Source: Candidatus Latescibacterota bacterium (GTDB lineage Bacteria; Latescibacterota; UBA2968; UBA8231). Taken from it: a stretch of DNA of 64,000 nt. The notes beneath the pieces were generated by a model, which saw only the letters and a program-made list of their open reading frames with translations, was not told where the DNA came from and searched no databases. Shown here piece by piece: positions 1 through 64,000 of this stretch; positions within the stretch are counted from its first letter, which is position 1; each line of letters begins with the position of its first letter. The translations under genes were made by a program, and so were the position numbers. The DNA is taken from the NCBI GenBank assembly GCA_965242865.1, contig CBDETK010000013.1:3936001-4000000 (forward strand), written 5' to 3'.

Positions 1-1240
1 GGTCGAAAAGGCCGGGATCGTCGGCGCCGATGGCCAAGCGGACCTCCGAGGCGAGGAAGCGATGCACCGGGTGGTCCTTGGCCGCGGGCACACCGCCGAT
101 GCGCAAGTTGGAGGTCGGGCAGGTTTCGACGACGGTGCCGAGCGCGGCCAAGCGGCTGAGCGCGAAGTCCTGCCGTCGGCGCACCGCTTTGAGGCGCGGG
201 GGATCATATCCTCGACAGACGAGCGCGTCGCCGGGCCGGGCCGCGAGGCGGCTGCGTTCCTGCATCAGGGCTTGGTCGTCCACCGGGACGCCAAATTCTT
301 CCAATCCGTTCTTGTGGTGCAAATCGTAGGCGATCTGGGCCAAGCGTTCGCTGACCCGCTCACATTCGTGGGCTTGGGGCCGGCGGGCTATGGCAACCTC
401 CGGGTCGAGCCCGAGCGCGGTACAGTGCCCCAAGCGAAGCGCGCCCAGTTCAGCCGCTTCGTGGCACCAGCGCACCGCGCTTTCGAGCGATTTGTCGAAG
501 TACACCTCGCCGACGTGATAGGCCACATCGAGGGCGCGCTCCGGGTGCAGCTCGTTGTCGCGGCGCAGGCGGCGGAAGAAGGCGCGGGTGCTCGCAGGCG
601 GGTAGCCCTCCTCAAAGTGGCAGAAGTCGAGGCCGACGACCGTGGGGATTAAGTCCTCGTTTTCGTGGAGTAGGCGGCGGACCAATCGGTAGCATTCGAG
701 CGGTGCCCAGCGCGGCAGGCCGATGAGGTAACGCGCCTCAAAGCCCGGGTCCGAGGCTCGTTGCAAGAAGCGGGCGACGAGTTGGTGAAACTGCGCGAAG
801 GCTTCGGGCTGGGTGTGGTCGTACGGGGCCATGACGCGATATTCGACGTAGCGCAGCCCTTCGCGGCGGTGATGGGCCAAGACGCGCCGCCAGATTTCTT
901 CCACCTTGTCTAGCCCCTTCCACCAGTAGCGATAGATGCAGATGGCCAGGTTGAACTTGGCTTGGAAACGAGCGAAGTCGCCGCCGTCTTCCGCCCCGTA
1001 CACGTAGTGCGCCGCAATGGGATCGAGGCACTGCCGGTGGAGGGCCTCGCGGAAGAGCGCGACCGGGTCGGGCCGCTTGCCATAGGCGCGTTCAAAGCTA
1101 TCGACGAAGAGCGACCAATCAATTTTCTCGTAGTAAGCGCGGCCCAAGTCGAGGAGATCGGCGGCAAAGAGGCCGCCGTAGAGGTGGACGTGCAGCTCGC
1201 AGGTCTTGGCCGCTTGGAGGGGGGGTTGGTTGTCGGTCAC
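1..1240 (-). CDS. Adenosine deaminase-family metallohydrolase, 3' end runs off the window
   Basis: Not in the ORF track (no stop in window). Manual translation from GTG 1240: ELHVHLYG, YHVGE, RLGH, ETCPTSN and GADDPGLF, the ADA/AMP-deaminase motifs. Starts 3 nt after the AKR stop. Confidence 0.85.
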   Translation of the reverse strand, partial: MTDNQPPLQAAKTCELHVHLYGGLFAADLLDLGRAYYEKIDWSLFVDSFERAYGKRPDPVALFREALHRQCLDPIAAHYVYGAEDGGDFARFQAKFNLAICIYRYWWKGLDKVEEIWRRVLAHHRREGLRYVEYRVMAPYDHTQPEAFAQFHQLVARFLQRASDPGFEARYLIGLPRWAPLECYRLVRRLLHENEDLIPTVVGLDFCHFEEGYPPASTRAFFRRLRRDNELHPERALDVAYHVGEVYFDKSLESAVRWCHEAAELGALRLGHCTALGLDPEVAIARRPQAHECERVSERLAQIAYDLHHKNGLEEFGVPVDDQALMQERSRLAARPGDALVCRGYDPPRLKAVRRRQDFALSRLAALGTVVETCPTSNLRIGGVPAAKDHPVHRFLASEVRLAIGADDPGLFD

Positions 1241-1243
1241 CCG

Positions 1244-2260
1244 TCACTCCAGCGCGGGCATATCGACCGCGTCGTCGCGGCGCTCGTGCATGTTCGCCTC
1301 CATGGCCTCTGGGTAGCGATGCGGGAGGTGGGAGACTGCGTCGAGCCGGGCGCGTGCATCGCTTGGGAGGCAAAAGCTGCCGGCGAGCATGTTGTCGCGG
1401 GCCTGCTCCACGGTGCGTGCGCCGATGATGACCGAAGTGATGGCCGGCTGTTCCAACACCCAACGCAGGGCCACTTGCGCCGGCGAGCGGCCCATTTCGT
1501 CGGCTACTGCTAGGAGCGTCTCTAAGGTCTCGTCGGCATTGGCGGCAAAATAGCTTTGCGGGTAGGCCCAAGCGTCGGCCGACCGCGTACCGGCCAAGGT
1601 GCGCTCGCCGGGCTTGTACTTGCCCGAGAGAAAGCCGCCGCCGAGCGGACTCCACACCACCACGCCCAGCCCCTTGAGCTGACAGACGGGAATCAACTCC
1701 TGCTCGATGTCGCGCACGACCAAGCTGTATTGCGGTTGGTAGCACTCAAAGCGCGCCCAGCCATTCGCGTCTGCAATCCACAACGCCTCCATCAGACGCC
1801 ACGCTTGATAGTTGGAACAAGCGATGTAGCGCACCTTGCCTTGGCGGACCAAATCGTCAAGGGCGCGTAGCATCTCCTCCAAAGGGGTTTGGGTATCCAC
1901 GTGGTGGATGTAATAGAGGTCGATGTAATCGGTCTGGAGGTGCTGGAGGCTGTCTTCGATGGCGTTCATAATGCGCCCCCGCGACATTCCCGAATCGTTG
2001 GGGCCAGGCCCCATGGGGTTGAAGAACTTGGTGGCGATGACCGCATCGCGGCGGCGGCTCTTGAGTGCCTTGCCGGTAAAGACCTCGGACTCGCCGCCGC
2101 CGTAGGAATCGGCCGTGTCGAAGAAATTGATGCCCGCGTCAAACGCCCGATCGACGATCCGCTCGGCTTCTCGCTCGTCGGTGCTGTGGCCAAAGGTCAT
2201 GGTGCCGAGGCAAACTTCCGATACTTTGAGGCCAGTGCGGCCCATTCTGCGGTATTCCAT
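1244..2260 (-). CDS. Aldo/keto reductase
   Basis: GLKVSEVCLGTMTFG, FFDTADSY, IATK, IDLYYIH, WSPLGGG. Confidence 0.95.
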   Translation of the reverse strand: MEYRRMGRTGLKVSEVCLGTMTFGHSTDEREAERIVDRAFDAGINFFDTADSYGGGESEVFTGKALKSRRRDAVIATKFFNPMGPGPNDSGMSRGRIMNAIEDSLQHLQTDYIDLYYIHHVDTQTPLEEMLRALDDLVRQGKVRYIACSNYQAWRLMEALWIADANGWARFECYQPQYSLVVRDIEQELIPVCQLKGLGVVVWSPLGGGFLSGKYKPGERTLAGTRSADAWAYPQSYFAANADETLETLLAVADEMGRSPAQVALRWVLEQPAITSVIIGARTVEQARDNMLAGSFCLPSDARARLDAVSHLPHRYPEAMEANMHERRDDAVDMPALE

Positions 2261-2329
2261 CGGTACTCCTCGTCTATTGAATGCGAGTGAATGTAAATGG
2301 TTTGGAGAGAATGTGCATGAGCAGGACCG

Positions 2330-2478
2330 GGGCGAGCGTGGAATTCGAGCGGCTGGCGCGAGCGCAGGGATACGAGGGGTTTGTGTCGTTGGAGTTGTTT
2401 AATCCGGGGCTGTGGGCGCAAGATCCGGCGGCCGTCGCCCGGATTGGCTTGGAGAAGATGCGGGCGTATTTCGCCTAA
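2330..2478 (+). pseudogene. 3' remnant of a sugar-phosphate isomerase/epimerase (IolI-like TIM barrel)
   Basis: GYEGFVSLELFNPGLWAQDP..ARIGLEKMR resembles the C-terminus of this family; the rest of the gene is absent. Left boundary approximate. Confidence 0.65.
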
Positions 2479-2978
2479 AGCCCCAGAATCTCGCGCGTCT
2501 TTTGCGGCAGGGTCCGCCAGTTGGCAATCAAATAGCGGTTGCCATCGACGTCCTCGATGACGGCTCGGTTGCCGGAGAGCATGCGTACGTTGGTGCGGTA
2601 ACTGCGGATTTCGAGTTGGCGAGGGCCGCTGGTGGTTTCGATCTGGCCGCGCAGCACGCCGAACTCTTCGTCGAGGCTATTAAAGGCCAAGACCTGCGGC
2701 TGAAAGTACACCTTGGCGAGTTCGTCTAGCAGCACTTGGCGGCTTTGGGCGTCGAGTTGCTGGGGGTCTTCAATGAGGCCGAGCTCTTGGTCTTCGGCGG
2801 CAAAGACGCCGATATAGCGGTCGGACTCTTCTAAGGGGAAGGCGCGGCGGACCTTGAGGTCCGTGTGCTCCTCGTCGCCGAGCTGGAGGATCAAGCTGCC
2901 GCGCTTGGACCGGCTAAAGCGCGTCTGTTGCGGGTCGAGCAGAAAATCTCCGTACGAATAACCGCGGGTCTTGCTCAT
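2475..2978 (-). CDS. DUF1854 domain protein
   Basis: VRRAFPL, ELGLI, IEDVDGNRY; overlaps the ABC transporter stop, the usual DUF1854 context. Confidence 0.8.
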   Translation of the reverse strand: MSKTRGYSYGDFLLDPQQTRFSRSKRGSLILQLGDEEHTDLKVRRAFPLEESDRYIGVFAAEDQELGLIEDPQQLDAQSRQVLLDELAKVYFQPQVLAFNSLDEEFGVLRGQIETTSGPRQLEIRSYRTNVRMLSGNRAVIEDVDGNRYLIANWRTLPQKTREILGL

Positions 2979-5266
2979 AACGCCCGCACTTTCGCCATTT
3001 CGGTTTGCATATTGACCAGCCGGCGATAGACGCCGTCCTCCATGTTGAGCAACTCTTCGTGGGTGCCGACTTCGGCGATGCGCCCCCTTTCCAACACCAG
3101 CAGGCGCTCGGCGTTTTTGAGCGTCGAAAGCCGATGGGCGATGGCAAAGGTGGTGCGACCGGCCACCAACCGCTCGAGCGCTTCTTGAATCTCGTATTCG
3201 GTCTGGGTATCGACCGAGGCGGTGGCCTCGTCGAGGATCAGGATGCGCGGGTTGCCGATTAGGGCGCGGGCAATGGAAATGCGCTGGCGCTCGCCGCCGG
3301 ATAGACGCCCGCCGCGCTCGCCAACTTGGGTGTCGTAGCCATCGGGAAAATTCATGATGAACTTGTGGGCGTTGGCCGCGCGGGCCGCCTCAATGACCGC
3401 TGGGCGCGTCGCCTCGGGATGGCCGTAGGCGATGTTGCTGGCGATGGAGCCTTGAAAGAGCAAAGGCTCTTGCAACACCACGCCGATTTGGCTGCGCAGC
3501 GCCTGCTGTTTGAGCCGAGTAATGGGGTGGCCGTCAATGCGGATTTGGCCATCCGTGGCGTCGTAGAACCGCGAAATGAGGTTGACCAACGTGGACTTGC
3601 CGGCGCCGCTGGGGCCGACGATGCCGATCATCTCGCCGGGCTTGGCCCTAAAGTGGATGCGATCGAGGATGCGAGCCGAGCCGTCGTATGTGAAGCTGAC
3701 GTTGCGGAACTCGACCTCGCCGGTCAGCGGGCCGGGGTCCACGGCGTCCGCGTCGTCTTGGACTTCGGGTTCGGTGTCGATGATTTCAAAGACGCGCTCG
3801 GCCGTAGTCGCCGCGGTCTCTAGCTGCTCGGTGAGGTTGCACAGCGAGCGCACGGGGGCGTAGAACATGACCATGTACGAGATAAAGGCCTGCAAGTCGC
3901 CCAAAGTCAGCGCGTTGTTGAGCACCCGATTGCCGCCAAACCACCACAGGATGATCGAGCCGACCGAAGTGATAAAGGCGATCGTCGGAATGTAATAGGA
4001 GCGCATTTTGAAGGCGGTCATCTGCGACTCGCGCAGGTCGGTATTGCGCTCGTTGAAGCGGTCGAGCTCGCGGTTTTCTTGGGCAAAGGCTTTGACGACC
4101 TTGACGCCCGGGATGGTGTCGGCGAGCATGGCGTTGAGCGTGGAAATGCGACGCCATATCCGATGAAAAACCCAGTGGATGCGGGTGCGGTAGATGATGG
4201 TGCCGATGATCATGAAGGGGATTGGCAGCAGCGACAAAAGGGCCAATTCCCAATTCATTACAAACAGCATGGTGCAGATGCCGACGATGGTCAGCCCGTC
4301 GATGACGATGTCTTGGAACCCCGAGGTGATAAAGCTCCGCATGCGCTCGGTGTCGCTGGTGACTCGGGTCATGATCCGACCGGTGCTGAACTTGTTGTAG
4401 AACGTCAGCGACAGCCATTGCAAGTGTTGGAAAATTTGCATCTGCAAATCGTACACCACGCGCTGGCCGAGCCACCCTAAGGCGTACATTCGCACGCCGC
4501 TGATAATGCCGCGCCCGATGTAAATGCCGAGCAAGCCGAGTACGACCCACAAGAGGTATTGGACGCTCGCGGCTGGGGGCGTGGCCACCGCGCCCTCGGC
4601 TAGGCCCTCGGCCTCGTATTTGACGAGCACCGGGACGATGACGTCGTCGATGAGGATGCGGTTGAGCTGGGGCGGCAGCAGGCCAATGGCCGTCAGCACA
4701 ATCGTCAACGTAAACCCGAGCAGGGCTTGGGTTTTATAGGGCTTGATATAGGAAAACAACCGCCAAAAGGTCTCGGTCTGGCGCAGGCAGTTGGGGCAGA
4801 CTTTGGAGCCGGAGCGGAGGGCGCGTCCACAGGTGGAGCAGTGCTCTACTACTTGGACCGGATCGACGTGCAGCGGCCCACCCTCTTCGGCCGCGTCTTC
4901 CTCAACGAGGCCCGCGCCCTCGATGGCTTGGGGCACGCCGGAAAATTTGTAGTACGCACTCTGCGAAAAGCGCAGCAGCTCGACGGTTTCGTCCTCTAGC
5001 TCGACCACGAGCGCGCCGCTGCCCACAAAGTTGCGGGTCTGGATGCCCTGCACTTCGTCCAAGCCGAGCCGCACGGTCTCGGGTTTGTCCGTGCCATTGG
5101 GGTGAAAGACGAGGATGCGCTCGTCGGTAAGCGCAAACCAAGAGTCGCCGTACTGGCCGTCCGGGCGAATGTCGGCGGCGAGGAGGACGATGAGCAACTC
5201 GCCGGGTTGCAATTCGTCGCGGATGTGCGGCAATAGGCGTTCGGGTATAGGTTCGACTAGGTCCAA
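2975..5266 (-). CDS. ABC exporter (fused TM + ATPase) with N-terminal extension and CxxC..CxxC ribbon
   Basis: GPSGAGKST, LSGGERQR, ILDEAT, AHRLST; TM block; CSTC...CPNC. Confidence 0.93.
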   Translation of the reverse strand: MDLVEPIPERLLPHIRDELQPGELLIVLLAADIRPDGQYGDSWFALTDERILVFHPNGTDKPETVRLGLDEVQGIQTRNFVGSGALVVELEDETVELLRFSQSAYYKFSGVPQAIEGAGLVEEDAAEEGGPLHVDPVQVVEHCSTCGRALRSGSKVCPNCLRQTETFWRLFSYIKPYKTQALLGFTLTIVLTAIGLLPPQLNRILIDDVIVPVLVKYEAEGLAEGAVATPPAASVQYLLWVVLGLLGIYIGRGIISGVRMYALGWLGQRVVYDLQMQIFQHLQWLSLTFYNKFSTGRIMTRVTSDTERMRSFITSGFQDIVIDGLTIVGICTMLFVMNWELALLSLLPIPFMIIGTIIYRTRIHWVFHRIWRRISTLNAMLADTIPGVKVVKAFAQENRELDRFNERNTDLRESQMTAFKMRSYYIPTIAFITSVGSIILWWFGGNRVLNNALTLGDLQAFISYMVMFYAPVRSLCNLTEQLETAATTAERVFEIIDTEPEVQDDADAVDPGPLTGEVEFRNVSFTYDGSARILDRIHFRAKPGEMIGIVGPSGAGKSTLVNLISRFYDATDGQIRIDGHPITRLKQQALRSQIGVVLQEPLLFQGSIASNIAYGHPEATRPAVIEAARAANAHKFIMNFPDGYDTQVGERGGRLSGGERQRISIARALIGNPRILILDEATASVDTQTEYEIQEALERLVAGRTTFAIAHRLSTLKNAERLLVLERGRIAEVGTHEELLNMEDGVYRRLVNMQTEMAKVRAL

Positions 5267-5493
5267 AACGGCCCTATCCTATTGTTTGAACTGCGATTTA
5301 TTGGGGAGATGGAGGCTCCGAAGGGGGCGGGAAGTCTAGCCCAAAGTTAAGGGTTTTTGGCAAAAGGGCAAACTCGCTGCGGCCCAATCCAGTGGAACCA
5401 AAATGCGTTTGCCCAATGGGTGTTTAATGGTTGTATTGACAGCCAACACAAGCGGCTTACTGCCCTCGCCTTCCCACGGATCGAGAGCATCTT

Positions 5494-5543
5494 GCCCTCG
5501 ACGAGGGCGGGGACGCCCTCGACGAGGGCGGGGACGCCCTCGA
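5494..5543. repeat. REP-like palindromic tandem repeat, 21-bp unit GCCCTCGACGAGGGCGGGGAC (about 2.4 copies)
   Basis: Read directly; internal palindrome GCCCTCG-A-CGAGGGC. Confidence 0.75.
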
Positions 5544-5597
5544 TCCCGGACGCAGTGGCAACGCCCGAGAAGGCATACTTAGCACGAGAGGAAAACC

Positions 5598-6605
5598 ATG
5601 GCTATTAGCCGAGAGAACCTGAAAGAACGGTTGGCCGCCTTGCCGCGGTTGCCGCTAGCGGCCCTGCCCACGCCCTTGGAAGCGTTGACGCGCCTCAGCA
5701 CCCACCTAGGCGGCCTCCAGCTTTGGGTCAAGCGCGACGATTTGACCGGCTTGGCCTTTGGCGGCAACAAGATCCGCGAGTTTGAATACCAGATCGCCCA
5801 AGCCGTAGAGCAGGGCTGCGACGTGCTGGTACACTCGGCGGCCGCCCAGTCGAATCAATCGCGGCAGACAGCGGCCGTGGCCGCAAAATTGGGGCTGTCT
5901 GCGGTGATCGTCGGCCGCGACGACGCCCACGCCCAACCGCAGGGGAACCTGCTGTTGACCCACCTCTTTGGCGCGGAGGTGGACCTGCCCGCACCCGAGG
6001 CGCAGGCGCGGGCTGTGGCCGCAAAACTGGCCGCGCTGACAGCGGCTGGCCATCGCCCCTTCCACACCAGCTCGGACGCGCGCATCTTCCGCAGTGTCGC
6101 GTACGTCGATGGGGCGTTGGAGCTCTTGGCCCAATGCGAGCGACAGGGGGTTGAGCCGGCGGCGATTTACCTGTGCTCTGGGGCGCATACCCACGTGGGG
6201 TTGGTGGTGGCGTTTAAGGCGCTGGGCTTGGATATGCGGGTGGTGGGCGTCAGTCCCTCGCCGCGCGACGATCGGCAGGCGGCGAGGGAGCATCTCGCGC
6301 TGGGGCGGGAATGCGCCCAAGTCCTAGGGCTAGACCTTTCGCTGAAGGTGGAGGATTTTGAAAGTTATGCCGCGTTTGCCGGTCCGGCTTACGGCGTCGT
6401 AACCGCCGAGAGTCGCCAAGCACTGCACTTAGTGGCGCAGCAGGAAGGGCTGGTGCTCGATCCGTCTTATACCAGCAAGGCCATGGCCGGGCTGTTGGCG
6501 CACGTGCGCGTCGGTTGGTGGCGTCCCGATCAGACCCTCATCTTTCTCCACACCGGCGGCACCCCCGCGCTTTTTGCTTACGCCAAGGATCTCGGCTACC
6601 TTTGA
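5598..6605 (+). CDS. D-cysteine desulfhydrase / ACC deaminase family PLP enzyme
   Basis: PTPLE, KRDDLTGLAFGGNKIR, QSNQ, LDPSYTSKA, FLHTGG. Confidence 0.93.
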   Translation: MAISRENLKERLAALPRLPLAALPTPLEALTRLSTHLGGLQLWVKRDDLTGLAFGGNKIREFEYQIAQAVEQGCDVLVHSAAAQSNQSRQTAAVAAKLGLSAVIVGRDDAHAQPQGNLLLTHLFGAEVDLPAPEAQARAVAAKLAALTAAGHRPFHTSSDARIFRSVAYVDGALELLAQCERQGVEPAAIYLCSGAHTHVGLVVAFKALGLDMRVVGVSPSPRDDRQAAREHLALGRECAQVLGLDLSLKVEDFESYAAFAGPAYGVVTAESRQALHLVAQQEGLVLDPSYTSKAMAGLLAHVRVGWWRPDQTLIFLHTGGTPALFAYAKDLGYL

Positions 6606-6653
6606 ACTCTTGCTCGCCGGCATTGAACTCAACCTCAATTACAAGGACTAAAT

Positions 6654-8855
6654 ATGACTACAACATCAAACGCCAACGGCGACAATCTGCTTTTCAATAT
6701 CAAGGCAGACCGAGACAAAGAGGAAGCCGATAAAAGGGCGAACGAGGCAATCCAAGAATTGCTCAGCCTGATCGATAAGGACCGCAACGTCGGCGACCTC
6801 ATCAGTATGGACTACGACACCGCGGAGGTGCTGATTCACGACAGACTACGACAGGATGTCGGCGGAGTGCCGCATGGGTGTCTGTTGATCGCCACTAGGA
6901 TAAGGCTAGACGCCGATCCCCCCGACCTCAACGATACTCAAACGTCCCTAATTTTGTTGCGCGCCCTGAAGGCAAGTCCCTTGCCCAACGATATAGAGAT
7001 GAAGCATGCTCGCTTGGAAGCGGGCCAGAGAGCAGCCCACACTTCCGACAATTGGGACGAGGGCGGCAAAACAGATCAGTTTACTTTAGACCAGATGCGC
7101 TATGCCGGGGCGCACTGCCGCATCCTAGGTACTTTTCGCATGAATCTCGATGAGGAAACCAAAAAGTGGAATCTTGAATACGGCGGCGACATAGATAATT
7201 TTTACGCCGGCCAAGGAATGAAGGTTTACAAACTCACTGGAGCCGCATTAGAGCGCATCGCCAATTACACCCTGTGGAAAGGAGCGAGCTCTGAGCCTGT
7301 GGAGATCGGCCAGATTCGCTATGCTGCCTCCATACGCAACTCTGAAACCGTGCCTGTCCGTATGGTCGCCGAGGATATTCTGGCTCAGCGAACTGCCCTG
7401 TTCGGCATGACCCGAACCGGCAAGTCCAACACCACTAAAACCATTGCCAGTGCTGTTTTTCGCCTGCGAACCATGAGAGATAGCCAACGGGTTGGCCAGT
7501 TAATTTTCGATCCTAATGGCGAGTATGCCAATGAAAACCCGCAAGACCAAGGTTGCCTCAAAAACATTGGCAATATCGCTCTTGGTTTAACCGAGGATGT
7601 AATCACCTACGGACTCAACCCGCATCCCAATGATGAGGATCGCAAAATCACCAAGTTCAATTTCTTCGGCAATCTCATACCAAACGATGCCAACAAGGCA
7701 GAACTGGACGAGCAGTTACAGAGCCTTTACCAAGGCAAAGAAATTATCAACGAGGTGCTGCGAGAGGAAGGGGCAGGATATATACAGGCTTTTATACAGG
7801 CTGACGTTGCCGCTCCTGAAAATATAGACGAACGCGGACAATCTGTGCGCTATCGGCGTTCCCTATTCGTGTACCGGGCGATCCTTGCCAAAGCTGGTTT
7901 CAGTTCCGCATGGCAAGGAGTACCGACCAAAGGGCTATTCAGCAAGGATATACGCGACAAGATGCGTAAAGACCCAACCCTTGCTCCATACGTTGACGTT
8001 GAGACTTCGGACAGTGGTAAACCGGACAGTGATAAACCTAAACCTAACACTTTGGACAGTGATAAACCTATGACTTGGGATCGCGCCGGACAGTTCTGCG
8101 AGAGTTTCGCCAAATGGGTCAATACAGACCCATTTAAAGAATTTGACAGAGATTATGCTCGCCGAAAGAATGGACGCCGTTGGAGTGACGATCGTCTGCT
8201 TGGATTGCTCAGCATTTTTGAAAATACTAGGGGGTTGCGCCTAATACAGAAGGCCCAGCAGTGGCACGATGTTGATTACAGCACCGATTATGCTAACGAT
8301 ATCGTGAAATACGTGCGCGAGGGTAAGCTCGTAATCGTGGACCAAGCACTAGGCAGTCCGCAGCTAAACGAACAAGCGTCTAAACGCATTATGAGACAGA
8401 TTTTTGGTGCACAGCAGGAAGCCTTCGTCAACCCGGAGCTCGATGAAAGCACTGGCGAATACAAGAAACCCGCTCCGGTCATCATTTACGTAGAAGAAGC
8501 CCATACCTTGCTACCCAAAGGGAACGAAACCGACACGACAAACATCTGGGCGAGAATCGCAAAAGAGGGTGCCAAATTTAACATCGGCTTGGTCTATTCC
8601 ACACAGGAACCGTCCACAATCCAGACCAACATCTTAAAAAACACCGAAAACTGGTTCATCGCACATCTCAACAATACCGATGAAACCCAACAATTGAGCA
8701 AGTACAACGATTTCGCAGACTTCATTCACAGCATAATCAAAGTGAATGAAACCGGCTTCCTACGAGTCCGTACCTTGTCCAGTCCGTACACCTTGCCAGT
8801 GCAAATCAACAAGTTCACGGCTCCGACGGAGACATCAGATGCCATATCAGAATGA
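6654..8855 (+). CDS. herA: HerA-family (DUF87) ATPase/translocase
   Basis: Walker A GMTRTGKS, IFDPNGEY, Walker B IIYVEEAH, RIAKEGAKFNIGLVYSTQEP; HAS-barrel-like N-terminus; RBS AAGGA. Confidence 0.88.
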   Translation: MTTTSNANGDNLLFNIKADRDKEEADKRANEAIQELLSLIDKDRNVGDLISMDYDTAEVLIHDRLRQDVGGVPHGCLLIATRIRLDADPPDLNDTQTSLILLRALKASPLPNDIEMKHARLEAGQRAAHTSDNWDEGGKTDQFTLDQMRYAGAHCRILGTFRMNLDEETKKWNLEYGGDIDNFYAGQGMKVYKLTGAALERIANYTLWKGASSEPVEIGQIRYAASIRNSETVPVRMVAEDILAQRTALFGMTRTGKSNTTKTIASAVFRLRTMRDSQRVGQLIFDPNGEYANENPQDQGCLKNIGNIALGLTEDVITYGLNPHPNDEDRKITKFNFFGNLIPNDANKAELDEQLQSLYQGKEIINEVLREEGAGYIQAFIQADVAAPENIDERGQSVRYRRSLFVYRAILAKAGFSSAWQGVPTKGLFSKDIRDKMRKDPTLAPYVDVETSDSGKPDSDKPKPNTLDSDKPMTWDRAGQFCESFAKWVNTDPFKEFDRDYARRKNGRRWSDDRLLGLLSIFENTRGLRLIQKAQQWHDVDYSTDYANDIVKYVREGKLVIVDQALGSPQLNEQASKRIMRQIFGAQQEAFVNPELDESTGEYKKPAPVIIYVEEAHTLLPKGNETDTTNIWARIAKEGAKFNIGLVYSTQEPSTIQTNILKNTENWFIAHLNNTDETQQLSKYNDFADFIHSIIKVNETGFLRVRTLSSPYTLPVQINKFTAPTETSDAISE

Positions 8856-10182
8856 ATTTGCCAGAAGCGATTCCCTCTGGCGTCTAATAGAAAGCGAAAG
8901 CGTCCGGGAGTTCCAAGGCATAATCAAACAGAGCGAGGGCCAAGAGCTACACGAACTACCAGCCCGGTTGGAACCACAGCGCGGCATCGGTAGCATAAAG
9001 CGAGTGGTCGCCATTGACGGCTCGACAGTAACCCACAAAGTCAAGAACGGCTATCCGGGCGCTGAGGCAGCCCTATTCAACTTGGCCGCCATAGTCATTA
9101 AGCTACAGGCAATACGCGATGTCTCGCGCAATTACATCCCTAGCCCCAGCGAAATGCGGGATATGGAGCAGTGCGAGACATTGAGTGCCGTATTTCCAGG
9201 CCGTAATATCATAAGGGAAGACGAACCGAACGACTCACCCAAACGGTTCTTCCGGGCGACTATCAGCAAGGAATTGGAGGCACGACTGGACCCGAAACAC
9301 GAGACACTGTTAGAAACATTACGTGCCATAACAACAGACCGATCCGGCGAGATAGACTGCCCACTTGACGACTGTCCGCTTGAGGACCAAAATAAGAAAA
9401 TCACGCTAGAGCAGGGCGATGGCACCTGCAATTGCAGGCGAGGCGAGATCATATACGAGACAGATGCTCTAAGAGCACACGAGCGCTTTGAAGAAAACGG
9501 TTCGAGCGAACAGGCTTTTACCGCTGTCCGTCAAGTGATAGAGCACCTTACTCTAGTGAACATCCTGAGATACTTTGAACGATTCGATAGCCTAGGGGTA
9601 TTCCAAGACACAGCATTTATAATGGACGGTCCTCTAGCTCTGTTCGGTATGCCGGCGTGGCTCAAGCATCACATACAGCGAGAAATTGCCCGCCTACATA
9701 AAAAGGTACAAAGGCATGGCGACCCTGGAATTATCCTGATGGGAATAGAGAAGTCGGGGCAGTTTCTAGATCACCTAGGTGAGTTGGACTATAAAGAAAA
9801 GGAAGGACCTCGGCAGCAGTTGCCTAACTGTACCGCATTAGCACCGGATATAGGATACATCCACAAGCATATCGTGCTACGGCCACCGAACGCCAAGCCA
9901 TATGGAGAAGCGACGTACTACGGGCGTAAGGTGCTGTATAAAAATAAAGCCGGGCAGCACTCAGTAGTAATGACGCCAATAGTGGACGACAAGGGACAAG
10001 ATCTGAATTGTGTCGACGAATCTGCTTATCCTAGAATAGGAGAGGCTCTAGATATTATGGACGAGCTTTCCACCCATCTGTACCGGGACGGCTTCGCACC
10101 GCTAGTGCGGGCACATGCTCATGCTGCCATCCCGCTCAAAACCGGCAGCAGAGTTTTAGAGAGGATATTCAGCGAGCAATGA
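8839..10182 (+). CDS. nurA: NurA-family nuclease
   Basis: VVAIDGS, FIMDGPL, GIEKSG and C-terminal AHAHA match NurA catalytic motifs; ATG 8839 after GGAG overlaps the herA end. Confidence 0.82.
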   Translation: MPYQNEFARSDSLWRLIESESVREFQGIIKQSEGQELHELPARLEPQRGIGSIKRVVAIDGSTVTHKVKNGYPGAEAALFNLAAIVIKLQAIRDVSRNYIPSPSEMRDMEQCETLSAVFPGRNIIREDEPNDSPKRFFRATISKELEARLDPKHETLLETLRAITTDRSGEIDCPLDDCPLEDQNKKITLEQGDGTCNCRRGEIIYETDALRAHERFEENGSSEQAFTAVRQVIEHLTLVNILRYFERFDSLGVFQDTAFIMDGPLALFGMPAWLKHHIQREIARLHKKVQRHGDPGIILMGIEKSGQFLDHLGELDYKEKEGPRQQLPNCTALAPDIGYIHKHIVLRPPNAKPYGEATYYGRKVLYKNKAGQHSVVMTPIVDDKGQDLNCVDESAYPRIGEALDIMDELSTHLYRDGFAPLVRAHAHAAIPLKTGSRVLERIFSEQ

Positions 10183-11327
10183 GACAACAATACGCCAAGC
10201 TGACAGCACCCCATCAACCGAAATATGGCACTGCAGCGAGTCGCTGGGCCGGCATCGGTCCTTATTATGCAATGTTCCCAACCGAGTTTGCTGATGCTGT
10301 TATAAGCAAATATACCCGTCTTGGCGAAACTATCCTCGACCCATTCGCCGGCCGTGGTACTGCCATATTCAGTGCCGCCATTCAGCAGCGTCCAGCCATC
10401 GGTATCGAAATCAGTCCCCTAGGCTACGTGTATGCTAACGCTAAACTCAAACCTGGGGACTACAAAAGAGTAGTACGAAAACTTGAAAAGCTGGGTGAAA
10501 CCGCTCACTTATATCGCTCAGAGGCGAATAACCTCCCACCATTTTTTCACCATTGCTTCGCTCCCGGAGTACTCGAGTTTCTAATCGCCGCCCGCGAAAA
10601 GTTGAAATGGAAACACGGGAGAGATGATCGAACTCTAATGGCCATCATTTTAGTATCACTGCATGGTAAACGGCTCCAGTCCCTGTCCAATCAGATGCGC
10701 CAGAGTACCTCAATGGCTCCCGATTACTGCATCCGCTGGTGGACAGAAAAAAATCTCGCCCCACCAAATATCGACCCAGTCGAGTTTTTCACCAAGCGCA
10801 TTAAATGGCGCTATGCAAAAGGAATACCCCAAACTGAAGATGCCATAGTCCACCTAGGCGACAGTATTAAAAAATTACCTCAGTTAGCCCGATATATCCA
10901 AAAACGCCAACAGTCCCAAATAAAACTCCTCATTACTTCTCCTCCCTATAGTAATGTTACAAATTACTACTACGACCAATGGCTCAGATTATGGCTATTA
11001 GGTGGTCCAGAATATCCCGGCAAACATGGTGATCTATATGGAGGAAAGTTTAGCAACTCCGAACGGTATTATCAATTACTCAACCGAGTCTTCGCTAGAG
11101 CGAAACGTATCCTTGCGAACGATGCTATTATCTACATCAGAACCGATCTCAGAGAGTCAACTCTCCATACCACACGGGCTGTTTTGAAAGAAACGTTCCC
11201 CGAAAAACACATCACCGATGAGATAGAACAACCCCTGAATCCTGCTCGTCAAACTAGACCGTACAGCCGCGGTGGAGCACCAAAAAAAGCCAATTGCGAA
11301 GTGGATATCATCCTAGAACCTCGGTAG
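10179..11327 (+). CDS. Amino-type DNA methyltransferase (SPPY, probably N4-cytosine)
   Basis: PYYAMFP, motif I ILDPFAGRGT, motif IV LITSPPY; ATGA overlap with nurA. Confidence 0.85.
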   Translation: MRQQYAKLTAPHQPKYGTAASRWAGIGPYYAMFPTEFADAVISKYTRLGETILDPFAGRGTAIFSAAIQQRPAIGIEISPLGYVYANAKLKPGDYKRVVRKLEKLGETAHLYRSEANNLPPFFHHCFAPGVLEFLIAAREKLKWKHGRDDRTLMAIILVSLHGKRLQSLSNQMRQSTSMAPDYCIRWWTEKNLAPPNIDPVEFFTKRIKWRYAKGIPQTEDAIVHLGDSIKKLPQLARYIQKRQQSQIKLLITSPPYSNVTNYYYDQWLRLWLLGGPEYPGKHGDLYGGKFSNSERYYQLLNRVFARAKRILANDAIIYIRTDLRESTLHTTRAVLKETFPEKHITDEIEQPLNPARQTRPYSRGGAPKKANCEVDIILEPR

Positions 11328-11365
11328 CTATATGCACTGCCTTCGCATCCCGTGTACACGGGGCT

Positions 11366-11389
11366 GTGGATTACATAGACTATCATTGA
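11366..11389 (+). pseudogene. Last codons of a HigB (RelE-type) toxin gene
   Basis: gtg gat tac ata gac tat cat tga = VDYIDYH*, the typical HigB C-terminus, just upstream of higA. Confidence 0.6.
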
Positions 11390-11403
11390 TAGGGAGTGGA
11401 AAT

Positions 11404-11703
11404 ATGGCAATGCACGATCCTCCGCATCCGGGTGGAATCGTTCGACGGCAGTGTCTTCAGCCGCTTGGTCTGTCCGTGACACAAGCGGCGGTAGGGCTGG
11501 GCGTATCTCGTCAGATGCTGTCCGATCTGGTAAACGAGCGGACGGGCATCTCGACCGAGATGGCCATTCGCCTATCTAAGGCGTTCGGCTCTACGCCGGA
11601 GACTTGGCTCGGAATGCAAATGGCCTATGATCTCTGGCAAGCCCGCGAACGCGCCGAGCAGATTGAGAGCGAGGTATTTGAGATGCCGGCACCGGGCCAC
11701 TAA
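11404..11703 (+). CDS. higA: HigA-family antitoxin (XRE HTH)
   Basis: PPHPG..LGLSVTQAA..LGVSRQ..ISTEMAIRLSKAFGSTPETWLGMQ; RBS GGGAG. Confidence 0.92.
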   Translation: MAMHDPPHPGGIVRRQCLQPLGLSVTQAAVGLGVSRQMLSDLVNERTGISTEMAIRLSKAFGSTPETWLGMQMAYDLWQARERAEQIESEVFEMPAPGH

Positions 11704-11728
11704 GTGGCCGGAAGCATTCGCACCGCGA

Positions 11729-11775
11729 GTTCGTGAAATGGGGCCTCTCTCAAACGGAGACCCCATTTTGCGAAC
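11729..11775. other. Long imperfect hairpin downstream of higA (possible terminator)
   Basis: GTTCGTGAAATGGGG ... CCCCATTTTGCGAAC; no U-tract. Confidence 0.4.
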
Positions 11776-11898
11776 AGACAGCACACAGCGTATCATTTTC
11801 AGCTTACTAGATGCCCACAATCCCGGACGCATCGGGAACACCAGCTAGGTGTCGCGTCCTTTAACAGCGTCAGCACCCGACAGACTCTCTAACGAACC

Positions 11899-12699
11899 AT
11901 GACCTTCGCCCTGCCGTTTATCACTGCCCTCGTCTCCGGGCTTTACACGTGCCTGTGGGGCGCGTTCAAAGACGCGCCTTACGAGGGATTCAAACCCAAG
12001 ACCTTTCCGCGCAGCATCTACTTCCACCTCGCAATTTTTTTGCCGTTGTATTTCGTCCCGTATTTCAGCGCACAATTCCAGCATCTTGGTCTCGTGCAAA
12101 CATTCTTCCTGATCATGGGCCTAGAGCGCTTTCTCGCCGAAATCTACAAGGGCTTCTTCCGCACGGAAGACCAGCAGAAGTACTTCGTTCCCTCGCGCAT
12201 TACCTTCTTTGGCCGCCCGGTCACCAGCGACTTCCTCCGCTATAGTGCGGGCGGTCTAATCGTCGCCATTGTCTTTGCCTTCTTGCTCGTCGCCGTGCCC
12301 GTCAAGAGCTTCTGGGCCTATCTGGCGACCGGGTATTGCACCGGGCTGCTCGTGGCCTTGGGCGGTGCTTATAAGGACGCGCCCTTCGAGGGATTCAAGT
12401 GGCTCAAATTCCAGCGCTCTGGGGTCGTCTTGGCCGCCCTGAGTCCGCTGTTTTACTTTCTCGGCAATCCCGAACACCCGGTCGGCTTGGGTTTTCTCAT
12501 TTACATGAACGGCGGGCTAGAGCGATTCACCGTCGAGTACTACAAGACTTACATCCAGCGCAATATGTCCGGGAAATTCCAACCCAACCTGCCCAGAATT
12601 CAGCGAGAATTGGACACCCGCGAAAAGTTCCACTACGCGGCCTTGGCGATCATCGCCGGGCTGGCCGCGCTCTACGCCTATGAACGCGGCGCACTATGA
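11899..12699 (+). CDS. Hypothetical multi-pass membrane protein with internal duplication
   Basis: GAFKDAPYEGF/GAYKDAPFEGF and GLERFLAEIYK/GLERFTVEYYK; hydrophobic helices. Confidence 0.8.
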   Translation: MTFALPFITALVSGLYTCLWGAFKDAPYEGFKPKTFPRSIYFHLAIFLPLYFVPYFSAQFQHLGLVQTFFLIMGLERFLAEIYKGFFRTEDQQKYFVPSRITFFGRPVTSDFLRYSAGGLIVAIVFAFLLVAVPVKSFWAYLATGYCTGLLVALGGAYKDAPFEGFKWLKFQRSGVVLAALSPLFYFLGNPEHPVGLGFLIYMNGGLERFTVEYYKTYIQRNMSGKFQPNLPRIQRELDTREKFHYAALAIIAGLAALYAYERGAL

Positions 12700-14167
12700 C
12701 GCAGTGGTCATTGGCTCCGGGTTCGGCGGCTCGCTGGTGGCCCACGCGCTGGTGCAATCCGGGCTAAAGACCGCGCTGCTAGAGCGGGGCCAATGGGCCA
12801 AGCGCGACGACGCAGACTGGGATCAGCGCACCATCCTGCTGCAAAAACGCTACGGCGCGGCCTCGCCCCTTTTGGTCAAGCAGTACGGCCGTCGCACCTT
12901 CCAGCGCGTCTATCCCAACGAAGTCGTCGGTGGCAACTCCGTCTTTTACGGCGGGGCGTCGCTGCGGTTGCGGCCGGCGGATTTTGCCCGCTGGCCCTTT
13001 TCCTATGCCGAGCTAGCCCCTTATTACGCCCGCGCCGAGCAGCTTCTCGGGGTACACGGAGAGGTGGGGACCGACCCCTACCAACCCCCGGGGTTGGTGG
13101 CCTATCCGCGCCGCGCTGTTGAGCTGAGTACACCGGCCCAGCGCATTTACCAAGCGGGGACGGACTTGGGGCTGCGGCCGTTCAAAATTCCGCTGGCGAT
13201 CAATTTTTCCGACCGCACCCGCCCTCTCTGCCTGCGCTGCATCACCTGCGATGGCTTCCCCTGCAAGGTGGAGGCTAAAAACGACCTGGCTTCCACTGTG
13301 CTGGCTGCGGCTGTGGCCGCCGGGCTGGAGATCGTCGTCGGCGCGGTGGCGCGGCGGTTGGTGCAGCGGGGGGGGCGCGTCGAGCAAGTCGAATACGTGG
13401 ACAGCACCTCCCGACAGGTCCACGCGCTCTCGGCCGACTTGGTGGTCTTGGCCGCTGGGGCACTCAACAGCCCGGCCCTGATGCTGCGCTCGGGATTCGA
13501 CCACCCCCTGATTGGGCGCTTTCTCATGCGCCATTGCAATGGGGTTGCCTGCTGCATCTTCCCCTTTCGCACCAACCCGCAACAGGTCTTCCACAAACAA
13601 CTCTGCTTTTCCGATTTCTACGAAGACCGGCGCGCGGAATTTGGCACGGCCGTGGGCGTCATCCAAGACATCTACACCCCGGCGCCCGCCATCATCCGGC
13701 ACCACACGCCTTGGGGCCTCAAAACCCTCGCCGGGCTGCTGGCCAGCCGCATGCAGAGTTTGCTCTGCATTGCCGAGGACGACCCGCGCCGCGAAAACCG
13801 CATGTCGTTGGCTGACGAGCGGGACATTTTCGGCTTGGAACTGGTACAAATAGAACACGCGTACAGCGACGCCGACTGCGGTCGCCGCGACCTTTTGCTG
13901 GCCAAGGCAGAGGCCGTATTGCGCCAAGCGGGCGGCCTGCTGCGCTACCGCTACCGGATCGATTCCTTCTCGCACGCCGTAGGCACCCTGCGTTGCGCCA
14001 CTGCGCCCGAGGAAGGCGTCCTCAATGCGGATTGTCGCTATTGGGGCAGCGACAACCTCTACGTATCCGACGGCAGCTTCATGCCGTCTTCGGGCGGAGT
14101 AAATCCAAGTTTGACGATTGCGGCCAATGCCCTGCGGGTCGCCGAGCGGATATTGGAGAAGCCATGA
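12680..14167 (+). CDS. GMC-family flavin oxidoreductase
   Basis: VIGSGFGGS, VVGGNS, CLRCITCDGFPC, HAVGT, VNPSLTIAANALR. Confidence 0.92.
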   Translation: MNAAHYDAVVIGSGFGGSLVAHALVQSGLKTALLERGQWAKRDDADWDQRTILLQKRYGAASPLLVKQYGRRTFQRVYPNEVVGGNSVFYGGASLRLRPADFARWPFSYAELAPYYARAEQLLGVHGEVGTDPYQPPGLVAYPRRAVELSTPAQRIYQAGTDLGLRPFKIPLAINFSDRTRPLCLRCITCDGFPCKVEAKNDLASTVLAAAVAAGLEIVVGAVARRLVQRGGRVEQVEYVDSTSRQVHALSADLVVLAAGALNSPALMLRSGFDHPLIGRFLMRHCNGVACCIFPFRTNPQQVFHKQLCFSDFYEDRRAEFGTAVGVIQDIYTPAPAIIRHHTPWGLKTLAGLLASRMQSLLCIAEDDPRRENRMSLADERDIFGLELVQIEHAYSDADCGRRDLLLAKAEAVLRQAGGLLRYRYRIDSFSHAVGTLRCATAPEEGVLNADCRYWGSDNLYVSDGSFMPSSGGVNPSLTIAANALRVAERILEKP

Positions 14168-15117
14168 AAAAGGTCTGTCTAATAGGGTGCGGCACCATCG
14201 GTCGCCTACACGCGAAAAACCTCGTCGGCCGGGTCGAGCTGTCGTTTCACAGCCGTACGCGGGCTAGTGCCGAGGCCCTCAGCCGTCAATGCGGCGGGGG
14301 GCAGGTGTTCGCCGCGTATGCCGAAGTCCTCGCCAGCGCGGTCGATGCGGTGCTCATCAGCTCGCCGCCGGATGCCCATTGCTCGCAGGTCGTCGCCGCG
14401 TTGGCCGCCGGCAAGGGCGTGCTGGTGGAAAAGCCTTTGTGCGCCACCGCAGGCGATTTGGCGGCGATTGCTGCGGCCGCCGCGGCCCATCCCGACGCGC
14501 TGCTGATGATCGCGGAAAACTACTACTACAAGCCCTTGCTCAAGCGGCTCAAGTGGATCATCCAGCAGGGTTTTATCGGCCAAGTGCAGCAGGCGACTCT
14601 TGGCAAGCACTGTACGCAGCAGACTGCGGGCTGGAAAAGCAGCTATGGCGCGTTGCTGGAGGGAGGGATCCACTTCGTGGCCCTCGGAGCGGACCTGTTC
14701 GCGGCCGCGCCCGAGCGGGTGACAGCCGAGTTTCCCGGGCACCGGGCGGGCGAGCCCGAGCGGAATTCAGTGGTGCGGCTCGAATACGCATCCGGCGCGG
14801 AGCTGGTGTTGCGCTATGCTTGGAACGCCTTCAGCTTGACCAAGGGCACCTTTCAACACGCGCGGATTTTGGGAACCGAGGGGCGGGTGATCTTCGAGTG
14901 CAATGGGCTGTACGTGCGGTTGCGGGGGCGGCGAAAGCGGCTCTACTTTCCGGGCGTGAGGGACTTGATGGGCTACCAGAGCATGACGCAGGATTTCTTG
15001 CAGTGTTTGCAGGAGCCGGGACGGAAGCCGTATTCAGACCTAGCGCGGGCTAAACGAGATTTGGGCATCGTGTTTACCGCGTATAAAGGATTGGTGCAGG
15101 GGCTAGCACCGGGGTAA
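14164..15117 (+). CDS. Gfo/Idh/MocA oxidoreductase
   Basis: LIGCGTIG, VLVEKP, LEGGIH; ATGA overlap with the GMC gene. Confidence 0.9.
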   Translation: MKKVCLIGCGTIGRLHAKNLVGRVELSFHSRTRASAEALSRQCGGGQVFAAYAEVLASAVDAVLISSPPDAHCSQVVAALAAGKGVLVEKPLCATAGDLAAIAAAAAAHPDALLMIAENYYYKPLLKRLKWIIQQGFIGQVQQATLGKHCTQQTAGWKSSYGALLEGGIHFVALGADLFAAAPERVTAEFPGHRAGEPERNSVVRLEYASGAELVLRYAWNAFSLTKGTFQHARILGTEGRVIFECNGLYVRLRGRRKRLYFPGVRDLMGYQSMTQDFLQCLQEPGRKPYSDLARAKRDLGIVFTAYKGLVQGLAPG

Positions 15118-15172
15118 ATTTATTTGGCAAGTTTTGACGCTGTTTGACATCGTGTCAAGCGTATTTTTATAA

Positions 15173-15203
15173 AGGGCTTGATCGGGCCTCGCAATCAAGC
15201 CCT
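15173..15203. terminator. Hairpin between convergent genes (terminator or REP)
   Basis: AGGGCTTGAT ... ATCAAGCCCT 10-bp stem; TTGACA-TCG-TGTCAA palindrome at 15144-15158. Confidence 0.45.
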
Positions 15204-15212
15204 GCCTCCCGC

Positions 15213-16784
15213 TCACATCCCCCAAACATCCACCTCCACCCCACTGTCAGCTACCCGGCGGCAGTGAAACACTTTGTCGGCCCAACGCCGCCCTTCGCGT
15301 CGGTCGAAAATCACCAGATGACCCGCCTCGGCCCCGCAGCGATCCACGTATTCCGCGGTCTGCTTCAACCCAGCGACGATCGTCTGCTCCAAGCTCTGAT
15401 GCAGCACCTTGCACTCGACCACGAACCGGCGCGTCTGCTCTCCCTGCGGCCATACAATGAGCAAATCCGTCCGCATCCGACCCAAGCCGTATTCACGCTC
15501 GATGCGACTGCCGCTGTTGACGATGCGCTGCAAAAAGGCTTGCAGCAGCAACTGCGGCCCGGCTTCCTTGTACTCGAATCGCTCCACCCAGTGCTCGGAG
15601 TGCTCGCGGAAGAACGCTTGGAATGCCGACAACAGCTTGTCCAAGTCTAGGCCGCCAGCCGCATCCACATACCAAGCCGGGTCTTGGGCTAACGTCGCTT
15701 GGGTGGTGTAGATCAGCTCGCGTGGAATGACCTCTCGATATATGGGATTGGCAATACGCGCCGGGTTGTCTGCGCTGAGCAGGCCCAAATCGCGGACATA
15801 CATCAAGTCGTCGGAGGGCATGGAGTGCGCTTGGCTGCCACTCAGCAAAGGCTCGACGACGCGCCGGACGCGCTCTTCTTGCAGCTTATCGGCCAACTGG
15901 TCGAGATGGGTTTCGCGCCGCAGGATGAGTTGCTCTTGCGCGGCGAGGATGGCCTCAGCCGCGACCGGGTGCTGGCGATCTTGGGCGACGCCGTAAAAGC
16001 AGGCTTCGTCGGCCAGCGCGTTGACCAGCCACGGTTGCCCTTGGGTCTGCGTCCAGACCGTCTCCACTGCCTCGGCGGTGAACGCTTGGCCGGTCTCTTC
16101 GGTGTGCTGACCGAGCAAGGTGGACACCTCCTCGCGGGAAAAGTCGCCCAGACGCAGCGACCGCGCCTTGATGTTGAACGCACTGCCGCCGGCGATGATG
16201 GCTTTTTCGACCGTCGATTGAATGCGGTAATCGCGCACGTCGCGCACCCCGCACAGCACCACGCTCTGGGGAAACGCTCCGGGCCGGCGCACATAGCCCG
16301 CCCGCAACTGACGCAGCACCGACAGCAGCGAATCCCCGATCAGGGAATCGATTTCGTCGATCAGCAGCACCAGCGGTTTGGTTGCCGCCGCCGACCAGCG
16401 CGTCAGGGCCTCGCGCAACGCACCCGCGCCGAATTTGGCGAAGATGTCCGACCAAGTATCGGTCAGAAACTCGTCGTTGAGCGTCGAACGCGCCCAAGAC
16501 GCCAGTTCGCCCAAGATGACCTGCGTCGCCCGTTCCACGTCTTCGCGCAGGGGTTGTGCGCCCTCCACGTTGACGTACACGCAGCCGTAGTTCCCTTCGG
16601 CGTTGAGCAGGTCGCGCAGGGCCAGCAGAGCCGATGTCTTGCCCGTCTGGCGCGGCGCGTGCAGGACGAAGTAGCGTTTGTCGCGAATGAGCCGGCGCAC
16701 CTCGGCAAGGTTCAGCCGCTCCAACGGCGGGATGCAGTAGTGATCGTCGGCGACGACCGGACCGCTCGTATTGAAAAAACGCAT
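15213..16784 (-). CDS. AAA-like ATPase with C-terminal PD-(D/E)XK-like domain
   Basis: RFFNTSGP, HAPRQTGKT, LIDEID, EREYGLG..RTDL..VECK. Confidence 0.88.
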   Translation of the reverse strand: MRFFNTSGPVVADDHYCIPPLERLNLAEVRRLIRDKRYFVLHAPRQTGKTSALLALRDLLNAEGNYGCVYVNVEGAQPLREDVERATQVILGELASWARSTLNDEFLTDTWSDIFAKFGAGALREALTRWSAAATKPLVLLIDEIDSLIGDSLLSVLRQLRAGYVRRPGAFPQSVVLCGVRDVRDYRIQSTVEKAIIAGGSAFNIKARSLRLGDFSREEVSTLLGQHTEETGQAFTAEAVETVWTQTQGQPWLVNALADEACFYGVAQDRQHPVAAEAILAAQEQLILRRETHLDQLADKLQEERVRRVVEPLLSGSQAHSMPSDDLMYVRDLGLLSADNPARIANPIYREVIPRELIYTTQATLAQDPAWYVDAAGGLDLDKLLSAFQAFFREHSEHWVERFEYKEAGPQLLLQAFLQRIVNSGSRIEREYGLGRMRTDLLIVWPQGEQTRRFVVECKVLHQSLEQTIVAGLKQTAEYVDRCGAEAGHLVIFDRREGRRWADKVFHCRRVADSGVEVDVWGM

Positions 16785-16789
16785 CGTGG

Positions 16790-16827
16790 TCTCTTGCGAT
16801 TACTGACTCATCGAACAGCAGTCTCAT
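16790..16827 (-). pseudogene. 5' stub of a DUF5615 PIN-like toxin
   Basis: ATG 16827 overlaps the DUF433 end and reads MRLLFDESV (cf. intact paralog MQVLLDEDI at 34402), then runs into the ATPase start. Confidence 0.6.
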
Positions 16828-17047
16828 AAGCAATACTCTCCAAGGCTTCCCTCGCCATATCAATCGTCCTTACTGCCTGCTCGCGGCTTACACTCGGAAA
16901 GTCGTCCAGAAAGTCGTCTAGACTGTGCCCACCTGCCAGATAATCGAACAGGTTCTTCAGCGGTACGCGGGTCCCCACAAAAATGGGTGTCCCACTCACA
17001 AAACCCGCTTTGCTGTGAAACACGCCATTTTCGATTGTTTGTGTCAC
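16808..17047 (-). CDS. DUF433 antitoxin-like protein
   Basis: SGTPIFVGTRVP..LFDYLAGGHSLDDFLDDFPSV; GTG start. Confidence 0.88.
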   Translation of the reverse strand: MTQTIENGVFHSKAGFVSGTPIFVGTRVPLKNLFDYLAGGHSLDDFLDDFPSVSREQAVRTIDMAREALESIAYETAVR

Positions 17048-17054
17048 GGCATTC

Positions 17055-18179
17055 CTACCAGTCCACGACCGACCCGTCGTCCGGGTCAAAGCGGGCTTGG
17101 TAGGGACGCGGTTCGCCGACTTGGTCCCTGAGCTTGTCTTCGTCGATGGTGATGCCGAGGCCGGAATCGGTGGGTAGGGGTCGGTGGCCGTTGGCGACCG
17201 GGGCCAAGGGTTGGGCGAGCAGGTCTGCGTATTCGTTGTCGCCGCGCTCTTGGATGAGAAAGTTGGGGATGGCAGCGGCCACCTGTAGGCTCGCGGCCAG
17301 CGAACAAGGGCCTTGGGGATTGTGCGGGGCCAGCGGCGAATAGTACGCCTCGGCCATGCCGGCGATGATCTTCAATTCGGTGATGCCGCCGGCATAGCAA
17401 ACGTCCGGCTGAAGGATGTGGGCGGCGCGTTTTTCGAGAATTTCCTTGAACCCCCACTTCGTAAAGATGCGCTCGCCAGTGGCGATAGGGATGTGGGTTT
17501 TCTCGGCGAGTTCGGCCATGACATCGACGTTGAGGGCCTGCACAATTTCCTCGTAAAACCAAGGGTGATACGGTTCGAGTGCTTTGATGAGCAGCAGGGC
17601 GGTGGGAGGCTGCACCGCGCCGTGAAAGTCAACGGCAATATCGACGCCCGAGCCGTGTTGTTCGCGGAGTGCCTTAAAACGCTCAACGACCTCGTCGACG
17701 AACTTTTGCCCCTCGATGTATTTGAAGGGGGACCGCGCCGTGCCCGGCCCCACCTTCATGGCGTTGACCCCGGTCTCCTCGCTCACTTCGCCATAAACCC
17801 GAATCCGCTCGCGCGTAGGACCGCCGAGCAACTTGTACACGGGCACGCCATAGCACTTCCCAGCGATGTCCCAAAGGGCCATATCAATGCCGGAGGAAAT
17901 CGCGGTTTTGATTGGGCCGCCGCGATAGAAGGCACCGCGGTGGATGGCCTGCCAATGGTGGGTGACGGGCCGAGGGTCCTTACCCACTAGATAATCGGCA
18001 ACTTCGAGCGCACCCGCCGCACAGGCTTTGGCGTCGTCCTTGAGCATTTCGCCCCAACCGACGATGCCCGCGTCCGTGGAAATTTTGACGAAGACCCAGG
18101 AGTTTTTGAGAACAAACGTCTCGATCTTGGCGACCTTAATCGCATCGTTGGGGCCGATGGGAGCTTGAGTGCTCGACAT
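17055..18179 (-). CDS. Galactonate dehydratase-like enolase superfamily enzyme
   Basis: SGIDMALWDIAGK, VDFHG, FYEE, ATGER, QPDV, APHNPQGP, DGSVVDW; start re-placed at ATG 18179. Confidence 0.9.
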   Translation of the reverse strand: MSSTQAPIGPNDAIKVAKIETFVLKNSWVFVKISTDAGIVGWGEMLKDDAKACAAGALEVADYLVGKDPRPVTHHWQAIHRGAFYRGGPIKTAISSGIDMALWDIAGKCYGVPVYKLLGGPTRERIRVYGEVSEETGVNAMKVGPGTARSPFKYIEGQKFVDEVVERFKALREQHGSGVDIAVDFHGAVQPPTALLLIKALEPYHPWFYEEIVQALNVDVMAELAEKTHIPIATGERIFTKWGFKEILEKRAAHILQPDVCYAGGITELKIIAGMAEAYYSPLAPHNPQGPCSLAASLQVAAAIPNFLIQERGDNEYADLLAQPLAPVANGHRPLPTDSGLGITIDEDKLRDQVGEPRPYQARFDPDDGSVVDW

Positions 18180-18238
18180 GGGGGTAATCCTTTGGTTAAT
18201 GGACGGTCGAACAGGGTTGCAAGTCGCTCGGCACCGAC

Positions 18239-19036
18239 CTACTGCTTGCGCCGAGCACCTTGGCGACCGACCCGATAGGTACTCGCCGTATAGGTCAGCG
18301 TCTGCCCGGGCTGCATCTCCACTACCTTCGTATTCGGCGAGAGAAACTTCACCGCCTCGCTCAACGCGCCAATGTCCGCCGGTTGCTTCATAATCGGCCC
18401 GTAGTGGCAGGGAATGACGATGTCCGGGCGAATCAGGCTCGCCGCCCGCGCGGCCTCGCGGATCCCCATGGTGTACTGCCCGCCCACCGGCATAATCGCG
18501 AGCTGCGGCCCGTACATCTGGCCGATGAGCTGCATGTCGCTGAACAAGCAGGTGTCGGCCGTGTCGTAGATGGAGATGCCGTTGTTGTACGCTACGACGA
18601 AGCCGTTGACGGCGCTGTCGGGATGGAAGAGCAAGCCCGACGGCAGCTCGCCGCCGATCACGTGCGGCGATAGCGACTGCGAGTGGTGGCCCTGCACCAT
18701 GGTGATCGTGGCGTCCTTGACCTTGACCGCGCCGCCGGGGTTCATGGACAATGCCCGCGAGCCCAGCTTGAGCCCATGCACTGTCTCGGCGACCGAGCAA
18801 AGCTCGTAGTTGCCGACGAACTTGGCCTTGGTGCGCTTGCATATCTCGTAGGAATCGCCAATGTGGTCGCTGTGGCCGTGGCTGGCGATGACGATGTCGG
18901 CTTCTTTCACCTGACTGAGCGTCATCTCGGCCGTGGGATTGTCGTCGAGCCAAGCGTCGAAGTACGCGACCGAGCCTTTGTCGGACTCAAAGCAAAAAGA
19001 AGCGTGGCCGATAAAAGTGATCTTCACGGATGCCAT
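18239..19036 (-). CDS. Metallo-beta-lactamase-fold hydrolase
   Basis: FIGHASF, SHGHSDHIGD, VIPCHY. Confidence 0.9.
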   Translation of the reverse strand: MASVKITFIGHASFCFESDKGSVAYFDAWLDDNPTAEMTLSQVKEADIVIASHGHSDHIGDSYEICKRTKAKFVGNYELCSVAETVHGLKLGSRALSMNPGGAVKVKDATITMVQGHHSQSLSPHVIGGELPSGLLFHPDSAVNGFVVAYNNGISIYDTADTCLFSDMQLIGQMYGPQLAIMPVGGQYTMGIREAARAASLIRPDIVIPCHYGPIMKQPADIGALSEAVKFLSPNTKVVEMQPGQTLTYTASTYRVGRQGARRKQ

Positions 19037-19054
19037 GCGGATTGATCCTTTCTG

Positions 19055-19873
19055 TTAGCGTTGGCTTAGGTCGTCGCCGAGGTCCGTTGAGTCAAACTGC
19101 CCCTTCTCGGCGCAGACGGCGACGACCAACAATTCGAGATTTTCTGGGGTGTGGTTGTAGAGGCCGTGGCTACCGCCCAGCCGACTGGGAATCGCGTCCC
19201 ACTGCGCGACCTCCTGCGTCTCGTCGTCCACTGTCATCCGCCCGCTTCCCTCGATGACGATATACGCCTCCTCAACGCCTTCGTGGCGGTGGTAGCCGAT
19301 CGATGTGCCCGGCGGCAACAGACAGTGAACCAAACCGTAGAAATTGCTGCGGAAATCCTCCGGCCCCCATATACGCCGGCCGCCGATGTGGCCCTTGCCG
19401 CCGTGCGCTGGGCCGTACTGTAGGGCCGCACGGTCCAGCCGCCCTACCGGCAGGCGGTCGGTGGATTCCAGTTCAGCACCGACCCGGTCGTCGCCCAGAT
19501 CGGTCGATTTGGGGTCGCCGCCGGGAACCACGCAGTGGACGTTGAACCAGCGCGTCTCGCGGTCGGTGTGGTTGTAGATGGCGTGGGTTTCGCCCGAGCG
19601 CAAAGGCACGGCGGCCTCGCCCTCAACTAGGGCCGTGCGCCCGTTGTGGGTGAACTGGGAGGCGTTGTCAATGGCGATGAAAATTTCCTCGCTGTCGTCG
19701 TGGCGGTGGTAGCCAATCCCGCCGCCGGGCAGGAGAATGGCGGCGTGGACGAAGGCGAAGGGCGTCTCAAAATCGGCGCGGTTCCACAGGCTGTTGAAGA
19801 GGATCGTCCCGGCCCCACCGTGGACGTCGCTCAGTTCCTTCATGTTGGCCCGGTCGGCTCTCGCTACGCGCAT
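19055..19873 (-). CDS. Bicupin protein
   Basis: Two GYHRHxxxEE motifs, each followed by HxxYNH. Confidence 0.88.
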   Translation of the reverse strand: MRVARADRANMKELSDVHGGAGTILFNSLWNRADFETPFAFVHAAILLPGGGIGYHRHDDSEEIFIAIDNASQFTHNGRTALVEGEAAVPLRSGETHAIYNHTDRETRWFNVHCVVPGGDPKSTDLGDDRVGAELESTDRLPVGRLDRAALQYGPAHGGKGHIGGRRIWGPEDFRSNFYGLVHCLLPPGTSIGYHRHEGVEEAYIVIEGSGRMTVDDETQEVAQWDAIPSRLGGSHGLYNHTPENLELLVVAVCAEKGQFDSTDLGDDLSQR

Positions 19874-19880
19874 AACGGCC

Positions 19881-20252
19881 TCATTGCTCGCGGTGGAAGA
19901 GTTGTAGGTTCAGTTGGTTCGGCCCCTCGAAGAAGCCCAAGGTGATGCCGGTCCCGCCGCCGACATCAAAAGGCTCCTTGGTGATGGTGACCCCCTTGTC
20001 CTTCAACTCCTGTGCGCTGGCTTCCACGCTATCGACCTCAAAAGAGATATGGTGGAAGCCGGCGTCCTGCCCCATAGTCTTTTGCGGCATGAGTTCGAGC
20101 AGGATACCGCCGGCGTCGAGGAAGACATAGTCTTCGTCGTCCTCGGTGGCAAAGCGCTCCACCACGGTCAGCCCCAGTTTCTGCGTGTAAAACGCCACGG
20201 CCCCTTCGATGTCGTCGGTTATGACCGCGATCTTGTGGATTTTGTTTACCAT
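19881..20252 (-). CDS. VOC/glyoxalase family protein
   Basis: AVAFYTQKLGL, LELM, FHHISFEVD, FFEGP. Confidence 0.88.
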   Translation of the reverse strand: MVNKIHKIAVITDDIEGAVAFYTQKLGLTVVERFATEDDEDYVFLDAGGILLELMPQKTMGQDAGFHHISFEVDSVEASAQELKDKGVTITKEPFDVGGGTGITLGFFEGPNQLNLQLFHREQ

Positions 20253-20409
20253 CGAATCCCTCCTCGTCGTTAGCGAACCTATCCGTGGTCTGGTTCAATT
20301 TGCGGCAGCAAATATAGAGGGTGCGAACAAAGTGCCGCAAGCTCGGCAGGGCTTGGCCGCTGCTATGGGTGCCCCTATGTTCTGAAGCCCAACAAATCAG
20401 GAGGCTGTC

Positions 20410-21240
20410 ATGTCCCATCCGCTCTTCGATCTATCCAACCGCGTCGCCTTAGTCTCTGGTGCGGCTAGTGGCCTCGGCAAAGCCATGGCCACGGGCTTTG
20501 CCGAAGCAGGGGCTGACCTCGTCTTGGCCGACTTCAATGCCGATGGCTTGGCCACGGCCGCGCGCGAAATGGAAGCCTTGGGCGGCCGCGTCCTCCCGGT
20601 GACGTGCGATGTGTCCCAACCCGATCAGATCCGCGCCATGTTTGAATTGATAGACGCCGAGTACGGTCGCATTGACATCGTCGGCAACGTTGCCGGCAAT
20701 GCGCGGCGCAATACCCCGCTCGATCTGACGCCCGAACAGGTCGAGTTTACCCTGCAAAACCTCGTCGTTGGCCGCTTGGTCTGTTGTCAAGAGGCCGGCC
20801 GGCGCATGATGGCCTCGGGCACTGGCGGCAGCATCATCAACCTCGTGTCGATCGCCGGCATCAACGCCCTCGGCCGCAGCCACCTCGCGTACAGCATGGG
20901 CATGGCCGGTGCCGCGCAGATGACCCGCGAACTGAGCACGGAGTGGGCCGCCAAGGGCGTGCGCGTCAACGCCATTGTCTGCGCCCAGCTAATGAACGCG
21001 GATCTCGAGGAGCGCATCGCCGCCGACCCCGCGCTGGGCAACACCTATTTGCGCGGCCTCCCCATTGGCCGCCTCGGCACCTCCAACGACATCAAGGGGG
21101 CGGCGATTTTCCTCGCCTCGGCCGCCTCGGCTTGGATCACCGGCGCACTGCTTCCTCTAGACGGCGGCAACCTCGCCAAAAACGCCGGCGGCTCGCATCC
21201 AGGCATGCCCAACGCGCCCGCCGAGCAGGTCGGCCTTTAG
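20410..21240 (+). CDS. SDR family oxidoreductase (atypical YSMGM instead of YxxxK)
   Basis: SGAASGLG, GVRVNAI, ITGALLPLDGG. Confidence 0.88.
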   Translation: MSHPLFDLSNRVALVSGAASGLGKAMATGFAEAGADLVLADFNADGLATAAREMEALGGRVLPVTCDVSQPDQIRAMFELIDAEYGRIDIVGNVAGNARRNTPLDLTPEQVEFTLQNLVVGRLVCCQEAGRRMMASGTGGSIINLVSIAGINALGRSHLAYSMGMAGAAQMTRELSTEWAAKGVRVNAIVCAQLMNADLEERIAADPALGNTYLRGLPIGRLGTSNDIKGAAIFLASAASAWITGALLPLDGGNLAKNAGGSHPGMPNAPAEQVGL

Positions 21241-21377
21241 GCCCTGGATGTTGGCATCTCAATGAGCACCGCGCATTTCTTTACACGAGTTGGTCCGGTC
21301 GCCTATCTTGTCGGCTGTAACGCCCGACATGTCCCGGCATTCGGGCTGCCCAAGCCGCCGCTCAGTGGAGCAAGACC

Positions 21378-22955
21378 ATGCTACGGATAGACCCCGATTC
21401 GCCCCGGACCGCCAAGCGTAAACTGCCCATCGGCATTCAGACCTTCCGCACGATTCGGGAAGAAAATTGCTACTACGTCGATAAGACCGCTTACATGGCG
21501 CGGCTGGTCGCCGAGGGTACGCACTATTTCCTGTCGCGTCCCCGTCGGTTCGGCAAGAGTCTGTTTCTCGATACGCTCAAGGAGCTGTTCGCCGGCAACG
21601 AGCCGCTGTTTCAGGAGCTGGCCATTCACCCGCGATGGGACTGGTCGGTGCGCCATCCGGTGCTGCGGCTCGACTTCAGCAGCGGCAACTTTAAGGAGCC
21701 AAGCTACCTACACAAAGATGTAATGGCCCAGCTAGACGCTATGGAGCGCGAGTCGGGGGTCGCTGCCAACTACGACACCGCACCAGCCCGCTTGCGCCAT
21801 TTGCTCAAGGTGCTGCATCAGCGCACCGGCCAGCGGGTGGCCGTGCTGATCGACGAGTATGACAAGCCCATTCTCGACGCGCTCGAAGTGCCGGAGGTCG
21901 CCCGTGCCAACCGCGACTACTTGCGGGGGCTGTATGCGACGATCAAGTTTGGCGACGCCCACATCGCGTTCACCTTCCTCACCGGGGTGAGCAAGTTCTC
22001 CAAAGTCAGCTTGTTCTCCGGCCTCAACAATCTCAAAGACATTACCTTAGACCCGCGCTACTCGGCCATTTGCGGCTACACTGAGGCGGACTTGGACGCG
22101 GTGTTCGCCGCGGAACTGCCCGGCTTGGACCGCGAAGCAATCCGCACGTGGTACAACGGCTACAACTGGCTGGGCGACGAGGCCGTGTACAACCCCTTTG
22201 ACGTATTGCTGCTGTTTGACCGCCGCCAGTTCGGGCCGTACTGGTTTGAGACGGGAACGCCGACGTTTCTGCTGGAGATGTTGTTGGCGCGCGGGGTCAG
22301 TGCGCTCTCCTTGGACGACATGCTCGGCAGCGAGGAGTTGCTGTCGTCGTTTGACGTGGACCACATTGCGACCGAGGCGTTGTTGTTCCAGACCGGCTAC
22401 CTGACCATTCGGTGCGCCGAGTTGCGCGGCGGGCGGATGTACTACCGGCTGGGCTACCCCAATCGGGAGGTGCAGCAAAGCCTGAACGATAGCTTGCTGA
22501 GTCACCTGACGGGCAATTCGTCGCGCCGGGTTGAGCACAGTGCCCGGCTCTACGATCTGCTGCTGGTCAACGACTTCGATGGCTTGGAAACGCTGTTCGA
22601 GGCGTTCTTTGCCAGCATTCCCTATCAGTGGCATACGAATAATGAGATCGCCCACTACGAGGGCTATTACGCCAGTGTGTTTTACTCCTACTTCGCGTCG
22701 CTGGGGTTGTCGATTACGGTGGAGGACAGCAGCCGGGAGGGACGCCTCGACATGGCGGTGGAGTTCAATGGAAACGTGTACCTGTTCGAGTTCAAGGTGG
22801 TAGATCAGGCGTCGGCGGGGGCGGCGATCCGGCAGTTGAAGGAGCGGGACTATGCGGCCAAGTATCGCGGGCGCGGCGAAGCGATTTTCCTGATTGGAGT
22901 GGAGTTCAGCCGAGAGACCCGCTCCGTAGCCGCCTTTGAGGTGGAGAGTACGTGA
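21378..22955 (+). CDS. AAA-ATPase-like + PD-(D/E)XK nuclease domain protein
   Basis: LPIGIQTF, YYVDKT, SRPRRFGKS, LIDEYDKP, GRLDM..FEFK. Confidence 0.92.
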   Translation: MLRIDPDSPRTAKRKLPIGIQTFRTIREENCYYVDKTAYMARLVAEGTHYFLSRPRRFGKSLFLDTLKELFAGNEPLFQELAIHPRWDWSVRHPVLRLDFSSGNFKEPSYLHKDVMAQLDAMERESGVAANYDTAPARLRHLLKVLHQRTGQRVAVLIDEYDKPILDALEVPEVARANRDYLRGLYATIKFGDAHIAFTFLTGVSKFSKVSLFSGLNNLKDITLDPRYSAICGYTEADLDAVFAAELPGLDREAIRTWYNGYNWLGDEAVYNPFDVLLLFDRRQFGPYWFETGTPTFLLEMLLARGVSALSLDDMLGSEELLSSFDVDHIATEALLFQTGYLTIRCAELRGGRMYYRLGYPNREVQQSLNDSLLSHLTGNSSRRVEHSARLYDLLLVNDFDGLETLFEAFFASIPYQWHTNNEIAHYEGYYASVFYSYFASLGLSITVEDSSREGRLDMAVEFNGNVYLFEFKVVDQASAGAAIRQLKERDYAAKYRGRGEAIFLIGVEFSRETRSVAAFEVEST

Positions 22956-23000
22956 AGTGCCTGTTGCGCTGCCGCGGCTGAGCACTTAGCGTAGCCAGTT

Positions 23001-24014
23001 ATGTCCAGCACACCTGCCATCCAGACCACGACCGTCGGCTCCTATCCCGTCCCGGACTGGCTCCAAGCCCTCCCCTCCGAGCAAGCCCTCGTCGATGCCA
23101 CCCGCGTAGTGTTCGACACCCAGCGCCAAGCCGGCATTGACCTGCCCACCGACGGCGAGCTATACCGCTTCGACGTCAATCACCCAGACACCAACGGCAT
23201 GATCGAGTACTTCGTCCGGCCCATGGGTGGCACCCGCACGGAATTTGGCCGCCGCGAGGCCGAGGAGTTCGCCGCCAAACAAAGCATGGGGTTCCGGGCC
23301 AAGCCCGCGGCCGTGGTTGAAGCCGAACTCAGCGCGGGCAGCCTCGACCTGCTTGCCGACTGTGCCCGCGCCGCAGCCGTGGCCGGCGGCCCCTTCAAGT
23401 TCACCCTGACCAGCCCTTACATGCTGGCTCGCACCCTCCTCGATCGCCACTACGGCGACTTTGCCGCGCTCCTGATGGCCGTTGCCCACGTCCTCGCCGA
23501 TCAGGTCCGCGGCCTGCCCTGCGCCTGCGTCCAAATCGACGAGGCCAACATCCCCGGCAATCCGGCCGACGGCCCGCTCGCGGCCCGCGCCATCAACGCC
23601 GTGCTCGACAGCATCGACGCAGGCACCCAAAAGGCCGTTCACTTCTGCTTTGGCAACTACGGCGGCCAGACCATCCAGCAGGGCGAGTGGCGCGCCTTGC
23701 TCGGCTTTCTCAACGAGCTGCGCGCCGATCACTTGGTGCTAGAGCTGGCCCATCGCCCGGCGAGCGACCTGCGTGCCCTGCAACACATCGACTCGCGCCT
23801 CGGCCTCGGCCTCGGCGTGATCGACATCAAGGTCAACCACATCGAAACGACCGAAGAGATCGCTCGCCGCATAGAAGCCGCGGCCGCCGCGGTCGGACCC
23901 GACCGCATCCGCTTCATCCACCCAGACTGCGGCTTTTGGATGCTCAAACGCTCCATCGCCGACCGCAAAATCGCAGCACTGGCTCAAGGGCGCGATCTGT
24001 ACTTGGGGCTTTAA
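23001..24014 (+). CDS. Cobalamin-independent methionine synthase II family protein
   Basis: TTTVGSYP, TDGE, QIDE, Zn ligands HFCFGN and HPDCG. Confidence 0.88.
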   Translation: MSSTPAIQTTTVGSYPVPDWLQALPSEQALVDATRVVFDTQRQAGIDLPTDGELYRFDVNHPDTNGMIEYFVRPMGGTRTEFGRREAEEFAAKQSMGFRAKPAAVVEAELSAGSLDLLADCARAAAVAGGPFKFTLTSPYMLARTLLDRHYGDFAALLMAVAHVLADQVRGLPCACVQIDEANIPGNPADGPLAARAINAVLDSIDAGTQKAVHFCFGNYGGQTIQQGEWRALLGFLNELRADHLVLELAHRPASDLRALQHIDSRLGLGLGVIDIKVNHIETTEEIARRIEAAAAAVGPDRIRFIHPDCGFWMLKRSIADRKIAALAQGRDLYLGL

Positions 24015-24021
24015 GTAGAAC

Positions 24022-24756
24022 TTACGGGCTCGTGCGGCGCATGATGCTGAGGAACTGGCCGGTCATGCCGCTGGCCGGGGGTTGCGTTGCGAGGAAAAGG
24101 GCCGCGGCAACGACCTGTTCGGGCTCCTTCCACGGGTCGCTTGCGGCGCGAAAGCTGCTAACTTCTTGCCAAGCGGGTTTTGACAGCTCCGTCCTGACCG
24201 GGCCGGGGATGAGAACGTTGGCGATAATGCCCTCGCTCCACACTTCTTCGGCAATGGCTTGGGTCAATCCGTGCAAGGCCGCTTTGGACGCGCAATAGAC
24301 GCTGAGATCCGCGTGGCCGACTTGGCCCATGCCAGAGCCGACATTGATGATGTTCCCGCTGCCCTGCCGCCGCATAATGGGCAATACCGCGCGGCAACAG
24401 CGGACGACGCCCATGACGTTGATTTGCCACGCCTGCTCCCACTGTTCATCGGTCGCGTCCAAAAACAGCCCCCGCGGATTGACGCCGGCGTTGTTGACGA
24501 GAATATCGATCCGACCGAATCGCTCGACCGTTTTCTGCACGAGGCGTTCCACCTCGGCGCACACCCGCAGATCAGTCGGCACCACAAGGGACTCGCCGCC
24601 CTGCGCGGCAATGGCTGCGGCTGTTTCGTCGAGCTGAGCTGTGCTGCGCGCGGCAATGGCGACCTGTGCGCCTTCGGCCGCATAGCCCAGCGCGATCGCC
24701 CGGCCAATGCCGCGACCTCCGCCCGTGACGAGGGCGACTTTGTCTTTGAGTTGCAT
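24022..24756 (-). CDS. SDR family oxidoreductase
   Basis: TGGGRGIG, NNAG, YCASK. Confidence 0.92.
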   Translation of the reverse strand: MQLKDKVALVTGGGRGIGRAIALGYAAEGAQVAIAARSTAQLDETAAAIAAQGGESLVVPTDLRVCAEVERLVQKTVERFGRIDILVNNAGVNPRGLFLDATDEQWEQAWQINVMGVVRCCRAVLPIMRRQGSGNIINVGSGMGQVGHADLSVYCASKAALHGLTQAIAEEVWSEGIIANVLIPGPVRTELSKPAWQEVSSFRAASDPWKEPEQVVAAALFLATQPPASGMTGQFLSIMRRTSP

Positions 24757-24763
24757 GGTTGCG

Positions 24764-25735
24764 TTAGGCGCGCAAGTACCCGGCGACCTCTTTGGCGAAA
24801 TACGTCAAAATCATGTCTGCACCGGCTCGCTTGATCCCGGTCAACACCTCCATGATGGCCTGCTCGCGTTCGACCCACCCCCGCTCCGCGGCCGCCACGA
24901 TCATCCCGAACTCGCCGGAGACATTGTACGCGGCAATGGGCACGTCAAAGGCTTGGCGAGCCGCGGCGATTACGTCGAGATAGGCCAGCGCCGGCTTGAC
25001 CATCACCACATCGGCTCCTTCCTCAATATCGAGTGCGATCTCCTTGAGTGCCTCGCGACCATTGGCCGGATCCATCTGATAGCTCTTCTTGTCGCCCTTC
25101 TTGGGCGCCGACTGGAGCGCGTCGCGGAACGGGCCGTAAAAGCACGAAGCATACTTGGCCGAATACGCCAAGATACCGACGTTTTTATAACCGGCCGCGT
25201 CGAGGGCTTGGCGGGTCCCGCGGACCCGGCCATCCATCATGTCGGAAGGCGCGACCCAATCGACGCCCGCTTCGGCGTGTGAAAGTGCCATCTTGCACAG
25301 CACCTCTACGGTCTCGTCGTTGACGACCTCGCCATTGACGACCAAGCCGTCGTGGCCGTGGTAGGTGTAGGGGTCGAGGGCCACATCGGTCTGTACGCAG
25401 AGCGCGGGCACTGCGGCCTTGAGGCTGCGAATCGCTCGTTGGATCAAGCCCTGCGGGTCGTAGGACTGGCTCGCTTCATCGTCCTTTTGAGCCGAGTAGC
25501 CAAAGAGGTTGACCGCTAAGATGCCCAACTCCCACAGCGCGCGGCACTCATCCACCAACTCGTCGATTGAGAAGCGGTATTGGCCGGGCATGTCGTCGAT
25601 GGGAACGCGCACTTTTTCGCCTTCGGTGACGAACAGCGGGCAGATTAGGTCATCAACGCGCAAATGGGTCTCGCGCACCAAGCCGCGCACCGCTTCTGAG
25701 CACCTGAGTCGTCGAGGTCTTTTGGTCAATTCCAC
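24764..25735 (-). CDS. hemB: Porphobilinogen synthase
   Basis: RPRRLR, DVALDPYTYHGHDG, APSDMMDGR, YGPFRDA, MVKP, AYNVSGE. Confidence 0.97.
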   Translation of the reverse strand: MELTKRPRRLRCSEAVRGLVRETHLRVDDLICPLFVTEGEKVRVPIDDMPGQYRFSIDELVDECRALWELGILAVNLFGYSAQKDDEASQSYDPQGLIQRAIRSLKAAVPALCVQTDVALDPYTYHGHDGLVVNGEVVNDETVEVLCKMALSHAEAGVDWVAPSDMMDGRVRGTRQALDAAGYKNVGILAYSAKYASCFYGPFRDALQSAPKKGDKKSYQMDPANGREALKEIALDIEEGADVVMVKPALAYLDVIAAARQAFDVPIAAYNVSGEFGMIVAAAERGWVEREQAIMEVLTGIKRAGADMILTYFAKEVAGYLRA

Positions 25736-25903
25736 AGCTATCTCCTATAGGCGGAGTAGATCGGGGTTAGCACACAGGCTAATGATAACAAATCGCCTAG
25801 CAGAAGCAATCCGACGCTTAGTGGCGCGTTGATCTAACATTTCTGATTTCGCATCTTCTGCAAACTTCAGTACCGAAGACGCCTTCCATCTCCTCGAGAG
25901 CCA

Positions 25904-26584
25904 ATGAGCCATTCCGTCCGACGCCATCTGCGCGTTGAAATTGATGCGTACGATAAGATCATCCGCGCCTTTGTCCCCGCCTACGAGGAGATGCTGGCGC
26001 GGGCCGCCGATGCGGTCGCCGAAATCAAGCCGGAAAAAGTGGTTGACCTCGGTGCCGGCACGGGCGCGTTGGCGCAAGCTGTATTGCGGCACTGCGAAGG
26101 CGTCCACGTTGAACTCATCGACGCCGATGCCGAGATGCTCGCGCAGGCCCGCGAGCGGCTCGCCCCCTTTGCCGCCCGAGTGCAGTACACAGTGCGAGCG
26201 TTCCAAGGTCTGCTCCCGGCCTGCGACGCAGTCGTCGCCTCCCTCGCGCTACACCACGTTCCCACGCTGGCCGAAAAACGGACGATCTTCAGCGCGATTC
26301 ACGCTGCGTTGCGACCCGGTGGCATATTCGTCAACGCGGATGCGACCATGCCCCCGGACCCAGCCGCTCGCCGAGCCGAATACGAGGCTTGGGCGGCCCA
26401 CCTCGTCTCCTGCGGCATCGCCGAAGAGGCCGCCTATAGCCACTTTGCGGAATGGGCCGACGAGGACACTTACTTTTCCGTGGAGGACGAACTCGCTGCG
26501 CTGACAGACGCGGGTTTTGACGCGGCCTGTCTATGGCGCGTCGTGCCTGTCACAGTCATAAGAGCGGCTAGAGCACCTGAGTGA
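25904..26584 (+). CDS. Class I SAM-dependent methyltransferase
   Basis: VDLGAGTG, ASLALHH, LRPGG. Confidence 0.88.
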   Translation: MSHSVRRHLRVEIDAYDKIIRAFVPAYEEMLARAADAVAEIKPEKVVDLGAGTGALAQAVLRHCEGVHVELIDADAEMLAQARERLAPFAARVQYTVRAFQGLLPACDAVVASLALHHVPTLAEKRTIFSAIHAALRPGGIFVNADATMPPDPAARRAEYEAWAAHLVSCGIAEEAAYSHFAEWADEDTYFSVEDELAALTDAGFDAACLWRVVPVTVIRAARAPE

Positions 26585-26651
26585 CATTTGGCCTCGGCCC
26601 GTCGCGCCATTACTTTTTTCAGACCACCATTCACCGCAGCCCGAGCTATTT

Positions 26652-28397
26652 ATGACCGCCAAAGTCTTCGCCGTCCTCTTCCTATTCGCCGTACCCCTGC
26701 AAGCCAAAACTCGGATTGAAGCCGCTTATGCAGCCGGCGAACTCGACTTGGAGACGGCCCTGATTTACCAAGTCCTCAGCGTGCGCGCTCCCGACCAACT
26801 GCCGGCCTTGTACCGCGAGGCTGGCGAGCGAGCGGTTTGCGGAACCCCGCCCCTAGTCCAAGCCATGAGCGCGGCCCCTGAGTTGAGCGCCGAGTACCGC
26901 GCTCGCGTGGGCAAGCTGGCGCAGCACCGGCCGGCCCTCGAACACAATCTCCTCTCGCCATCGGGGCGCTTTCGCGTCCACTACGATACCCAAGGAGCCA
27001 ACGCGGTTTCGCCGACGGACGACGACGCCAACAACATCCCGGATTACATCGACCTCACGATGGCCGTCCTCGACAGCATTTGGGTGCTCGAAGTCGAAGA
27101 GCTCGGCTACAATCCACCCCCATCGGACAACGGCTTGGGCGGTGGCGACGAATACGACGCGTACGTCGTTGAGCTAAGCGGTCGCTATTATGGGTTCGCC
27201 TATCCTCAGACGGCCGGCGCGACCACCACCCACAGCTATCTCGAAATCGACAACGACTTTACAGACCCGGGCTACAAGCAGACTCGCGGGCTGGACGCCC
27301 TGCGCGTGACCATCGCCCACGAGTTCCATCACGCCATTCAGTTTGGCTACTACGCGAAATTCGACGGCAGTTGGTGGCAAGAATCGACCTCCACTTGGAT
27401 GGAGGAAGTGGCCTATCCGCACATCGACGATTACCTCCAGTACTTGACCTACTTCCTCAGCGAACCCCACCGCGCCCTCAACTCCGGCGTTTATCGCAGC
27501 CTCCACACCTACGGCTCGGCGATCTTTTCCTATTTCCTCGATCAGCGCTACGGCCGCGCCCTCAACCGCCAGATATGGGAGGAAGTGGGCCAGCACCAAA
27601 GCGTCCACCTCGATCACTTCGACCGCGTCCTCCGCCAAGTCGAGCCGGGCGGCCTCGGCAGCGTCGTGGGCGAATTTGCCGTGTGGAACTATTTCACCGA
27701 CAACCGCCACCGCGCCCCATTCTACGCCGAAGGGGACAAATACCCGCCTGTCCCCACCCGCGACCTCGCCGTCGCCGCCGAAGCGGTCGCCCGCGACACC
27801 AGCCTGATCAACGCCACCGGCAGCGTCTATCTGCGTCTCCAGCCGCACCTGCGTCCGGGCGGCGTCGAGCTGTTCTTGGACGCTAACCAAGGGGCTTGGC
27901 GTCGCCACCTGCTTTTGATCGGCCCCGACAGCGTCGCCGTGCAAGCCATCTCCGAGCCGACGGTCCAAATCATCGGCTGGGACCAGTTCGACGAGATCGT
28001 CCTCGTCGCCACCTCGGCCGAGCGCACGGGCTTGACCTACCAGCACTTCTTTACCGCCCAGTTCGATCCCGACCTGATCGCCCCCGACCAATCGGCCCCC
28101 CTCGCCACCCGGCTCAAGCCCAACTACCCCAACCCCTTCCGCCCCGGCCACCACCGGCACACCAAGCTGGCCTTTGACTTAGCTTTTCCCAGCCGAAAAA
28201 CCCGCCTGTCGATATTTTCGGCCAATGGCGATTTGGTTTGGTGGGATGACTTAGGCGAGCGGCGAGCGGACGAATACGCCGTGCGGTGGGATGGGCGCAA
28301 CGCGGCCGGCCATCCCGTCGCCAGCGGCATCTATCACCTGCTCCTCGAAGCCGACGGCACCGCCGCCAAGCGCACCATAGCGGTGGTGCGCGATTGA
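26652..28397 (+). CDS. Secreted zinc metalloprotease (MXAN_6640-like) with FlgD-Ig/T9SS-like C-terminal domain, copy 1
   Basis: Signal peptide, CGTP, IAHEFHHAIQ..WWQE, PNYPNPF..WDGRN..VASGIY. Confidence 0.82.
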   Translation: MTAKVFAVLFLFAVPLQAKTRIEAAYAAGELDLETALIYQVLSVRAPDQLPALYREAGERAVCGTPPLVQAMSAAPELSAEYRARVGKLAQHRPALEHNLLSPSGRFRVHYDTQGANAVSPTDDDANNIPDYIDLTMAVLDSIWVLEVEELGYNPPPSDNGLGGGDEYDAYVVELSGRYYGFAYPQTAGATTTHSYLEIDNDFTDPGYKQTRGLDALRVTIAHEFHHAIQFGYYAKFDGSWWQESTSTWMEEVAYPHIDDYLQYLTYFLSEPHRALNSGVYRSLHTYGSAIFSYFLDQRYGRALNRQIWEEVGQHQSVHLDHFDRVLRQVEPGGLGSVVGEFAVWNYFTDNRHRAPFYAEGDKYPPVPTRDLAVAAEAVARDTSLINATGSVYLRLQPHLRPGGVELFLDANQGAWRRHLLLIGPDSVAVQAISEPTVQIIGWDQFDEIVLVATSAERTGLTYQHFFTAQFDPDLIAPDQSAPLATRLKPNYPNPFRPGHHRHTKLAFDLAFPSRKTRLSIFSANGDLVWWDDLGERRADEYAVRWDGRNAAGHPVASGIYHLLLEADGTAAKRTIAVVRD

Positions 28398-28486
28398 AGG
28401 AAGCAAACTCGCCAGCCGATGTCTCAGAAGCGTTCCTAACACTCATGTTGCTTTTGGCTCGTCTCGCCTGACGCCGCAAAAGAACG

Positions 28487-28521
28487 TCACCCCGTGCTCC
28501 GACACGGGGCGGGAATCCAGA
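28487..28521 (+). repeat. REP-like hairpin GTCACCCCGTG-CTCCGA-CACGGGG-CGGGAATCCAG
   Basis: 7-bp perfect stem; a similar palindrome CCCGTGTACACGGG lies at 11349-11362. Confidence 0.4.
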
Positions 28522-28530
28522 AATTATCCC

Positions 28531-30243
28531 ATGCTTCTGACGCTGGTCATCGGAATAGTGCTCTGTACAGCACATAGCAATCACGCGGAAAGACCGCCCT
28601 CGACCGCGCTGCGCTGCGGCACCCCCTACTTGCTCCGATATATGGACGAGATCACCGAGCACCAGCGTCTAAAACTCGTGCAGCACCGACCTAGCACTCA
28701 GCACAGCCTGTTGACGCCTTCCGGCCATTTCCGCGTCCACTACGACGCTGAGGGCAGCAACGCGGTTGATCGCACGGACGACGATGGCAACGGCATCCCG
28801 GACTACATTGACCTAGCCGCCACTGTCCTCGATAGCATCTGGACGTTGGAAGTCGAACAACTCGGCTACAACCCGCCCCCTTCGGACCATGGCTTGGGCG
28901 GAGGCGACGAATACGACGTTTACATTATGGATTTAAGTCGCGGGGGCTGTGGATACGGGAATGCCGTTTACGGCTGCACTTATCCCGGAACGTCCGATGC
29001 GGTCACCCACAGCTATCTCGAAATCGACAACAACTTCACCGACCCGGGCTACAAGCAGACCCGCGGGCTAGACGCCCTGCGGGTGACCATCGCCCACGAG
29101 TTTCACCACGCCATTCAGTTCGGCTATTATGCACACGGGGCCGGTAACTGGTGGCAGGAATCGACCTCGACGTGGATGGAGGAAGTGGCCTATCCGCACA
29201 TCGACGATTACCTCCAGTACTTGACCCATTTCCTCGGCGAACCCCACCGCGCCCTCAACTCCGGCCGTCTCGGCAGCCTCCACACCTACGGCTCTGCCAT
29301 ATTTTCCCACTTCCTCGATCAGCACTACGGCCCCGCGCTCGAACCCCTGATTCGGGAAGAATTGAACCAGCATCCACCGGAGCTTATCGCGTTGCGAGCA
29401 CGGGCGCATCTCAACCGCCTGATTTGGGAAGAAATCAAGGAGCACCAAAGCGTCCACCTCGATCACTTTGACCGCGTCCTCCGCCAAGTCGAGCCGGGCG
29501 GCCTCGGCAACGCCGTGGGCGAATTTGCCGTGTGGAACTATTTCACCGACAACCGCCACCGCGACCCATTCTACGCCGAAGGGGACAAATACCCGCCTGT
29601 CCCCACCCGCGACCTCGCCGTCGCCGCCGAAGCAGTAGTCCGCGACACCAGCCTGATCAATGGCACCGGCAGCGTCTATCTGCGTCTCCAGCCGCACCTG
29701 CGTCCGGGCGGCGTCGAGCTGTTCTTGGACGCCAACCAAGGGGCTTGGCGGCGTCACCTGCTCTTGATCGGCCCCGACAGCGTCGCCGTGCAAGCCATCT
29801 CCGAGCCGACGGTCCAAATCATCGGCTGGGATCAGTTCGACGAGATCGTCCTCGTCGCCACCTCAGCCGAGCGCACGGGCTTGACCTACCAGCACTTCTT
29901 TACCGCCCAGTTCGATCCCGACCTGATCGGCCCCGACCAATCGGCCCCCCTCGCCACCCGGCTCAAGCCCAACTATCCCAACCCCTTCCGCCCCGGCCAC
30001 CACCGGCACACCAAGCTGGCGTTTGACTTAGCTTTTCCCAGCCGAAAAACCCGCCTGTCGATATTTTCGGCCAATGGCGATTTGGTCTGGTGGAATGACT
30101 TGGGCGAGCGTCGGGCGGACGAATACGCCGTGCGGTGGGATGGGCGCAACGCGGCCGGTCACCCCGTCGCCAGCGGCATCTACCACCTGCTCCTCGAAGC
30201 CGACGGCACCGCCGCCAAGCGCACCATAGCGGTGGTGCGCTAG
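28531..30243 (+). CDS. Secreted zinc metalloprotease, tandem paralog, copy 2
   Basis: Same architecture; C-terminal half nearly identical to copy 1 at DNA level. Confidence 0.82.
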   Translation: MLLTLVIGIVLCTAHSNHAERPPSTALRCGTPYLLRYMDEITEHQRLKLVQHRPSTQHSLLTPSGHFRVHYDAEGSNAVDRTDDDGNGIPDYIDLAATVLDSIWTLEVEQLGYNPPPSDHGLGGGDEYDVYIMDLSRGGCGYGNAVYGCTYPGTSDAVTHSYLEIDNNFTDPGYKQTRGLDALRVTIAHEFHHAIQFGYYAHGAGNWWQESTSTWMEEVAYPHIDDYLQYLTHFLGEPHRALNSGRLGSLHTYGSAIFSHFLDQHYGPALEPLIREELNQHPPELIALRARAHLNRLIWEEIKEHQSVHLDHFDRVLRQVEPGGLGNAVGEFAVWNYFTDNRHRDPFYAEGDKYPPVPTRDLAVAAEAVVRDTSLINGTGSVYLRLQPHLRPGGVELFLDANQGAWRRHLLLIGPDSVAVQAISEPTVQIIGWDQFDEIVLVATSAERTGLTYQHFFTAQFDPDLIGPDQSAPLATRLKPNYPNPFRPGHHRHTKLAFDLAFPSRKTRLSIFSANGDLVWWNDLGERRADEYAVRWDGRNAAGHPVASGIYHLLLEADGTAAKRTIAVVR

Positions 30244-30296
30244 ATAGCAGAAGCCGTCGCCGTGTATCCGACGCTTTTGGAGGAGGTTGGCGGATA

Positions 30297-30326
30297 TTGA
30301 CACCCAAACCCCTACTTACTTATGCT
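30297..30326 (+). promoter_or_regulatory. Putative sigma70 promoter of vapBC, probably leaderless
   Basis: TTGACA (30297), 18-bp spacer, TATGCT (30321); ATG 6 nt after the -10 and no RBS. Confidence 0.5.
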
Positions 30327-30332
30327 TGGGAT

Positions 30333-30581
30333 ATGCGAATAACATTGACTATTGACGACGACATCGCCGCGCAATTAGAGGACATCCGTCGCAGCGGTAA
30401 GGGCAACTTAAAGCAAATCGTCAACGATCTTCTGCGCACTGGGCTCAAAGGAGCCAATGTCCAGCGACAGGCCCGCCATACTCACCGCACCAAGGAAGTC
30501 CGGTTGGGAGGTTGCCTGATCGATAACATTGACGACGTTGCTCAAGCCCTGTCCATTGCAGAGGGAGAAGACGCTCAGTGA
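30333..30581 (+). CDS. vapB: VapB-like RHH antitoxin
   Basis: MRITLTIDDDIA..LKQIVNDLLRTGL; GTGA overlap with the PIN gene. Confidence 0.82.
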   Translation: MRITLTIDDDIAAQLEDIRRSGKGNLKQIVNDLLRTGLKGANVQRQARHTHRTKEVRLGGCLIDNIDDVAQALSIAEGEDAQ

Positions 30582-31018
30582 GGCTGGTCGATGCCAACCT
30601 CTTGGTATATGCCCATGTCGCCGACTTCGCCCAACACCGCACTGCACTCGCTTGGCTCGACGACAAGCTAAACGACACAACGCCACTCGGCCTGCCGTGG
30701 TCCAGCCTGCTGGCATTTGCCCGTCTAGTATCCAATCCCCGCATTTTTGAACGCCCCGAATCCATAGAAATAGCTTGGCAACAGGTCGAGTCTTGGCTCG
30801 ACGCGCCCGCTAGCTGGATACCGCTGGCCACCAGCCGCCACCGGAAAGTCCTAGCCCAGTTACTTAAAACACAGGGCCTGCGTGCCAACCACATACCCGA
30901 CGTCCATCTCGCGGCACTCGCCATTGAGCACGGCTTGACCCTTTGCTCTACCAACACTGTCTTCGCCCGCTTTCCCGACCTGAGTTGGGAAAATCCCCTC
31001 GTCAACATAGAGTTCTGA
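30578..31018 (+). CDS. vapC: VapC PIN-domain toxin
   Basis: LVDANLLVYA, FARLVSNP, IPDVHLAALAIEHG. Confidence 0.9.
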   Translation: MRLVDANLLVYAHVADFAQHRTALAWLDDKLNDTTPLGLPWSSLLAFARLVSNPRIFERPESIEIAWQQVESWLDAPASWIPLATSRHRKVLAQLLKTQGLRANHIPDVHLAALAIEHGLTLCSTNTVFARFPDLSWENPLVNIEF

Positions 31019-31021
31019 ATT

Positions 31022-32953
31022 TTGTCTGCACCCCCGCGCCGCGTCTCCCTCCGCGCCATTGCCATCGGAGCCATCGGCTGCCTCGCCATCGCCGTGGGCG
31101 AACCCTTTGGCGTCTTGGTGATGCAAAGCTCGCCCATGGCCGCCGACTACTCGACCGGCGCGGCCCTCTGCTTGTTTTTCCTTTTTACCCTGCTCATCAA
31201 CCCGCTCGCCCAATGGCTCACCGGCTCCAGCCTGCACAGCGGCGAATTGGCTACCGTGTACATAATGATGGTCGTGGGGGCCGCCATTCCCTCTTGGGGC
31301 CTGACCATGAACCTGATCCCGCTCCTCGGCGGGTTCTTTTATTACGCCACCCCGGAAAACGACTGGGCCAACACCATCCAGCCCTATATCTCGCAGCTCC
31401 TCGTGCCGGAAGACAGCGCGGCCATCCAAAAGCTGTTTGAAGGCAAGGCCCAAGGCGAACGCATTCCTTGGGGCGCTTGGACCACGCCGCTTGTGGCGTG
31501 GAGCTTGTTTGTCGTCAACATGTACTTCACCACGCTGTGCGTGCTCGTCGTGCTGCGCAAGCAGTGGGTCGAGCGCGAGCGGCTCAATTTTCCGCTGGCC
31601 ACCTTGCCCATAGCAATGAGCACCCACGCCAAGGACCGAGCTGTCGCGCCCTTCTACCGCAATTACCTGACTTGGGTCGGCTTTGCCATCCCCGCGCTCA
31701 TCGGCTCCATCAACGCCCTGCACCGCTACTTCAACTTCGTCCCCCCGATCGACCTCAACCTCTGGGTGCCCTTTTTGCGCCGCTCTATCTGGGTCAACTT
31801 TCGCCCGCACTTTGAGGTCGTCGGCCTCTCCTACTTGCTCAACCTCGACATCTCCATGGGCGTGTGGTTCTTCGCCTTGCTCAACATGCTGGCTATCGGC
31901 TTGTGCCGCATGACCGGGTGGAACATCGGCCCGGAGCAGCCCTATTCTTCGCCTTCTCCGCCCAGCCTCGCCCACATCGCCCTCGGGGCGTTGTTCTTTC
32001 TCGTGCTATCCAGCTTGTGGAGCGGGCGGCAGCACCTCCGCCAAGTCTGGCGCAAGGCCCTGCGCGGCGACGACTCCATCGACGACAGCGGGGAATTGCT
32101 CTCGTACCGGGTCGCGGTCTTTGGCTTTATCGCCAGTTTCTCCCTCGGCCTGTTCGCGCTCTACGCCGCCAACATGAACCTGCCGACCGCCGTTGTCTTT
32201 CAGCTTTCGGCCCTCGTGATCTTCGTCGGCTTGGCTCGCATCATCTCGCAGGCCGGGCTGGCCTATTGCCGCGCTCCGGTGGCACCGGCCGTATTTACCG
32301 TCAACACGCTCGGGTCGTCGGCAGTGGGGGCTCCGGGCCTAACGGCGCTGGCACTCAACTTCCCGTGGTCGGCCGACATCCGCACCTTTGTCATGGCCTC
32401 GGCCGCGACCGGCCTCAAGCTGGCGGAAGTGACGCGCTTGGAGTATCGGCGCGTGTTCTGGGCCATTGCCGCGGCCATTGTCGTCACCCTCGTCGGCTCG
32501 GTCACCGCAGTTATCCACCTCGCGTACACCTACGGCGGCATCAACCTGAGCAGTTGGCAGTTCGGCTATATGACGACCTATACCGGCAATTGGATCACCA
32601 ACAACATCAACACCATGCAGCCCACCCATATTTGGCATCTATCCTTTGCCGGGCTCGGCGCGTTCTTGATGGGCCTGTTGACGTTTGTGAAAAACCGCTT
32701 CGTCGGCTTTCCCATTCACCCCATCGGCTTGGCCATTGGGCTGCCGCATCCCGTGCAGCTAATCTGGCCATCGGTCTTTATGGCTTGGCTGCTCAAGGCA
32801 CTCATTCTCAAATACGGCGGCCCTCGGCTCTACACCCGCCTGCGACCGTTCTTTTTGGGGCTGGTGCTCGGCGCGTTTGGCACGGCCGGCCTCTGGCTCA
32901 TCATCGACTCCTTCACCGGCCTAACGGGCAATCGGCTGATTACCATTACCTAG
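31022..32953 (+). CDS. DUF6785/DUF6784-type polytopic membrane protein (putative transporter)
   Basis: ELATVY, LRKQWVERERLNFPL, FPIHPIG, KYGG..YTRLRPFFLGL; many TM helices. Confidence 0.75.
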   Translation: MSAPPRRVSLRAIAIGAIGCLAIAVGEPFGVLVMQSSPMAADYSTGAALCLFFLFTLLINPLAQWLTGSSLHSGELATVYIMMVVGAAIPSWGLTMNLIPLLGGFFYYATPENDWANTIQPYISQLLVPEDSAAIQKLFEGKAQGERIPWGAWTTPLVAWSLFVVNMYFTTLCVLVVLRKQWVERERLNFPLATLPIAMSTHAKDRAVAPFYRNYLTWVGFAIPALIGSINALHRYFNFVPPIDLNLWVPFLRRSIWVNFRPHFEVVGLSYLLNLDISMGVWFFALLNMLAIGLCRMTGWNIGPEQPYSSPSPPSLAHIALGALFFLVLSSLWSGRQHLRQVWRKALRGDDSIDDSGELLSYRVAVFGFIASFSLGLFALYAANMNLPTAVVFQLSALVIFVGLARIISQAGLAYCRAPVAPAVFTVNTLGSSAVGAPGLTALALNFPWSADIRTFVMASAATGLKLAEVTRLEYRRVFWAIAAAIVVTLVGSVTAVIHLAYTYGGINLSSWQFGYMTTYTGNWITNNINTMQPTHIWHLSFAGLGAFLMGLLTFVKNRFVGFPIHPIGLAIGLPHPVQLIWPSVFMAWLLKALILKYGGPRLYTRLRPFFLGLVLGAFGTAGLWLIIDSFTGLTGNRLITIT

Positions 32954-33992
32954 CGCGACCTCCCGCGCCGTGATCAATGCCCAGCTTGATCGAGCGGTCG
33001 GGATGCTGGTTGATCTCCATATACGCGGCGGCCGCCTGTGCAAAGGGCACAATCGGGTCAATGAGGTCGTCGGCTTGCAACCGGCCCTTGACCAGCAGGG
33101 CCAGCGACTCTGCGCGGATGCGGGCGAAATCCCAACTCGCCTGTGGCAAAGGCTCGCTGCAAGCGCGGCTGGAGACGACCTGAATGCGGTTGCGATGCCA
33201 CTCGCCGGCCAAGCGCAAGCCCTGCTCGCCGTGGTAATACGCGGTCGAGACCACGGTGCCGGCGTAGCAAGTGGCGCGCAGGGCGTCTTCAAAGGCGCGG
33301 TAGGAACCGCTCGTTTCAAAGGCGATGTCCGCGCCGATTTTGTCGGTGTGCTGCTTGATTGCCAAGCCAGCGTCCATGGCCCCCGGGTCCAGCGCCAAGT
33401 CGGCGCGGTGGCGCAGGGCCGCGGCGCGCCGCCGCTCAATGGGATCGACGACCCCTACCCAACGCGCCCCGCACAGCCGTGCGGCCTGCGCCACCATGAG
33501 CCCGATGGCCCCCAGCCCAAAGACCGCGACGCGATCTCCCAAGCGCACTGCGCCATCGCGCACCGCGCCGACGGCAAAGTCGGCCGGGTCCCAATACATG
33601 ACGGCTTGCGGCGAGATTCCGGCTGGGGCTTTTTGCACGCGCCCCGCCGCTACGGTGTGGGTTTCGCGGATGGACAAATGCGCGAAGACCCGGTCGCCTT
33701 CTCGCAGCGCAGCAACCTCGGCCCCCACTTGGACGACCGCGCCCAAGCATATATTCCCGAGGCGGCGGGGGAAGCCATCGGCAGCCGATTCGCCGCGGCG
33801 GTGCAGGCGCAGGTCGCCGTCCCAGCGGTCGGATGCGTCGGGCGTGTCGGCGCGGAAGCCGCGCAATTCAGTGCCGTGCTTAACCGAACTGAAGAGGCTT
33901 TGGACGCGGATTTGGTCCGCGGCTAAGGGCGGTTCTTGGTACGAGCGGAAGACCGCGTGGCCGGGGCGGTCGGCGATCAATTCGAGCGGCAT
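32946..33992 (-). CDS. MDR (zinc-type) alcohol dehydrogenase family protein
   Basis: KHGTE, VFGLGAIG, FETSGS. Confidence 0.85.
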   Translation of the reverse strand: MPLELIADRPGHAVFRSYQEPPLAADQIRVQSLFSSVKHGTELRGFRADTPDASDRWDGDLRLHRRGESAADGFPRRLGNICLGAVVQVGAEVAALREGDRVFAHLSIRETHTVAAGRVQKAPAGISPQAVMYWDPADFAVGAVRDGAVRLGDRVAVFGLGAIGLMVAQAARLCGARWVGVVDPIERRRAAALRHRADLALDPGAMDAGLAIKQHTDKIGADIAFETSGSYRAFEDALRATCYAGTVVSTAYYHGEQGLRLAGEWHRNRIQVVSSRACSEPLPQASWDFARIRAESLALLVKGRLQADDLIDPIVPFAQAAAAYMEINQHPDRSIKLGIDHGAGGRAR

Positions 33993-34160
33993 GAGGCAAA
34001 CTCCTGTTTCGTGACATTGGACATTTGTGGGATGTTATAACGGTTGCCGAGTGACCAGACGCGATTGCGCGAGTCAAATTCATAGGGGAAATTGTGAGGG
34101 CGGCTCGCGTTGCAAACCAGACCGCTCACCGGCTCATCAGACTAACAAGGAGAATTGGCG

Positions 34161-34421
34161 ATGGCAAATGCAGGGCAGAACGATATTGTATTGGAGAAGG
34201 TCGTCCAACGAGATATTGAAATCCACAGCGGCGATCTGGTTTTCACCGGTACGCGGGTCCCGGTGGACAACCTCGTGAGTTATCTCAAAGGAGGGCACTC
34301 TATCGAGGAATTTCTTCAAGATTATCCCACGGTCGAGCGGTGGCAGCTAGAGTCTTATCTTGAGCTTTCGCCCCAAGGACTGGATTACTTGAGAGCGCAA
34401 GATGCAAGTGCTTCTCGATGA
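34161..34421 (+). CDS. DUF433 antitoxin-like protein
   Basis: HSGDLVFTGTRVPV..GGHSIEEFLQDYPTV; RBS AAGGAG. Confidence 0.88.
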   Translation: MANAGQNDIVLEKVVQRDIEIHSGDLVFTGTRVPVDNLVSYLKGGHSIEEFLQDYPTVERWQLESYLELSPQGLDYLRAQDASASR

Positions 34422-34728
34422 GGATATTCCGATCCGACTGAGACTGTACTTCCAAACAGTGGAAGTCGAAACGGTAGAGTACCGCGGCTGGAAAGGTCTT
34501 AAGAACGGCACATTGCTGCGCACCGCTCAAGAGCATTTCGATGTTCTTGTAACGATGGATAATAACCTCCCTGACCAGCAACCACTCCAACAATTCGATA
34601 TAGGCGTTGCGATCTTACGCGCTCCCAGCAAGACGCTTGAGGATTTGGCGGCACTGGTGCCCGAACTCGAGCGATTGATTACTAAAATCCGGCCTGGAAA
34701 TGCGGTGCGGATCTATCCTCCTGTCTAA
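34402..34728 (+). CDS. DUF5615 PIN-like toxin
   Basis: VLLDEDIP, GWKGLKNGTLL, LVTMDNNL..QQ. Confidence 0.85.
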   Translation: MQVLLDEDIPIRLRLYFQTVEVETVEYRGWKGLKNGTLLRTAQEHFDVLVTMDNNLPDQQPLQQFDIGVAILRAPSKTLEDLAALVPELERLITKIRPGNAVRIYPPV

Positions 34729-35846
34729 TGAACGCCTACCAACGCTTCGCCCGCCCCCTCCTGTTCCGCTGCGATCCAGAGCGCGTCCATGAGCAAACCC
34801 TCGCGCTGGGCGAGCGGATTGGTTCTTCTGCGCTGGGCCGCCATCTGCTTTCGCGTCTCTTTGCCTTTGTGGATGAGCGGTTGGCGACCCAAGTGGGCGG
34901 CTTGCGCTTTGCCAATCCGCTGGGCATGGCGGCGGGATTCGATAAAAATGGCCGGATGATCCAAGCGCTTGCGGCCATGGGCTTTGGGTTTGTGGAGGTG
35001 GGGTCGGTATCGGCTCATCCTTCGGCTGGGAATCCGCGCCCTCGGCTGTTTCGCCTGCCCTTAGACGAGGCCATCGTCGTCAACTATGGGGTGCCCAACG
35101 ACGGGGCTGCGGGCGTGGCGGCCCGCGTCGCTCAACAGCCGACCGCCGCCCCTTTGGGGATCAACCTCGTCGAAACCAATACCGGGCGGGCTGTCGCGCC
35201 GGACGCGGTCGTCGCCGAACTGGCCTCGGCCATCGCGCCCTTTGTCGGGCGGGCCTCCTACATCGCGTTCAACCTCAACTGCCCCAACACCTCGGCCGGG
35301 GCCAGTCCATTCAACAGCGGCCGTGCCTTGGGCGACTTGCTCCGCGAATGCGCTGCCATCGGCAACCTGCCGCCGGTCTTTCTCAAGCTCACCGCGCACA
35401 CCGACCCGGCGCGGCTCGATTGGATGCTGGAGACGGTCGATCTGTTTGCTTTCGTCAAGGGCTTCATCTTCAACCTGCCGCCGGGAACCAACTACCCGCT
35501 CAAGTCGCCAGCCCATCTCATCGCCGCCCTGCCCGGAACCTTGTGCGGCCGGCCCGTTCAGACCCGGATCGACGAAACCGTGCGCTTCTGGTACGAGCGG
35601 ATCGACCGCCAGCGGCACGCGATCATCGGCGTGGGCGGGATTTCATCGGCCGAGGACGCCTACCGCAAAATTCGCCTCGGGGCCTCGCTCGTGCAGCTAT
35701 ACTCCGCGCTGATTTTCAGAGGGCCGGGAATCGTGCGGCAAATCAACGCAGGGTTGGCGTGCCTGTTGGAACGGGATGGGTTTGCCCGGGTGGGCGACGC
35801 CGTGGGAATCGACAGTCGAGACACCACTAACCAACGCGGGCGTTGA
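34728..35846 (+). CDS. pyrD: Quinone-dependent dihydroorotate dehydrogenase-like protein
   Basis: DPERVH, NPLGMAAGFDKN, GNPRPRLFRL, NCPNT, IIGVGGI, GASLVQLY. Confidence 0.85.
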   Translation: MNAYQRFARPLLFRCDPERVHEQTLALGERIGSSALGRHLLSRLFAFVDERLATQVGGLRFANPLGMAAGFDKNGRMIQALAAMGFGFVEVGSVSAHPSAGNPRPRLFRLPLDEAIVVNYGVPNDGAAGVAARVAQQPTAAPLGINLVETNTGRAVAPDAVVAELASAIAPFVGRASYIAFNLNCPNTSAGASPFNSGRALGDLLRECAAIGNLPPVFLKLTAHTDPARLDWMLETVDLFAFVKGFIFNLPPGTNYPLKSPAHLIAALPGTLCGRPVQTRIDETVRFWYERIDRQRHAIIGVGGISSAEDAYRKIRLGASLVQLYSALIFRGPGIVRQINAGLACLLERDGFARVGDAVGIDSRDTTNQRGR

Positions 35847-36714
35847 TCTGCAAGTCCCACTTTCGCCAATAGTACTTGAGCGGGTCGTCCTCATCCCACT
35901 CGGCGTAAATGTGCTCCCAATCCGTAAAGTGCATGTGCGGCTCCAGCGAGTCGGCGCGCACCGGATGGCTCATGGGCTGGTAGCGGTAGTCGAGCGAGAC
36001 GCGCAGGCGGTCGCCGGTTTGGTTGTCTTGGCCCTGATGAGCGGTCAGACTGTGGCATATAAGCACGTCGCCCGCCAAAAAGTCGCCGCCCGCCCACAGC
36101 GTGTCCTCGGGCAGCGCGACCGCATGGCCCCCCGCGCCGGTCGCCTTTGTAACGCCTAATTGGCCCAGCTTGTGGCTACCCGGCGCCACCGCCAAACTGC
36201 CCAGCGCGGCCGGGCAGTCGCCGGCCGGAATCCAAGCGGTCCACGTCTCGTCGGTGCCGCCGATGTAGAAATTGTCTTGGTGCGGCGGGGTGGTGTGCGC
36301 GAGGGCGTTGGGAAAAATGACTCGGCAGATATTGCGGCTGTGGGGCAGGGCCTCCTCGCCGAAGAGGGTGGCGAACATCGCCAAGATCGCCGGGTGCAAG
36401 GCCAAGGCGTTGAAGGCGCGCAACCGCTGGACATCGATGTAAAAGGCGACCCACTCGGGCGATTGGCCTTCGATGAAAAGCTGGTCGTCGCGAGCGACTC
36501 CATCCATCAGGGACGCGCTGTCGTCGAGCCAGCCGTGCTGCTGACACACTTCGAGGATCTGACGGCGCAGGTCGAGCACTGGCTCCGGGGCCAGCAGCGA
36601 GCGGAAGAACAAATAGCCCTGCTCGGCCGCACGTTCGCGCAATGCGCTGGGCGCGGTGAGCAGGGGGGCGGAATCCACGAAAGGTTCGATGTTAGTCATG
36701 GTCTGTTGGGCCAT
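35827..36714 (-). CDS. Phytanoyl-CoA dioxygenase (PhyH) family protein
   Basis: TPPHQD, TAWIP, PGSH, HSLTAH, RVSLDYRY. Confidence 0.9.
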   Translation of the reverse strand: MAQQTMTNIEPFVDSAPLLTAPSALRERAAEQGYLFFRSLLAPEPVLDLRRQILEVCQQHGWLDDSASLMDGVARDDQLFIEGQSPEWVAFYIDVQRLRAFNALALHPAILAMFATLFGEEALPHSRNICRVIFPNALAHTTPPHQDNFYIGGTDETWTAWIPAGDCPAALGSLAVAPGSHKLGQLGVTKATGAGGHAVALPEDTLWAGGDFLAGDVLICHSLTAHQGQDNQTGDRLRVSLDYRYQPMSHPVRADSLEPHMHFTDWEHIYAEWDEDDPLKYYWRKWDLQINARVG

Positions 36715-36719
36715 TGTGA

Positions 36720-37178
36720 TTACTCCTCTGGTCTGTCTCTAAAGGCGTGTAGCGTTTGAATGTACTCGGAGGAAAGTCCGTGTTCGGTCGCTCCTTGGAT
36801 GACGGCGTTGAGGTATTCCTCCGAGGGCGGGTAGTGGTGTCCGGCGTCGAGGCGAGAAAGATACGTCCACACCGGGCCGATTGGGGGTATTTCCAACTCG
36901 ACCCGCCGGTACTTGATCCCCTCGCTTTCGTAGTGGTCGAGGCGGGAAAAATCGCGCTCGGTCATCGCGTACACCACGCCTTCGACATAAGCGTCCTCCT
37001 TGAGCCGGATGCTGGCCACGCCCATGCCGCCTCGCGTAAAGGAGATCATCGGAAAGCACAACTCATAGCCTGCTAGACGCACCACCGAGTGGAGACGGGC
37101 GCCTGGGCAGCGAGCTTGCATTTGCCGCCAGAGCAAGTTGGACCCATAAGCAAAGTAGAGCGAAAGCGAATTAGCCAT
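36720..37178 (-). CDS. Gamma-glutamylcyclotransferase family protein
   Basis: YFAYGSNL, VEGVVY, LDHYE, PSEEY. Confidence 0.88.
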   Translation of the reverse strand: MANSLSLYFAYGSNLLWRQMQARCPGARLHSVVRLAGYELCFPMISFTRGGMGVASIRLKEDAYVEGVVYAMTERDFSRLDHYESEGIKYRRVELEIPPIGPVWTYLSRLDAGHHYPPSEEYLNAVIQGATEHGLSSEYIQTLHAFRDRPEE

Positions 37179-37270
37179 GACCAGCCTCTTGGGATTTCAA
37201 CTAAGGTGGTAGGACTTTAATGTTTTATATTACTTCGCTCAACCCACCCCCTCACCTCCACGGAGGAATC

Positions 37271-38359
37271 ATGGCCCAACAACGCTTTCAACGCACCGCA
37301 CCCGGCGACCTGCTCCGGGTGGGAATGATCACCGGCCCCGGCGGCCACACCTACGGCATCTGGGGCGAAAAGATGAATCCCCCGCCCGGTTCCCTTCGCA
37401 CGACCGGCATGATGATGACCCACGCCTGGTGCCTCGACGCGGGGATGCGCCAACGCTTTGCAGAAAAGTACCCCGAGGTCCGCATAGTAGCCGATCCCCG
37501 GGACATGATCGGCCAAATTGACGGAGTGTATATCGACGACATCAACGCGATTTCGCTCTATCCCCTGTTGGCCCGGCCCTTTTTGGAAGCGGGCATTCCG
37601 ACCTTTGTCAATCGCCCCTTTGCCACCTCTATGGCCAAGGGGCGGGAGATGGTGGAAACGGCCGCCCAATGCGGCACGGCCCTGTTGACCGCCTCGACGT
37701 GGGAATTTTCCGAGAGCGCGGGCGACCTGCGGGCCAAAGCCGCGGACCTGCCCGACATCAAGGGCTACGTGGCGCACAACTCCATGAGCGACTACTACAC
37801 CCACGGCTTGCACGGGGTCTGGTACATCCACTCGATTTTGCGCGACGAGATCGCCAAGGGGCGGGGCCGGCTGCGCGCTGCCGCGTACCACACCCCCAAC
37901 TGGCGCGTACCCGGCGGGATGGTCGTCTATGAGCACGAGGGAGCGACGCGCCCGTACTACGGGGCGCTGCATCAGAGTTCGGGCGCCGATGGCAACGCGT
38001 ACATGCGAATTTTCGGCGACCACCGGGGCGACGCTGAGGGGCGGATTCCAGCCCGGGCTGGCTACTTCATGTACAACGCTTGGAACGCGCTCCAACTCGG
38101 TATTCAGGAAATGTTCGAGACGGGCCAGTCGCCGGAGACGGGCGAGCAACTCTTGGAAAAGCTGCTGATGTTTCTCCTGCCCTTTTACTCGGCGTTGGAG
38201 CGCGGCGGTGCCCTAGTACAGCGGGAGGACTTGGGGGCTTGGGAAGTGCCGCCCCCGTCTGCCGTGCTCATGGAAAACGGCGAGCCAACCGACAGCGCCT
38301 TTGCATCGCCCTACACCCCAGCCCAGCTCGAAGAAGCGACGCGGACGCTGGGTGGGTAA
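37271..38359 (+). CDS. Divergent Gfo/Idh/MocA-like protein
   Basis: RBS GGAGG; LRVGMI, ARPFLEAGIPTFVNRPFA, HGLHG. Confidence 0.65.
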   Translation: MAQQRFQRTAPGDLLRVGMITGPGGHTYGIWGEKMNPPPGSLRTTGMMMTHAWCLDAGMRQRFAEKYPEVRIVADPRDMIGQIDGVYIDDINAISLYPLLARPFLEAGIPTFVNRPFATSMAKGREMVETAAQCGTALLTASTWEFSESAGDLRAKAADLPDIKGYVAHNSMSDYYTHGLHGVWYIHSILRDEIAKGRGRLRAAAYHTPNWRVPGGMVVYEHEGATRPYYGALHQSSGADGNAYMRIFGDHRGDAEGRIPARAGYFMYNAWNALQLGIQEMFETGQSPETGEQLLEKLLMFLLPFYSALERGGALVQREDLGAWEVPPPSAVLMENGEPTDSAFASPYTPAQLEEATRTLGG

Positions 38360-38428
38360 TTGGGAATTGAGGTAGAACGCGCCTGATAGGCGATTCAGAC
38401 CACGGTACTGACTGAGGGATACAAAAAA

Positions 38429-41400
38429 ATGAACGCAGACTCACTTATGTCACAAAACCCAATCATCTGGATCAACGAGTTCCTGCACCGCCGAGGCCTG
38501 GATAGCCCGGATGGGCGAGCATTGTACGCCTACCGATGCACAGCTACCGAGTTCGACTCGCTGGCCGAGGTGCTCTCGCATAGCACTCCTGACAGTGCCA
38601 CAAATGGGGAAACTCGCGCATTTGTACTCTACGCGGCGGAGTGGTGGCAGCGACGATACGACGGGCACCATTGGGCTTGGGAACCGTTATTACGTCCATT
38701 AAGTGGCACATCCACTATCCCGATCTCTATGAGCCTGTACGCGTAGCTTTGCGCTGGTGGCAGGTCGATCTTGTGCGTCTGCCGACTTCGATTCGCTATC
38801 TCGGCACATTCGCCTGTCAAGGCGGCCTGCCGTTGGGTCTCGTCGGCGACGCAGACAGCAGGGTTGCACAGTACCTACGCGCTGTTCTTAAACACACCGC
38901 TGAGTATTGGAAGTTCGTTGATGATGCCATCGATCTGGCACGCGACCAGCAGCACCTGCTGCACCCGCCGACGCTACGTAGGGATTATGTGTTCCGCCTA
39001 GCAGCCGACCTAATTGAGGCGGTGCGCGACCTCCAGAACGATGCTCAAGGAGAAGATCCAATCAGCACCCTTGACCGGGTGCGTCCGGGTTGGTGCAAAA
39101 CCATGCCGCTAGCTATCGAGAATGAGCGGGCGCGAGACCTTCTAATCAGCCTGCTTCACGAAGCGGTGCAAGTCAGGCCTCCAGCCGATGACTTCCGCGT
39201 CGAGCGGTTTCTGCGTAGAACCAGTGTCGGATGGCGGCTCGGTGCCCGGATCCGGCTTCCCGCATCCATTTCGGCGAAACATCTCGAACATTACCTAAAC
39301 GTGTCGGAGGGAGACCTGCCATCTAGGCTGCAAGTACGTGTACATGGCGATCGCGTACGCAATGTCGGACTGTACGCTGCCGAGTTAGACAACTTCCTCT
39401 TAGTAGCACGAGACACACAATCCCAAACTGAAATCTGGGATACCGAAGCCGCCGCCGAGATTCGGCTTCAGTTCCTCTCCGGGGATGTGGTTGGCGAAGG
39501 AGTGGTTCCCTACCGAGGCACCTCCTTGGGAGAGTTGCCATGGGCGTTCCGGGGCGATTCCAATGAATGTCCCTTCATTGGCGAAGGCAGTGTCAGCAAC
39601 CGTGCATCGGAGATCGTCGTGTTAGCCCCGACAGATTGTACTACAGACCACGAGAGCGCGTTGGAGTCGTCTTTGGCGGGAGAGAGCGAGGGACTTGAGC
39701 CATTTGGACGAATTCTGTGGAGGATCACTGAATCGACCGCGATTAAAACAGTTCACGGGCGGTGCGTGGTAAGGCCATCTTCGGGGCAAATGGTCGAGGA
39801 AGACTACTGGCTGGAGGGTCAGCGATGCTACGATTTAGAATCTGTTCGGCCGTTGTCGTTGTTCTGCGGCACACCGAGGTTGCGCGTCGCCAAGGCCGAG
39901 CAGGACCCGCGTACCGTACCGACCAATGAGGTCAGTTGGCGGCAAACGGGAGGAGAGTGGCAACAACGTCCCAATACCTCTGGATTGTGGGAAATCCGGC
40001 ATATACGCGGTGGAGAGCTTCGGTATCTTAGCCGCGTTGGCATCCTTCCCGAACAATTCCGCTTGTCGCTCGCTTCCGGTTCGGACATGAGCGAAGGGTA
40101 TTTGATGTTGGACGGAGCGGAAGCTGTAAAGGTTTCGGCTCACAGCCAAGAAACCGTGGTGACGCCGCGAATTGAAGGAAACGGAGTTCGGGTCCACGTG
40201 GCCACCCGAAATGCGGCTACCCCGCCCGCGCACATGCACCTTCGCTTGCATTGGCAGGGGGCCGCGGGACTGGTCGTGCAGGTGCCCTTCCCTGGACACG
40301 GGGGGCACTTCCTGCGGGACGACAAGCCCTTGGACCGGGAACTTGTCGTTGATGATCTCTACGGGGTGCGGGCGATCGCACTGTCGCCGAATGACTCTCG
40401 GAAATTCTGGATCCGAGGTGAACTCAAGGCACTGGATCCGGATCTGGGTAGTAGTCTGCTTCTCGTCGCGCACTTCCGTCTTCCGCTGCGTAAGTCTGGC
40501 GTGACACATGAACTTCCGCTTATTGATTTGCGCTCCATGGTTCAACTGCTACTCTCTTCATCGTCGTCCGGCGAGGCGAGCGTTGCCCTGCGTATCGTGG
40601 ACGAGTTCCAGCATGAGTACGATGCCGTTCGAGTCAACCGATTTGCAGACACGCTTGAATATGACCCTAGCATGACCTTCGTCACTGCGCCGCTGACATC
40701 GAATGGCGATGAACCTGTGACCTTTGAAGCCGTGCCACTCGCTCGGCCAGATGCCGATCCTGTGTCTCTCGATGTCGTCAGTCCGGCCAATGCCCCGCAC
40801 GGTGCCGCATTGCCGCAAGACCTGAACATCAATGAACCTTGGTTAGTAGTAGCGCACCACGACGACCAGGTGCGTGTCCGGCCCGTTGTCATTGGTGGCA
40901 GGTCAGGCGAATCAGTTAGTTCGTCAACAGGGGACGCGGAGGTTTCCCGTTTATGCGAAGCCGTGAGCCTGCGCGATTACGATTCGCGGATACGATCCAT
41001 TGCCGCAGCAATGGACGCCATGTTGGACCCGGAAAATGCACACCGCGTTGAAGAAGAATGGGGCTTCCTAAATTATTCGTTGCTGCGTACCGAGGGGCTT
41101 CCAGCAACATCGCTCGACCTTCTCAAGGTTCTGGTGAAGAAACCGAGTCTCCTAGTTCGTTGCATGTTCCGGCTCGAAAGCGCACCTCGACAATTGCTCT
41201 GGCGACTGGAAGACGAACTGCCGTTTAGTTGGCTTCTGATCCAGCGTCAGGTCTGGTGGACCGAGGCTAGGCAGGCGTTCGAGCGACTCCGCGGTCAGAT
41301 GGCCGACATGCCGGACAGCAATCAAATCGCTAGCGATTATGTAAATTCGATTCTCACCGAAGGTGTCAAAGGTATCCGTCAGCTTCAGGGTTTATATACC

Positions 41401-41808
41401 GTGAAGTGTGACATCGGCTTTCGGTTAAATGGGGGCAGAATCCCCGGTCCGATTGTTGAGGAGGCTCGTAAGAAGCGGGACGCCAAGACCCAAGAGCAAC
41501 TCAATCTGCGATACAGCATGGAAGACTGGCCGCCAGGAGACGGGCGTAGCGAGTGGGCGGAAGAGCTTGAGCAAGGTGAGCTACTCAACAACCTCGCCAT
41601 CTGGCAACGCGAAGGCGACTCCCGAGAACGCCAACCCATTTTCGACACTCCTGTTGCCGCCGCATGGTGCTGTTTTCACTCCAAACCCACCGACCGCACG
41701 ACATTTCTCGTCAAACGCATTCGTACGCACGACCCTGAGTGGTTTGATTTAGCGTATGAAGCCGCTTGGTTCCAGCTAGCACTCAGACAGGACGAATCCA
41801 ACCGATGA
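38429..41808 (+). pseudogene. druH: DruH-like (STY4851/ECs_5259 family) protein split by a 1-nt frameshift near 38690
   Basis: PDGRALYAYRCT..FVLYAAEWW..WAWEP continues in another frame as TSIKWH..YLGTFACQGGLP; ATGA-coupled to the helicase. Confidence 0.72.
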
Positions 41809-44800
41809 CCGAAACCATCAGCATCTCGAACCTCATTCAGGACCTCTCTACTCGCTCGGGCCGTGCCATCCTCTCGCAACTTGGCCTGCGCTCCCCGGCG
41901 TTACGCAAGTATCTCGCGAGTCTGTACGCACAGGAGCCCGGCGAGCCCGGTGCCTTGCTGGCCGACCCCATGCTGGAAGCGGCATTCGGGTGGAAAGTTG
42001 CCGATGTGGACATGCAGGGGCTCGTCAGAAGCGGCCTGCTTCGACAAGATCTGGTGTCGGCAATGAGCAAACCCAGACGAGAGTACCGGGAGTACGCATT
42101 TCCCTGCCGCCGCCATCCCTTCCGACATCAGCTCGACTGCTGGAAACTCCTCCTCAAAGATGTGCCCCATTCGGTGTTGGTTGCCAGCGGCACGGGATCC
42201 GGGAAGACCGAGTGCTTCCTAGTGCCGATTCTCGAGGACTTGGCCCGAGAACGCGCCACGGCTGGTGCCCTGACAGGTGCGCGGGCACTGTTCCTCTACC
42301 CGTTGAACGCCCTCATCAATAGCCAGCGTGACCGGCTTCGCGCTTGGTGCAACGGCTTCGACAACGACATTCGCTTCTGCCTCTACAACGGCGAGACACC
42401 GGAGACGGCACCGGCCCACGAGCAGATGCGAGCCGGAGCGGAGCAGATTTCAAGGCAGGCTCTCCGCGATGCCGCAGCACCAGTGCTCGTCACCAACTCG
42501 ACGATGCTGGAGTACATGCTCGTCCGCACTGAAGATCAACCGATTCTCGAACGGTCCCGCGGTAAGCTGCGCTGGATCGTTCTCGACGAGGCCCATACTT
42601 ACATTGGCTCCCAAGCCGCTGAGATGGCATTGCTGCTCCGGCGGGTCCTGCACCGCTTTGAAGTGGACTCGGCGAGTGTGCGCTTCGTCGCCACGTCGGC
42701 GACGATTGGCGATGCTGAAGCCAAGGAGGACTTGCAGTGCTTTCTAGCCGATATATCCGGTGCTCCCGCGGACCGCGTCCATGTCGTAACCGGAGATCAC
42801 TTCGTGCCGTCGTTGCCGCCGCTGGGTCCGAGCCAGACCGAGGAGACTCTTGACGGTCTGCCTGCCGGTCCGTTGTACGATGCCCTTTGTCACGATCCTG
42901 CTGCGAGGTCGATCCGCGCCCGTATGGCCAAGGAACCCGTCTCGCTCGGGGCACTACAGGAGGAATCTGGTCTCGATTTCGAGACAGTGACCGCACTGCT
43001 TGAAAAGGCTTCAACGGCTCGGCGTGAGGACGAAGCATTCCTACCCTTGCGCGTCCACCTTTTTCACCGGGCACAGCACGGTCTGTGGGCGTGTGTCAAT
43101 GCCTCATGCAACGGCCGAGACGCGGCTCTTGGCGATGGTTGGGCCTTCGGTGCCCTGTTCCCACAGCGTCGCACCCACTGCGAACACTGCTGCTATCCCG
43201 TCTTCGAGTTGGTGGTGTGCGTGGAGTGTGGTCAGGACTATCTGTCTGCTGAGGAGAAGATCTCAGGCGAGACAGGGGAGCAGAAACTGACGCCCTACAT
43301 TGAGGAAGTGGGAGTCGACGAGTTTCAACTCGAAATTGATCCCGGTGAAGATGACGAAGAGGAGCCTTCTACTCTGTCGGTCATTCGCAGGCTGATCTGC
43401 GGGCCTAGCTTTGATGAGGAGCAGATCGAAGAGTGGCATCTGAACCAAGATCAAACCCTCTCTAAGGATAGCGACGGAGTCCCGCTCCGTCTTTCGCCGA
43501 TCGAGACCGGCCCGATGACCTGCCCCCGCTGCGGCGGGAGGGACAATCGACGCCGGCTGTTCCGGGAACTCCGCATCGGCGCACCCTTCGCGCTATCGAC
43601 CATAGTGCCGACAGCCTTGGAGTACACGCCGCCGATGCGTTCGGGAGCCAAGCTCCCGAGCCAAGGCAGGCGGCTCCTAGGCTTCAGCGACTCGCGGCAA
43701 GGCTCCGCACGTCTAGCGGTGAGGCTTCAGCAGGAGGCGGAACGGAACCGGGTTCGCAGCGTACTTTATCACGCATTGGCCGCTGAACGGAAAACTATAG
43801 ACACCAGCGAGTTAGAGCGTCAGATAGCCGAACTCCAAAGAGTTGATAGTCCAGCCTTGCGTCCAATTCTCGAACAAAAGAAAGCCGAGTTGGCCCAAGC
43901 ACGTGCAGCGAGCAGCACCGGAACGCTGGCTTGGGGAGATGCCGTAAAGCGTCTCATTGGCGATGCTAGTCTGCGCCGAATGCACCAGTACTTCCAGGAG
44001 ACGAGCTACATCAAGCCCACGCTCGAAGAGTTCGCCAACTTCTGCCTGTACCGGGAGTTTTTTCGTCGGCCGAAGCGCATGAACTCCGCCGAGACGATGG
44101 GACTGATCTCGCTTCGATACCCCGCTCTGGAGGGCAAGACAGCACCGTCCGGTTGGCCGCTCCAGCCTGAAGATTGGTCCGTATTTCTGAAACTAGTTCT
44201 CGACTTCTTCATGCGCGATGTCAGTGCTGTTGACGTGGAGGATGGATACCTGCGTTGGATGGGGATACCCGTTCAGAAACGGTACGTTCAAGGCCCAGGC
44301 TTCGATAGAGAGTTGACGCAGAGGCAACGACTCTGGCCGTCAATGCGGTCAGGAAGGAGACCATCCCGGATGCCTCGTCTACTTCGACAAGCGGCTGGAC
44401 TAGACGACTCACCATCTAGCAAAGACAGAATCAACGAAGTGCTCGAACATGCTTGGACAGCATTGCGCCCATATTTGCAACCGGTCGGGGATGGCTATCT
44501 GCTCAAGCTCCGCGAAATCGCGGGGTTGAGCGAACTCTCGTCCGGCGAGATTTGTCCTTACACCGCACGGGTGCTGGACGCGACCCTGAACGGCTTGTCG
44601 CCCTACCTACCAGAGCGCGGAGAACCGGAGTATTGCCAACAGTTTAAGCCGCCCCGAGTCCCCAAGGCGTACTGGCGGGACTCGTCCGGCCGCGAGGCCG
44701 ACCGCGAGGAAATCGCCGAGTGGCTAGAAACCGACCCTCAGGTGCAGCAAGTGCGCGACCTCGGTGTCTGGTCCAATCTCAACGACCGAATAGTCGCCAA

Positions 44801-47800
44801 CACGCAGTACTTTGAAGCCGCCGAACACTCGGCTCAGCTCGACGGAGACCGTTTGCGCGGACTTGAACAACGCTTTAAGGATGGCGACCTGAATGTGCTC
44901 AGTTGCTCGACTACTATGGAAATGGGCGTCGATATCGGTGGGCTCTCGGCGGTGATCATGAATAACGCGCCGCCGAGCTCCACCAACTATCTACAGCGCG
45001 CCGGCCGGGCCGGGCGCCGAGGCGAGGGTGTATCGTTCGCGGTCACACTCTGTCCGAGCTCTCCACACGGTGAACAGGTATTCAACAATCCGCTATGGCC
45101 CTTTACGTCAAAGCCGGGCATTCCCCGCGTTGCCCTCGACAGTGAGCGCTTGGTACAAAGGCACGTCAACTCACTGTGCCTTGGTGCATTCCTCAATGGG
45201 CGAGATGTCCGTAGGCTCAAGACGGGCTGGTTTTTCCAGCACGATGAGTCTTCGGGGTCGGTCCCCGGCTGGCAGTTCGTCGAATGGTGCCGCACCGAAG
45301 CAGAGACCGACAGACGCCTCGTGCAGGGTCTGAGACAGCTAATTCAGGGCACCGCGTTGGCGACTGCTGAGACGACACAGTTATTGAACGCCAGCTCAAT
45401 CGCCTTGGCTCAAGCATTGACTGCATGGCAGGGCGAAGTTAAGGCCCTACGTAAAGACGCGGCCCAGTTCGAGGATGGGTCTCCGGCAGTCCTTGCGATA
45501 AAGCACCAACTCCGGCGATTGGAGGGAGAACACCTGCTGCGGGAACTTGCGAATCGGCAATTCCTGCCGGGCTACGGGTTCCCAATCGGAGTCGTCAGTT
45601 TTGTACCTATCACGATAGAGGCGTTGAAGCGAAGGCAATCAAACCGCGAGGACCGGGAAGAAGCGTTCGGCAAGCGGTTGGGATATCCCTCTCGGCAGAT
45701 GGAGATGGCGATCCGAGAGTACGCGCCCGGTGCGGAAGTCGTCATGGATGGCCGCGTGTACGAGTCCAGCGGCGTGACGCTTAATTGGCACATCCCGCCA
45801 AGCGTAGAGAGCGTCAACGAAGTGCAGGCACTTCGCCACGTCTGGCACTGCCGCGAGTGTGGAACCACCGGCGATAACCACTCGCCACCTGATCGGTGTC
45901 CGCAGTGCGATGGCGCGGTGACGCCGAGAAAGTACCTTGAGCCGGCCGGATTCGCAGTCGATATCCGCCATTCGCCTCACAACAATGTCGTCACTCCAAC
46001 CTACATTCCAGTGGAGTCGCCTTGGATTAGCTGCCCAACTCCTGAGTGGACTCCGTTGGCCGACCCGCACATCGGGCGCTTCCGGTACACTGACTCCGGT
46101 CACTTGTTTCATGGCAGTGGAGGAGTGGGCCACCATGGGTACGCTGTCTGCCTGCGTTGCGGTCGCGCCGCGTCTGAAGTTGGCCCGCCTTCGGAAACCG
46201 TGCTGCCCGAAGTGTTCCGAGACGGGCACTCGCGTTTGCGTGGAGGTAAGAACCTGGATGGCAGTAGCCAATGCGATGGCACCGGGTTTACCATCCAGCG
46301 TGGACTCTGGCTGGGAGGTAGCCGCATCACCGATGTCTTCGAGTTGCAACTTGCTGGGCTGAACGAGGAAGCGACAGCCTTATCGCTTGGCATTGCCTTG
46401 CGACGCGCCTTTTGCCGCCATCTTGGGATTGAGGAGGAGGAAGTCGGGGTCACTATACGCCAAAGCAAGTCTGCCGACAGCGCGATTCAGCAATCCATCT
46501 TCCTCTACGACGCAGCCACGGGTGGTAATGGCTATGTAGCGGCGTTGCGCGATCATATCGCCCTAGCGTTGCAGAAGTCGGTCGCAGTCCTCAACTGCGT
46601 AAAGAAATGTGATGCCGCCTGCCATGGCTGTCTGCTCACTTTCGACACTCAGTATGACTCGGCCAAGCTTGATCGGCACAAAGCCCAGGAGTTTCTGACC
46701 TCAGAGTGCCTCAATGGTCTTAGTCTCAATGAACGTGACCGCTTGCTCGGACCTGACTCCCGTGTGCTGACGCGCCCGTTGTTTCGCCATCTTCTCGAGG
46801 TCGCAGGCGAAACTGATGTGGAAGAAATTCGACTGTGGATGGGTGGTGCGCCGGATTCTTGGGATGTAGAGGACTTCCCTCTCTATCGAGATGTCCTGCG
46901 ATGGGGAGACGACCATCGTCAAGTTCGTCTCATCATCGCCCCAGCCACTTGGAATGGACTCAGTGAGGGGAACCGTCACTCGCTGGCCGCTCTGGTCACA
47001 GCAGGGAGAGGCTGCATTGAAGTGCATCACACGCCCGCGCCAACGGCCCATTTGGCCAGCGGCCAAGTGATTGCTACTGCCGGAGGAACCCGCAGACACG
47101 TTGCGTGGGCAACATCCAATGAAAACACGATGCCTATGAACGAAACATGGGGGCAGTCACCAGGGGATGCACAGACCGTCTTCGCACGGATTGCGGGTCC
47201 ATTGCCGCCGCTTCAAACTGATGCCGTCTCCATCAACCAATTGCGCCCACAGCCTGATAGTACCGTGGAAAATTTGCCTATCCAAAAGGAACTTGACGGA
47301 CCAACCAAAGGCTTTGGCTCTCGGTTCTGGACCCATATTCACAATCATTGCAGCCCGCTGAAGGAGCAATTCGGTGGGGGTCTGTTGACTCGTGTGAGCT
47401 ATTGCGACCGATATCTGGCCACGCCTTGGGGCGTACTGCTATTACGCGAGGTGCTACTTCGCTTGGTTCGAGAAGGGTGGGCAGATTCTAGGACAGCACT
47501 GAGGCTATTCACTAGGAAATTGCAGCGAGACCTACGCCCGAGGCGTGACGGACAGTCGATCAGCGGCCAATGGCAAAATGATGCTGACCGGAAGTTGTTC
47601 TTTGAGCAATCAATCAATACAGGCCGGGGCCGGTTGGGTTGGAATGGGCCATTCACGTTCAAGACGGGCGATGCGCCTCACTTCCGCGAGCTTCGACTCG
47701 AATGGGAGACGGGCGATATCTGGACGCTGAAGTTGGATCAGGGCTTGGGATACTGGAGATGCCGCCCATCTACAGACTTTCCTTTTGAAGAGCAGCCACA

Positions 47801-47903
47801 CGAGCAAGTGCATTCCCTGAACAAAATCGTCGAGACTCGGAAGGTCGTCGCCCAAGGCAACCACCCGACATACGTTTACATCACCAAGGAGCCATCCGAA
47901 TAG
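41805..47903 (+). CDS. druE: Large DEAH helicase with DUF1998 domain (DruE-like, Druantia type III)
   Basis: GTGSGKT, YPLNALINSQ, VLDEAH, TSAT, FSDSRQ, QRAGRAGR, LYDAATGGNGY..C..CDAACHGC; about 2030 aa. Confidence 0.85.
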   Translation: MTETISISNLIQDLSTRSGRAILSQLGLRSPALRKYLASLYAQEPGEPGALLADPMLEAAFGWKVADVDMQGLVRSGLLRQDLVSAMSKPRREYREYAFPCRRHPFRHQLDCWKLLLKDVPHSVLVASGTGSGKTECFLVPILEDLARERATAGALTGARALFLYPLNALINSQRDRLRAWCNGFDNDIRFCLYNGETPETAPAHEQMRAGAEQISRQALRDAAAPVLVTNSTMLEYMLVRTEDQPILERSRGKLRWIVLDEAHTYIGSQAAEMALLLRRVLHRFEVDSASVRFVATSATIGDAEAKEDLQCFLADISGAPADRVHVVTGDHFVPSLPPLGPSQTEETLDGLPAGPLYDALCHDPAARSIRARMAKEPVSLGALQEESGLDFETVTALLEKASTARREDEAFLPLRVHLFHRAQHGLWACVNASCNGRDAALGDGWAFGALFPQRRTHCEHCCYPVFELVVCVECGQDYLSAEEKISGETGEQKLTPYIEEVGVDEFQLEIDPGEDDEEEPSTLSVIRRLICGPSFDEEQIEEWHLNQDQTLSKDSDGVPLRLSPIETGPMTCPRCGGRDNRRRLFRELRIGAPFALSTIVPTALEYTPPMRSGAKLPSQGRRLLGFSDSRQGSARLAVRLQQEAERNRVRSVLYHALAAERKTIDTSELERQIAELQRVDSPALRPILEQKKAELAQARAASSTGTLAWGDAVKRLIGDASLRRMHQYFQETSYIKPTLEEFANFCLYREFFRRPKRMNSAETMGLISLRYPALEGKTAPSGWPLQPEDWSVFLKLVLDFFMRDVSAVDVEDGYLRWMGIPVQKRYVQGPGFDRELTQRQRLWPSMRSGRRPSRMPRLLRQAAGLDDSPSSKDRINEVLEHAWTALRPYLQPVGDGYLLKLREIAGLSELSSGEICPYTARVLDATLNGLSPYLPERGEPEYCQQFKPPRVPKAYWRDSSGREADREEIAEWLETDPQVQQVRDLGVWSNLNDRIVANTQYFEAAEHSAQLDGDRLRGLEQRFKDGDLNVLSCSTTMEMGVDIGGLSAVIMNNAPPSSTNYLQRAGRAGRRGEGVSFAVTLCPSSPHGEQVFNNPLWPFTSKPGIPRVALDSERLVQRHVNSLCLGAFLNGRDVRRLKTGWFFQHDESSGSVPGWQFVEWCRTEAETDRRLVQGLRQLIQGTALATAETTQLLNASSIALAQALTAWQGEVKALRKDAAQFEDGSPAVLAIKHQLRRLEGEHLLRELANRQFLPGYGFPIGVVSFVPITIEALKRRQSNREDREEAFGKRLGYPSRQMEMAIREYAPGAEVVMDGRVYESSGVTLNWHIPPSVESVNEVQALRHVWHCRECGTTGDNHSPPDRCPQCDGAVTPRKYLEPAGFAVDIRHSPHNNVVTPTYIPVESPWISCPTPEWTPLADPHIGRFRYTDSGHLFHGSGGVGHHGYAVCLRCGRAASEVGPPSETVLPEVFRDGHSRLRGGKNLDGSSQCDGTGFTIQRGLWLGGSRITDVFELQLAGLNEEATALSLGIALRRAFCRHLGIEEEEVGVTIRQSKSADSAIQQSIFLYDAATGGNGYVAALRDHIALALQKSVAVLNCVKKCDAACHGCLLTFDTQYDSAKLDRHKAQEFLTSECLNGLSLNERDRLLGPDSRVLTRPLFRHLLEVAGETDVEEIRLWMGGAPDSWDVEDFPLYRDVLRWGDDHRQVRLIIAPATWNGLSEGNRHSLAALVTAGRGCIEVHHTPAPTAHLASGQVIATAGGTRRHVAWATSNENTMPMNETWGQSPGDAQTVFARIAGPLPPLQTDAVSINQLRPQPDSTVENLPIQKELDGPTKGFGSRFWTHIHNHCSPLKEQFGGGLLTRVSYCDRYLATPWGVLLLREVLLRLVREGWADSRTALRLFTRKLQRDLRPRRDGQSISGQWQNDADRKLFFEQSINTGRGRLGWNGPFTFKTGDAPHFRELRLEWETGDIWTLKLDQGLGYWRCRPSTDFPFEEQPHEQVHSLNKIVETRKVVAQGNHPTYVYITKEPSE

Positions 47904-48061
47904 TCTTCGACGATGAAGCGGGCGCGGGTTGAGTTATGTTGTGGACATCCATAACAACGTATGGATTTTTACTAGAAGCTCTAATTTATGAGGCGATCCC
48001 AGACTCACCTAGCTGGTCGTAAACTCACTTAGTTGCTGCAAACCAAAACAAAGGCATTGAG

Positions 48062-48325
48062 TTGGCGGCCTGCCCGCCTGACCACGTACTCGTCGAGCCG
48101 CTGGTCGTTCAACCCAGCGCGACCGAAGCCCAGTTCGCCTTTGGGATTCCGACCCTCTCCTACGACCACATTAAGGGCCGACTGGCGACGGACGCGCCGA
48201 CCCAGCTCTTCGGCCACGAGTTTTGCGCCCGCATCTTAGAGGTCGGATCGGCTGTCGCGGGGTACGCACCCGGCGATCTCGTAGCGGCTCGCGCCAAGCT
48301 GCCCTGCGGCGACTGCCTCCGGGAG
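48062..48325 (+). pseudogene. Fragment of a zinc-dependent alcohol dehydrogenase (GroES-like domain)
   Basis: LFGHEFCARILEVGSAV..PGDLV..PCGDC then truncated; no NAD-binding domain. Confidence 0.7.
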
Positions 48326-48338
48326 GTTTTGTTATGGA

Positions 48339-48575
48339 ATGAAAACTAGTGCCCGTTACGCCAAAATTGTAGCATGGTCTGATGAAGATCAGTGCTACGT
48401 TGGCCGTTGTCCCGGTCTCTTTTACGGTGGGTGCCACAGCGATGATGAACAAGCGGTGTTCTCAGCATTGTGTCGCATCGTCGAGGAGACCATTGAACTA
48501 TACAAGCGAGACGGCAGGCCGCTGCCTTCACCGGCTGCTAAAAGGGACTATGCCGACGAGATGTTGTCGGTATAA
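48339..48575 (+). CDS. hicB: HicB-like antitoxin without a visible hicA
   Basis: IVAWSDEDQCYVGRCPGL..GCH..GRPLP. Confidence 0.78.
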   Translation: MKTSARYAKIVAWSDEDQCYVGRCPGLFYGGCHSDDEQAVFSALCRIVEETIELYKRDGRPLPSPAAKRDYADEMLSV

Positions 48576-48583
48576 TCCGGCCT

Positions 48584-49438
48584 CTAGGGCATGTCTGGAT
48601 AATTCAACGGCATCCCCGTCTTGCCCAGCTCGTAGTGCGCTAGGTGCCAACGCCCCAAGTTGGCACTGAGAAAAAGCGACCGATCCGCGCCGCAGAAGGC
48701 GATATTGGTCGGGGCCGCCATGGCCGTGCCCTCGTAATCGTCGGCCAAAACGTCGAGTTGGCCATCGGCATACCGATAGATGCGGTCCGGGCGGTAGCAG
48801 GAGCAGTAGAGGGTGCCCTCGTCGTCAAAGGCGAGGCCATCGGGGACGGTCTGCGGGAGGTCGAACACGGTTTCGGCCGCACCAGCGCGACCATCGGCCT
48901 CGATTCTGATGCGGGCCACGCGGGGTTGGATGCTCATGGCCACGTAGAGATATTCGCCGGCTGCATCGAGTGCCGTGCCGTTGGGGAATTCTGGTAGGGC
49001 GCGGCTCCATACCTCGCCGACACCGCCCGGAGCGATCTTGCAAATCCAACCGTCGTTTTTGTGCCAGCCGCCAGAATTGGACACATAGAGATTGCCAGCC
49101 GCGTCAAAAACCGGGTAGTTCGCCCCGGTCAGCGGCACCTCGCCAGCGCGGTCGCAATACGTGCTGACCGCGCCGTCCGGCTCAACGCGCTTGACGCCGC
49201 TGCTACAGACGTACAAGCGGTGCTGGGCATCCTGACAGATGCCGCCGACAAAGCCGCCGACTTGGGCGAACTCCTCAAACTCGCGCCGGGCCAAGTCAAT
49301 GCGGTAGAGCTGGCCCGCTTCGCCGCCGGCATAAGCGTAGCCATCGCAGCCCCAAGCAATGCACTCGGGGTGATCGAGGCCGCTGCCAAAGTCGCCGATA
49401 ATCGCTGAAATTTGGGTGTGGGTATCGAGAAGGGCCAT
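48584..49438 (-). CDS. SMP-30/gluconolactonase family protein
   Basis: LDHPE, FPNG, VPDGLAFD, PTNIAF. Confidence 0.9.
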   Translation of the reverse strand: MALLDTHTQISAIIGDFGSGLDHPECIAWGCDGYAYAGGEAGQLYRIDLARREFEEFAQVGGFVGGICQDAQHRLYVCSSGVKRVEPDGAVSTYCDRAGEVPLTGANYPVFDAAGNLYVSNSGGWHKNDGWICKIAPGGVGEVWSRALPEFPNGTALDAAGEYLYVAMSIQPRVARIRIEADGRAGAAETVFDLPQTVPDGLAFDDEGTLYCSCYRPDRIYRYADGQLDVLADDYEGTAMAAPTNIAFCGADRSLFLSANLGRWHLAHYELGKTGMPLNYPDMP

Positions 49439-49490
49439 AGAAAATCCTTTCAAGTGAAAACTTCCTCATAACGGCTGAAACTCTATAGAA

Positions 49491-50645
49491 TTAACACTCG
49501 CTTTCGTCCCCGGCAAAATCCAAGTTAGCCACCCTAACCCCCCGCTGATGTTCATACGCCTCATCTACCGGCGCAATGATCCAAGCACTTTCCGGCTGCA
49601 AATCGCCGACCAACTCAAAGAACCCCCGCGATGGCCTAGGTGCTTTTGAGAACTTGCATTCAAAAACCACCGTCCTATTCCCTCGTTGCATTACCAGATC
49701 GATCTCCGCCCCGTTGCCCGTGCGGATAAACGACGGCCGCCAACGGGGCAGGGCAGCAATCAGATGCTCCAAGACCAAGCCTTCCCATGAAGCACCGACT
49801 AGCGGATGCCCGAGCAACTGGTCGTACCTTTCGATTTCGAGCAACGCATGCAAAATGCCGCTGTCTCTTACATACACTTTGGGCGAGCGGATCAAGCGTT
49901 TCTTCAGATTCGCCTCGCAGGGAGGCAAGAGGCGAATCATATACGTTTGCTCGAGAACGGCGAGGTACTTCTTTAGAGTCGGCACCGACACATCAACCGC
50001 TCCGGCCAGCTTGCTGTAATTGATCGTCTGGCCGTGGTAATGCGCCAGCATCTGCCATAGCCGCTGCACCACAGGCACCGGAAGAGTCAGGCCGAGGGCG
50101 GGAATGTCCCGCTCCAAAAAGGTCTGGATAAAGTCCTGACGCCAAGCGAAGCTATCCTCGGAATCTCCAGAGAGCAGGCTATCGGGAAACCCTCCGCGGA
50201 CCCACAGCGTTTGCCAATCGGCGACCTGACTCGTCTCGGACCGCAAAAACGGCGTCAACCGCAAATAGGCGATGCGGCCGGCCAGCGATTCGCTCGACTG
50301 TTGGATCAATTCCCGCGATGCCGAGCCGAGAATCAAAAAGCGCCCCGGACGCCGGTCGCGATCAATTTCGGAGCGCAATACGACAAAGAATTCCGGCAGG
50401 CACTGAATCTCATCCAGACACACCAGTTCTTGGCGATGTCGCTCGAGAAAGAGTTCGGGTTCGGCGAGTCTGTTGCGATCAATGCGGTTCTGTAAATCGA
50501 GATGGACCACGGACTGTCCTTTCAAATAGTGGCGGGCCAGTGTTGATTTACCGCATTGACGGGGACCGAGGATTGCAACGGCAGGGGAACGCCCCAAGGC
50601 TCGTTTTAACTCAGATTCTGCATTTCTCGGTAAATATCCATGCAA
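49491..50645 (-). CDS. AAA_14 + DUF4143 ATPase
   Basis: GPRQCGKST, LDEIQ, LGSAS, RGGFP, PKVYVRDSG, EIDLV..FECK; start placed at TTG 50645 (uncertain). Confidence 0.9.
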   Translation of the reverse strand: MHGYLPRNAESELKRALGRSPAVAILGPRQCGKSTLARHYLKGQSVVHLDLQNRIDRNRLAEPELFLERHRQELVCLDEIQCLPEFFVVLRSEIDRDRRPGRFLILGSASRELIQQSSESLAGRIAYLRLTPFLRSETSQVADWQTLWVRGGFPDSLLSGDSEDSFAWRQDFIQTFLERDIPALGLTLPVPVVQRLWQMLAHYHGQTINYSKLAGAVDVSVPTLKKYLAVLEQTYMIRLLPPCEANLKKRLIRSPKVYVRDSGILHALLEIERYDQLLGHPLVGASWEGLVLEHLIAALPRWRPSFIRTGNGAEIDLVMQRGNRTVVFECKFSKAPRPSRGFFELVGDLQPESAWIIAPVDEAYEHQRGVRVANLDFAGDESEC

Positions 50646-50812
50646 TTTGCTAACATCCTTTATCGTTTTGCATGGATAATAGCCGAATTGGGACAAAGTT
50701 TCAAGTAGGGCCGCTCTTCTTTTATTATATTGAGACGCACCCCAACGGCGTCGCCGCGCCCCACCTGCGCGGCCGATAAAGCAAGGGTCGCATACTTAGG
50801 CATTGGAGCACT

Positions 50813-51721
50813 ATGAACGCTAACGACCGCGTCTTCTTCGGGCAGACCGATCTACAGGTCTCGCGCTTGTGCCAAGGCACCGCCTTCCGCCATCTGCCCC
50901 GCGCCGACAGCCCCCAGTCCCTAGCCGTGCTCCACCACTGCTTGGACCGCGGCGTCAACTTTTTCGACACTGCCCAAGCCTACGGTTGGGGTGGGGCCGA
51001 GGAGGTGCTGGGGCGGGCGGTCGCAGGTCGGCGCGACGAGGTCGTTATTTGCACCAAGGTTCCGGCGTCGCTGGCCGCTGGAAAGCGCGTCCCCTACACT
51101 CGCGCCCAGCTCACCGGTCGCCTCGAAGAAAGCCTGCGCCGCCTCCGCACCTCCTACGTCGATCTCTACCTGTTGCACCACCGCGACGGGGATACGCCGC
51201 CGGAGGCCATCGTCGAGGTCATGGAGGACTTGGTGCAGGCCGGCAAGGCCCGCTACTGGGGCGTCTCCAACCACCGCGCCGCCGAGGTCGAAGCCTTGCT
51301 CGCCCTCGCCCCGGTCGCCGGCGTTGAGGACTACTACAATATCGCCGGCAGCCATTGCGACGAAGCCGGTCGGTCGCGCGTGGCGATCTACGAGGAGGAA
51401 ATGCTGCCGCTGCTGCGGCGCACCGGCCTAGGGTGCTTAGCCTTCAGCCCGCTGGACACCGGCCTCCTAATCCGCCCCAACACCCCGGCCCTCGCCGCTT
51501 TGGTTGCGGCCATAGACCAAGTTGCTGCCGACTTGGGCACCGCCCGCGCGGCCGTCTGCGTCGCTTGGGTCCTGCATCAGGGCCTTACCTGTGTGCTCGC
51601 GGGTGCCGAGAGCATCGCGCACGTCAACGCCAATCTCCAAGGGACCGACCTCCACCTTCCCGCGGACGCCCTCGCCGCCCTCAACCAAGCGCGTCAGACT
51701 TACCGCGCCAGCCTCCCGTGA
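50813..51721 (+). CDS. Aldo/keto reductase
   Basis: FFDTAQAYG, ICTK, VDLYLLH, GVSN, FSPL. Confidence 0.9.
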   Translation: MNANDRVFFGQTDLQVSRLCQGTAFRHLPRADSPQSLAVLHHCLDRGVNFFDTAQAYGWGGAEEVLGRAVAGRRDEVVICTKVPASLAAGKRVPYTRAQLTGRLEESLRRLRTSYVDLYLLHHRDGDTPPEAIVEVMEDLVQAGKARYWGVSNHRAAEVEALLALAPVAGVEDYYNIAGSHCDEAGRSRVAIYEEEMLPLLRRTGLGCLAFSPLDTGLLIRPNTPALAALVAAIDQVAADLGTARAAVCVAWVLHQGLTCVLAGAESIAHVNANLQGTDLHLPADALAALNQARQTYRASLP

Positions 51722-52599
51722 ACATCGTCGATGCCCATATCCACGTCTGGTCCTCGGACTTCGACCGGTATCCACTGGCCCCCGGCTTTGCGCCCGCGGA
51801 CTTGTGGCTGCCCTCCTTTACGCCCGCCGACCACTTTGCGTATAGCCGCAAGGTCGGCAAGGTCCGCCTCAACCTAGTGCAGATGACTTGGTACGGCCTC
51901 GACCACCGCTACATCCTCGACCTGATCGCCGCGGACCCTGAGACCTACGCGGGCACCGGCATTGTCCCGGGGGTCTCCGACGTGTCGCTGGCCGATCCGG
52001 GCAAGGCCATGCTCGCCTTGGCCGAGGGCGGCATTTGTGCCTTTCGCGTGCGCGGCGGCAAGACGGGGCGTCCGACCGCCTTTGGCCGGTTGGACCGCTG
52101 GCTCGACTATCCGGGCTATGAATCGATGTTCCGCACCGGGGCCGAGCACAATCTGGCCCTCAGCTTCCTCATGGGACTCGCGGACCTACCCGGGCTGGTC
52201 CGCCTCTGCCGCCGCTTCCCGGAGACCCCGGTCATCCTCGACCATCTCTGCGGGGTGCGCCTCCGCGACGGCGTCTGGCCCGAAGGCGACATCCGCACCC
52301 TCTGTGCCATGGCTCGCTACCCGCGCGTCATGGTCAAGCTCGGTCCGTTCCAAGCCCTCGGCAACGGCGAGGCCCCCTATCTAGACCTCCTGCCCCTCAT
52401 CAAGCGCGTCGTCGATGCCTTTGGCCCGGAGCGCGTCATGTGGGAAAGCGACAGCGGCGGCCCCGTCCGCATGAAAAACCCCGCAAACGACTTTGCCGCG
52501 GCCATAGCCCTGATCCGCGACCACGCCGATTTTCTCAGCCAAGGCGACAAGGAATACATCCTCGGCAAGACGGCCGAGGACTTCTTCTTTAACCGCTAA
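51718..52599 (+). CDS. Amidohydrolase_2 family protein (lactonase-like)
   Basis: IVDAHIHVW, ILDH, FGPERVMWESD; GTGA overlap with the AKR. Confidence 0.88.
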   Translation: MNIVDAHIHVWSSDFDRYPLAPGFAPADLWLPSFTPADHFAYSRKVGKVRLNLVQMTWYGLDHRYILDLIAADPETYAGTGIVPGVSDVSLADPGKAMLALAEGGICAFRVRGGKTGRPTAFGRLDRWLDYPGYESMFRTGAEHNLALSFLMGLADLPGLVRLCRRFPETPVILDHLCGVRLRDGVWPEGDIRTLCAMARYPRVMVKLGPFQALGNGEAPYLDLLPLIKRVVDAFGPERVMWESDSGGPVRMKNPANDFAAAIALIRDHADFLSQGDKEYILGKTAEDFFFNR

Positions 52600-52707
52600 A
52601 CCACCAGCGTTTGCGGAGCAGACCGCTTCTGAGGATTGCCGTAGAAGTACAGGTTGCGGCTTCTGCGTTTAGGCTTTTATTTAACGACGGCAAAGAACCT
52701 ACAATCA

Positions 52708-52845
52708 GGGGCGGCCCCCCGTGCCTGCCCGTTAGAATTCCGTTGGGGCAGGCCCCCGTGCCTGCCCGTTAGAATTTCGTTGGGGCAGGCCCCCGTGCCT
52801 GCCCGTTAAAATTTCGTTGGGGCAGGCCCCCGTGCCTGCCCGTTA
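52708..52845 (+). repeat. REP-like tandem array: 4 x GGGGCAGGCCCCCGTGCCTGCCCG, period 37 bp
   Basis: Units at 52708, 52745, 52782, 52819; GGGCAGGC/GCCTGCCC stem; near-identical 13-bp linkers. Confidence 0.88.
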
Positions 52846-52970
52846 CAGCGGCCCATTTGGGGTTGGCAGATGAACGAGACGATGGTTAAGCATTTCACAT
52901 CAAGCAGGGGCCTTGCTGTGGGACAAAACCCTGTTGAGTGCTTGGATTCATCGTCGGATTTAATGTGTCG

Positions 52971-53020
52971 TAAGTCCTTGAAAAACAACAACTTACCCCC
53001 CCCCCCCCCCTCCCCCCCCC
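52971..53020. promoter_or_regulatory. Palindrome TAAGT-cc-TTG-N5-CAA-ca-ACTTA (IHF-box-like) followed by C15-T-C9
   Basis: Read directly from the sequence; function inferred. Confidence 0.45.
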
Positions 53021-53373
53021 GAAAATTCTCCGCTAGCACCAAGCACTAAGCTCTCTACTTCTCAGCATAGGCCGACGGATTGTGCGCGGCTGTTGGGCGG
53101 CGCGTCGGTCTGGTCGCACGACCCCAAGCGCACACTACCGTGCGGCCTTTGTGCTGATCCACCTTTACAGCACCACCCCCGCAATCAGTCTGCCAAGGAC
53201 CGAGAGCGGAATCTCTTCGACCCAGACACCGCGAGAACACTAGCAAAGGCGCACCCACAGCAAGGGGCGCGTCCTGAGCGCTCCAAGTATAGCCCTAGGG
53301 CTAGCTCTGCCTCTTTCGGTGCGTCATGCCTCTCTTCCAGTTTCCACACCATATCCATACAAAGGAGCAAAAA

Positions 53374-55086
53374 ATGTCTTCGTTGAAATCGATGAAAACC
53401 CTGCTTGCGTTCGTCCTTTTGGGCATCGTCGCTGCTTGGATGGGCTGCTCAGACTCCGCGCCGGTGGCCTCTCGGCCGGCGGGCAAAGCCACCTGTTCCT
53501 TATGCGAATTCTTGGGCGACGACACCTATACCGCTACCGATGGGCTGCCCGCCCCCGAAAGCCCTGACACCACCCAAACCGACGCTGACGCCGACGCCGA
53601 TAGCACACAGACCGACGCTGATGCTGACAGCACCCAATCGGCCACCGTGGAGTTTGCCGACGCCAATCTGGAGCGAGCGGTGCGGGAGGCGTTGGACCGC
53701 CCGCAAGGGCCGATTACCCCGGCGGACTTAGCGGCCCTAACCGAACTCGACGCTAGCTATAAAAACATTGAGAGCGTGGCCGGCCTCGAACACGCGACAG
53801 CACTGACAACGCTGTATCTGCGGGGCAACGCGATTACGGACGTCAGCCCGTTGGCCAGTCTGACCAATCTGCACACGCTGTCGCTGTGGGGGAACAAGGT
53901 GGCGGATGCGAGCCCGCTGGCCAGCCTGATCAGCTTGCGCAAGCTGGATATGTGGGGCAACGAGATTACCGACGTGCAGCCGTTAGCTCGCCTAACGAAC
54001 CTGCAATTTCTCCAGCTAGGAGACAACGAGATTGCGGATGTCAGTCCCTTGGCCAGCCTGACCAACCTGCAATGGCTGGGCGTGATGGAAAACGCCCTCA
54101 GCCAGCACGCGGCCAACCAACAACTCGCCGCCGCGATAACAAGCGGCCTCCGCGTCGTAGCGGTGATCGAAAAATACCCCCGCGTCGAAACCATCCAAGT
54201 CTATCCAGAACCGGAACCGACGGGACCGACAGAACCAATCCGCGAACTGATCGCCCTATACTGGACGGACTATACCGCGGGTACGATTCAGCGTGCCGAC
54301 CCGGATGGCACAGACGTCACAACCGTCGTCACCATCACGGGATCGAATCCATCGGGCATCGCACTGGATCTAGAGAACAGAAAGGTGTACTGGGCGGACG
54401 CTGGCGGGCATAAAATTAAGCGGGCCGACCTCGATGGCTCAGGCGTCGAAACCCTCATCATGGGATTGAGTGGTCCATCGGGCATCGCGCTGGATGTGGC
54501 GGGCGGAAAGATGTACTGGGCGGAAACGAGCGGGAGAAAAATTCAGCGGGCCAACCTCGATGGCATAGGCGGTGCCGAAGACCTCACCAACGCAGACATG
54601 GAATTGAGTTTTCCAGCGGGCATCGCGCTGGATGTGGTGGGCGGAAAGATGTACTGGACGGACCAAGGGTCGGATAAAATTCAGCGGGCCAACCTCGATG
54701 GCTCAGGCGTCGAAACCCTCGTCACCTTAGAGAGCGTTTCGGCGGATGCGTTGCTTACTCCAGTGCGCATCGCGCTGGACCTGTGGGGCAGAAAGATGTA
54801 CTGGACGGACCAAGGCGCGTCGGAGACCCCGAACTCAGTAAAAATTCAGTATGCCAACCTCGATGGCTCAGACGTAGAAACCCTCGTCAACACGGGATTG
54901 GTTGAGCCATTTGGCATCGCGCTGGGGCCGCCGGATGAGGCGGGCGAAAAAAAGATGTACTGGGCGGACTATGGCACGGATAAAATTGAGTATGCCAACC
55001 TCAATGGCTCAGAAAGGAGAACCCTCATCGACATGGCCGACTTAGGATTGACGCTTCCATCGACCATCGCGCTGGAGATTCGGTAG
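53374..55086 (+). CDS. Lipoprotein with internalin-type LRRs and LDL-receptor class B (YWTD) beta-propeller
   Basis: Lipobox-like WMGC; DVSPLASLTNL repeats; six YWTD/YWAD/YWAE repeats with IQRANLDG; RBS AAGGAG. Confidence 0.88.
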   Translation: MSSLKSMKTLLAFVLLGIVAAWMGCSDSAPVASRPAGKATCSLCEFLGDDTYTATDGLPAPESPDTTQTDADADADSTQTDADADSTQSATVEFADANLERAVREALDRPQGPITPADLAALTELDASYKNIESVAGLEHATALTTLYLRGNAITDVSPLASLTNLHTLSLWGNKVADASPLASLISLRKLDMWGNEITDVQPLARLTNLQFLQLGDNEIADVSPLASLTNLQWLGVMENALSQHAANQQLAAAITSGLRVVAVIEKYPRVETIQVYPEPEPTGPTEPIRELIALYWTDYTAGTIQRADPDGTDVTTVVTITGSNPSGIALDLENRKVYWADAGGHKIKRADLDGSGVETLIMGLSGPSGIALDVAGGKMYWAETSGRKIQRANLDGIGGAEDLTNADMELSFPAGIALDVVGGKMYWTDQGSDKIQRANLDGSGVETLVTLESVSADALLTPVRIALDLWGRKMYWTDQGASETPNSVKIQYANLDGSDVETLVNTGLVEPFGIALGPPDEAGEKKMYWADYGTDKIEYANLNGSERRTLIDMADLGLTLPSTIALEIR

Positions 55087-55213
55087 GCATGGAAATAGAC
55101 CCGTCTGGGCAGACAACGTGGCCTAGAAACAGTGCTTGTCAAAGGGAGCTTTTTTACTAGATTACCCCAGCACTCAATCAATCTCCTCCATCGCTCGCAA
55201 AGGAGTCTCAATC

Positions 55214-56020
55214 GTGAAAATCGGCCTCTACGCCTCCATGTTCGGCAAAGACGATCCACCCGCCCTGCAGAGCATCGAAAGTTACATCGCCCACGCCTAC
55301 GACCTCCGTCTCGACTTGATCGACTTCCGCCGCGACCGCGGCTTTAGCTCCGAAGACGCTTCCTACCTGATCGAGACCAAGCTGGCCTGCATCGAAAAGG
55401 GGCTTGCCATCGGCTACTTGGCTTCCGGTGGGCACTTTGTCGGCAGCGACGAAGACCTGCGCGACAAGGTCGCCACCGCCAAGGCCGACATGGACATCGC
55501 GCTGATTTTGGGCGCACCCATGATCCGCCTGTTCTGCGGCCAGCCCCTCACCGACCCGCAGGAGCGCGCCCGCGAAATTCGCTGTTTTCAAGAAGTGGCC
55601 GACTACGGCCTCGAAATAGGCATCGCCATCGGCTTGCAGAACCACCCCTCCACCGGCGACGACGTCATCCGCATCATTGAAGAAACCGACCGGCCCAACT
55701 TTAGCTTTCTGCTCGACACCGGCCAGTGGTGTGGTTCGCCGGCCCGCAACCGCGGCCTTCCCGACCCAGATCACGACATCTACGCTTACATGCAGCAGAC
55801 CGCCCACCTAGCCACCCACGTCCGCGCCAAGTTCTACAAGATCGACAGCGGCAAGGAGGAGTGGATCGATTACGAGCGCATCGTCCCCATCCTCGCCGAG
55901 GCCGAGTACAACGGGCCGCTCTCGGTCGTCTTTGAGGGCCAAGCCATCAACGATTGCGACGACAAAGAAGTCGTGCGCTTGGCGGCCGCCCACCTGCGGG
56001 AGGTGACGGCCCGGCTCTAG
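55214..56020 (+). CDS. Sugar-phosphate isomerase/epimerase (TIM barrel)
   Basis: LGAPMIRLF, LQNH, LLDTG, YNGPLSVVFEG. Confidence 0.85.
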   Translation: MKIGLYASMFGKDDPPALQSIESYIAHAYDLRLDLIDFRRDRGFSSEDASYLIETKLACIEKGLAIGYLASGGHFVGSDEDLRDKVATAKADMDIALILGAPMIRLFCGQPLTDPQERAREIRCFQEVADYGLEIGIAIGLQNHPSTGDDVIRIIEETDRPNFSFLLDTGQWCGSPARNRGLPDPDHDIYAYMQQTAHLATHVRAKFYKIDSGKEEWIDYERIVPILAEAEYNGPLSVVFEGQAINDCDDKEVVRLAAAHLREVTARL

Positions 56021-56046
56021 GTACTGTTCAAGGGGCTATGCCAAGA

Positions 56047-56685
56047 CTACACGTTACCCGACTGTTGGTGTTGTGTAGTTAGGGCGGAGGTACGTTCCCA
56101 AGTTCGCGCAACCAACGGCACAGTATTACTCCCAGGGGCATTCGAGGCAATGTGCTGCGACAGAGACTCGATACTGAGATGGATCGCCCTACGGCTTCGA
56201 TGGTATAGAGCCTGAACCAACAGGCTGCATAGCTCATACGCTACGTATAGCATCAGAATGGGAGCACCGGTTGTGATGTGCCAAAATACCGATAGCATCA
56301 TGCGTTGATAAATGTCCTGCACGAACTTCCTGTATTCTTCGTTGTGCAAGGCTGCTAATTGATCGTCCAAATCATCAGAAAAAGGTCGTTCTTCTCGCGA
56401 GTCTTTTCTCAACCCCCAATAGGCCGCCAGCACTCCCCAAATACTCACTCGATGACCGTGACGCAATAATCCATTGAGGGTTTGCCGCATCGTCACATAC
56501 GAGGGAGTGTCTAAGGGAATGCCCATACTGTGGGTCTTTATAAAAAGCAAATCTCGCAACACAAATAGCTTGTGTCGCAGTAGGTCGATCCGAAATTTGC
56601 GGTATCCCCAAAAGTAAATTATCCACCCAATTAATACATAAATCACCAGCCTGATACCGGCGATCGCTTCCATTTCAGTAGTCAT
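56047..56685 (-). CDS. Hypothetical membrane protein
   Basis: 212-aa AT-rich ORF with 2-3 hydrophobic helices; ATGA-coupled to the upstream gene. Confidence 0.7.
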   Translation of the reverse strand: MTTEMEAIAGIRLVIYVLIGWIIYFWGYRKFRIDLLRHKLFVLRDLLFIKTHSMGIPLDTPSYVTMRQTLNGLLRHGHRVSIWGVLAAYWGLRKDSREERPFSDDLDDQLAALHNEEYRKFVQDIYQRMMLSVFWHITTGAPILMLYVAYELCSLLVQALYHRSRRAIHLSIESLSQHIASNAPGSNTVPLVARTWERTSALTTQHQQSGNV

Positions 56686-57110
56686 GGCTCGTCCTCCGGA
56701 TGTGTGTCCCCTGTTTCCGTCAGGTTACTAGATGTGCGGTTGGGATCTATGTGCTTTTCAAGTTCCTTTGTATATGCTGCTCTATGCTTTGTGTTTCTTT
56801 TTCGCAGTCTGCGCTCTCTTATCGCCCAAAGAGTTGTACCGCCTGTGAGCAAGTATAAAATACCTCTGTCAAGTTTTAAGTCGGTAATAGCTTTGAGTGC
56901 AATATCTGTAGCAGTGGTTTTGCCGGCTAGACTATCTACCATTAAATACAAGAAATAGAAACATACAATGATACCTACCCAACGTATCAGCCCATTAAAA
57001 ATCCCCCCAATAATGTCCCATTTTTTATAGTATTTGGCCCATTCAAGCTCGGCATTAGTTCGCGATCTTTCTGAAAAACCTTCACCCTTGCGACGACGAC
57101 GTTTCGCCAT
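56682..57110 (-). CDS. Hypothetical membrane protein with basic N-terminus
   Basis: RBS AAGGAG, MAKRRRRK, two hydrophobic segments. Confidence 0.72.
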   Translation of the reverse strand: MAKRRRRKGEGFSERSRTNAELEWAKYYKKWDIIGGIFNGLIRWVGIIVCFYFLYLMVDSLAGKTTATDIALKAITDLKLDRGILYLLTGGTTLWAIRERRLRKRNTKHRAAYTKELEKHIDPNRTSSNLTETGDTHPEDEP

Positions 57111-57123
57111 ATCTAACTCCTTA

Positions 57124-57268
57124 GAAGCGTTCTTAAAACTAGGGTTTCGGTCGCTCAATCGGCCCAAAATATCTAGGACCGAGGGCGTCTCGCCTTATGA
57201 AAAACGTTGGACGCCAAGGCCGCTCAACAGCCCTACCCAGCGTCCAACGGGGGTCTTAAAAACGCTTC
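57124..57268. mobile_element. 145-bp MITE with 16-bp terminal inverted repeats and TTA target duplication
   Basis: TTA-GAAGCGTTCTTAAAAC ... GTCTTAAAAACGCTTC-TTA (14/16 match); internal CGTTGGACGC/GCGTCCAACG inverted repeat. Confidence 0.7.
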
Positions 57269-57339
57269 TTATCCTTATTGTTGAGAATATATGCTGGACG
57301 TTGGACCCGATCAACTTTGGGATGTTGTCAGGCAGGCAC

Positions 57340-58221
57340 TCACCCCCCACCTAACCCCTCGTGGGCGTAGTGCCAGTCCTCCAAATGGTTGAGCAACACG
57401 CCTGCAGTCCAAGTCGGGGGACGCTGCAAGGTGGCGTGGATCTCGGCCTGCTTGGCGGCGATGTGATCGCGCTCGAGCAGGCGTTGGTTGAAGGCCGCTA
57501 TTGCCTCTTCCTCGATAGTGCCCTCCCGTCGCACCCAGTCCTCGAAAGCGAGATAGGTCGGCAGCTCTTCGCGGAGCAACGTTAGGGCCGCGTCTTGATC
57601 CACCTGCAAGGTCTGCAAGCAGCGCTGGTCGAGGCTGCCCTCGGCGCAGTCCGGGTAGTCGGGATGCAGCAGGCTCTGGGCACGCAGGCAGGTCTTGAGC
57701 CAAGTACGGGGAAGCTGACAGACGCCCAACGGGCCTCGGTCAATGCTGCTGAGGGTTGGGGCCACAGGCCCGGACAGGCCCGGGACATCAGGCGCGAAGA
57801 CGCGACGATGGAAAAGGTGCCAATCCTGTAGGCAGTTGAGCAACACGGCCGATACTTCGGTCGTCTCCTCCGGCGACCAGCCTATATCCCGATAGGTCTC
57901 GTCAATTTTGGCCGGGATATAGTGAGTGCGCTGCACCAGCGACTTGTTCCAGCGTGCGATGCGGAGGGCCTCGCAGGAGCCTTCGGCCGCTACCCACTCC
58001 TCAAACTGTAGGTACGTAGGCCGCTGGTCCCACAAAAAGCGCAAGGCGCGCTCCTCGTCGAGACGCAGCACCTCCAGCACGTATTTGTCGAGACCGCGGC
58101 TGCAAAAGGGATAGTCCTCGTCGAGTTGTCCGGCTTGGTGGAGGCGGTTTTTCCACCACAGACGCGGCAGTTGGGCCACGCCTAGCGGGCCTTGACAGAG
58201 GGTGCTGACCAATGGGATCAC
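57340..58221 (-). CDS. Internally duplicated DUF5069-like protein
   Basis: GPLGVxQLPRxWxK..DY..LD..PTYLxFExWV..LxDWH occurs twice. Confidence 0.65.
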   Translation of the reverse strand: MIPLVSTLCQGPLGVAQLPRLWWKNRLHQAGQLDEDYPFCSRGLDKYVLEVLRLDEERALRFLWDQRPTYLQFEEWVAAEGSCEALRIARWNKSLVQRTHYIPAKIDETYRDIGWSPEETTEVSAVLLNCLQDWHLFHRRVFAPDVPGLSGPVAPTLSSIDRGPLGVCQLPRTWLKTCLRAQSLLHPDYPDCAEGSLDQRCLQTLQVDQDAALTLLREELPTYLAFEDWVRREGTIEEEAIAAFNQRLLERDHIAAKQAEIHATLQRPPTWTAGVLLNHLEDWHYAHEGLGGG

Positions 58222-58233
58222 GGGTTGCTCCTT

Positions 58234-59088
58234 TCAGGTGGCCGCCAACTCAAACAGCGGCGCGTTCCCCTCGGCGCGGCCCCGCAAGTCTTCCACTTCG
58301 GCGGCCGTGAGCGGCGCGAGGCGGTCGGCCATGTCCAAGGCCATTGCAAAGAGGGGGGCCTCACCGGGCGGCAGGGCGGCGGTGATGGGTTGCGATAGGG
58401 CGAAGCGCAGGGCCAGTTCGGCTAATGCGGGATCGTCAATGGGATCGTACCAGCATTTGGCGTAGCGTTTCGTCGCCCCTTGGGGCAGGCGCGAGCGGGC
58501 CATGGCTTTGAGCGCTAGGCAGGCGACGCCGCGCTCTTGAGCCTTGGCCACGACTTGGGGGCCGAAGTCGGCTTGGAAGTAGTTGACCCAGTTGACCGGG
58601 AAGAGCACTGAGTCAAAGGGGAAATAGTCCAGCAGTTGCAGGGCGATTTCGGCCGAGTGGGCTGAAAAACCGATATAGCGCACCAAGCCTTGGTCGCGGG
58701 CCTCCACGAACGCGGCTAAGGCGCCGTCGGGGGCTGTCGCCACGGCGAAATCCTCGGCTGTCGTCATGGCGTGCAACTGGTACAGATCGAAGTGATCGGT
58801 GCGCAGGGTTTTGAGAGATTGGCGCAACTCGGCCGCGGCGCCGGTTCGCGTGCGCTCGGTAGTCTTGCAGGCGAGGAATACGTCGCGGCGAAACGGCTCC
58901 AAGGCCGGTCCCAGACGCTCCTCGGCGTTGCCGTAGGTCGGAGCCACGTCAAAGTAATTGACGCCGCGCTCGACCGCTCGCCGCACTAAGCGGGCGGCCT
59001 CGGCCGCTTCCACTTGGCTGACGACGATGCCGCCAAAGCCGAGTACGGAAAGGTGCTCCCCCGTGGTGCCGTAGGGACGTCGCTGCAT
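58234..59088 (-). CDS. Aldo/keto reductase
   Basis: RBS AGGAG before ATG 59088; LSVLGFGG, YFDVAPTYG, LACKT, FDLYQLH. Confidence 0.9.
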   Translation of the reverse strand: MQRRPYGTTGEHLSVLGFGGIVVSQVEAAEAARLVRRAVERGVNYFDVAPTYGNAEERLGPALEPFRRDVFLACKTTERTRTGAAAELRQSLKTLRTDHFDLYQLHAMTTAEDFAVATAPDGALAAFVEARDQGLVRYIGFSAHSAEIALQLLDYFPFDSVLFPVNWVNYFQADFGPQVVAKAQERGVACLALKAMARSRLPQGATKRYAKCWYDPIDDPALAELALRFALSQPITAALPPGEAPLFAMALDMADRLAPLTAAEVEDLRGRAEGNAPLFELAAT

Positions 59089-59123
59089 GGGTCTTCTCCT
59101 ATTTTTTAGTGGAATTCTACAGG

Positions 59124-59231
59124 TTAGTTGGCGTCTTGCAACGTCGAAGCACCGCTGGTTGAGACGCTGCCTCCCGACGAACCGCTCAGTGCCAAGAGCA
59201 TTGCTATCGCGATTAGATTCGTCTGCCGCAT
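59124..59231 (-). pseudogene. 35-aa signal-peptide-like ORF, probable 5' stub of a secreted protein
   Basis: RBS GAGGAGG; MRQTNLIAIAMLLALSGSSGG..*. Confidence 0.4.
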
Positions 59232-59244
59232 GAGAAACCTCCTC

Positions 59245-59475
59245 GTTTGCCGCAATCGGCCGGGCACCTGGCCCAGATTCACCGCCGACGATAACCCCGT
59301 CAAGTCCCGTCAAGTCCATATCATACAAAGGGCCGAGCAAAGGTTCGAGGGACAGGAACTTCGTCTTTGCCCCGGTTGCCTTGAGCCGCGCCATTCGATC
59401 CAACCATCTTGAAGATTCAATGCTTGTGCCAAGCCAGATACTCGGCGTCCAGTTTAGCCTTTCATCTCCTAGCCT
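59245..59475 (-). pseudogene. Internal fragment of a DUF5131 (phage Gp37/Gp68) gene
   Basis: IWLGTSIE..KFLSLEPLLGPL..VIVGGESGPGARP; both termini missing; boundaries approximate. Confidence 0.8.
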
Positions 59476-59674
59476 GATCGACCAAGACCGGCAGCCTCTG
59501 TGCGAATATAGCAAGCGTTGGGTGCGGTGCAATGTCGTCAGGATAAGCCCGCTAGGACGAACAGAGAAGCGGAAATCGCCTTTTGCCCTATATTGTATTC
59601 GTCCTCACCTCTAGACGAAAGGACCACAGAATGTCCAAACGAGAGAACATGACGCCCGAGGGGAGCGAAGATGG

Positions 59675-59789
59675 CCGCGTCTTGGCCCTAGAGTTCGGTG
59701 CCAGTGCCGAGGATGTGGCCCGCACCGTCCACGCGCATCCCGCGCTGTCAGAGGTCGTAGGCGAGGCGGCGCGGGCCGCTGTGCCATGA
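59675..59789 (+). pseudogene. 3' fragment of dihydrolipoamide dehydrogenase
   Basis: [30 protein letters not shown] matches the LpdA C-terminal HAHPTLSE region. Confidence 0.75.
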
Positions 59790-60559
59790 GACTCGCCGAC
59801 AAAGTCGTCCTCATCACCGGCGCGGGCGCGGGCATTGGCCGCCAAACCGCGCTGCACTGTGCCCGCGAAGGCGCGCACATTGTGGCCGTTGATGTCAACG
59901 CGGCCACGGCTGAGCAAACGGCCGAGGCCATTGCGGCCGACAACGGGCAGGCCATGGCCATCGCGGCCGACGTGGCCTGTGCCGCCGACTGCGAGCGCAT
60001 GGTACAGCAAGCCGAAGCCGCGTATGGCCGCCTCGACGTGTTGTTCAACAACGCTGGCATCTCACACCACGCCGACGCCGACGCCATCGCTACCGAAGAA
60101 GAGGTTTGGGACCTGACCATGGCCGTCAATCTCAAAGGCGTCTTTTTGGGCTGCAAATACGGCATTCCGGCCCTGCGTCGCGCCGGCCGCGGCGCGATCA
60201 TCAACACCGCCTCTTTTGTCGCTTTGCTCGGAGCGGCCACGCCTCAACTGGCCTATACCGCCAGCAAGGGCGGCGTCCTCGCCCTGACGCGCGAGTTGGC
60301 CGTTGTCCACGCGCGCGAAAACATCCGCGTCAACGCGCTCTGCCCCGGCCCCTTGCGCACCGAGCTACTGATGCAATACCTCGACAGCGAAGAAAAACGC
60401 CAGCGCCGCTTGGTCCACATCCCCATGGGCCGCTTTGGCGAGGCCGAGGAAATCGCCCGCACGGTCGTCTTCTTGGCCTCGGACGACGCCTCCTTCATCA
60501 CTGGCGCGACCTTTGTCGTCGATGGGGGCATCACCGCCGCGTACGTAACTCCAGCGTGA
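59786..60559 (+). CDS. SDR family oxidoreductase
   Basis: [23 protein letters not shown]. Confidence 0.93.
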
Positions 60560-60599
60560 GGCCGCTTGTACCCACCGCACAACTCAGAAAGGGCAAACC

Positions 60600-61913
60600 A
60601 TGAGCGAATTTTTTAAGGGCATTAAAAAAATTGCGTACGAAGGCCCGGATTCCAAAAACCCCCTCGCCTTCAAGCACTACGACGCCGAGGCACTGGTCGG
60701 CGACAAAACCATGGCCGAGCACTTGCGCTTCTCCGTGGCCTTTTGGCACAGCTTTAAGGGCGGGGGCATCGATCCCTTCGGCCCAACTCCGGTGTACGAC
60801 CGGCCTTGGGACCGCGCCGCCGACTCCATGCAGCGCGCCGAGGACACCCTGTGTGCGGCCTTTGAGTTCATTACCAAGTTAGGCGCGCCGTTCTACTGCT
60901 GGCACGACCGCGACATCGCCCCCGAGGGCGCGACCCTCCAAGCGACCAACGACCGCCTCGACCGCATCGTGGGGCTGGCCGAGCAATTGCAAGCCGACAC
61001 GGGCGTCCGCTTGCTCTGGGGCACCTCCAACTGTTTCTCGCACGCACGCTTTACCCACGGGGCCGCCACCAACCCGGACGCTCACGTCTTCGCTTGGGCC
61101 GCGGCTCAGATCAAGAAAGCCATGGAATGCACCCAGCGGCTCGGGGGGGCCAACTACGTGTTTTGGGGTGGGCGCGAGGGGTACTCCAGCTTGCTCAACA
61201 CCAACATGGCCCAAGAGCAGGACCAACTCGCGCGCTTGTTGCAGATGGCTGTCGAACACAAAAAGGCGATTGGCTTTACCGGCACCCTGCTCGTGGAGCC
61301 CAAACCCAAAGAGCCGACCAAGCACCAGTACGACTACGACGCCGCTACGGTCTTGAGCTTTCTCCGCAAATACGACCTGTTGGACGAGTTCGCGCTCAAC
61401 ATCGAAGCCAACCACGCCACCTTGGCCGGCCACACCTTTGAACACGACCTCCAACTCGCCTCGGCCGAGGGCAAACTGGGCAGCATTGACGCCAACCGCG
61501 GCGATTACCTGCTCGGCTGGGACACCGACCAATTTCCCACCGACCTCTACTCCACCACCCACGCCATGCTGGTGATTCTCAACCAAGGCGGCATCCGGCC
61601 CGGCGGTATCAACTTCGACGCCAAGGTGCGGCGCGGCTCTTGCGATTTGGAGGATCTCTTCCACGCCCACATCGGCGGCATGGACTCGTTTGCCCGCGGG
61701 CTAACGCTGGCCCAGCGCATCATCGACGACGGTGCCCTCGCCGCCTTTGTGGAAGCGCGCTACGCCTCATACCGCAACGGCTTCGGCGAGAAAATCATGC
61801 GCGGCGAAACCAGCTTCGCCGAGTTGGAAGCCTACGTCCACCAGCACGGCGAGCCGGAACGGCGTAGCGGTCGAGAGGAAATGCTGGAAAACATCGTCAA
61901 TAGCTATCTGTGA
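60600..61913 (+). CDS. xylA: Xylose isomerase (class II)
   Basis: FWHSF, WHDRD, FWGGREGY, EPKPKEPTKHQYD, NIEANHATLAGH, GWDTDQF, NFDAK. Confidence 0.97.
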   Translation: MSEFFKGIKKIAYEGPDSKNPLAFKHYDAEALVGDKTMAEHLRFSVAFWHSFKGGGIDPFGPTPVYDRPWDRAADSMQRAEDTLCAAFEFITKLGAPFYCWHDRDIAPEGATLQATNDRLDRIVGLAEQLQADTGVRLLWGTSNCFSHARFTHGAATNPDAHVFAWAAAQIKKAMECTQRLGGANYVFWGGREGYSSLLNTNMAQEQDQLARLLQMAVEHKKAIGFTGTLLVEPKPKEPTKHQYDYDAATVLSFLRKYDLLDEFALNIEANHATLAGHTFEHDLQLASAEGKLGSIDANRGDYLLGWDTDQFPTDLYSTTHAMLVILNQGGIRPGGINFDAKVRRGSCDLEDLFHAHIGGMDSFARGLTLAQRIIDDGALAAFVEARYASYRNGFGEKIMRGETSFAELEAYVHQHGEPERRSGREEMLENIVNSYL

Positions 61914-61965
61914 GGGGACGTAAATCCACAAGACGCAAGACGAGAAACGGACACACAACGGGGTT

Positions 61966-62880
61966 GTGGTGATTGCCAAAGAACAAGTGGAGAACCGAAA
62001 GTACTGGATTGACCAGATAAGTCGCCTAAGTGGCGATTTTGGCGTTGATGCCGCAAGGATCGAGCAAGAGCTGGCGCAGGAAATCCAAGTACAAGGGATT
62101 GGCTCGCTGCTTGGACATCTGCGTTTATGTGGTGCAATCCCGGAGTGCTATGAGCACGACACCAGCGAAGAGAAGCTATACTCCAAATACACTGATGTTG
62201 TAATTCACGCAGCATACACTGCAATGGGGTTTACAAGCTTGGTTCTCAAGGAGCGAGCTAATGTAGCTGATGTTGAGTGCGTCACTGACGACTACGGTTT
62301 TGTCGCCGATGCAAAAGCATTTAGACTGAGCCGCACCGCGAAGAATCAGAAGGATTTCAAAGTGCAAGCAATGGACGACTGGAAGCATGGGAAGCCCTAT
62401 GCAATGGTTGTTTGTCCGGTGTATCAATTGCCGTCTCGGACGAGTCAGATATACAAACAGGCTGCCGAGCGGTCCGTCTGCATTGCGACGTACACCCATC
62501 TAGCTGTGCTTGTTCGCTATGCCCAAGAATCAACGAGGAACAAGGCAATGGAGTTGATTCGCGAGGTGTTTAGAACGGTCGAAGCGATGAATCCGTCAAA
62601 GAATGCAGCTAGCTACTGGCAGACGGTGAATCGCACACTCTTGGACTTTGACGAAGTAATCGGCGCAATATGGCGGGATGAGAAACTCGCATCAAACGAG
62701 GCCATAGGCATCTCGAAAGAAGAAGCACTTACTTTTCTCGCTACGGAGCGAGAGCGAATCATGAGATTATCTCGCGCTGACGCGATAAAGGAGGTGCTGA
62801 AGTGGAGGACACTCGACAACAAGGTTCAAAAGGTTCAATCCGTTGCCAAAAACGACATCCTTGACTTGGAGGCAGCATGA
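61966..62880 (+). CDS. HindIII-family type II restriction endonuclease
   Basis: EKLYSK, VADAKAFRLSRTAKNQKDFKV, SQIYKQ, characteristic of R.HindIII-type enzymes. Confidence 0.88.
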   Translation: MVIAKEQVENRKYWIDQISRLSGDFGVDAARIEQELAQEIQVQGIGSLLGHLRLCGAIPECYEHDTSEEKLYSKYTDVVIHAAYTAMGFTSLVLKERANVADVECVTDDYGFVADAKAFRLSRTAKNQKDFKVQAMDDWKHGKPYAMVVCPVYQLPSRTSQIYKQAAERSVCIATYTHLAVLVRYAQESTRNKAMELIREVFRTVEAMNPSKNAASYWQTVNRTLLDFDEVIGAIWRDEKLASNEAIGISKEEALTFLATERERIMRLSRADAIKEVLKWRTLDNKVQKVQSVAKNDILDLEAA

Positions 62881-63848
62881 ACGAGGAATACTTGGACCAA
62901 ATCACACGCGGCGACTGTCGGGATCACATTTCGCGCTTGGCCGACGACAGCATTGAACTTTTCCTCTCGGACATTCCCTATGGCATCAGTCTAGACGACT
63001 GGGATGTCTTACACGACAATACGAACTCGGCACTGTTGGGGCAGTCGCCCGCGCAGGCTGGAAAATCGGCCTTTAAGAGGCGAGGCAAACCCATCAATGG
63101 CTGGTCGCAGGCCGATAGGAACATTGGCCGGGAGTATCAGCAGTGGTGTCAAAGCTGGACTGAACGGCTTTTGCCAAAAATGAAGCGCGGCGCATCACTT
63201 TTCGTCTTCGGCGCACGCCGCACCATACACCGCGTCGTCAACGCCTTTGAAGACAGCGGCTTTCTGCTCAAGGACATGCTCGCTTGGCAGAAAGAATCGG
63301 CGCACCATCGAGCGCAAAGGGTGAGCATTGTCTTTGCAAGGCGTGGGTTAGAAGCCGAGGCCAAAGCGTGGCGCGGCTGGCGTTTGGGAAACCTCGCCCC
63401 CGTATATGAGCCGATTGCTTGGTTCGTAAAGCCCTACAAGATCGGCGGAACTATTGCCGACAACATCCTCGAACAAGGCGTAGGGGCCATGAACCTAGAA
63501 GCGTGTCAAAGCCATGGCGCGGCCCCAACCAATCTCTTGGCGTTTGGTTTCCAAAAGGGCGAACAAAAAATTCACGAGGCCCAGAAGCCGCTGCAGCTCA
63601 TTGAGTTCCTGATCAGGCTCACAACGCAAGAGGGCCAAGCGGTATTGGACCCATTCATGGGCAGCGGCACTACGGCTATTGCCGCGCGGCGACTCAACAG
63701 GCACTTCATAGGCTTTGAGATCTCGCCCAATTTTCATCGGGCCGCACTTCAGCGGTTGGATTCAGAATGCGGAACGGGAAATGCGAAAGATGCCCCATCG
63801 CTCCAGCAAATGCTCTTTGAAAGAGCGCGCGGTAAGTACAAGAGCTAA
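62877..63848 (+). CDS. M.HindIII-like adenine DNA methyltransferase (beta class)
   Basis: SDIPY, FKRRGKPINGWS, HEAQKP, LDPFMGSGTT; ATGA overlap. Confidence 0.9.
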   Translation: MNEEYLDQITRGDCRDHISRLADDSIELFLSDIPYGISLDDWDVLHDNTNSALLGQSPAQAGKSAFKRRGKPINGWSQADRNIGREYQQWCQSWTERLLPKMKRGASLFVFGARRTIHRVVNAFEDSGFLLKDMLAWQKESAHHRAQRVSIVFARRGLEAEAKAWRGWRLGNLAPVYEPIAWFVKPYKIGGTIADNILEQGVGAMNLEACQSHGAAPTNLLAFGFQKGEQKIHEAQKPLQLIEFLIRLTTQEGQAVLDPFMGSGTTAIAARRLNRHFIGFEISPNFHRAALQRLDSECGTGNAKDAPSLQQMLFERARGKYKS

Positions 63849-63856
63849 CTACAAGC

Positions 63857-63958
63857 TCAACTGTCCCTCGGCACGGCCATCATTCGCTCCAACGCCCGCC
63901 GCGCCCCCGCAATCACTTCGTCGTCTAGCTCGATTTCGTAGCGCTCGTAGAGCAGCGA
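63857..63958 (-). pseudogene. Probable 3' fragment of quinolinate synthase (nadA)
   Basis: SLLYERYEIELDDEVIAGARRALERMMAVPRDS* resembles NadA C-termini. Confidence 0.5.
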
Positions 63959-63960
63959 AA

Positions 63961-64000
63961 GAGACCAACTTTGCCGAGTTGGAAGCCTACGTCCACCAGC
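63961..64000 (+). repeat. Second copy of an xylA 3' segment (matches 61806-61845)
   Basis: 37/40 identical, last 28 nt identical; runs off the window. Confidence 0.9.

Follow-up and report, generated by a model that had tools for sequence, protein, structure and literature searches.

A horizontally mobile HerA–NurA–methyltransferase cassette related to TdpAB: a candidate methylation-gated, restriction-like defence system

In a 64,000-nucleotide stretch of a Candidatus Latescibacterota genome (the window), three co-oriented, overlapping genes occupy positions 6654–11327 of the + strand, encoding a HerA-family ATPase (ORF 6654–8855, 733 aa), a divergent NurA-fold nuclease (ORF 8746/8839–10182) and a circularly permuted N6/N4 DNA methyltransferase (MTase; ORF 10179–11327, 382 aa). 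The ATPase and nuclease genes overlap by 17 nt, and the nuclease and MTase genes by the 4 nt of an ATGA junction. The layout agrees with the initial annotation of this DNA, as do the composition and the flanks described there: the cassette is GC-poor at 0.497, the DNA upstream having 0.625 and that downstream 0.623, and the upstream neighbour is a PALP-family PLP enzyme (5598–6605; PF00291, 8e-39). Downstream, outside the system, lies a higA antitoxin gene (11332–11703, + strand, likely start 11404; TIGR02607, 1.4e-32). A "broken higBA" module is the right description, since higB is reduced to its last approximately seven codons (11366–11386), located by tblastn with the intact higB of another cassette locus, L019. 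The HigA-like ORF does not recur beside the cassette elsewhere (3 of 75 related loci by tblastn), and further defence genes in the window are 27–50 kb from the cassette.

The ATPase (6654–8855, + strand) is a TdpA-like protein of the HerA/FtsK clade and of hexameric type, according to Pfam, PADLOC, PDB profile and AF2/Foldseek comparisons. It passes the cut-off of Pfam DUF87, the HerA central domain (41 bits against 23.2), and scores 71 bits with the generic HerA model of PADLOC, the HerA models of which span 29–71 bits. The ATPase family profile matches TdpA in the PDB with 100 bits (E 1.1e-27), every other solved ATPase reaching at most 53 bits. The AF2 model (pLDDT 83.6) retrieves six TdpA chains as the best Foldseek matches (E 1e-23 to 3e-21), followed by SIR2-HerA and DUF4297-HerA; there are 147 PDB matches at E ≤ 0.001, and all among the matches listed are chains of HerA-family ring ATPases. 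Identity to TdpA is only 16–17%. The Walker A motif GMTRTGKS (aa 251–258; 7404–7427, + strand) retains G251, G256, K257 and S258 in 50 of 50 intact cassettes, and the Walker B motif VIIYVEEAH (aa 609–617; 8478–8504, + strand) likewise retains E614 and E615. A TQE triplet (aa 650–652; 8601–8609, + strand), also kept in 50 of 50, provides, as the conserved Q following strand 4, a candidate for the sensor-1 Gln, which a passage of PMC10853773 names as a feature of the HerA/FtsK clade. A low-complexity tandem-repeat insert (8001–8078, + strand), with direct repeats of 15–30 nt at 8009–8070, ranks lowest in conservation of all blocks in the ATPase (0.18), and pLDDT falls to 59 there. Assignment to a canonical HerA equivalog was rejected: the NCBIfam models NF040819, NF040937, NF042943 and NF042944 give 39–60 bits, those of repair HerA 56–60 bits, against cut-offs of 800–970, placing the ATPase on a separate branch of the HerA family.

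The nuclease (447 aa; 8839–10182, + strand) has its true start at the ATG at 8839, since all 120 listed homologues are approximately 440–450 aa long and align from residue 1. Against Pfam NurA (PF09376), it scores 14.1 bits (E 0.032), under the gathering cut-off of 21 bits; hence, its identity had to come from transitive homology and structure, and the NurA assignment of the initial annotation holds by homology, motifs and fold, but not by the Pfam threshold. Among 30 close family members, 12 match Pfam NurA at E < 1 (best 0.0012). Seven of 64 divergent members exceed the cut-off, and NurA, matched at E < 0.01 by 15 of the 64, is the sole recurring Pfam family; the best scorer, P0134, combines 49.2 bits to NurA with a full-length match to the nuclease family profile at E 3e-94. 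Furthermore, a Tolypothrix homologue reaches 23.7 bits and carries the RefSeq name NurA. The best PDB match of the broadened nuclease profile is TdpB, at a marginal E of 0.028 with no single stretch significant, the alignment being co-linear over the N-terminus and motifs I–III. The AF2 model (pLDDT 78.7, pTM 0.82) likewise retrieves TdpB first in Foldseek (E 1.5e-6, probability 1.00, modest TM of 0.43/0.52), followed by six NurA structures, including those of Deinococcus (5e-4) and of Thermotoga (TM1739), Thermococcus, Pyrococcus and Sulfolobus (2e-3 to 7e-3), and beyond these by Argonaute PIWI and EndoV. The model thus adopts the NurA (RNase H-like) fold. Overall, the ATPase and the nuclease share only 13–17% identity with TdpA and TdpB.

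The nuclease opens with MPYxxE (8839–8856, + strand), in which M1 and P2 are invariant and Y3 and E6 are kept in at least 90% of 30 sequences. This segment aligns with residue 1 of TdpB, has low pLDDT in the monomer model and may act as an interface. A passage of PMC13748450 gives the NurA motifs as I (..xDG), II (..DG) and III (LxxAHxxxA), and VVAIDG (residues 56–61), FIMDG (260–264) and LVRAHAHAA (422–430) conform to all three definitions. In motif I, VVAIDGS (9004–9024, + strand), D60 and S62 are kept in 50 of 50 cassettes and G61 in 48; in motif II, FIMDGP (9616–9633, + strand), D263 and G264 in 50 of 50; and in the motif III region, LVRAHAHAAIP (10102–10134, + strand), A425 and A429–P432 in 49 and H428 in 41 of 50. 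The motif III region has low pLDDT in the monomer model, and its final position is I, not R/H/K. In addition, four cysteines (C174, C179, C197 and C199; 9358–9435, + strand), three of them kept in 50 of 50 and C197 in 49, are situated in a segment of approximately 77 aa without a counterpart in the TdpB alignment (pLDDT 82–86). Relatives of the nuclease give zinc-finger Pfam matches, and the Cys4 cluster probably represents a zinc-ribbon insertion within the NurA fold.

The MTase (10179–11327, + strand) is assigned by PF01555 (56.3 bits against a cut-off of 26.7), by the PADLOC model MTase_II PDLC03325 (4.6e-21 over aa 29–314) and by profile comparison with the PDB. The protein is circularly permuted, with motif I preceding motif IV; the PDB comparison pairs its N-terminus with the C-terminal part of beta-class MTases, and its C-terminus with their N-terminal part. 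The SAM-binding motif I, DPFAGRGT (10338–10361, + strand), keeps D54, P55, F56, G58 and R59, and the catalytic motif IV, TSPPY (10935–10949, + strand), all five residues, in 50 of 50 cassettes, in agreement with the family patterns FxGxG and (D/S)PP(Y/F). SPPY is compatible with m4C or m6A formation, and the nearest solved relatives are of both kinds, comprising the m4C enzymes 8s9n and PvuII and the m6A enzymes CcrM, MboIIA and RsrI. The catalytic motifs of all three proteins (GMTRTGKS, VIIYVEEAH, the NurA DG, DPFAGRGT and TSPPY) are thus intact, as first described, and are invariant in the 50 intact cassettes. The MTase also has no other cognate endonuclease beside it, as had been claimed; a classical Type II R-M system was rejected, the sole nuclease being an ATPase-coupled NurA-fold protein and not a sequence-specific endonuclease.

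A set of approximately 186k species genomes holds 75 related loci, spread over at least 13 phyla; 72 of these keep the order HerA–NurA–MTase on one strand (tblastn), the three exceptions being one contig edge and two decayed remnants. The initial annotation had named as contrary outcomes a core, vertically inherited herA–nurA pair and a pair rarely found beside this MTase, and neither describes these loci: the linkage is obligate, and the tree calls for 20 changes of phylum label where 10 would be the minimum. The NurA-to-MTase junction overlaps by 1 to 8 nt in 42 of 50 cassettes. No gene other than an MTase holds the third place in any of the 75 loci, no other neighbour recurs, and no fourth gene is conserved, the best flank cluster being a generic ABC transporter in 9 of 76 loci. 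In 46 of 49 loci the cassette has a lower GC content than its flanks (median difference −0.066), and 132-nt direct repeats flank the island in L019. The cassette is a self-contained, horizontally mobile unit. Also in keeping with mobility, R-M/TA-type genes account for 13 and transposase or resolvase genes for 5 of the 137 nearest neighbours. Many neighbours are housekeeping genes, so that the surroundings do not constitute a classic defence island.

More distant relatives vary in their arrangement, yet some of them show that the partnership of the three genes is conserved over great evolutionary distance. A haloarchaeal plasmid keeps the order HerA–NurA–MTase with an MTase of the same family at 26–29% identity, and a Deferribacter megaplasmid has the order MTase–HerA–NurA. 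Plasmids of Tolypothrix, Nostoc and Calothrix carry HerA–NurA relatives without an MTase, with DEDDh exonuclease partners on the cyanobacterial plasmids, showing that the nuclease pair can occur without the methylase. In a temperate Vibrio phage, HerA–NurA is located between int and xis; the MTase there is Dam-class, matches PD-Lambda-5_B and may be unrelated to the pair. Only two longer fused forms were found, both HerA with NurA and none NurA with MTase.

Each gene of the cassette evolves with a dN/dS of 0.11–0.12 (window against L019). HerA and NurA co-evolve (r 0.94), and the MTase is decoupled from them (Spearman 0.33). MTase classes, set post hoc from the same data, undergo two or more switches when mapped on the HerA+NurA tree (AU p 0.016) and require only 10 changes against a shuffled mean of 29.9. 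The whole MTase genes exchanged are only approximately 39% identical, no segment of HerA or NurA was found to track the MTase class, and in three closely related pairs the dS of the MTase exceeds that of HerA 2- to 9-fold. Decay is asymmetric: of 18 decayed cassettes visible over their full locus, 13 lost HerA and/or NurA and kept an intact MTase, and none lost the MTase alone. HerA alone is inactivated in 11 of 76 loci. The decay statistics rest on 12 single-gene cases, and frameshifts called in metagenome-assembled genomes may be assembly errors.

By sequence and structure alike, no solved protein is closer to the ATPase than TdpA, or to the nuclease than TdpB, and this kinship makes the cassette a variant with a precedent. 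TdpABC is a PT-based R-M-like defence of thermophiles, with its gene roles set out in a passage of PMC12914056 (citing An et al. 2025, Nat Chem Biol 21:1160). Both clusters consist of three genes, one DNA-marking gene with a ring ATPase and a nuclease, and the nuclease shares with TdpB the MPY..E opening and three co-linear NurA motifs. In the PDB entries 8wet, 8wfd and 8y1k, 18 TdpA and 6 TdpB chains are present (6:2 each), which is the HerA6–NurA2 ratio. However, the marker here is an N6/N4 base MTase instead of the PT-synthesising single-gene TdpC, and the cassette was therefore not filed as a Tdp system. Compared with TdpA and TdpB, the ATPase is approximately 150 aa longer and the nuclease approximately 70 aa longer, with the additional Cys4 insert, and the hosts are mesophile-type uncultured lineages.

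Among other systems, SIR2-HerA (Nezha) and DUF4297-HerA (Hailibu) also employ a HerA-family ring ATPase as effector scaffold and motor, but their effectors are SIR2 or the Cap4-like DUF4297 and they lack a modification gene, the cassette having NurA and an MTase instead. The PADLOC HerA systems (SIR2-HerA, DUF4297-HerA and MADS) were rejected since their partners are absent, with no SIR2, DUF4297 or mad1–7 beyond generic MTase similarity; the sole other match to the eight MADS genes is to the generic mad8 P-loop (7e-14). Type I, Type III, Type ISP and BREX/DISARM/MADS systems similarly combine MTase self-marking with a DNA motor that runs on ATP and with a nuclease or other effector. In contrast to the SF2 helicase and PD-(D/E)XK nuclease of ATP-dependent R-M, the motor here is a HerA/FtsK-clade ring and the nuclease has the RNase H-like NurA fold, and neither an S nor a Res subunit is present. 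DndFGH and the "HerA/FtsK capture" systems also deliver invader DNA to a nuclease by a HerA/FtsK pump, but the capture systems have REase-fold nucleases and Orc/Cdc6, D5 helicase or PglZ partners, as far as the main texts of PMC10853773 and PMC12839542 go, where the term NurA does not appear. A literature search found no description of the HerA–NurA–MTase trio. The nuclease is not covered by any model of PADLOC-DB 2.0 and gave no match at E < 0.01 in the window and four distant loci, and the ATPase obtains only weak generic HerA matches there; the view that the trio is not a named system stood to that extent, but had missed TdpAB as the closest relative.

Taken at somewhat better than even confidence, the cassette is a methylation-gated, Tdp-like, R-M-like defence system with a TdpAB-type engine. 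The MTase would mark host DNA at its recognition sites. The ATPase would assemble a HerA/TdpA-type ring, presumably in an A6B2 complex with the nuclease, translocate on duplex DNA with ATP and feed it into a NurA/TdpB-type nuclease dimer for degradation. By analogy with TdpAB, the translocation of which is reportedly blocked by PT, the methyl mark would halt or disable the translocase-nuclease, so that methylation would protect the host and only unmarked invading DNA, such as that of phages, would be processively destroyed. The nuclease module probably lacks any intrinsic sequence specificity that would have to agree with that of the MTase. The restriction-like reading first proposed for the locus thus gains in substance, since operon coupling, purifying selection, MTase exchange and MTase-sparing decay fit an R-M-like logic. 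HerA-type rings such as TdpA grip DNA by its backbone, which suits the sensing of a backbone PT and makes the reading of a base methyl non-trivial; no methyl-mark reader domain was identified in the cassette.

Alternatively, the MTase may be a physical subunit of HerA–NurA that confers sequence recognition, as in Type I and Type III systems, its binding to an unmethylated site recruiting or licensing the translocase-nuclease. The ATGA-type translational coupling of NurA and MTase in most cassettes, the inheritance of the trio as a unit indicated by the few MTase class changes, and the need for another source of specificity when HerA and NurA contain no specificity-tracking segment speak for such an arrangement. 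Nevertheless, MTases as divergent as those exchanged, without change in HerA or NurA, are hard to fit to a conserved interface, the MTase is upstream in Deferribacter, and, as weak evidence, neither fused form joins NurA to the MTase; this reading is considered unlikely.

A selfish addiction module, in which HerA–NurA attacks the chromosome as methylation dilutes (post-segregational killing) with little protection from phages, would match the patchy horizontal spread, the foreign composition, the fact that decay never takes just the MTase, and the toxin-antitoxin remnant adjoining the cassette in the window and in L019. Addiction is, however, compatible with defence, classical R-M systems doing both, and the inactivation of HerA alone offers an easy escape. 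Moreover, the HerA–NurA pair of the temperate phage occupies the accessory int–xis region, the usual site of defence cargo, rendering pure addiction rather improbable.

A methylation-independent HerA–NurA, similar to SIR2-HerA and DUF4297-HerA in which HerA senses infection, with the MTase as an accessory for protection from other nucleases or for regulation, is very improbable. The MTase-less cyanobacterial relatives and the exchangeability of the MTase lean in its direction, but the MTase keeps its position in 72 of 75 loci, recurs in the archaeal plasmid, and retains its catalytic motifs throughout and its gene through decay.

Housekeeping end resection or repair with a merely neighbouring methylase, as suggested by the HerA–NurA complex of archaea and Deinococcus/Thermus, with which the cassette shares both folds, NurA motifs I–III and adjacent overlapping genes, is scarcely credible, given that the cassette is sporadic, mobile across phyla, MTase-coupled, furnished with the Cys4 insert, far below the repair-HerA equivalog cut-offs, more akin to TdpAB, a defence complex, than to repair HerA–NurA of any kind, and unlinked to mre11/rad50, the claimed absence of which was borne out in 41 other window ORFs (of 45 non-overlapping ones of at least 150 aa; Pfam, E ≤ 1e-6) and among recurrent neighbours.

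Returning to the methylation-gated reading, if it is true, restriction by a HerA-type pump and NurA would be a broader design, not confined to PT-modifying thermophiles and driven also by ordinary base methylation, and present not only in 13 or more bacterial phyla but also on an archaeal plasmid and in a temperate phage. The R-M repertoire would gain a distinct architecture, in which a ring translocase replaces the SF2 motor and an RNase H-fold nuclease replaces PD-(D/E)XK, raising the mechanistic question of how a backbone-gripping ring senses a base methyl. More tentatively, and with less than even expectation, a general "plug-in" restriction class may exist, in which a processive, sequence-blind TdpAB-like engine senses a self mark in transit and the marking enzymes are interchangeable, PT in Tdp and base methylation here; the cassette would then be the first methylation-gated member, and methyl marks would be read during translocation by a novel kind of reader, either the Cys4 insert or the enlarged insert of the ATPase. 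For annotation, there is reason to drop the labels "DUF87", "hypothetical" and "DSB repair nuclease NurA" for the genes of the trio, which forms a compact three-gene system suited to experiment.

The cassette consists of three genes on the + strand: a HerA-family ATPase (6654–8855, 733 aa), a NurA-type nuclease (8839–10182, 447 aa), and a DNA methyltransferase (MTase; 10179–11327, 382 aa), which overlap by 17 nt at the ATPase/nuclease junction and by 4 nt at the nuclease/MTase junction. The nuclease is read from a corrected start; the listed start at 8746 is too early, since the homologues are about 440–450 aa long and, among the matches listed, 120 of 120 align from residue 1 of the product starting at 8839. 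The GC content of the cassette is 0.497, compared with 0.62 on either side. A PALP-family gene, encoding a PLP enzyme, lies upstream and HigA lies downstream, with higB reduced to about seven codons, and neither Mre11 nor Rad50 is found among the 41 other window ORFs of at least 150 aa that were scanned (of 45 non-overlapping). Hence, the ORFs, the GC content, the flanks, and the absence of Mre11/Rad50 are all as described in the initial annotation, which had reported three overlapping, co-oriented, AT-richer genes between a PLP enzyme and a broken higBA module, apart from mre11 and rad50. A search of the island for an integrase or a tRNA gene finds none, and promoter and terminator scans return chance levels (7 hits where 5.2 are expected and 5 where 6.8 are, respectively). 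At 11899–12699, a predicted membrane protein of 266 aa without a Pfam match contains an internal duplication (a 58-nt direct repeat, 71%, with 405 nt spacing); its gene is still within the region of reduced GC (0.56), and no counterpart exists in L019, the locus most closely related to the window copy.

The ATPase matches Pfam DUF87, the HerA central domain, at 41 bits, the PADLOC HerA models at only 29–71 bits, and the NCBIfam HerA equivalogs at 39–60 bits against cut-offs of 800–970; it is a HerA-family member outside all named branches. A search of the PDB with the ATPase sequence by itself already places TdpA, the ATPase of the TdpABC system, first. A 39-sequence ATPase profile searched against the PDB scores 100 bits with TdpA (E 1.1e-27), compared with at most 53 bits for SIR2-HerA, DUF4297-HerA, archaeal HerA, and the rest. 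In the AF2 model of the ATPase (pLDDT 83.6), TdpA chains form the six best structural matches (E 1e-23 to 3e-21), followed by SIR2-HerA (3e-19) and archaeal HerA (1e-18). The helical insert of the ATPase contains an Asp/Ser/Lys/Pro-rich, low-complexity tandem repeat with units of 15–30 nt (8001–8078), which is the least conserved block of the protein; the ATPase of L019, with 720 aa, is 13 aa shorter than the window copy.

The nuclease scores 14.1 bits against Pfam NurA, under the cut-off of 21, gives only noise against the PDB with phmmer and with a 30-sequence profile, and has no matches in NCBIfam or PADLOC. An exhaustive profile search gathers a family of 724 cluster representatives. Among 64 divergent full-length representatives, 15 match NurA at E<0.01, seven of them above the Pfam cut-off (best 49.2 bits), and no other family recurs. 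All three NurA motifs, as set out in a 2026 review (PMC13748450), are present, and the DG residues are invariant. The AF2 model of the nuclease (pLDDT 78.7, pTM 0.82) matches TdpB first (E 1.5e-6), then six solved NurA nucleases, and thereafter Argonaute PIWI and EndoV, which are known fold relatives. The divergent-member Pfam matches, the three motifs, and the structural matches of the model therefore assign the nuclease to the NurA type; together with DUF87 in the ATPase, they uphold the HerA–NurA identity that the initial annotation had given to the pair. RefSeq also applies the name NurA to two of the five plasmid homologues examined. Furthermore, when the nuclease profile is broadened to 50 sequences, its best PDB match is TdpB (E 0.028), in the same entries as TdpA, along four co-linear stretches comprising the N-terminal MPY..E opening and motifs I, II, and III. 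Thus, two adjacent genes independently select both subunits of one solved complex. Within the otherwise confident nuclease monomer model, pLDDT falls below 50 only at aa 1–14 (8839–8880), where the N-terminus is invariant, and at aa 413–436 (10075–10146), in the conserved region of motif III; this would be consistent with segments that gain order only through dimerization or docking to the ATPase ring.

The MTase scores 56 bits with PF01555, and its residues 29–314 align with a PADLOC model for Type II MTases. A 45-sequence profile shows the domain order to be circularly permuted relative to beta-class enzymes: the MTase N-terminus aligns with their C-terminus, and the SPPY region with their N-terminus. 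Its solved relatives comprise both m4C and m6A enzymes, so that the modification it makes may be either.

A scan of one genome per species, across about 186k species, returned 75 loci, and the order seen in the window is kept in the homologues: the three genes lie on one strand in the same order in 72 of the 75 (tblastn). Of the other three, L070 is a match at the edge of a contig, and L041 and L074 are remnants of decayed cassettes. The catalytic motifs, which had looked intact in the window copy, are conserved throughout, with Walker A, Walker B, TQE, both NurA DG motifs, DPFxGRG, and TSPPY present in 50/50 intact cassettes; in the Cys4 cluster of the nuclease, three cysteines occur in all 50 and the fourth in 49. 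Between the window copy and L019, dN/dS is 0.12, 0.12, and 0.11 for the three genes. Clustering of 761 flanking ORFs yields no fourth conserved gene, the best cluster being an ABC transporter at 9 of 76 loci. Neither of two longer matches is a NurA–MTase fusion. In locus L029 (7865–11326), an ORF of 1159 aa (P0271) appears to fuse HerA and NurA through a frame change near the HerA end; the fusion is either genuine or due to misassembly.

The partnership is retained in remoter relatives at 23–32% identity. A haloarchaeal plasmid carries DUF87, NurA-like, and MTase genes in this order, the MTase belonging to the same family, and a Deferribacter megaplasmid carries the order MTase, DUF87, NurA. 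On the latter (pDF308, L077, 1967–5765), the HerA-like DUF87 gene is interrupted by an IS200/IS605 tnpA–tnpB insertion, a further case of an inactivated ATPase, with the MTase and NurA annotated as whole. In a temperate Vibrio phage, a HerA and NurA-like pair lies between the integrase and the excisionase and adjoins an opposite-strand Dam-class MTase matching PD-Lambda-5_B, which may be unrelated to the pair. On Tolypothrix-type plasmids, the pair is accompanied by a DEDDh exonuclease and lacks an MTase, and this variant may represent a distinct system around the same translocase–nuclease pair. One such locus (L076, 3626–10537) encodes an HTH regulator, DUF87, NurA, a small ORF, and an 816-aa DEDDh-exonuclease protein; the MTase-less variant also occurs on Nostoc and Calothrix plasmids.

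The cassette is mobile. The 75 loci span at least 13 phyla, and the phylum label requires 20 changes on the HerA+NurA tree (minimum 10). The copy in the window nests among those of Chloroflexota, and the sequence flanking it is 87% identical to that of a Latescibacterota genome. In 46 of 49 loci, GC is lower in the cassette than in the flanks (median −0.066). Unrelated housekeeping genes make up most of the 137 nearest neighbours, among which are also 13 proteins of restriction–modification (R-M) or toxin–antitoxin type and five transposases or resolvases. In L019, higBA and the cassette form an island of 5.66 kb (7092–12753), on either side of which 132 nt of the PALP 3′ end stand as a direct repeat. 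In the window (6606–11703) and in L019, the cassette stands beside the same PALP gene, with flanks 87% identical; however, higA lies on opposite sides of the cassette as the result of a rearrangement, L019 having an intact higBA upstream, and the window, unlike L019, lacks both the 132-nt repeat and higB. Neither island contains a recombinase.

For pairs of cassettes, the identity of HerA closely follows that of NurA (Pearson 0.94), whereas the MTase is decoupled from both (Spearman 0.33). The MTase classes mostly track the cassette tree, with 10 changes where 8 is the minimum and the shuffled mean is 29.9. Two pairs of classes are interleaved on it, and a single origin of the class found in the window is rejected by an AU test at p 0.016, for a group chosen after the tree was seen. 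The classes differ along the whole protein, with about 39% identity between classes, compared with 54–60% within a class across different cassette clades; therefore, genes have been replaced rather than having diverged fast. Among 40-column segments of HerA and NurA, none tracks the MTase class: the maximum, +0.08 at NurA 169–191 in the Cys4 region, is within the noise of the other segments, compared with +0.12 to +0.31 along the MTase itself. Synonymous divergence increases along the cassette in three close pairs, from 0.38 in HerA to 0.74 in the MTase in one, from 0.11 to 0.72 in another, and from 0.19 to 1.80 in the third, which fits recombination at the MTase end. A decay census of 76 loci (the 75 and the window) counts 51 intact cassettes and seven cut by contig ends; HerA alone is broken in 11, NurA alone in one, HerA and NurA beside an intact MTase in one, HerA and MTase in two, all three genes in three, and the MTase alone in none. 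Against a length-proportional expectation, the MTase takes 0/12 single-gene hits (p about 0.03) and HerA 11/12 (p about 0.002), counts in which assembly errors of metagenome-assembled genomes could inflate frameshifts, without bias to one gene.

As far as sequence analysis reaches, the fixed trio, the MTase exchange, and the decay pattern support the restriction-like interpretation of the initial annotation. According to PMC12914056 and a table of PMC13223576, tdpABC is a three-gene, phosphorothioate (PT)-based R-M-like system whose mark is made by tdpC alone. The solved Tdp complex is deposited as 6 TdpA : 2 TdpB per entry, which equals the HerA6–NurA2 ratio. An et al. (2025) are said to have found that PT on self DNA inhibits translocation and cleavage by TdpAB. 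Compared with Tdp, the position of tdpC is held here by a base methyltransferase, and in the alignment TdpB lacks the Cys4 insert of the nuclease. By analogy, the MTase would mark self DNA, and a TdpA-like hexamer would translocate along DNA and deliver it to a TdpB/NurA-like dimer; the mark would halt the machine on self DNA, and DNA without the mark would be degraded processively. Conjecturally, the methyl mark might be sensed by the Cys4 insert of the nuclease or by the enlarged helical insert of the ATPase. The free swapping of MTases without change in HerA or NurA argues for a nuclease engine that has no sequence reader matched to the MTase. In the main rival explanation, the MTase would belong to the complex as its specificity subunit, in the manner of Type III systems; the same exchange counts, less strongly, against a conserved MTase–nuclease interface. 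A housekeeping repair role of HerA–NurA is rejected on account of the lack of mre11/rad50 among the scanned window ORFs and the recurrent neighbours, the sparse distribution with transfer between phyla, the low scores against the HerA equivalogs, and a closer match to TdpAB than to any repair HerA–NurA. A MADS reading fails, with a generic mad8 P-loop match only and seven partner genes missing.

The initial annotation had not recognized the trio as a named system, and neither does PADLOC-DB 2.0 (2023), which holds no nuclease model matching the window or four distant loci; a full-text literature search likewise found no description of a HerA–NurA–methyltransferase system. The term 'NurA' is absent from the main texts of PMC10853773 and PMC12839542, which treat 'HerA/FtsK capture' by comparative genomics. 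In the deposited Vibrio phage record, only the MTase is noted as an R-M component, HerA bears a Pfam-style note, and the NurA-like gene bears none. The 2026 review describes distant bacterial NurA-like sequences as of unknown significance and bacterial nurA as without stable synteny (PMC13748450); this absence of synteny does not hold for the NurA family of the cassette.

The window also contains a Druantia type III pair at 38641–47903, in which DruH3 (1055 aa, no Pfam match, PADLOC 6e-77) precedes DruE3 (2045 aa, DEAD/Helicase_C/MZB, PADLOC 2143 bits). At 61966–63848, a HindIII-type Type II R-M pair comprises RE_HindIII (PF09518, 5.6e-108) and an overlapping beta-class N6_N4 MTase (1.2e-40). 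Together with the cassette, these two pairs bring the number of defence systems in the window that target DNA to at least three, separated by tens of kb. Two solitary ATPase genes encode AAA-ATPase_like with PDDEXK_9 (21378–22955, no PADLOC match) and AAA_14 with DUF4143 (49491–50696), both types being frequent in mobile or defence contexts.

The specific kinship with TdpAB is what the present analysis adds to the restriction-like view, and the cassette is proposed, from its sequence, to be a Tdp-type translocase–nuclease restriction module coupled to base methylation.
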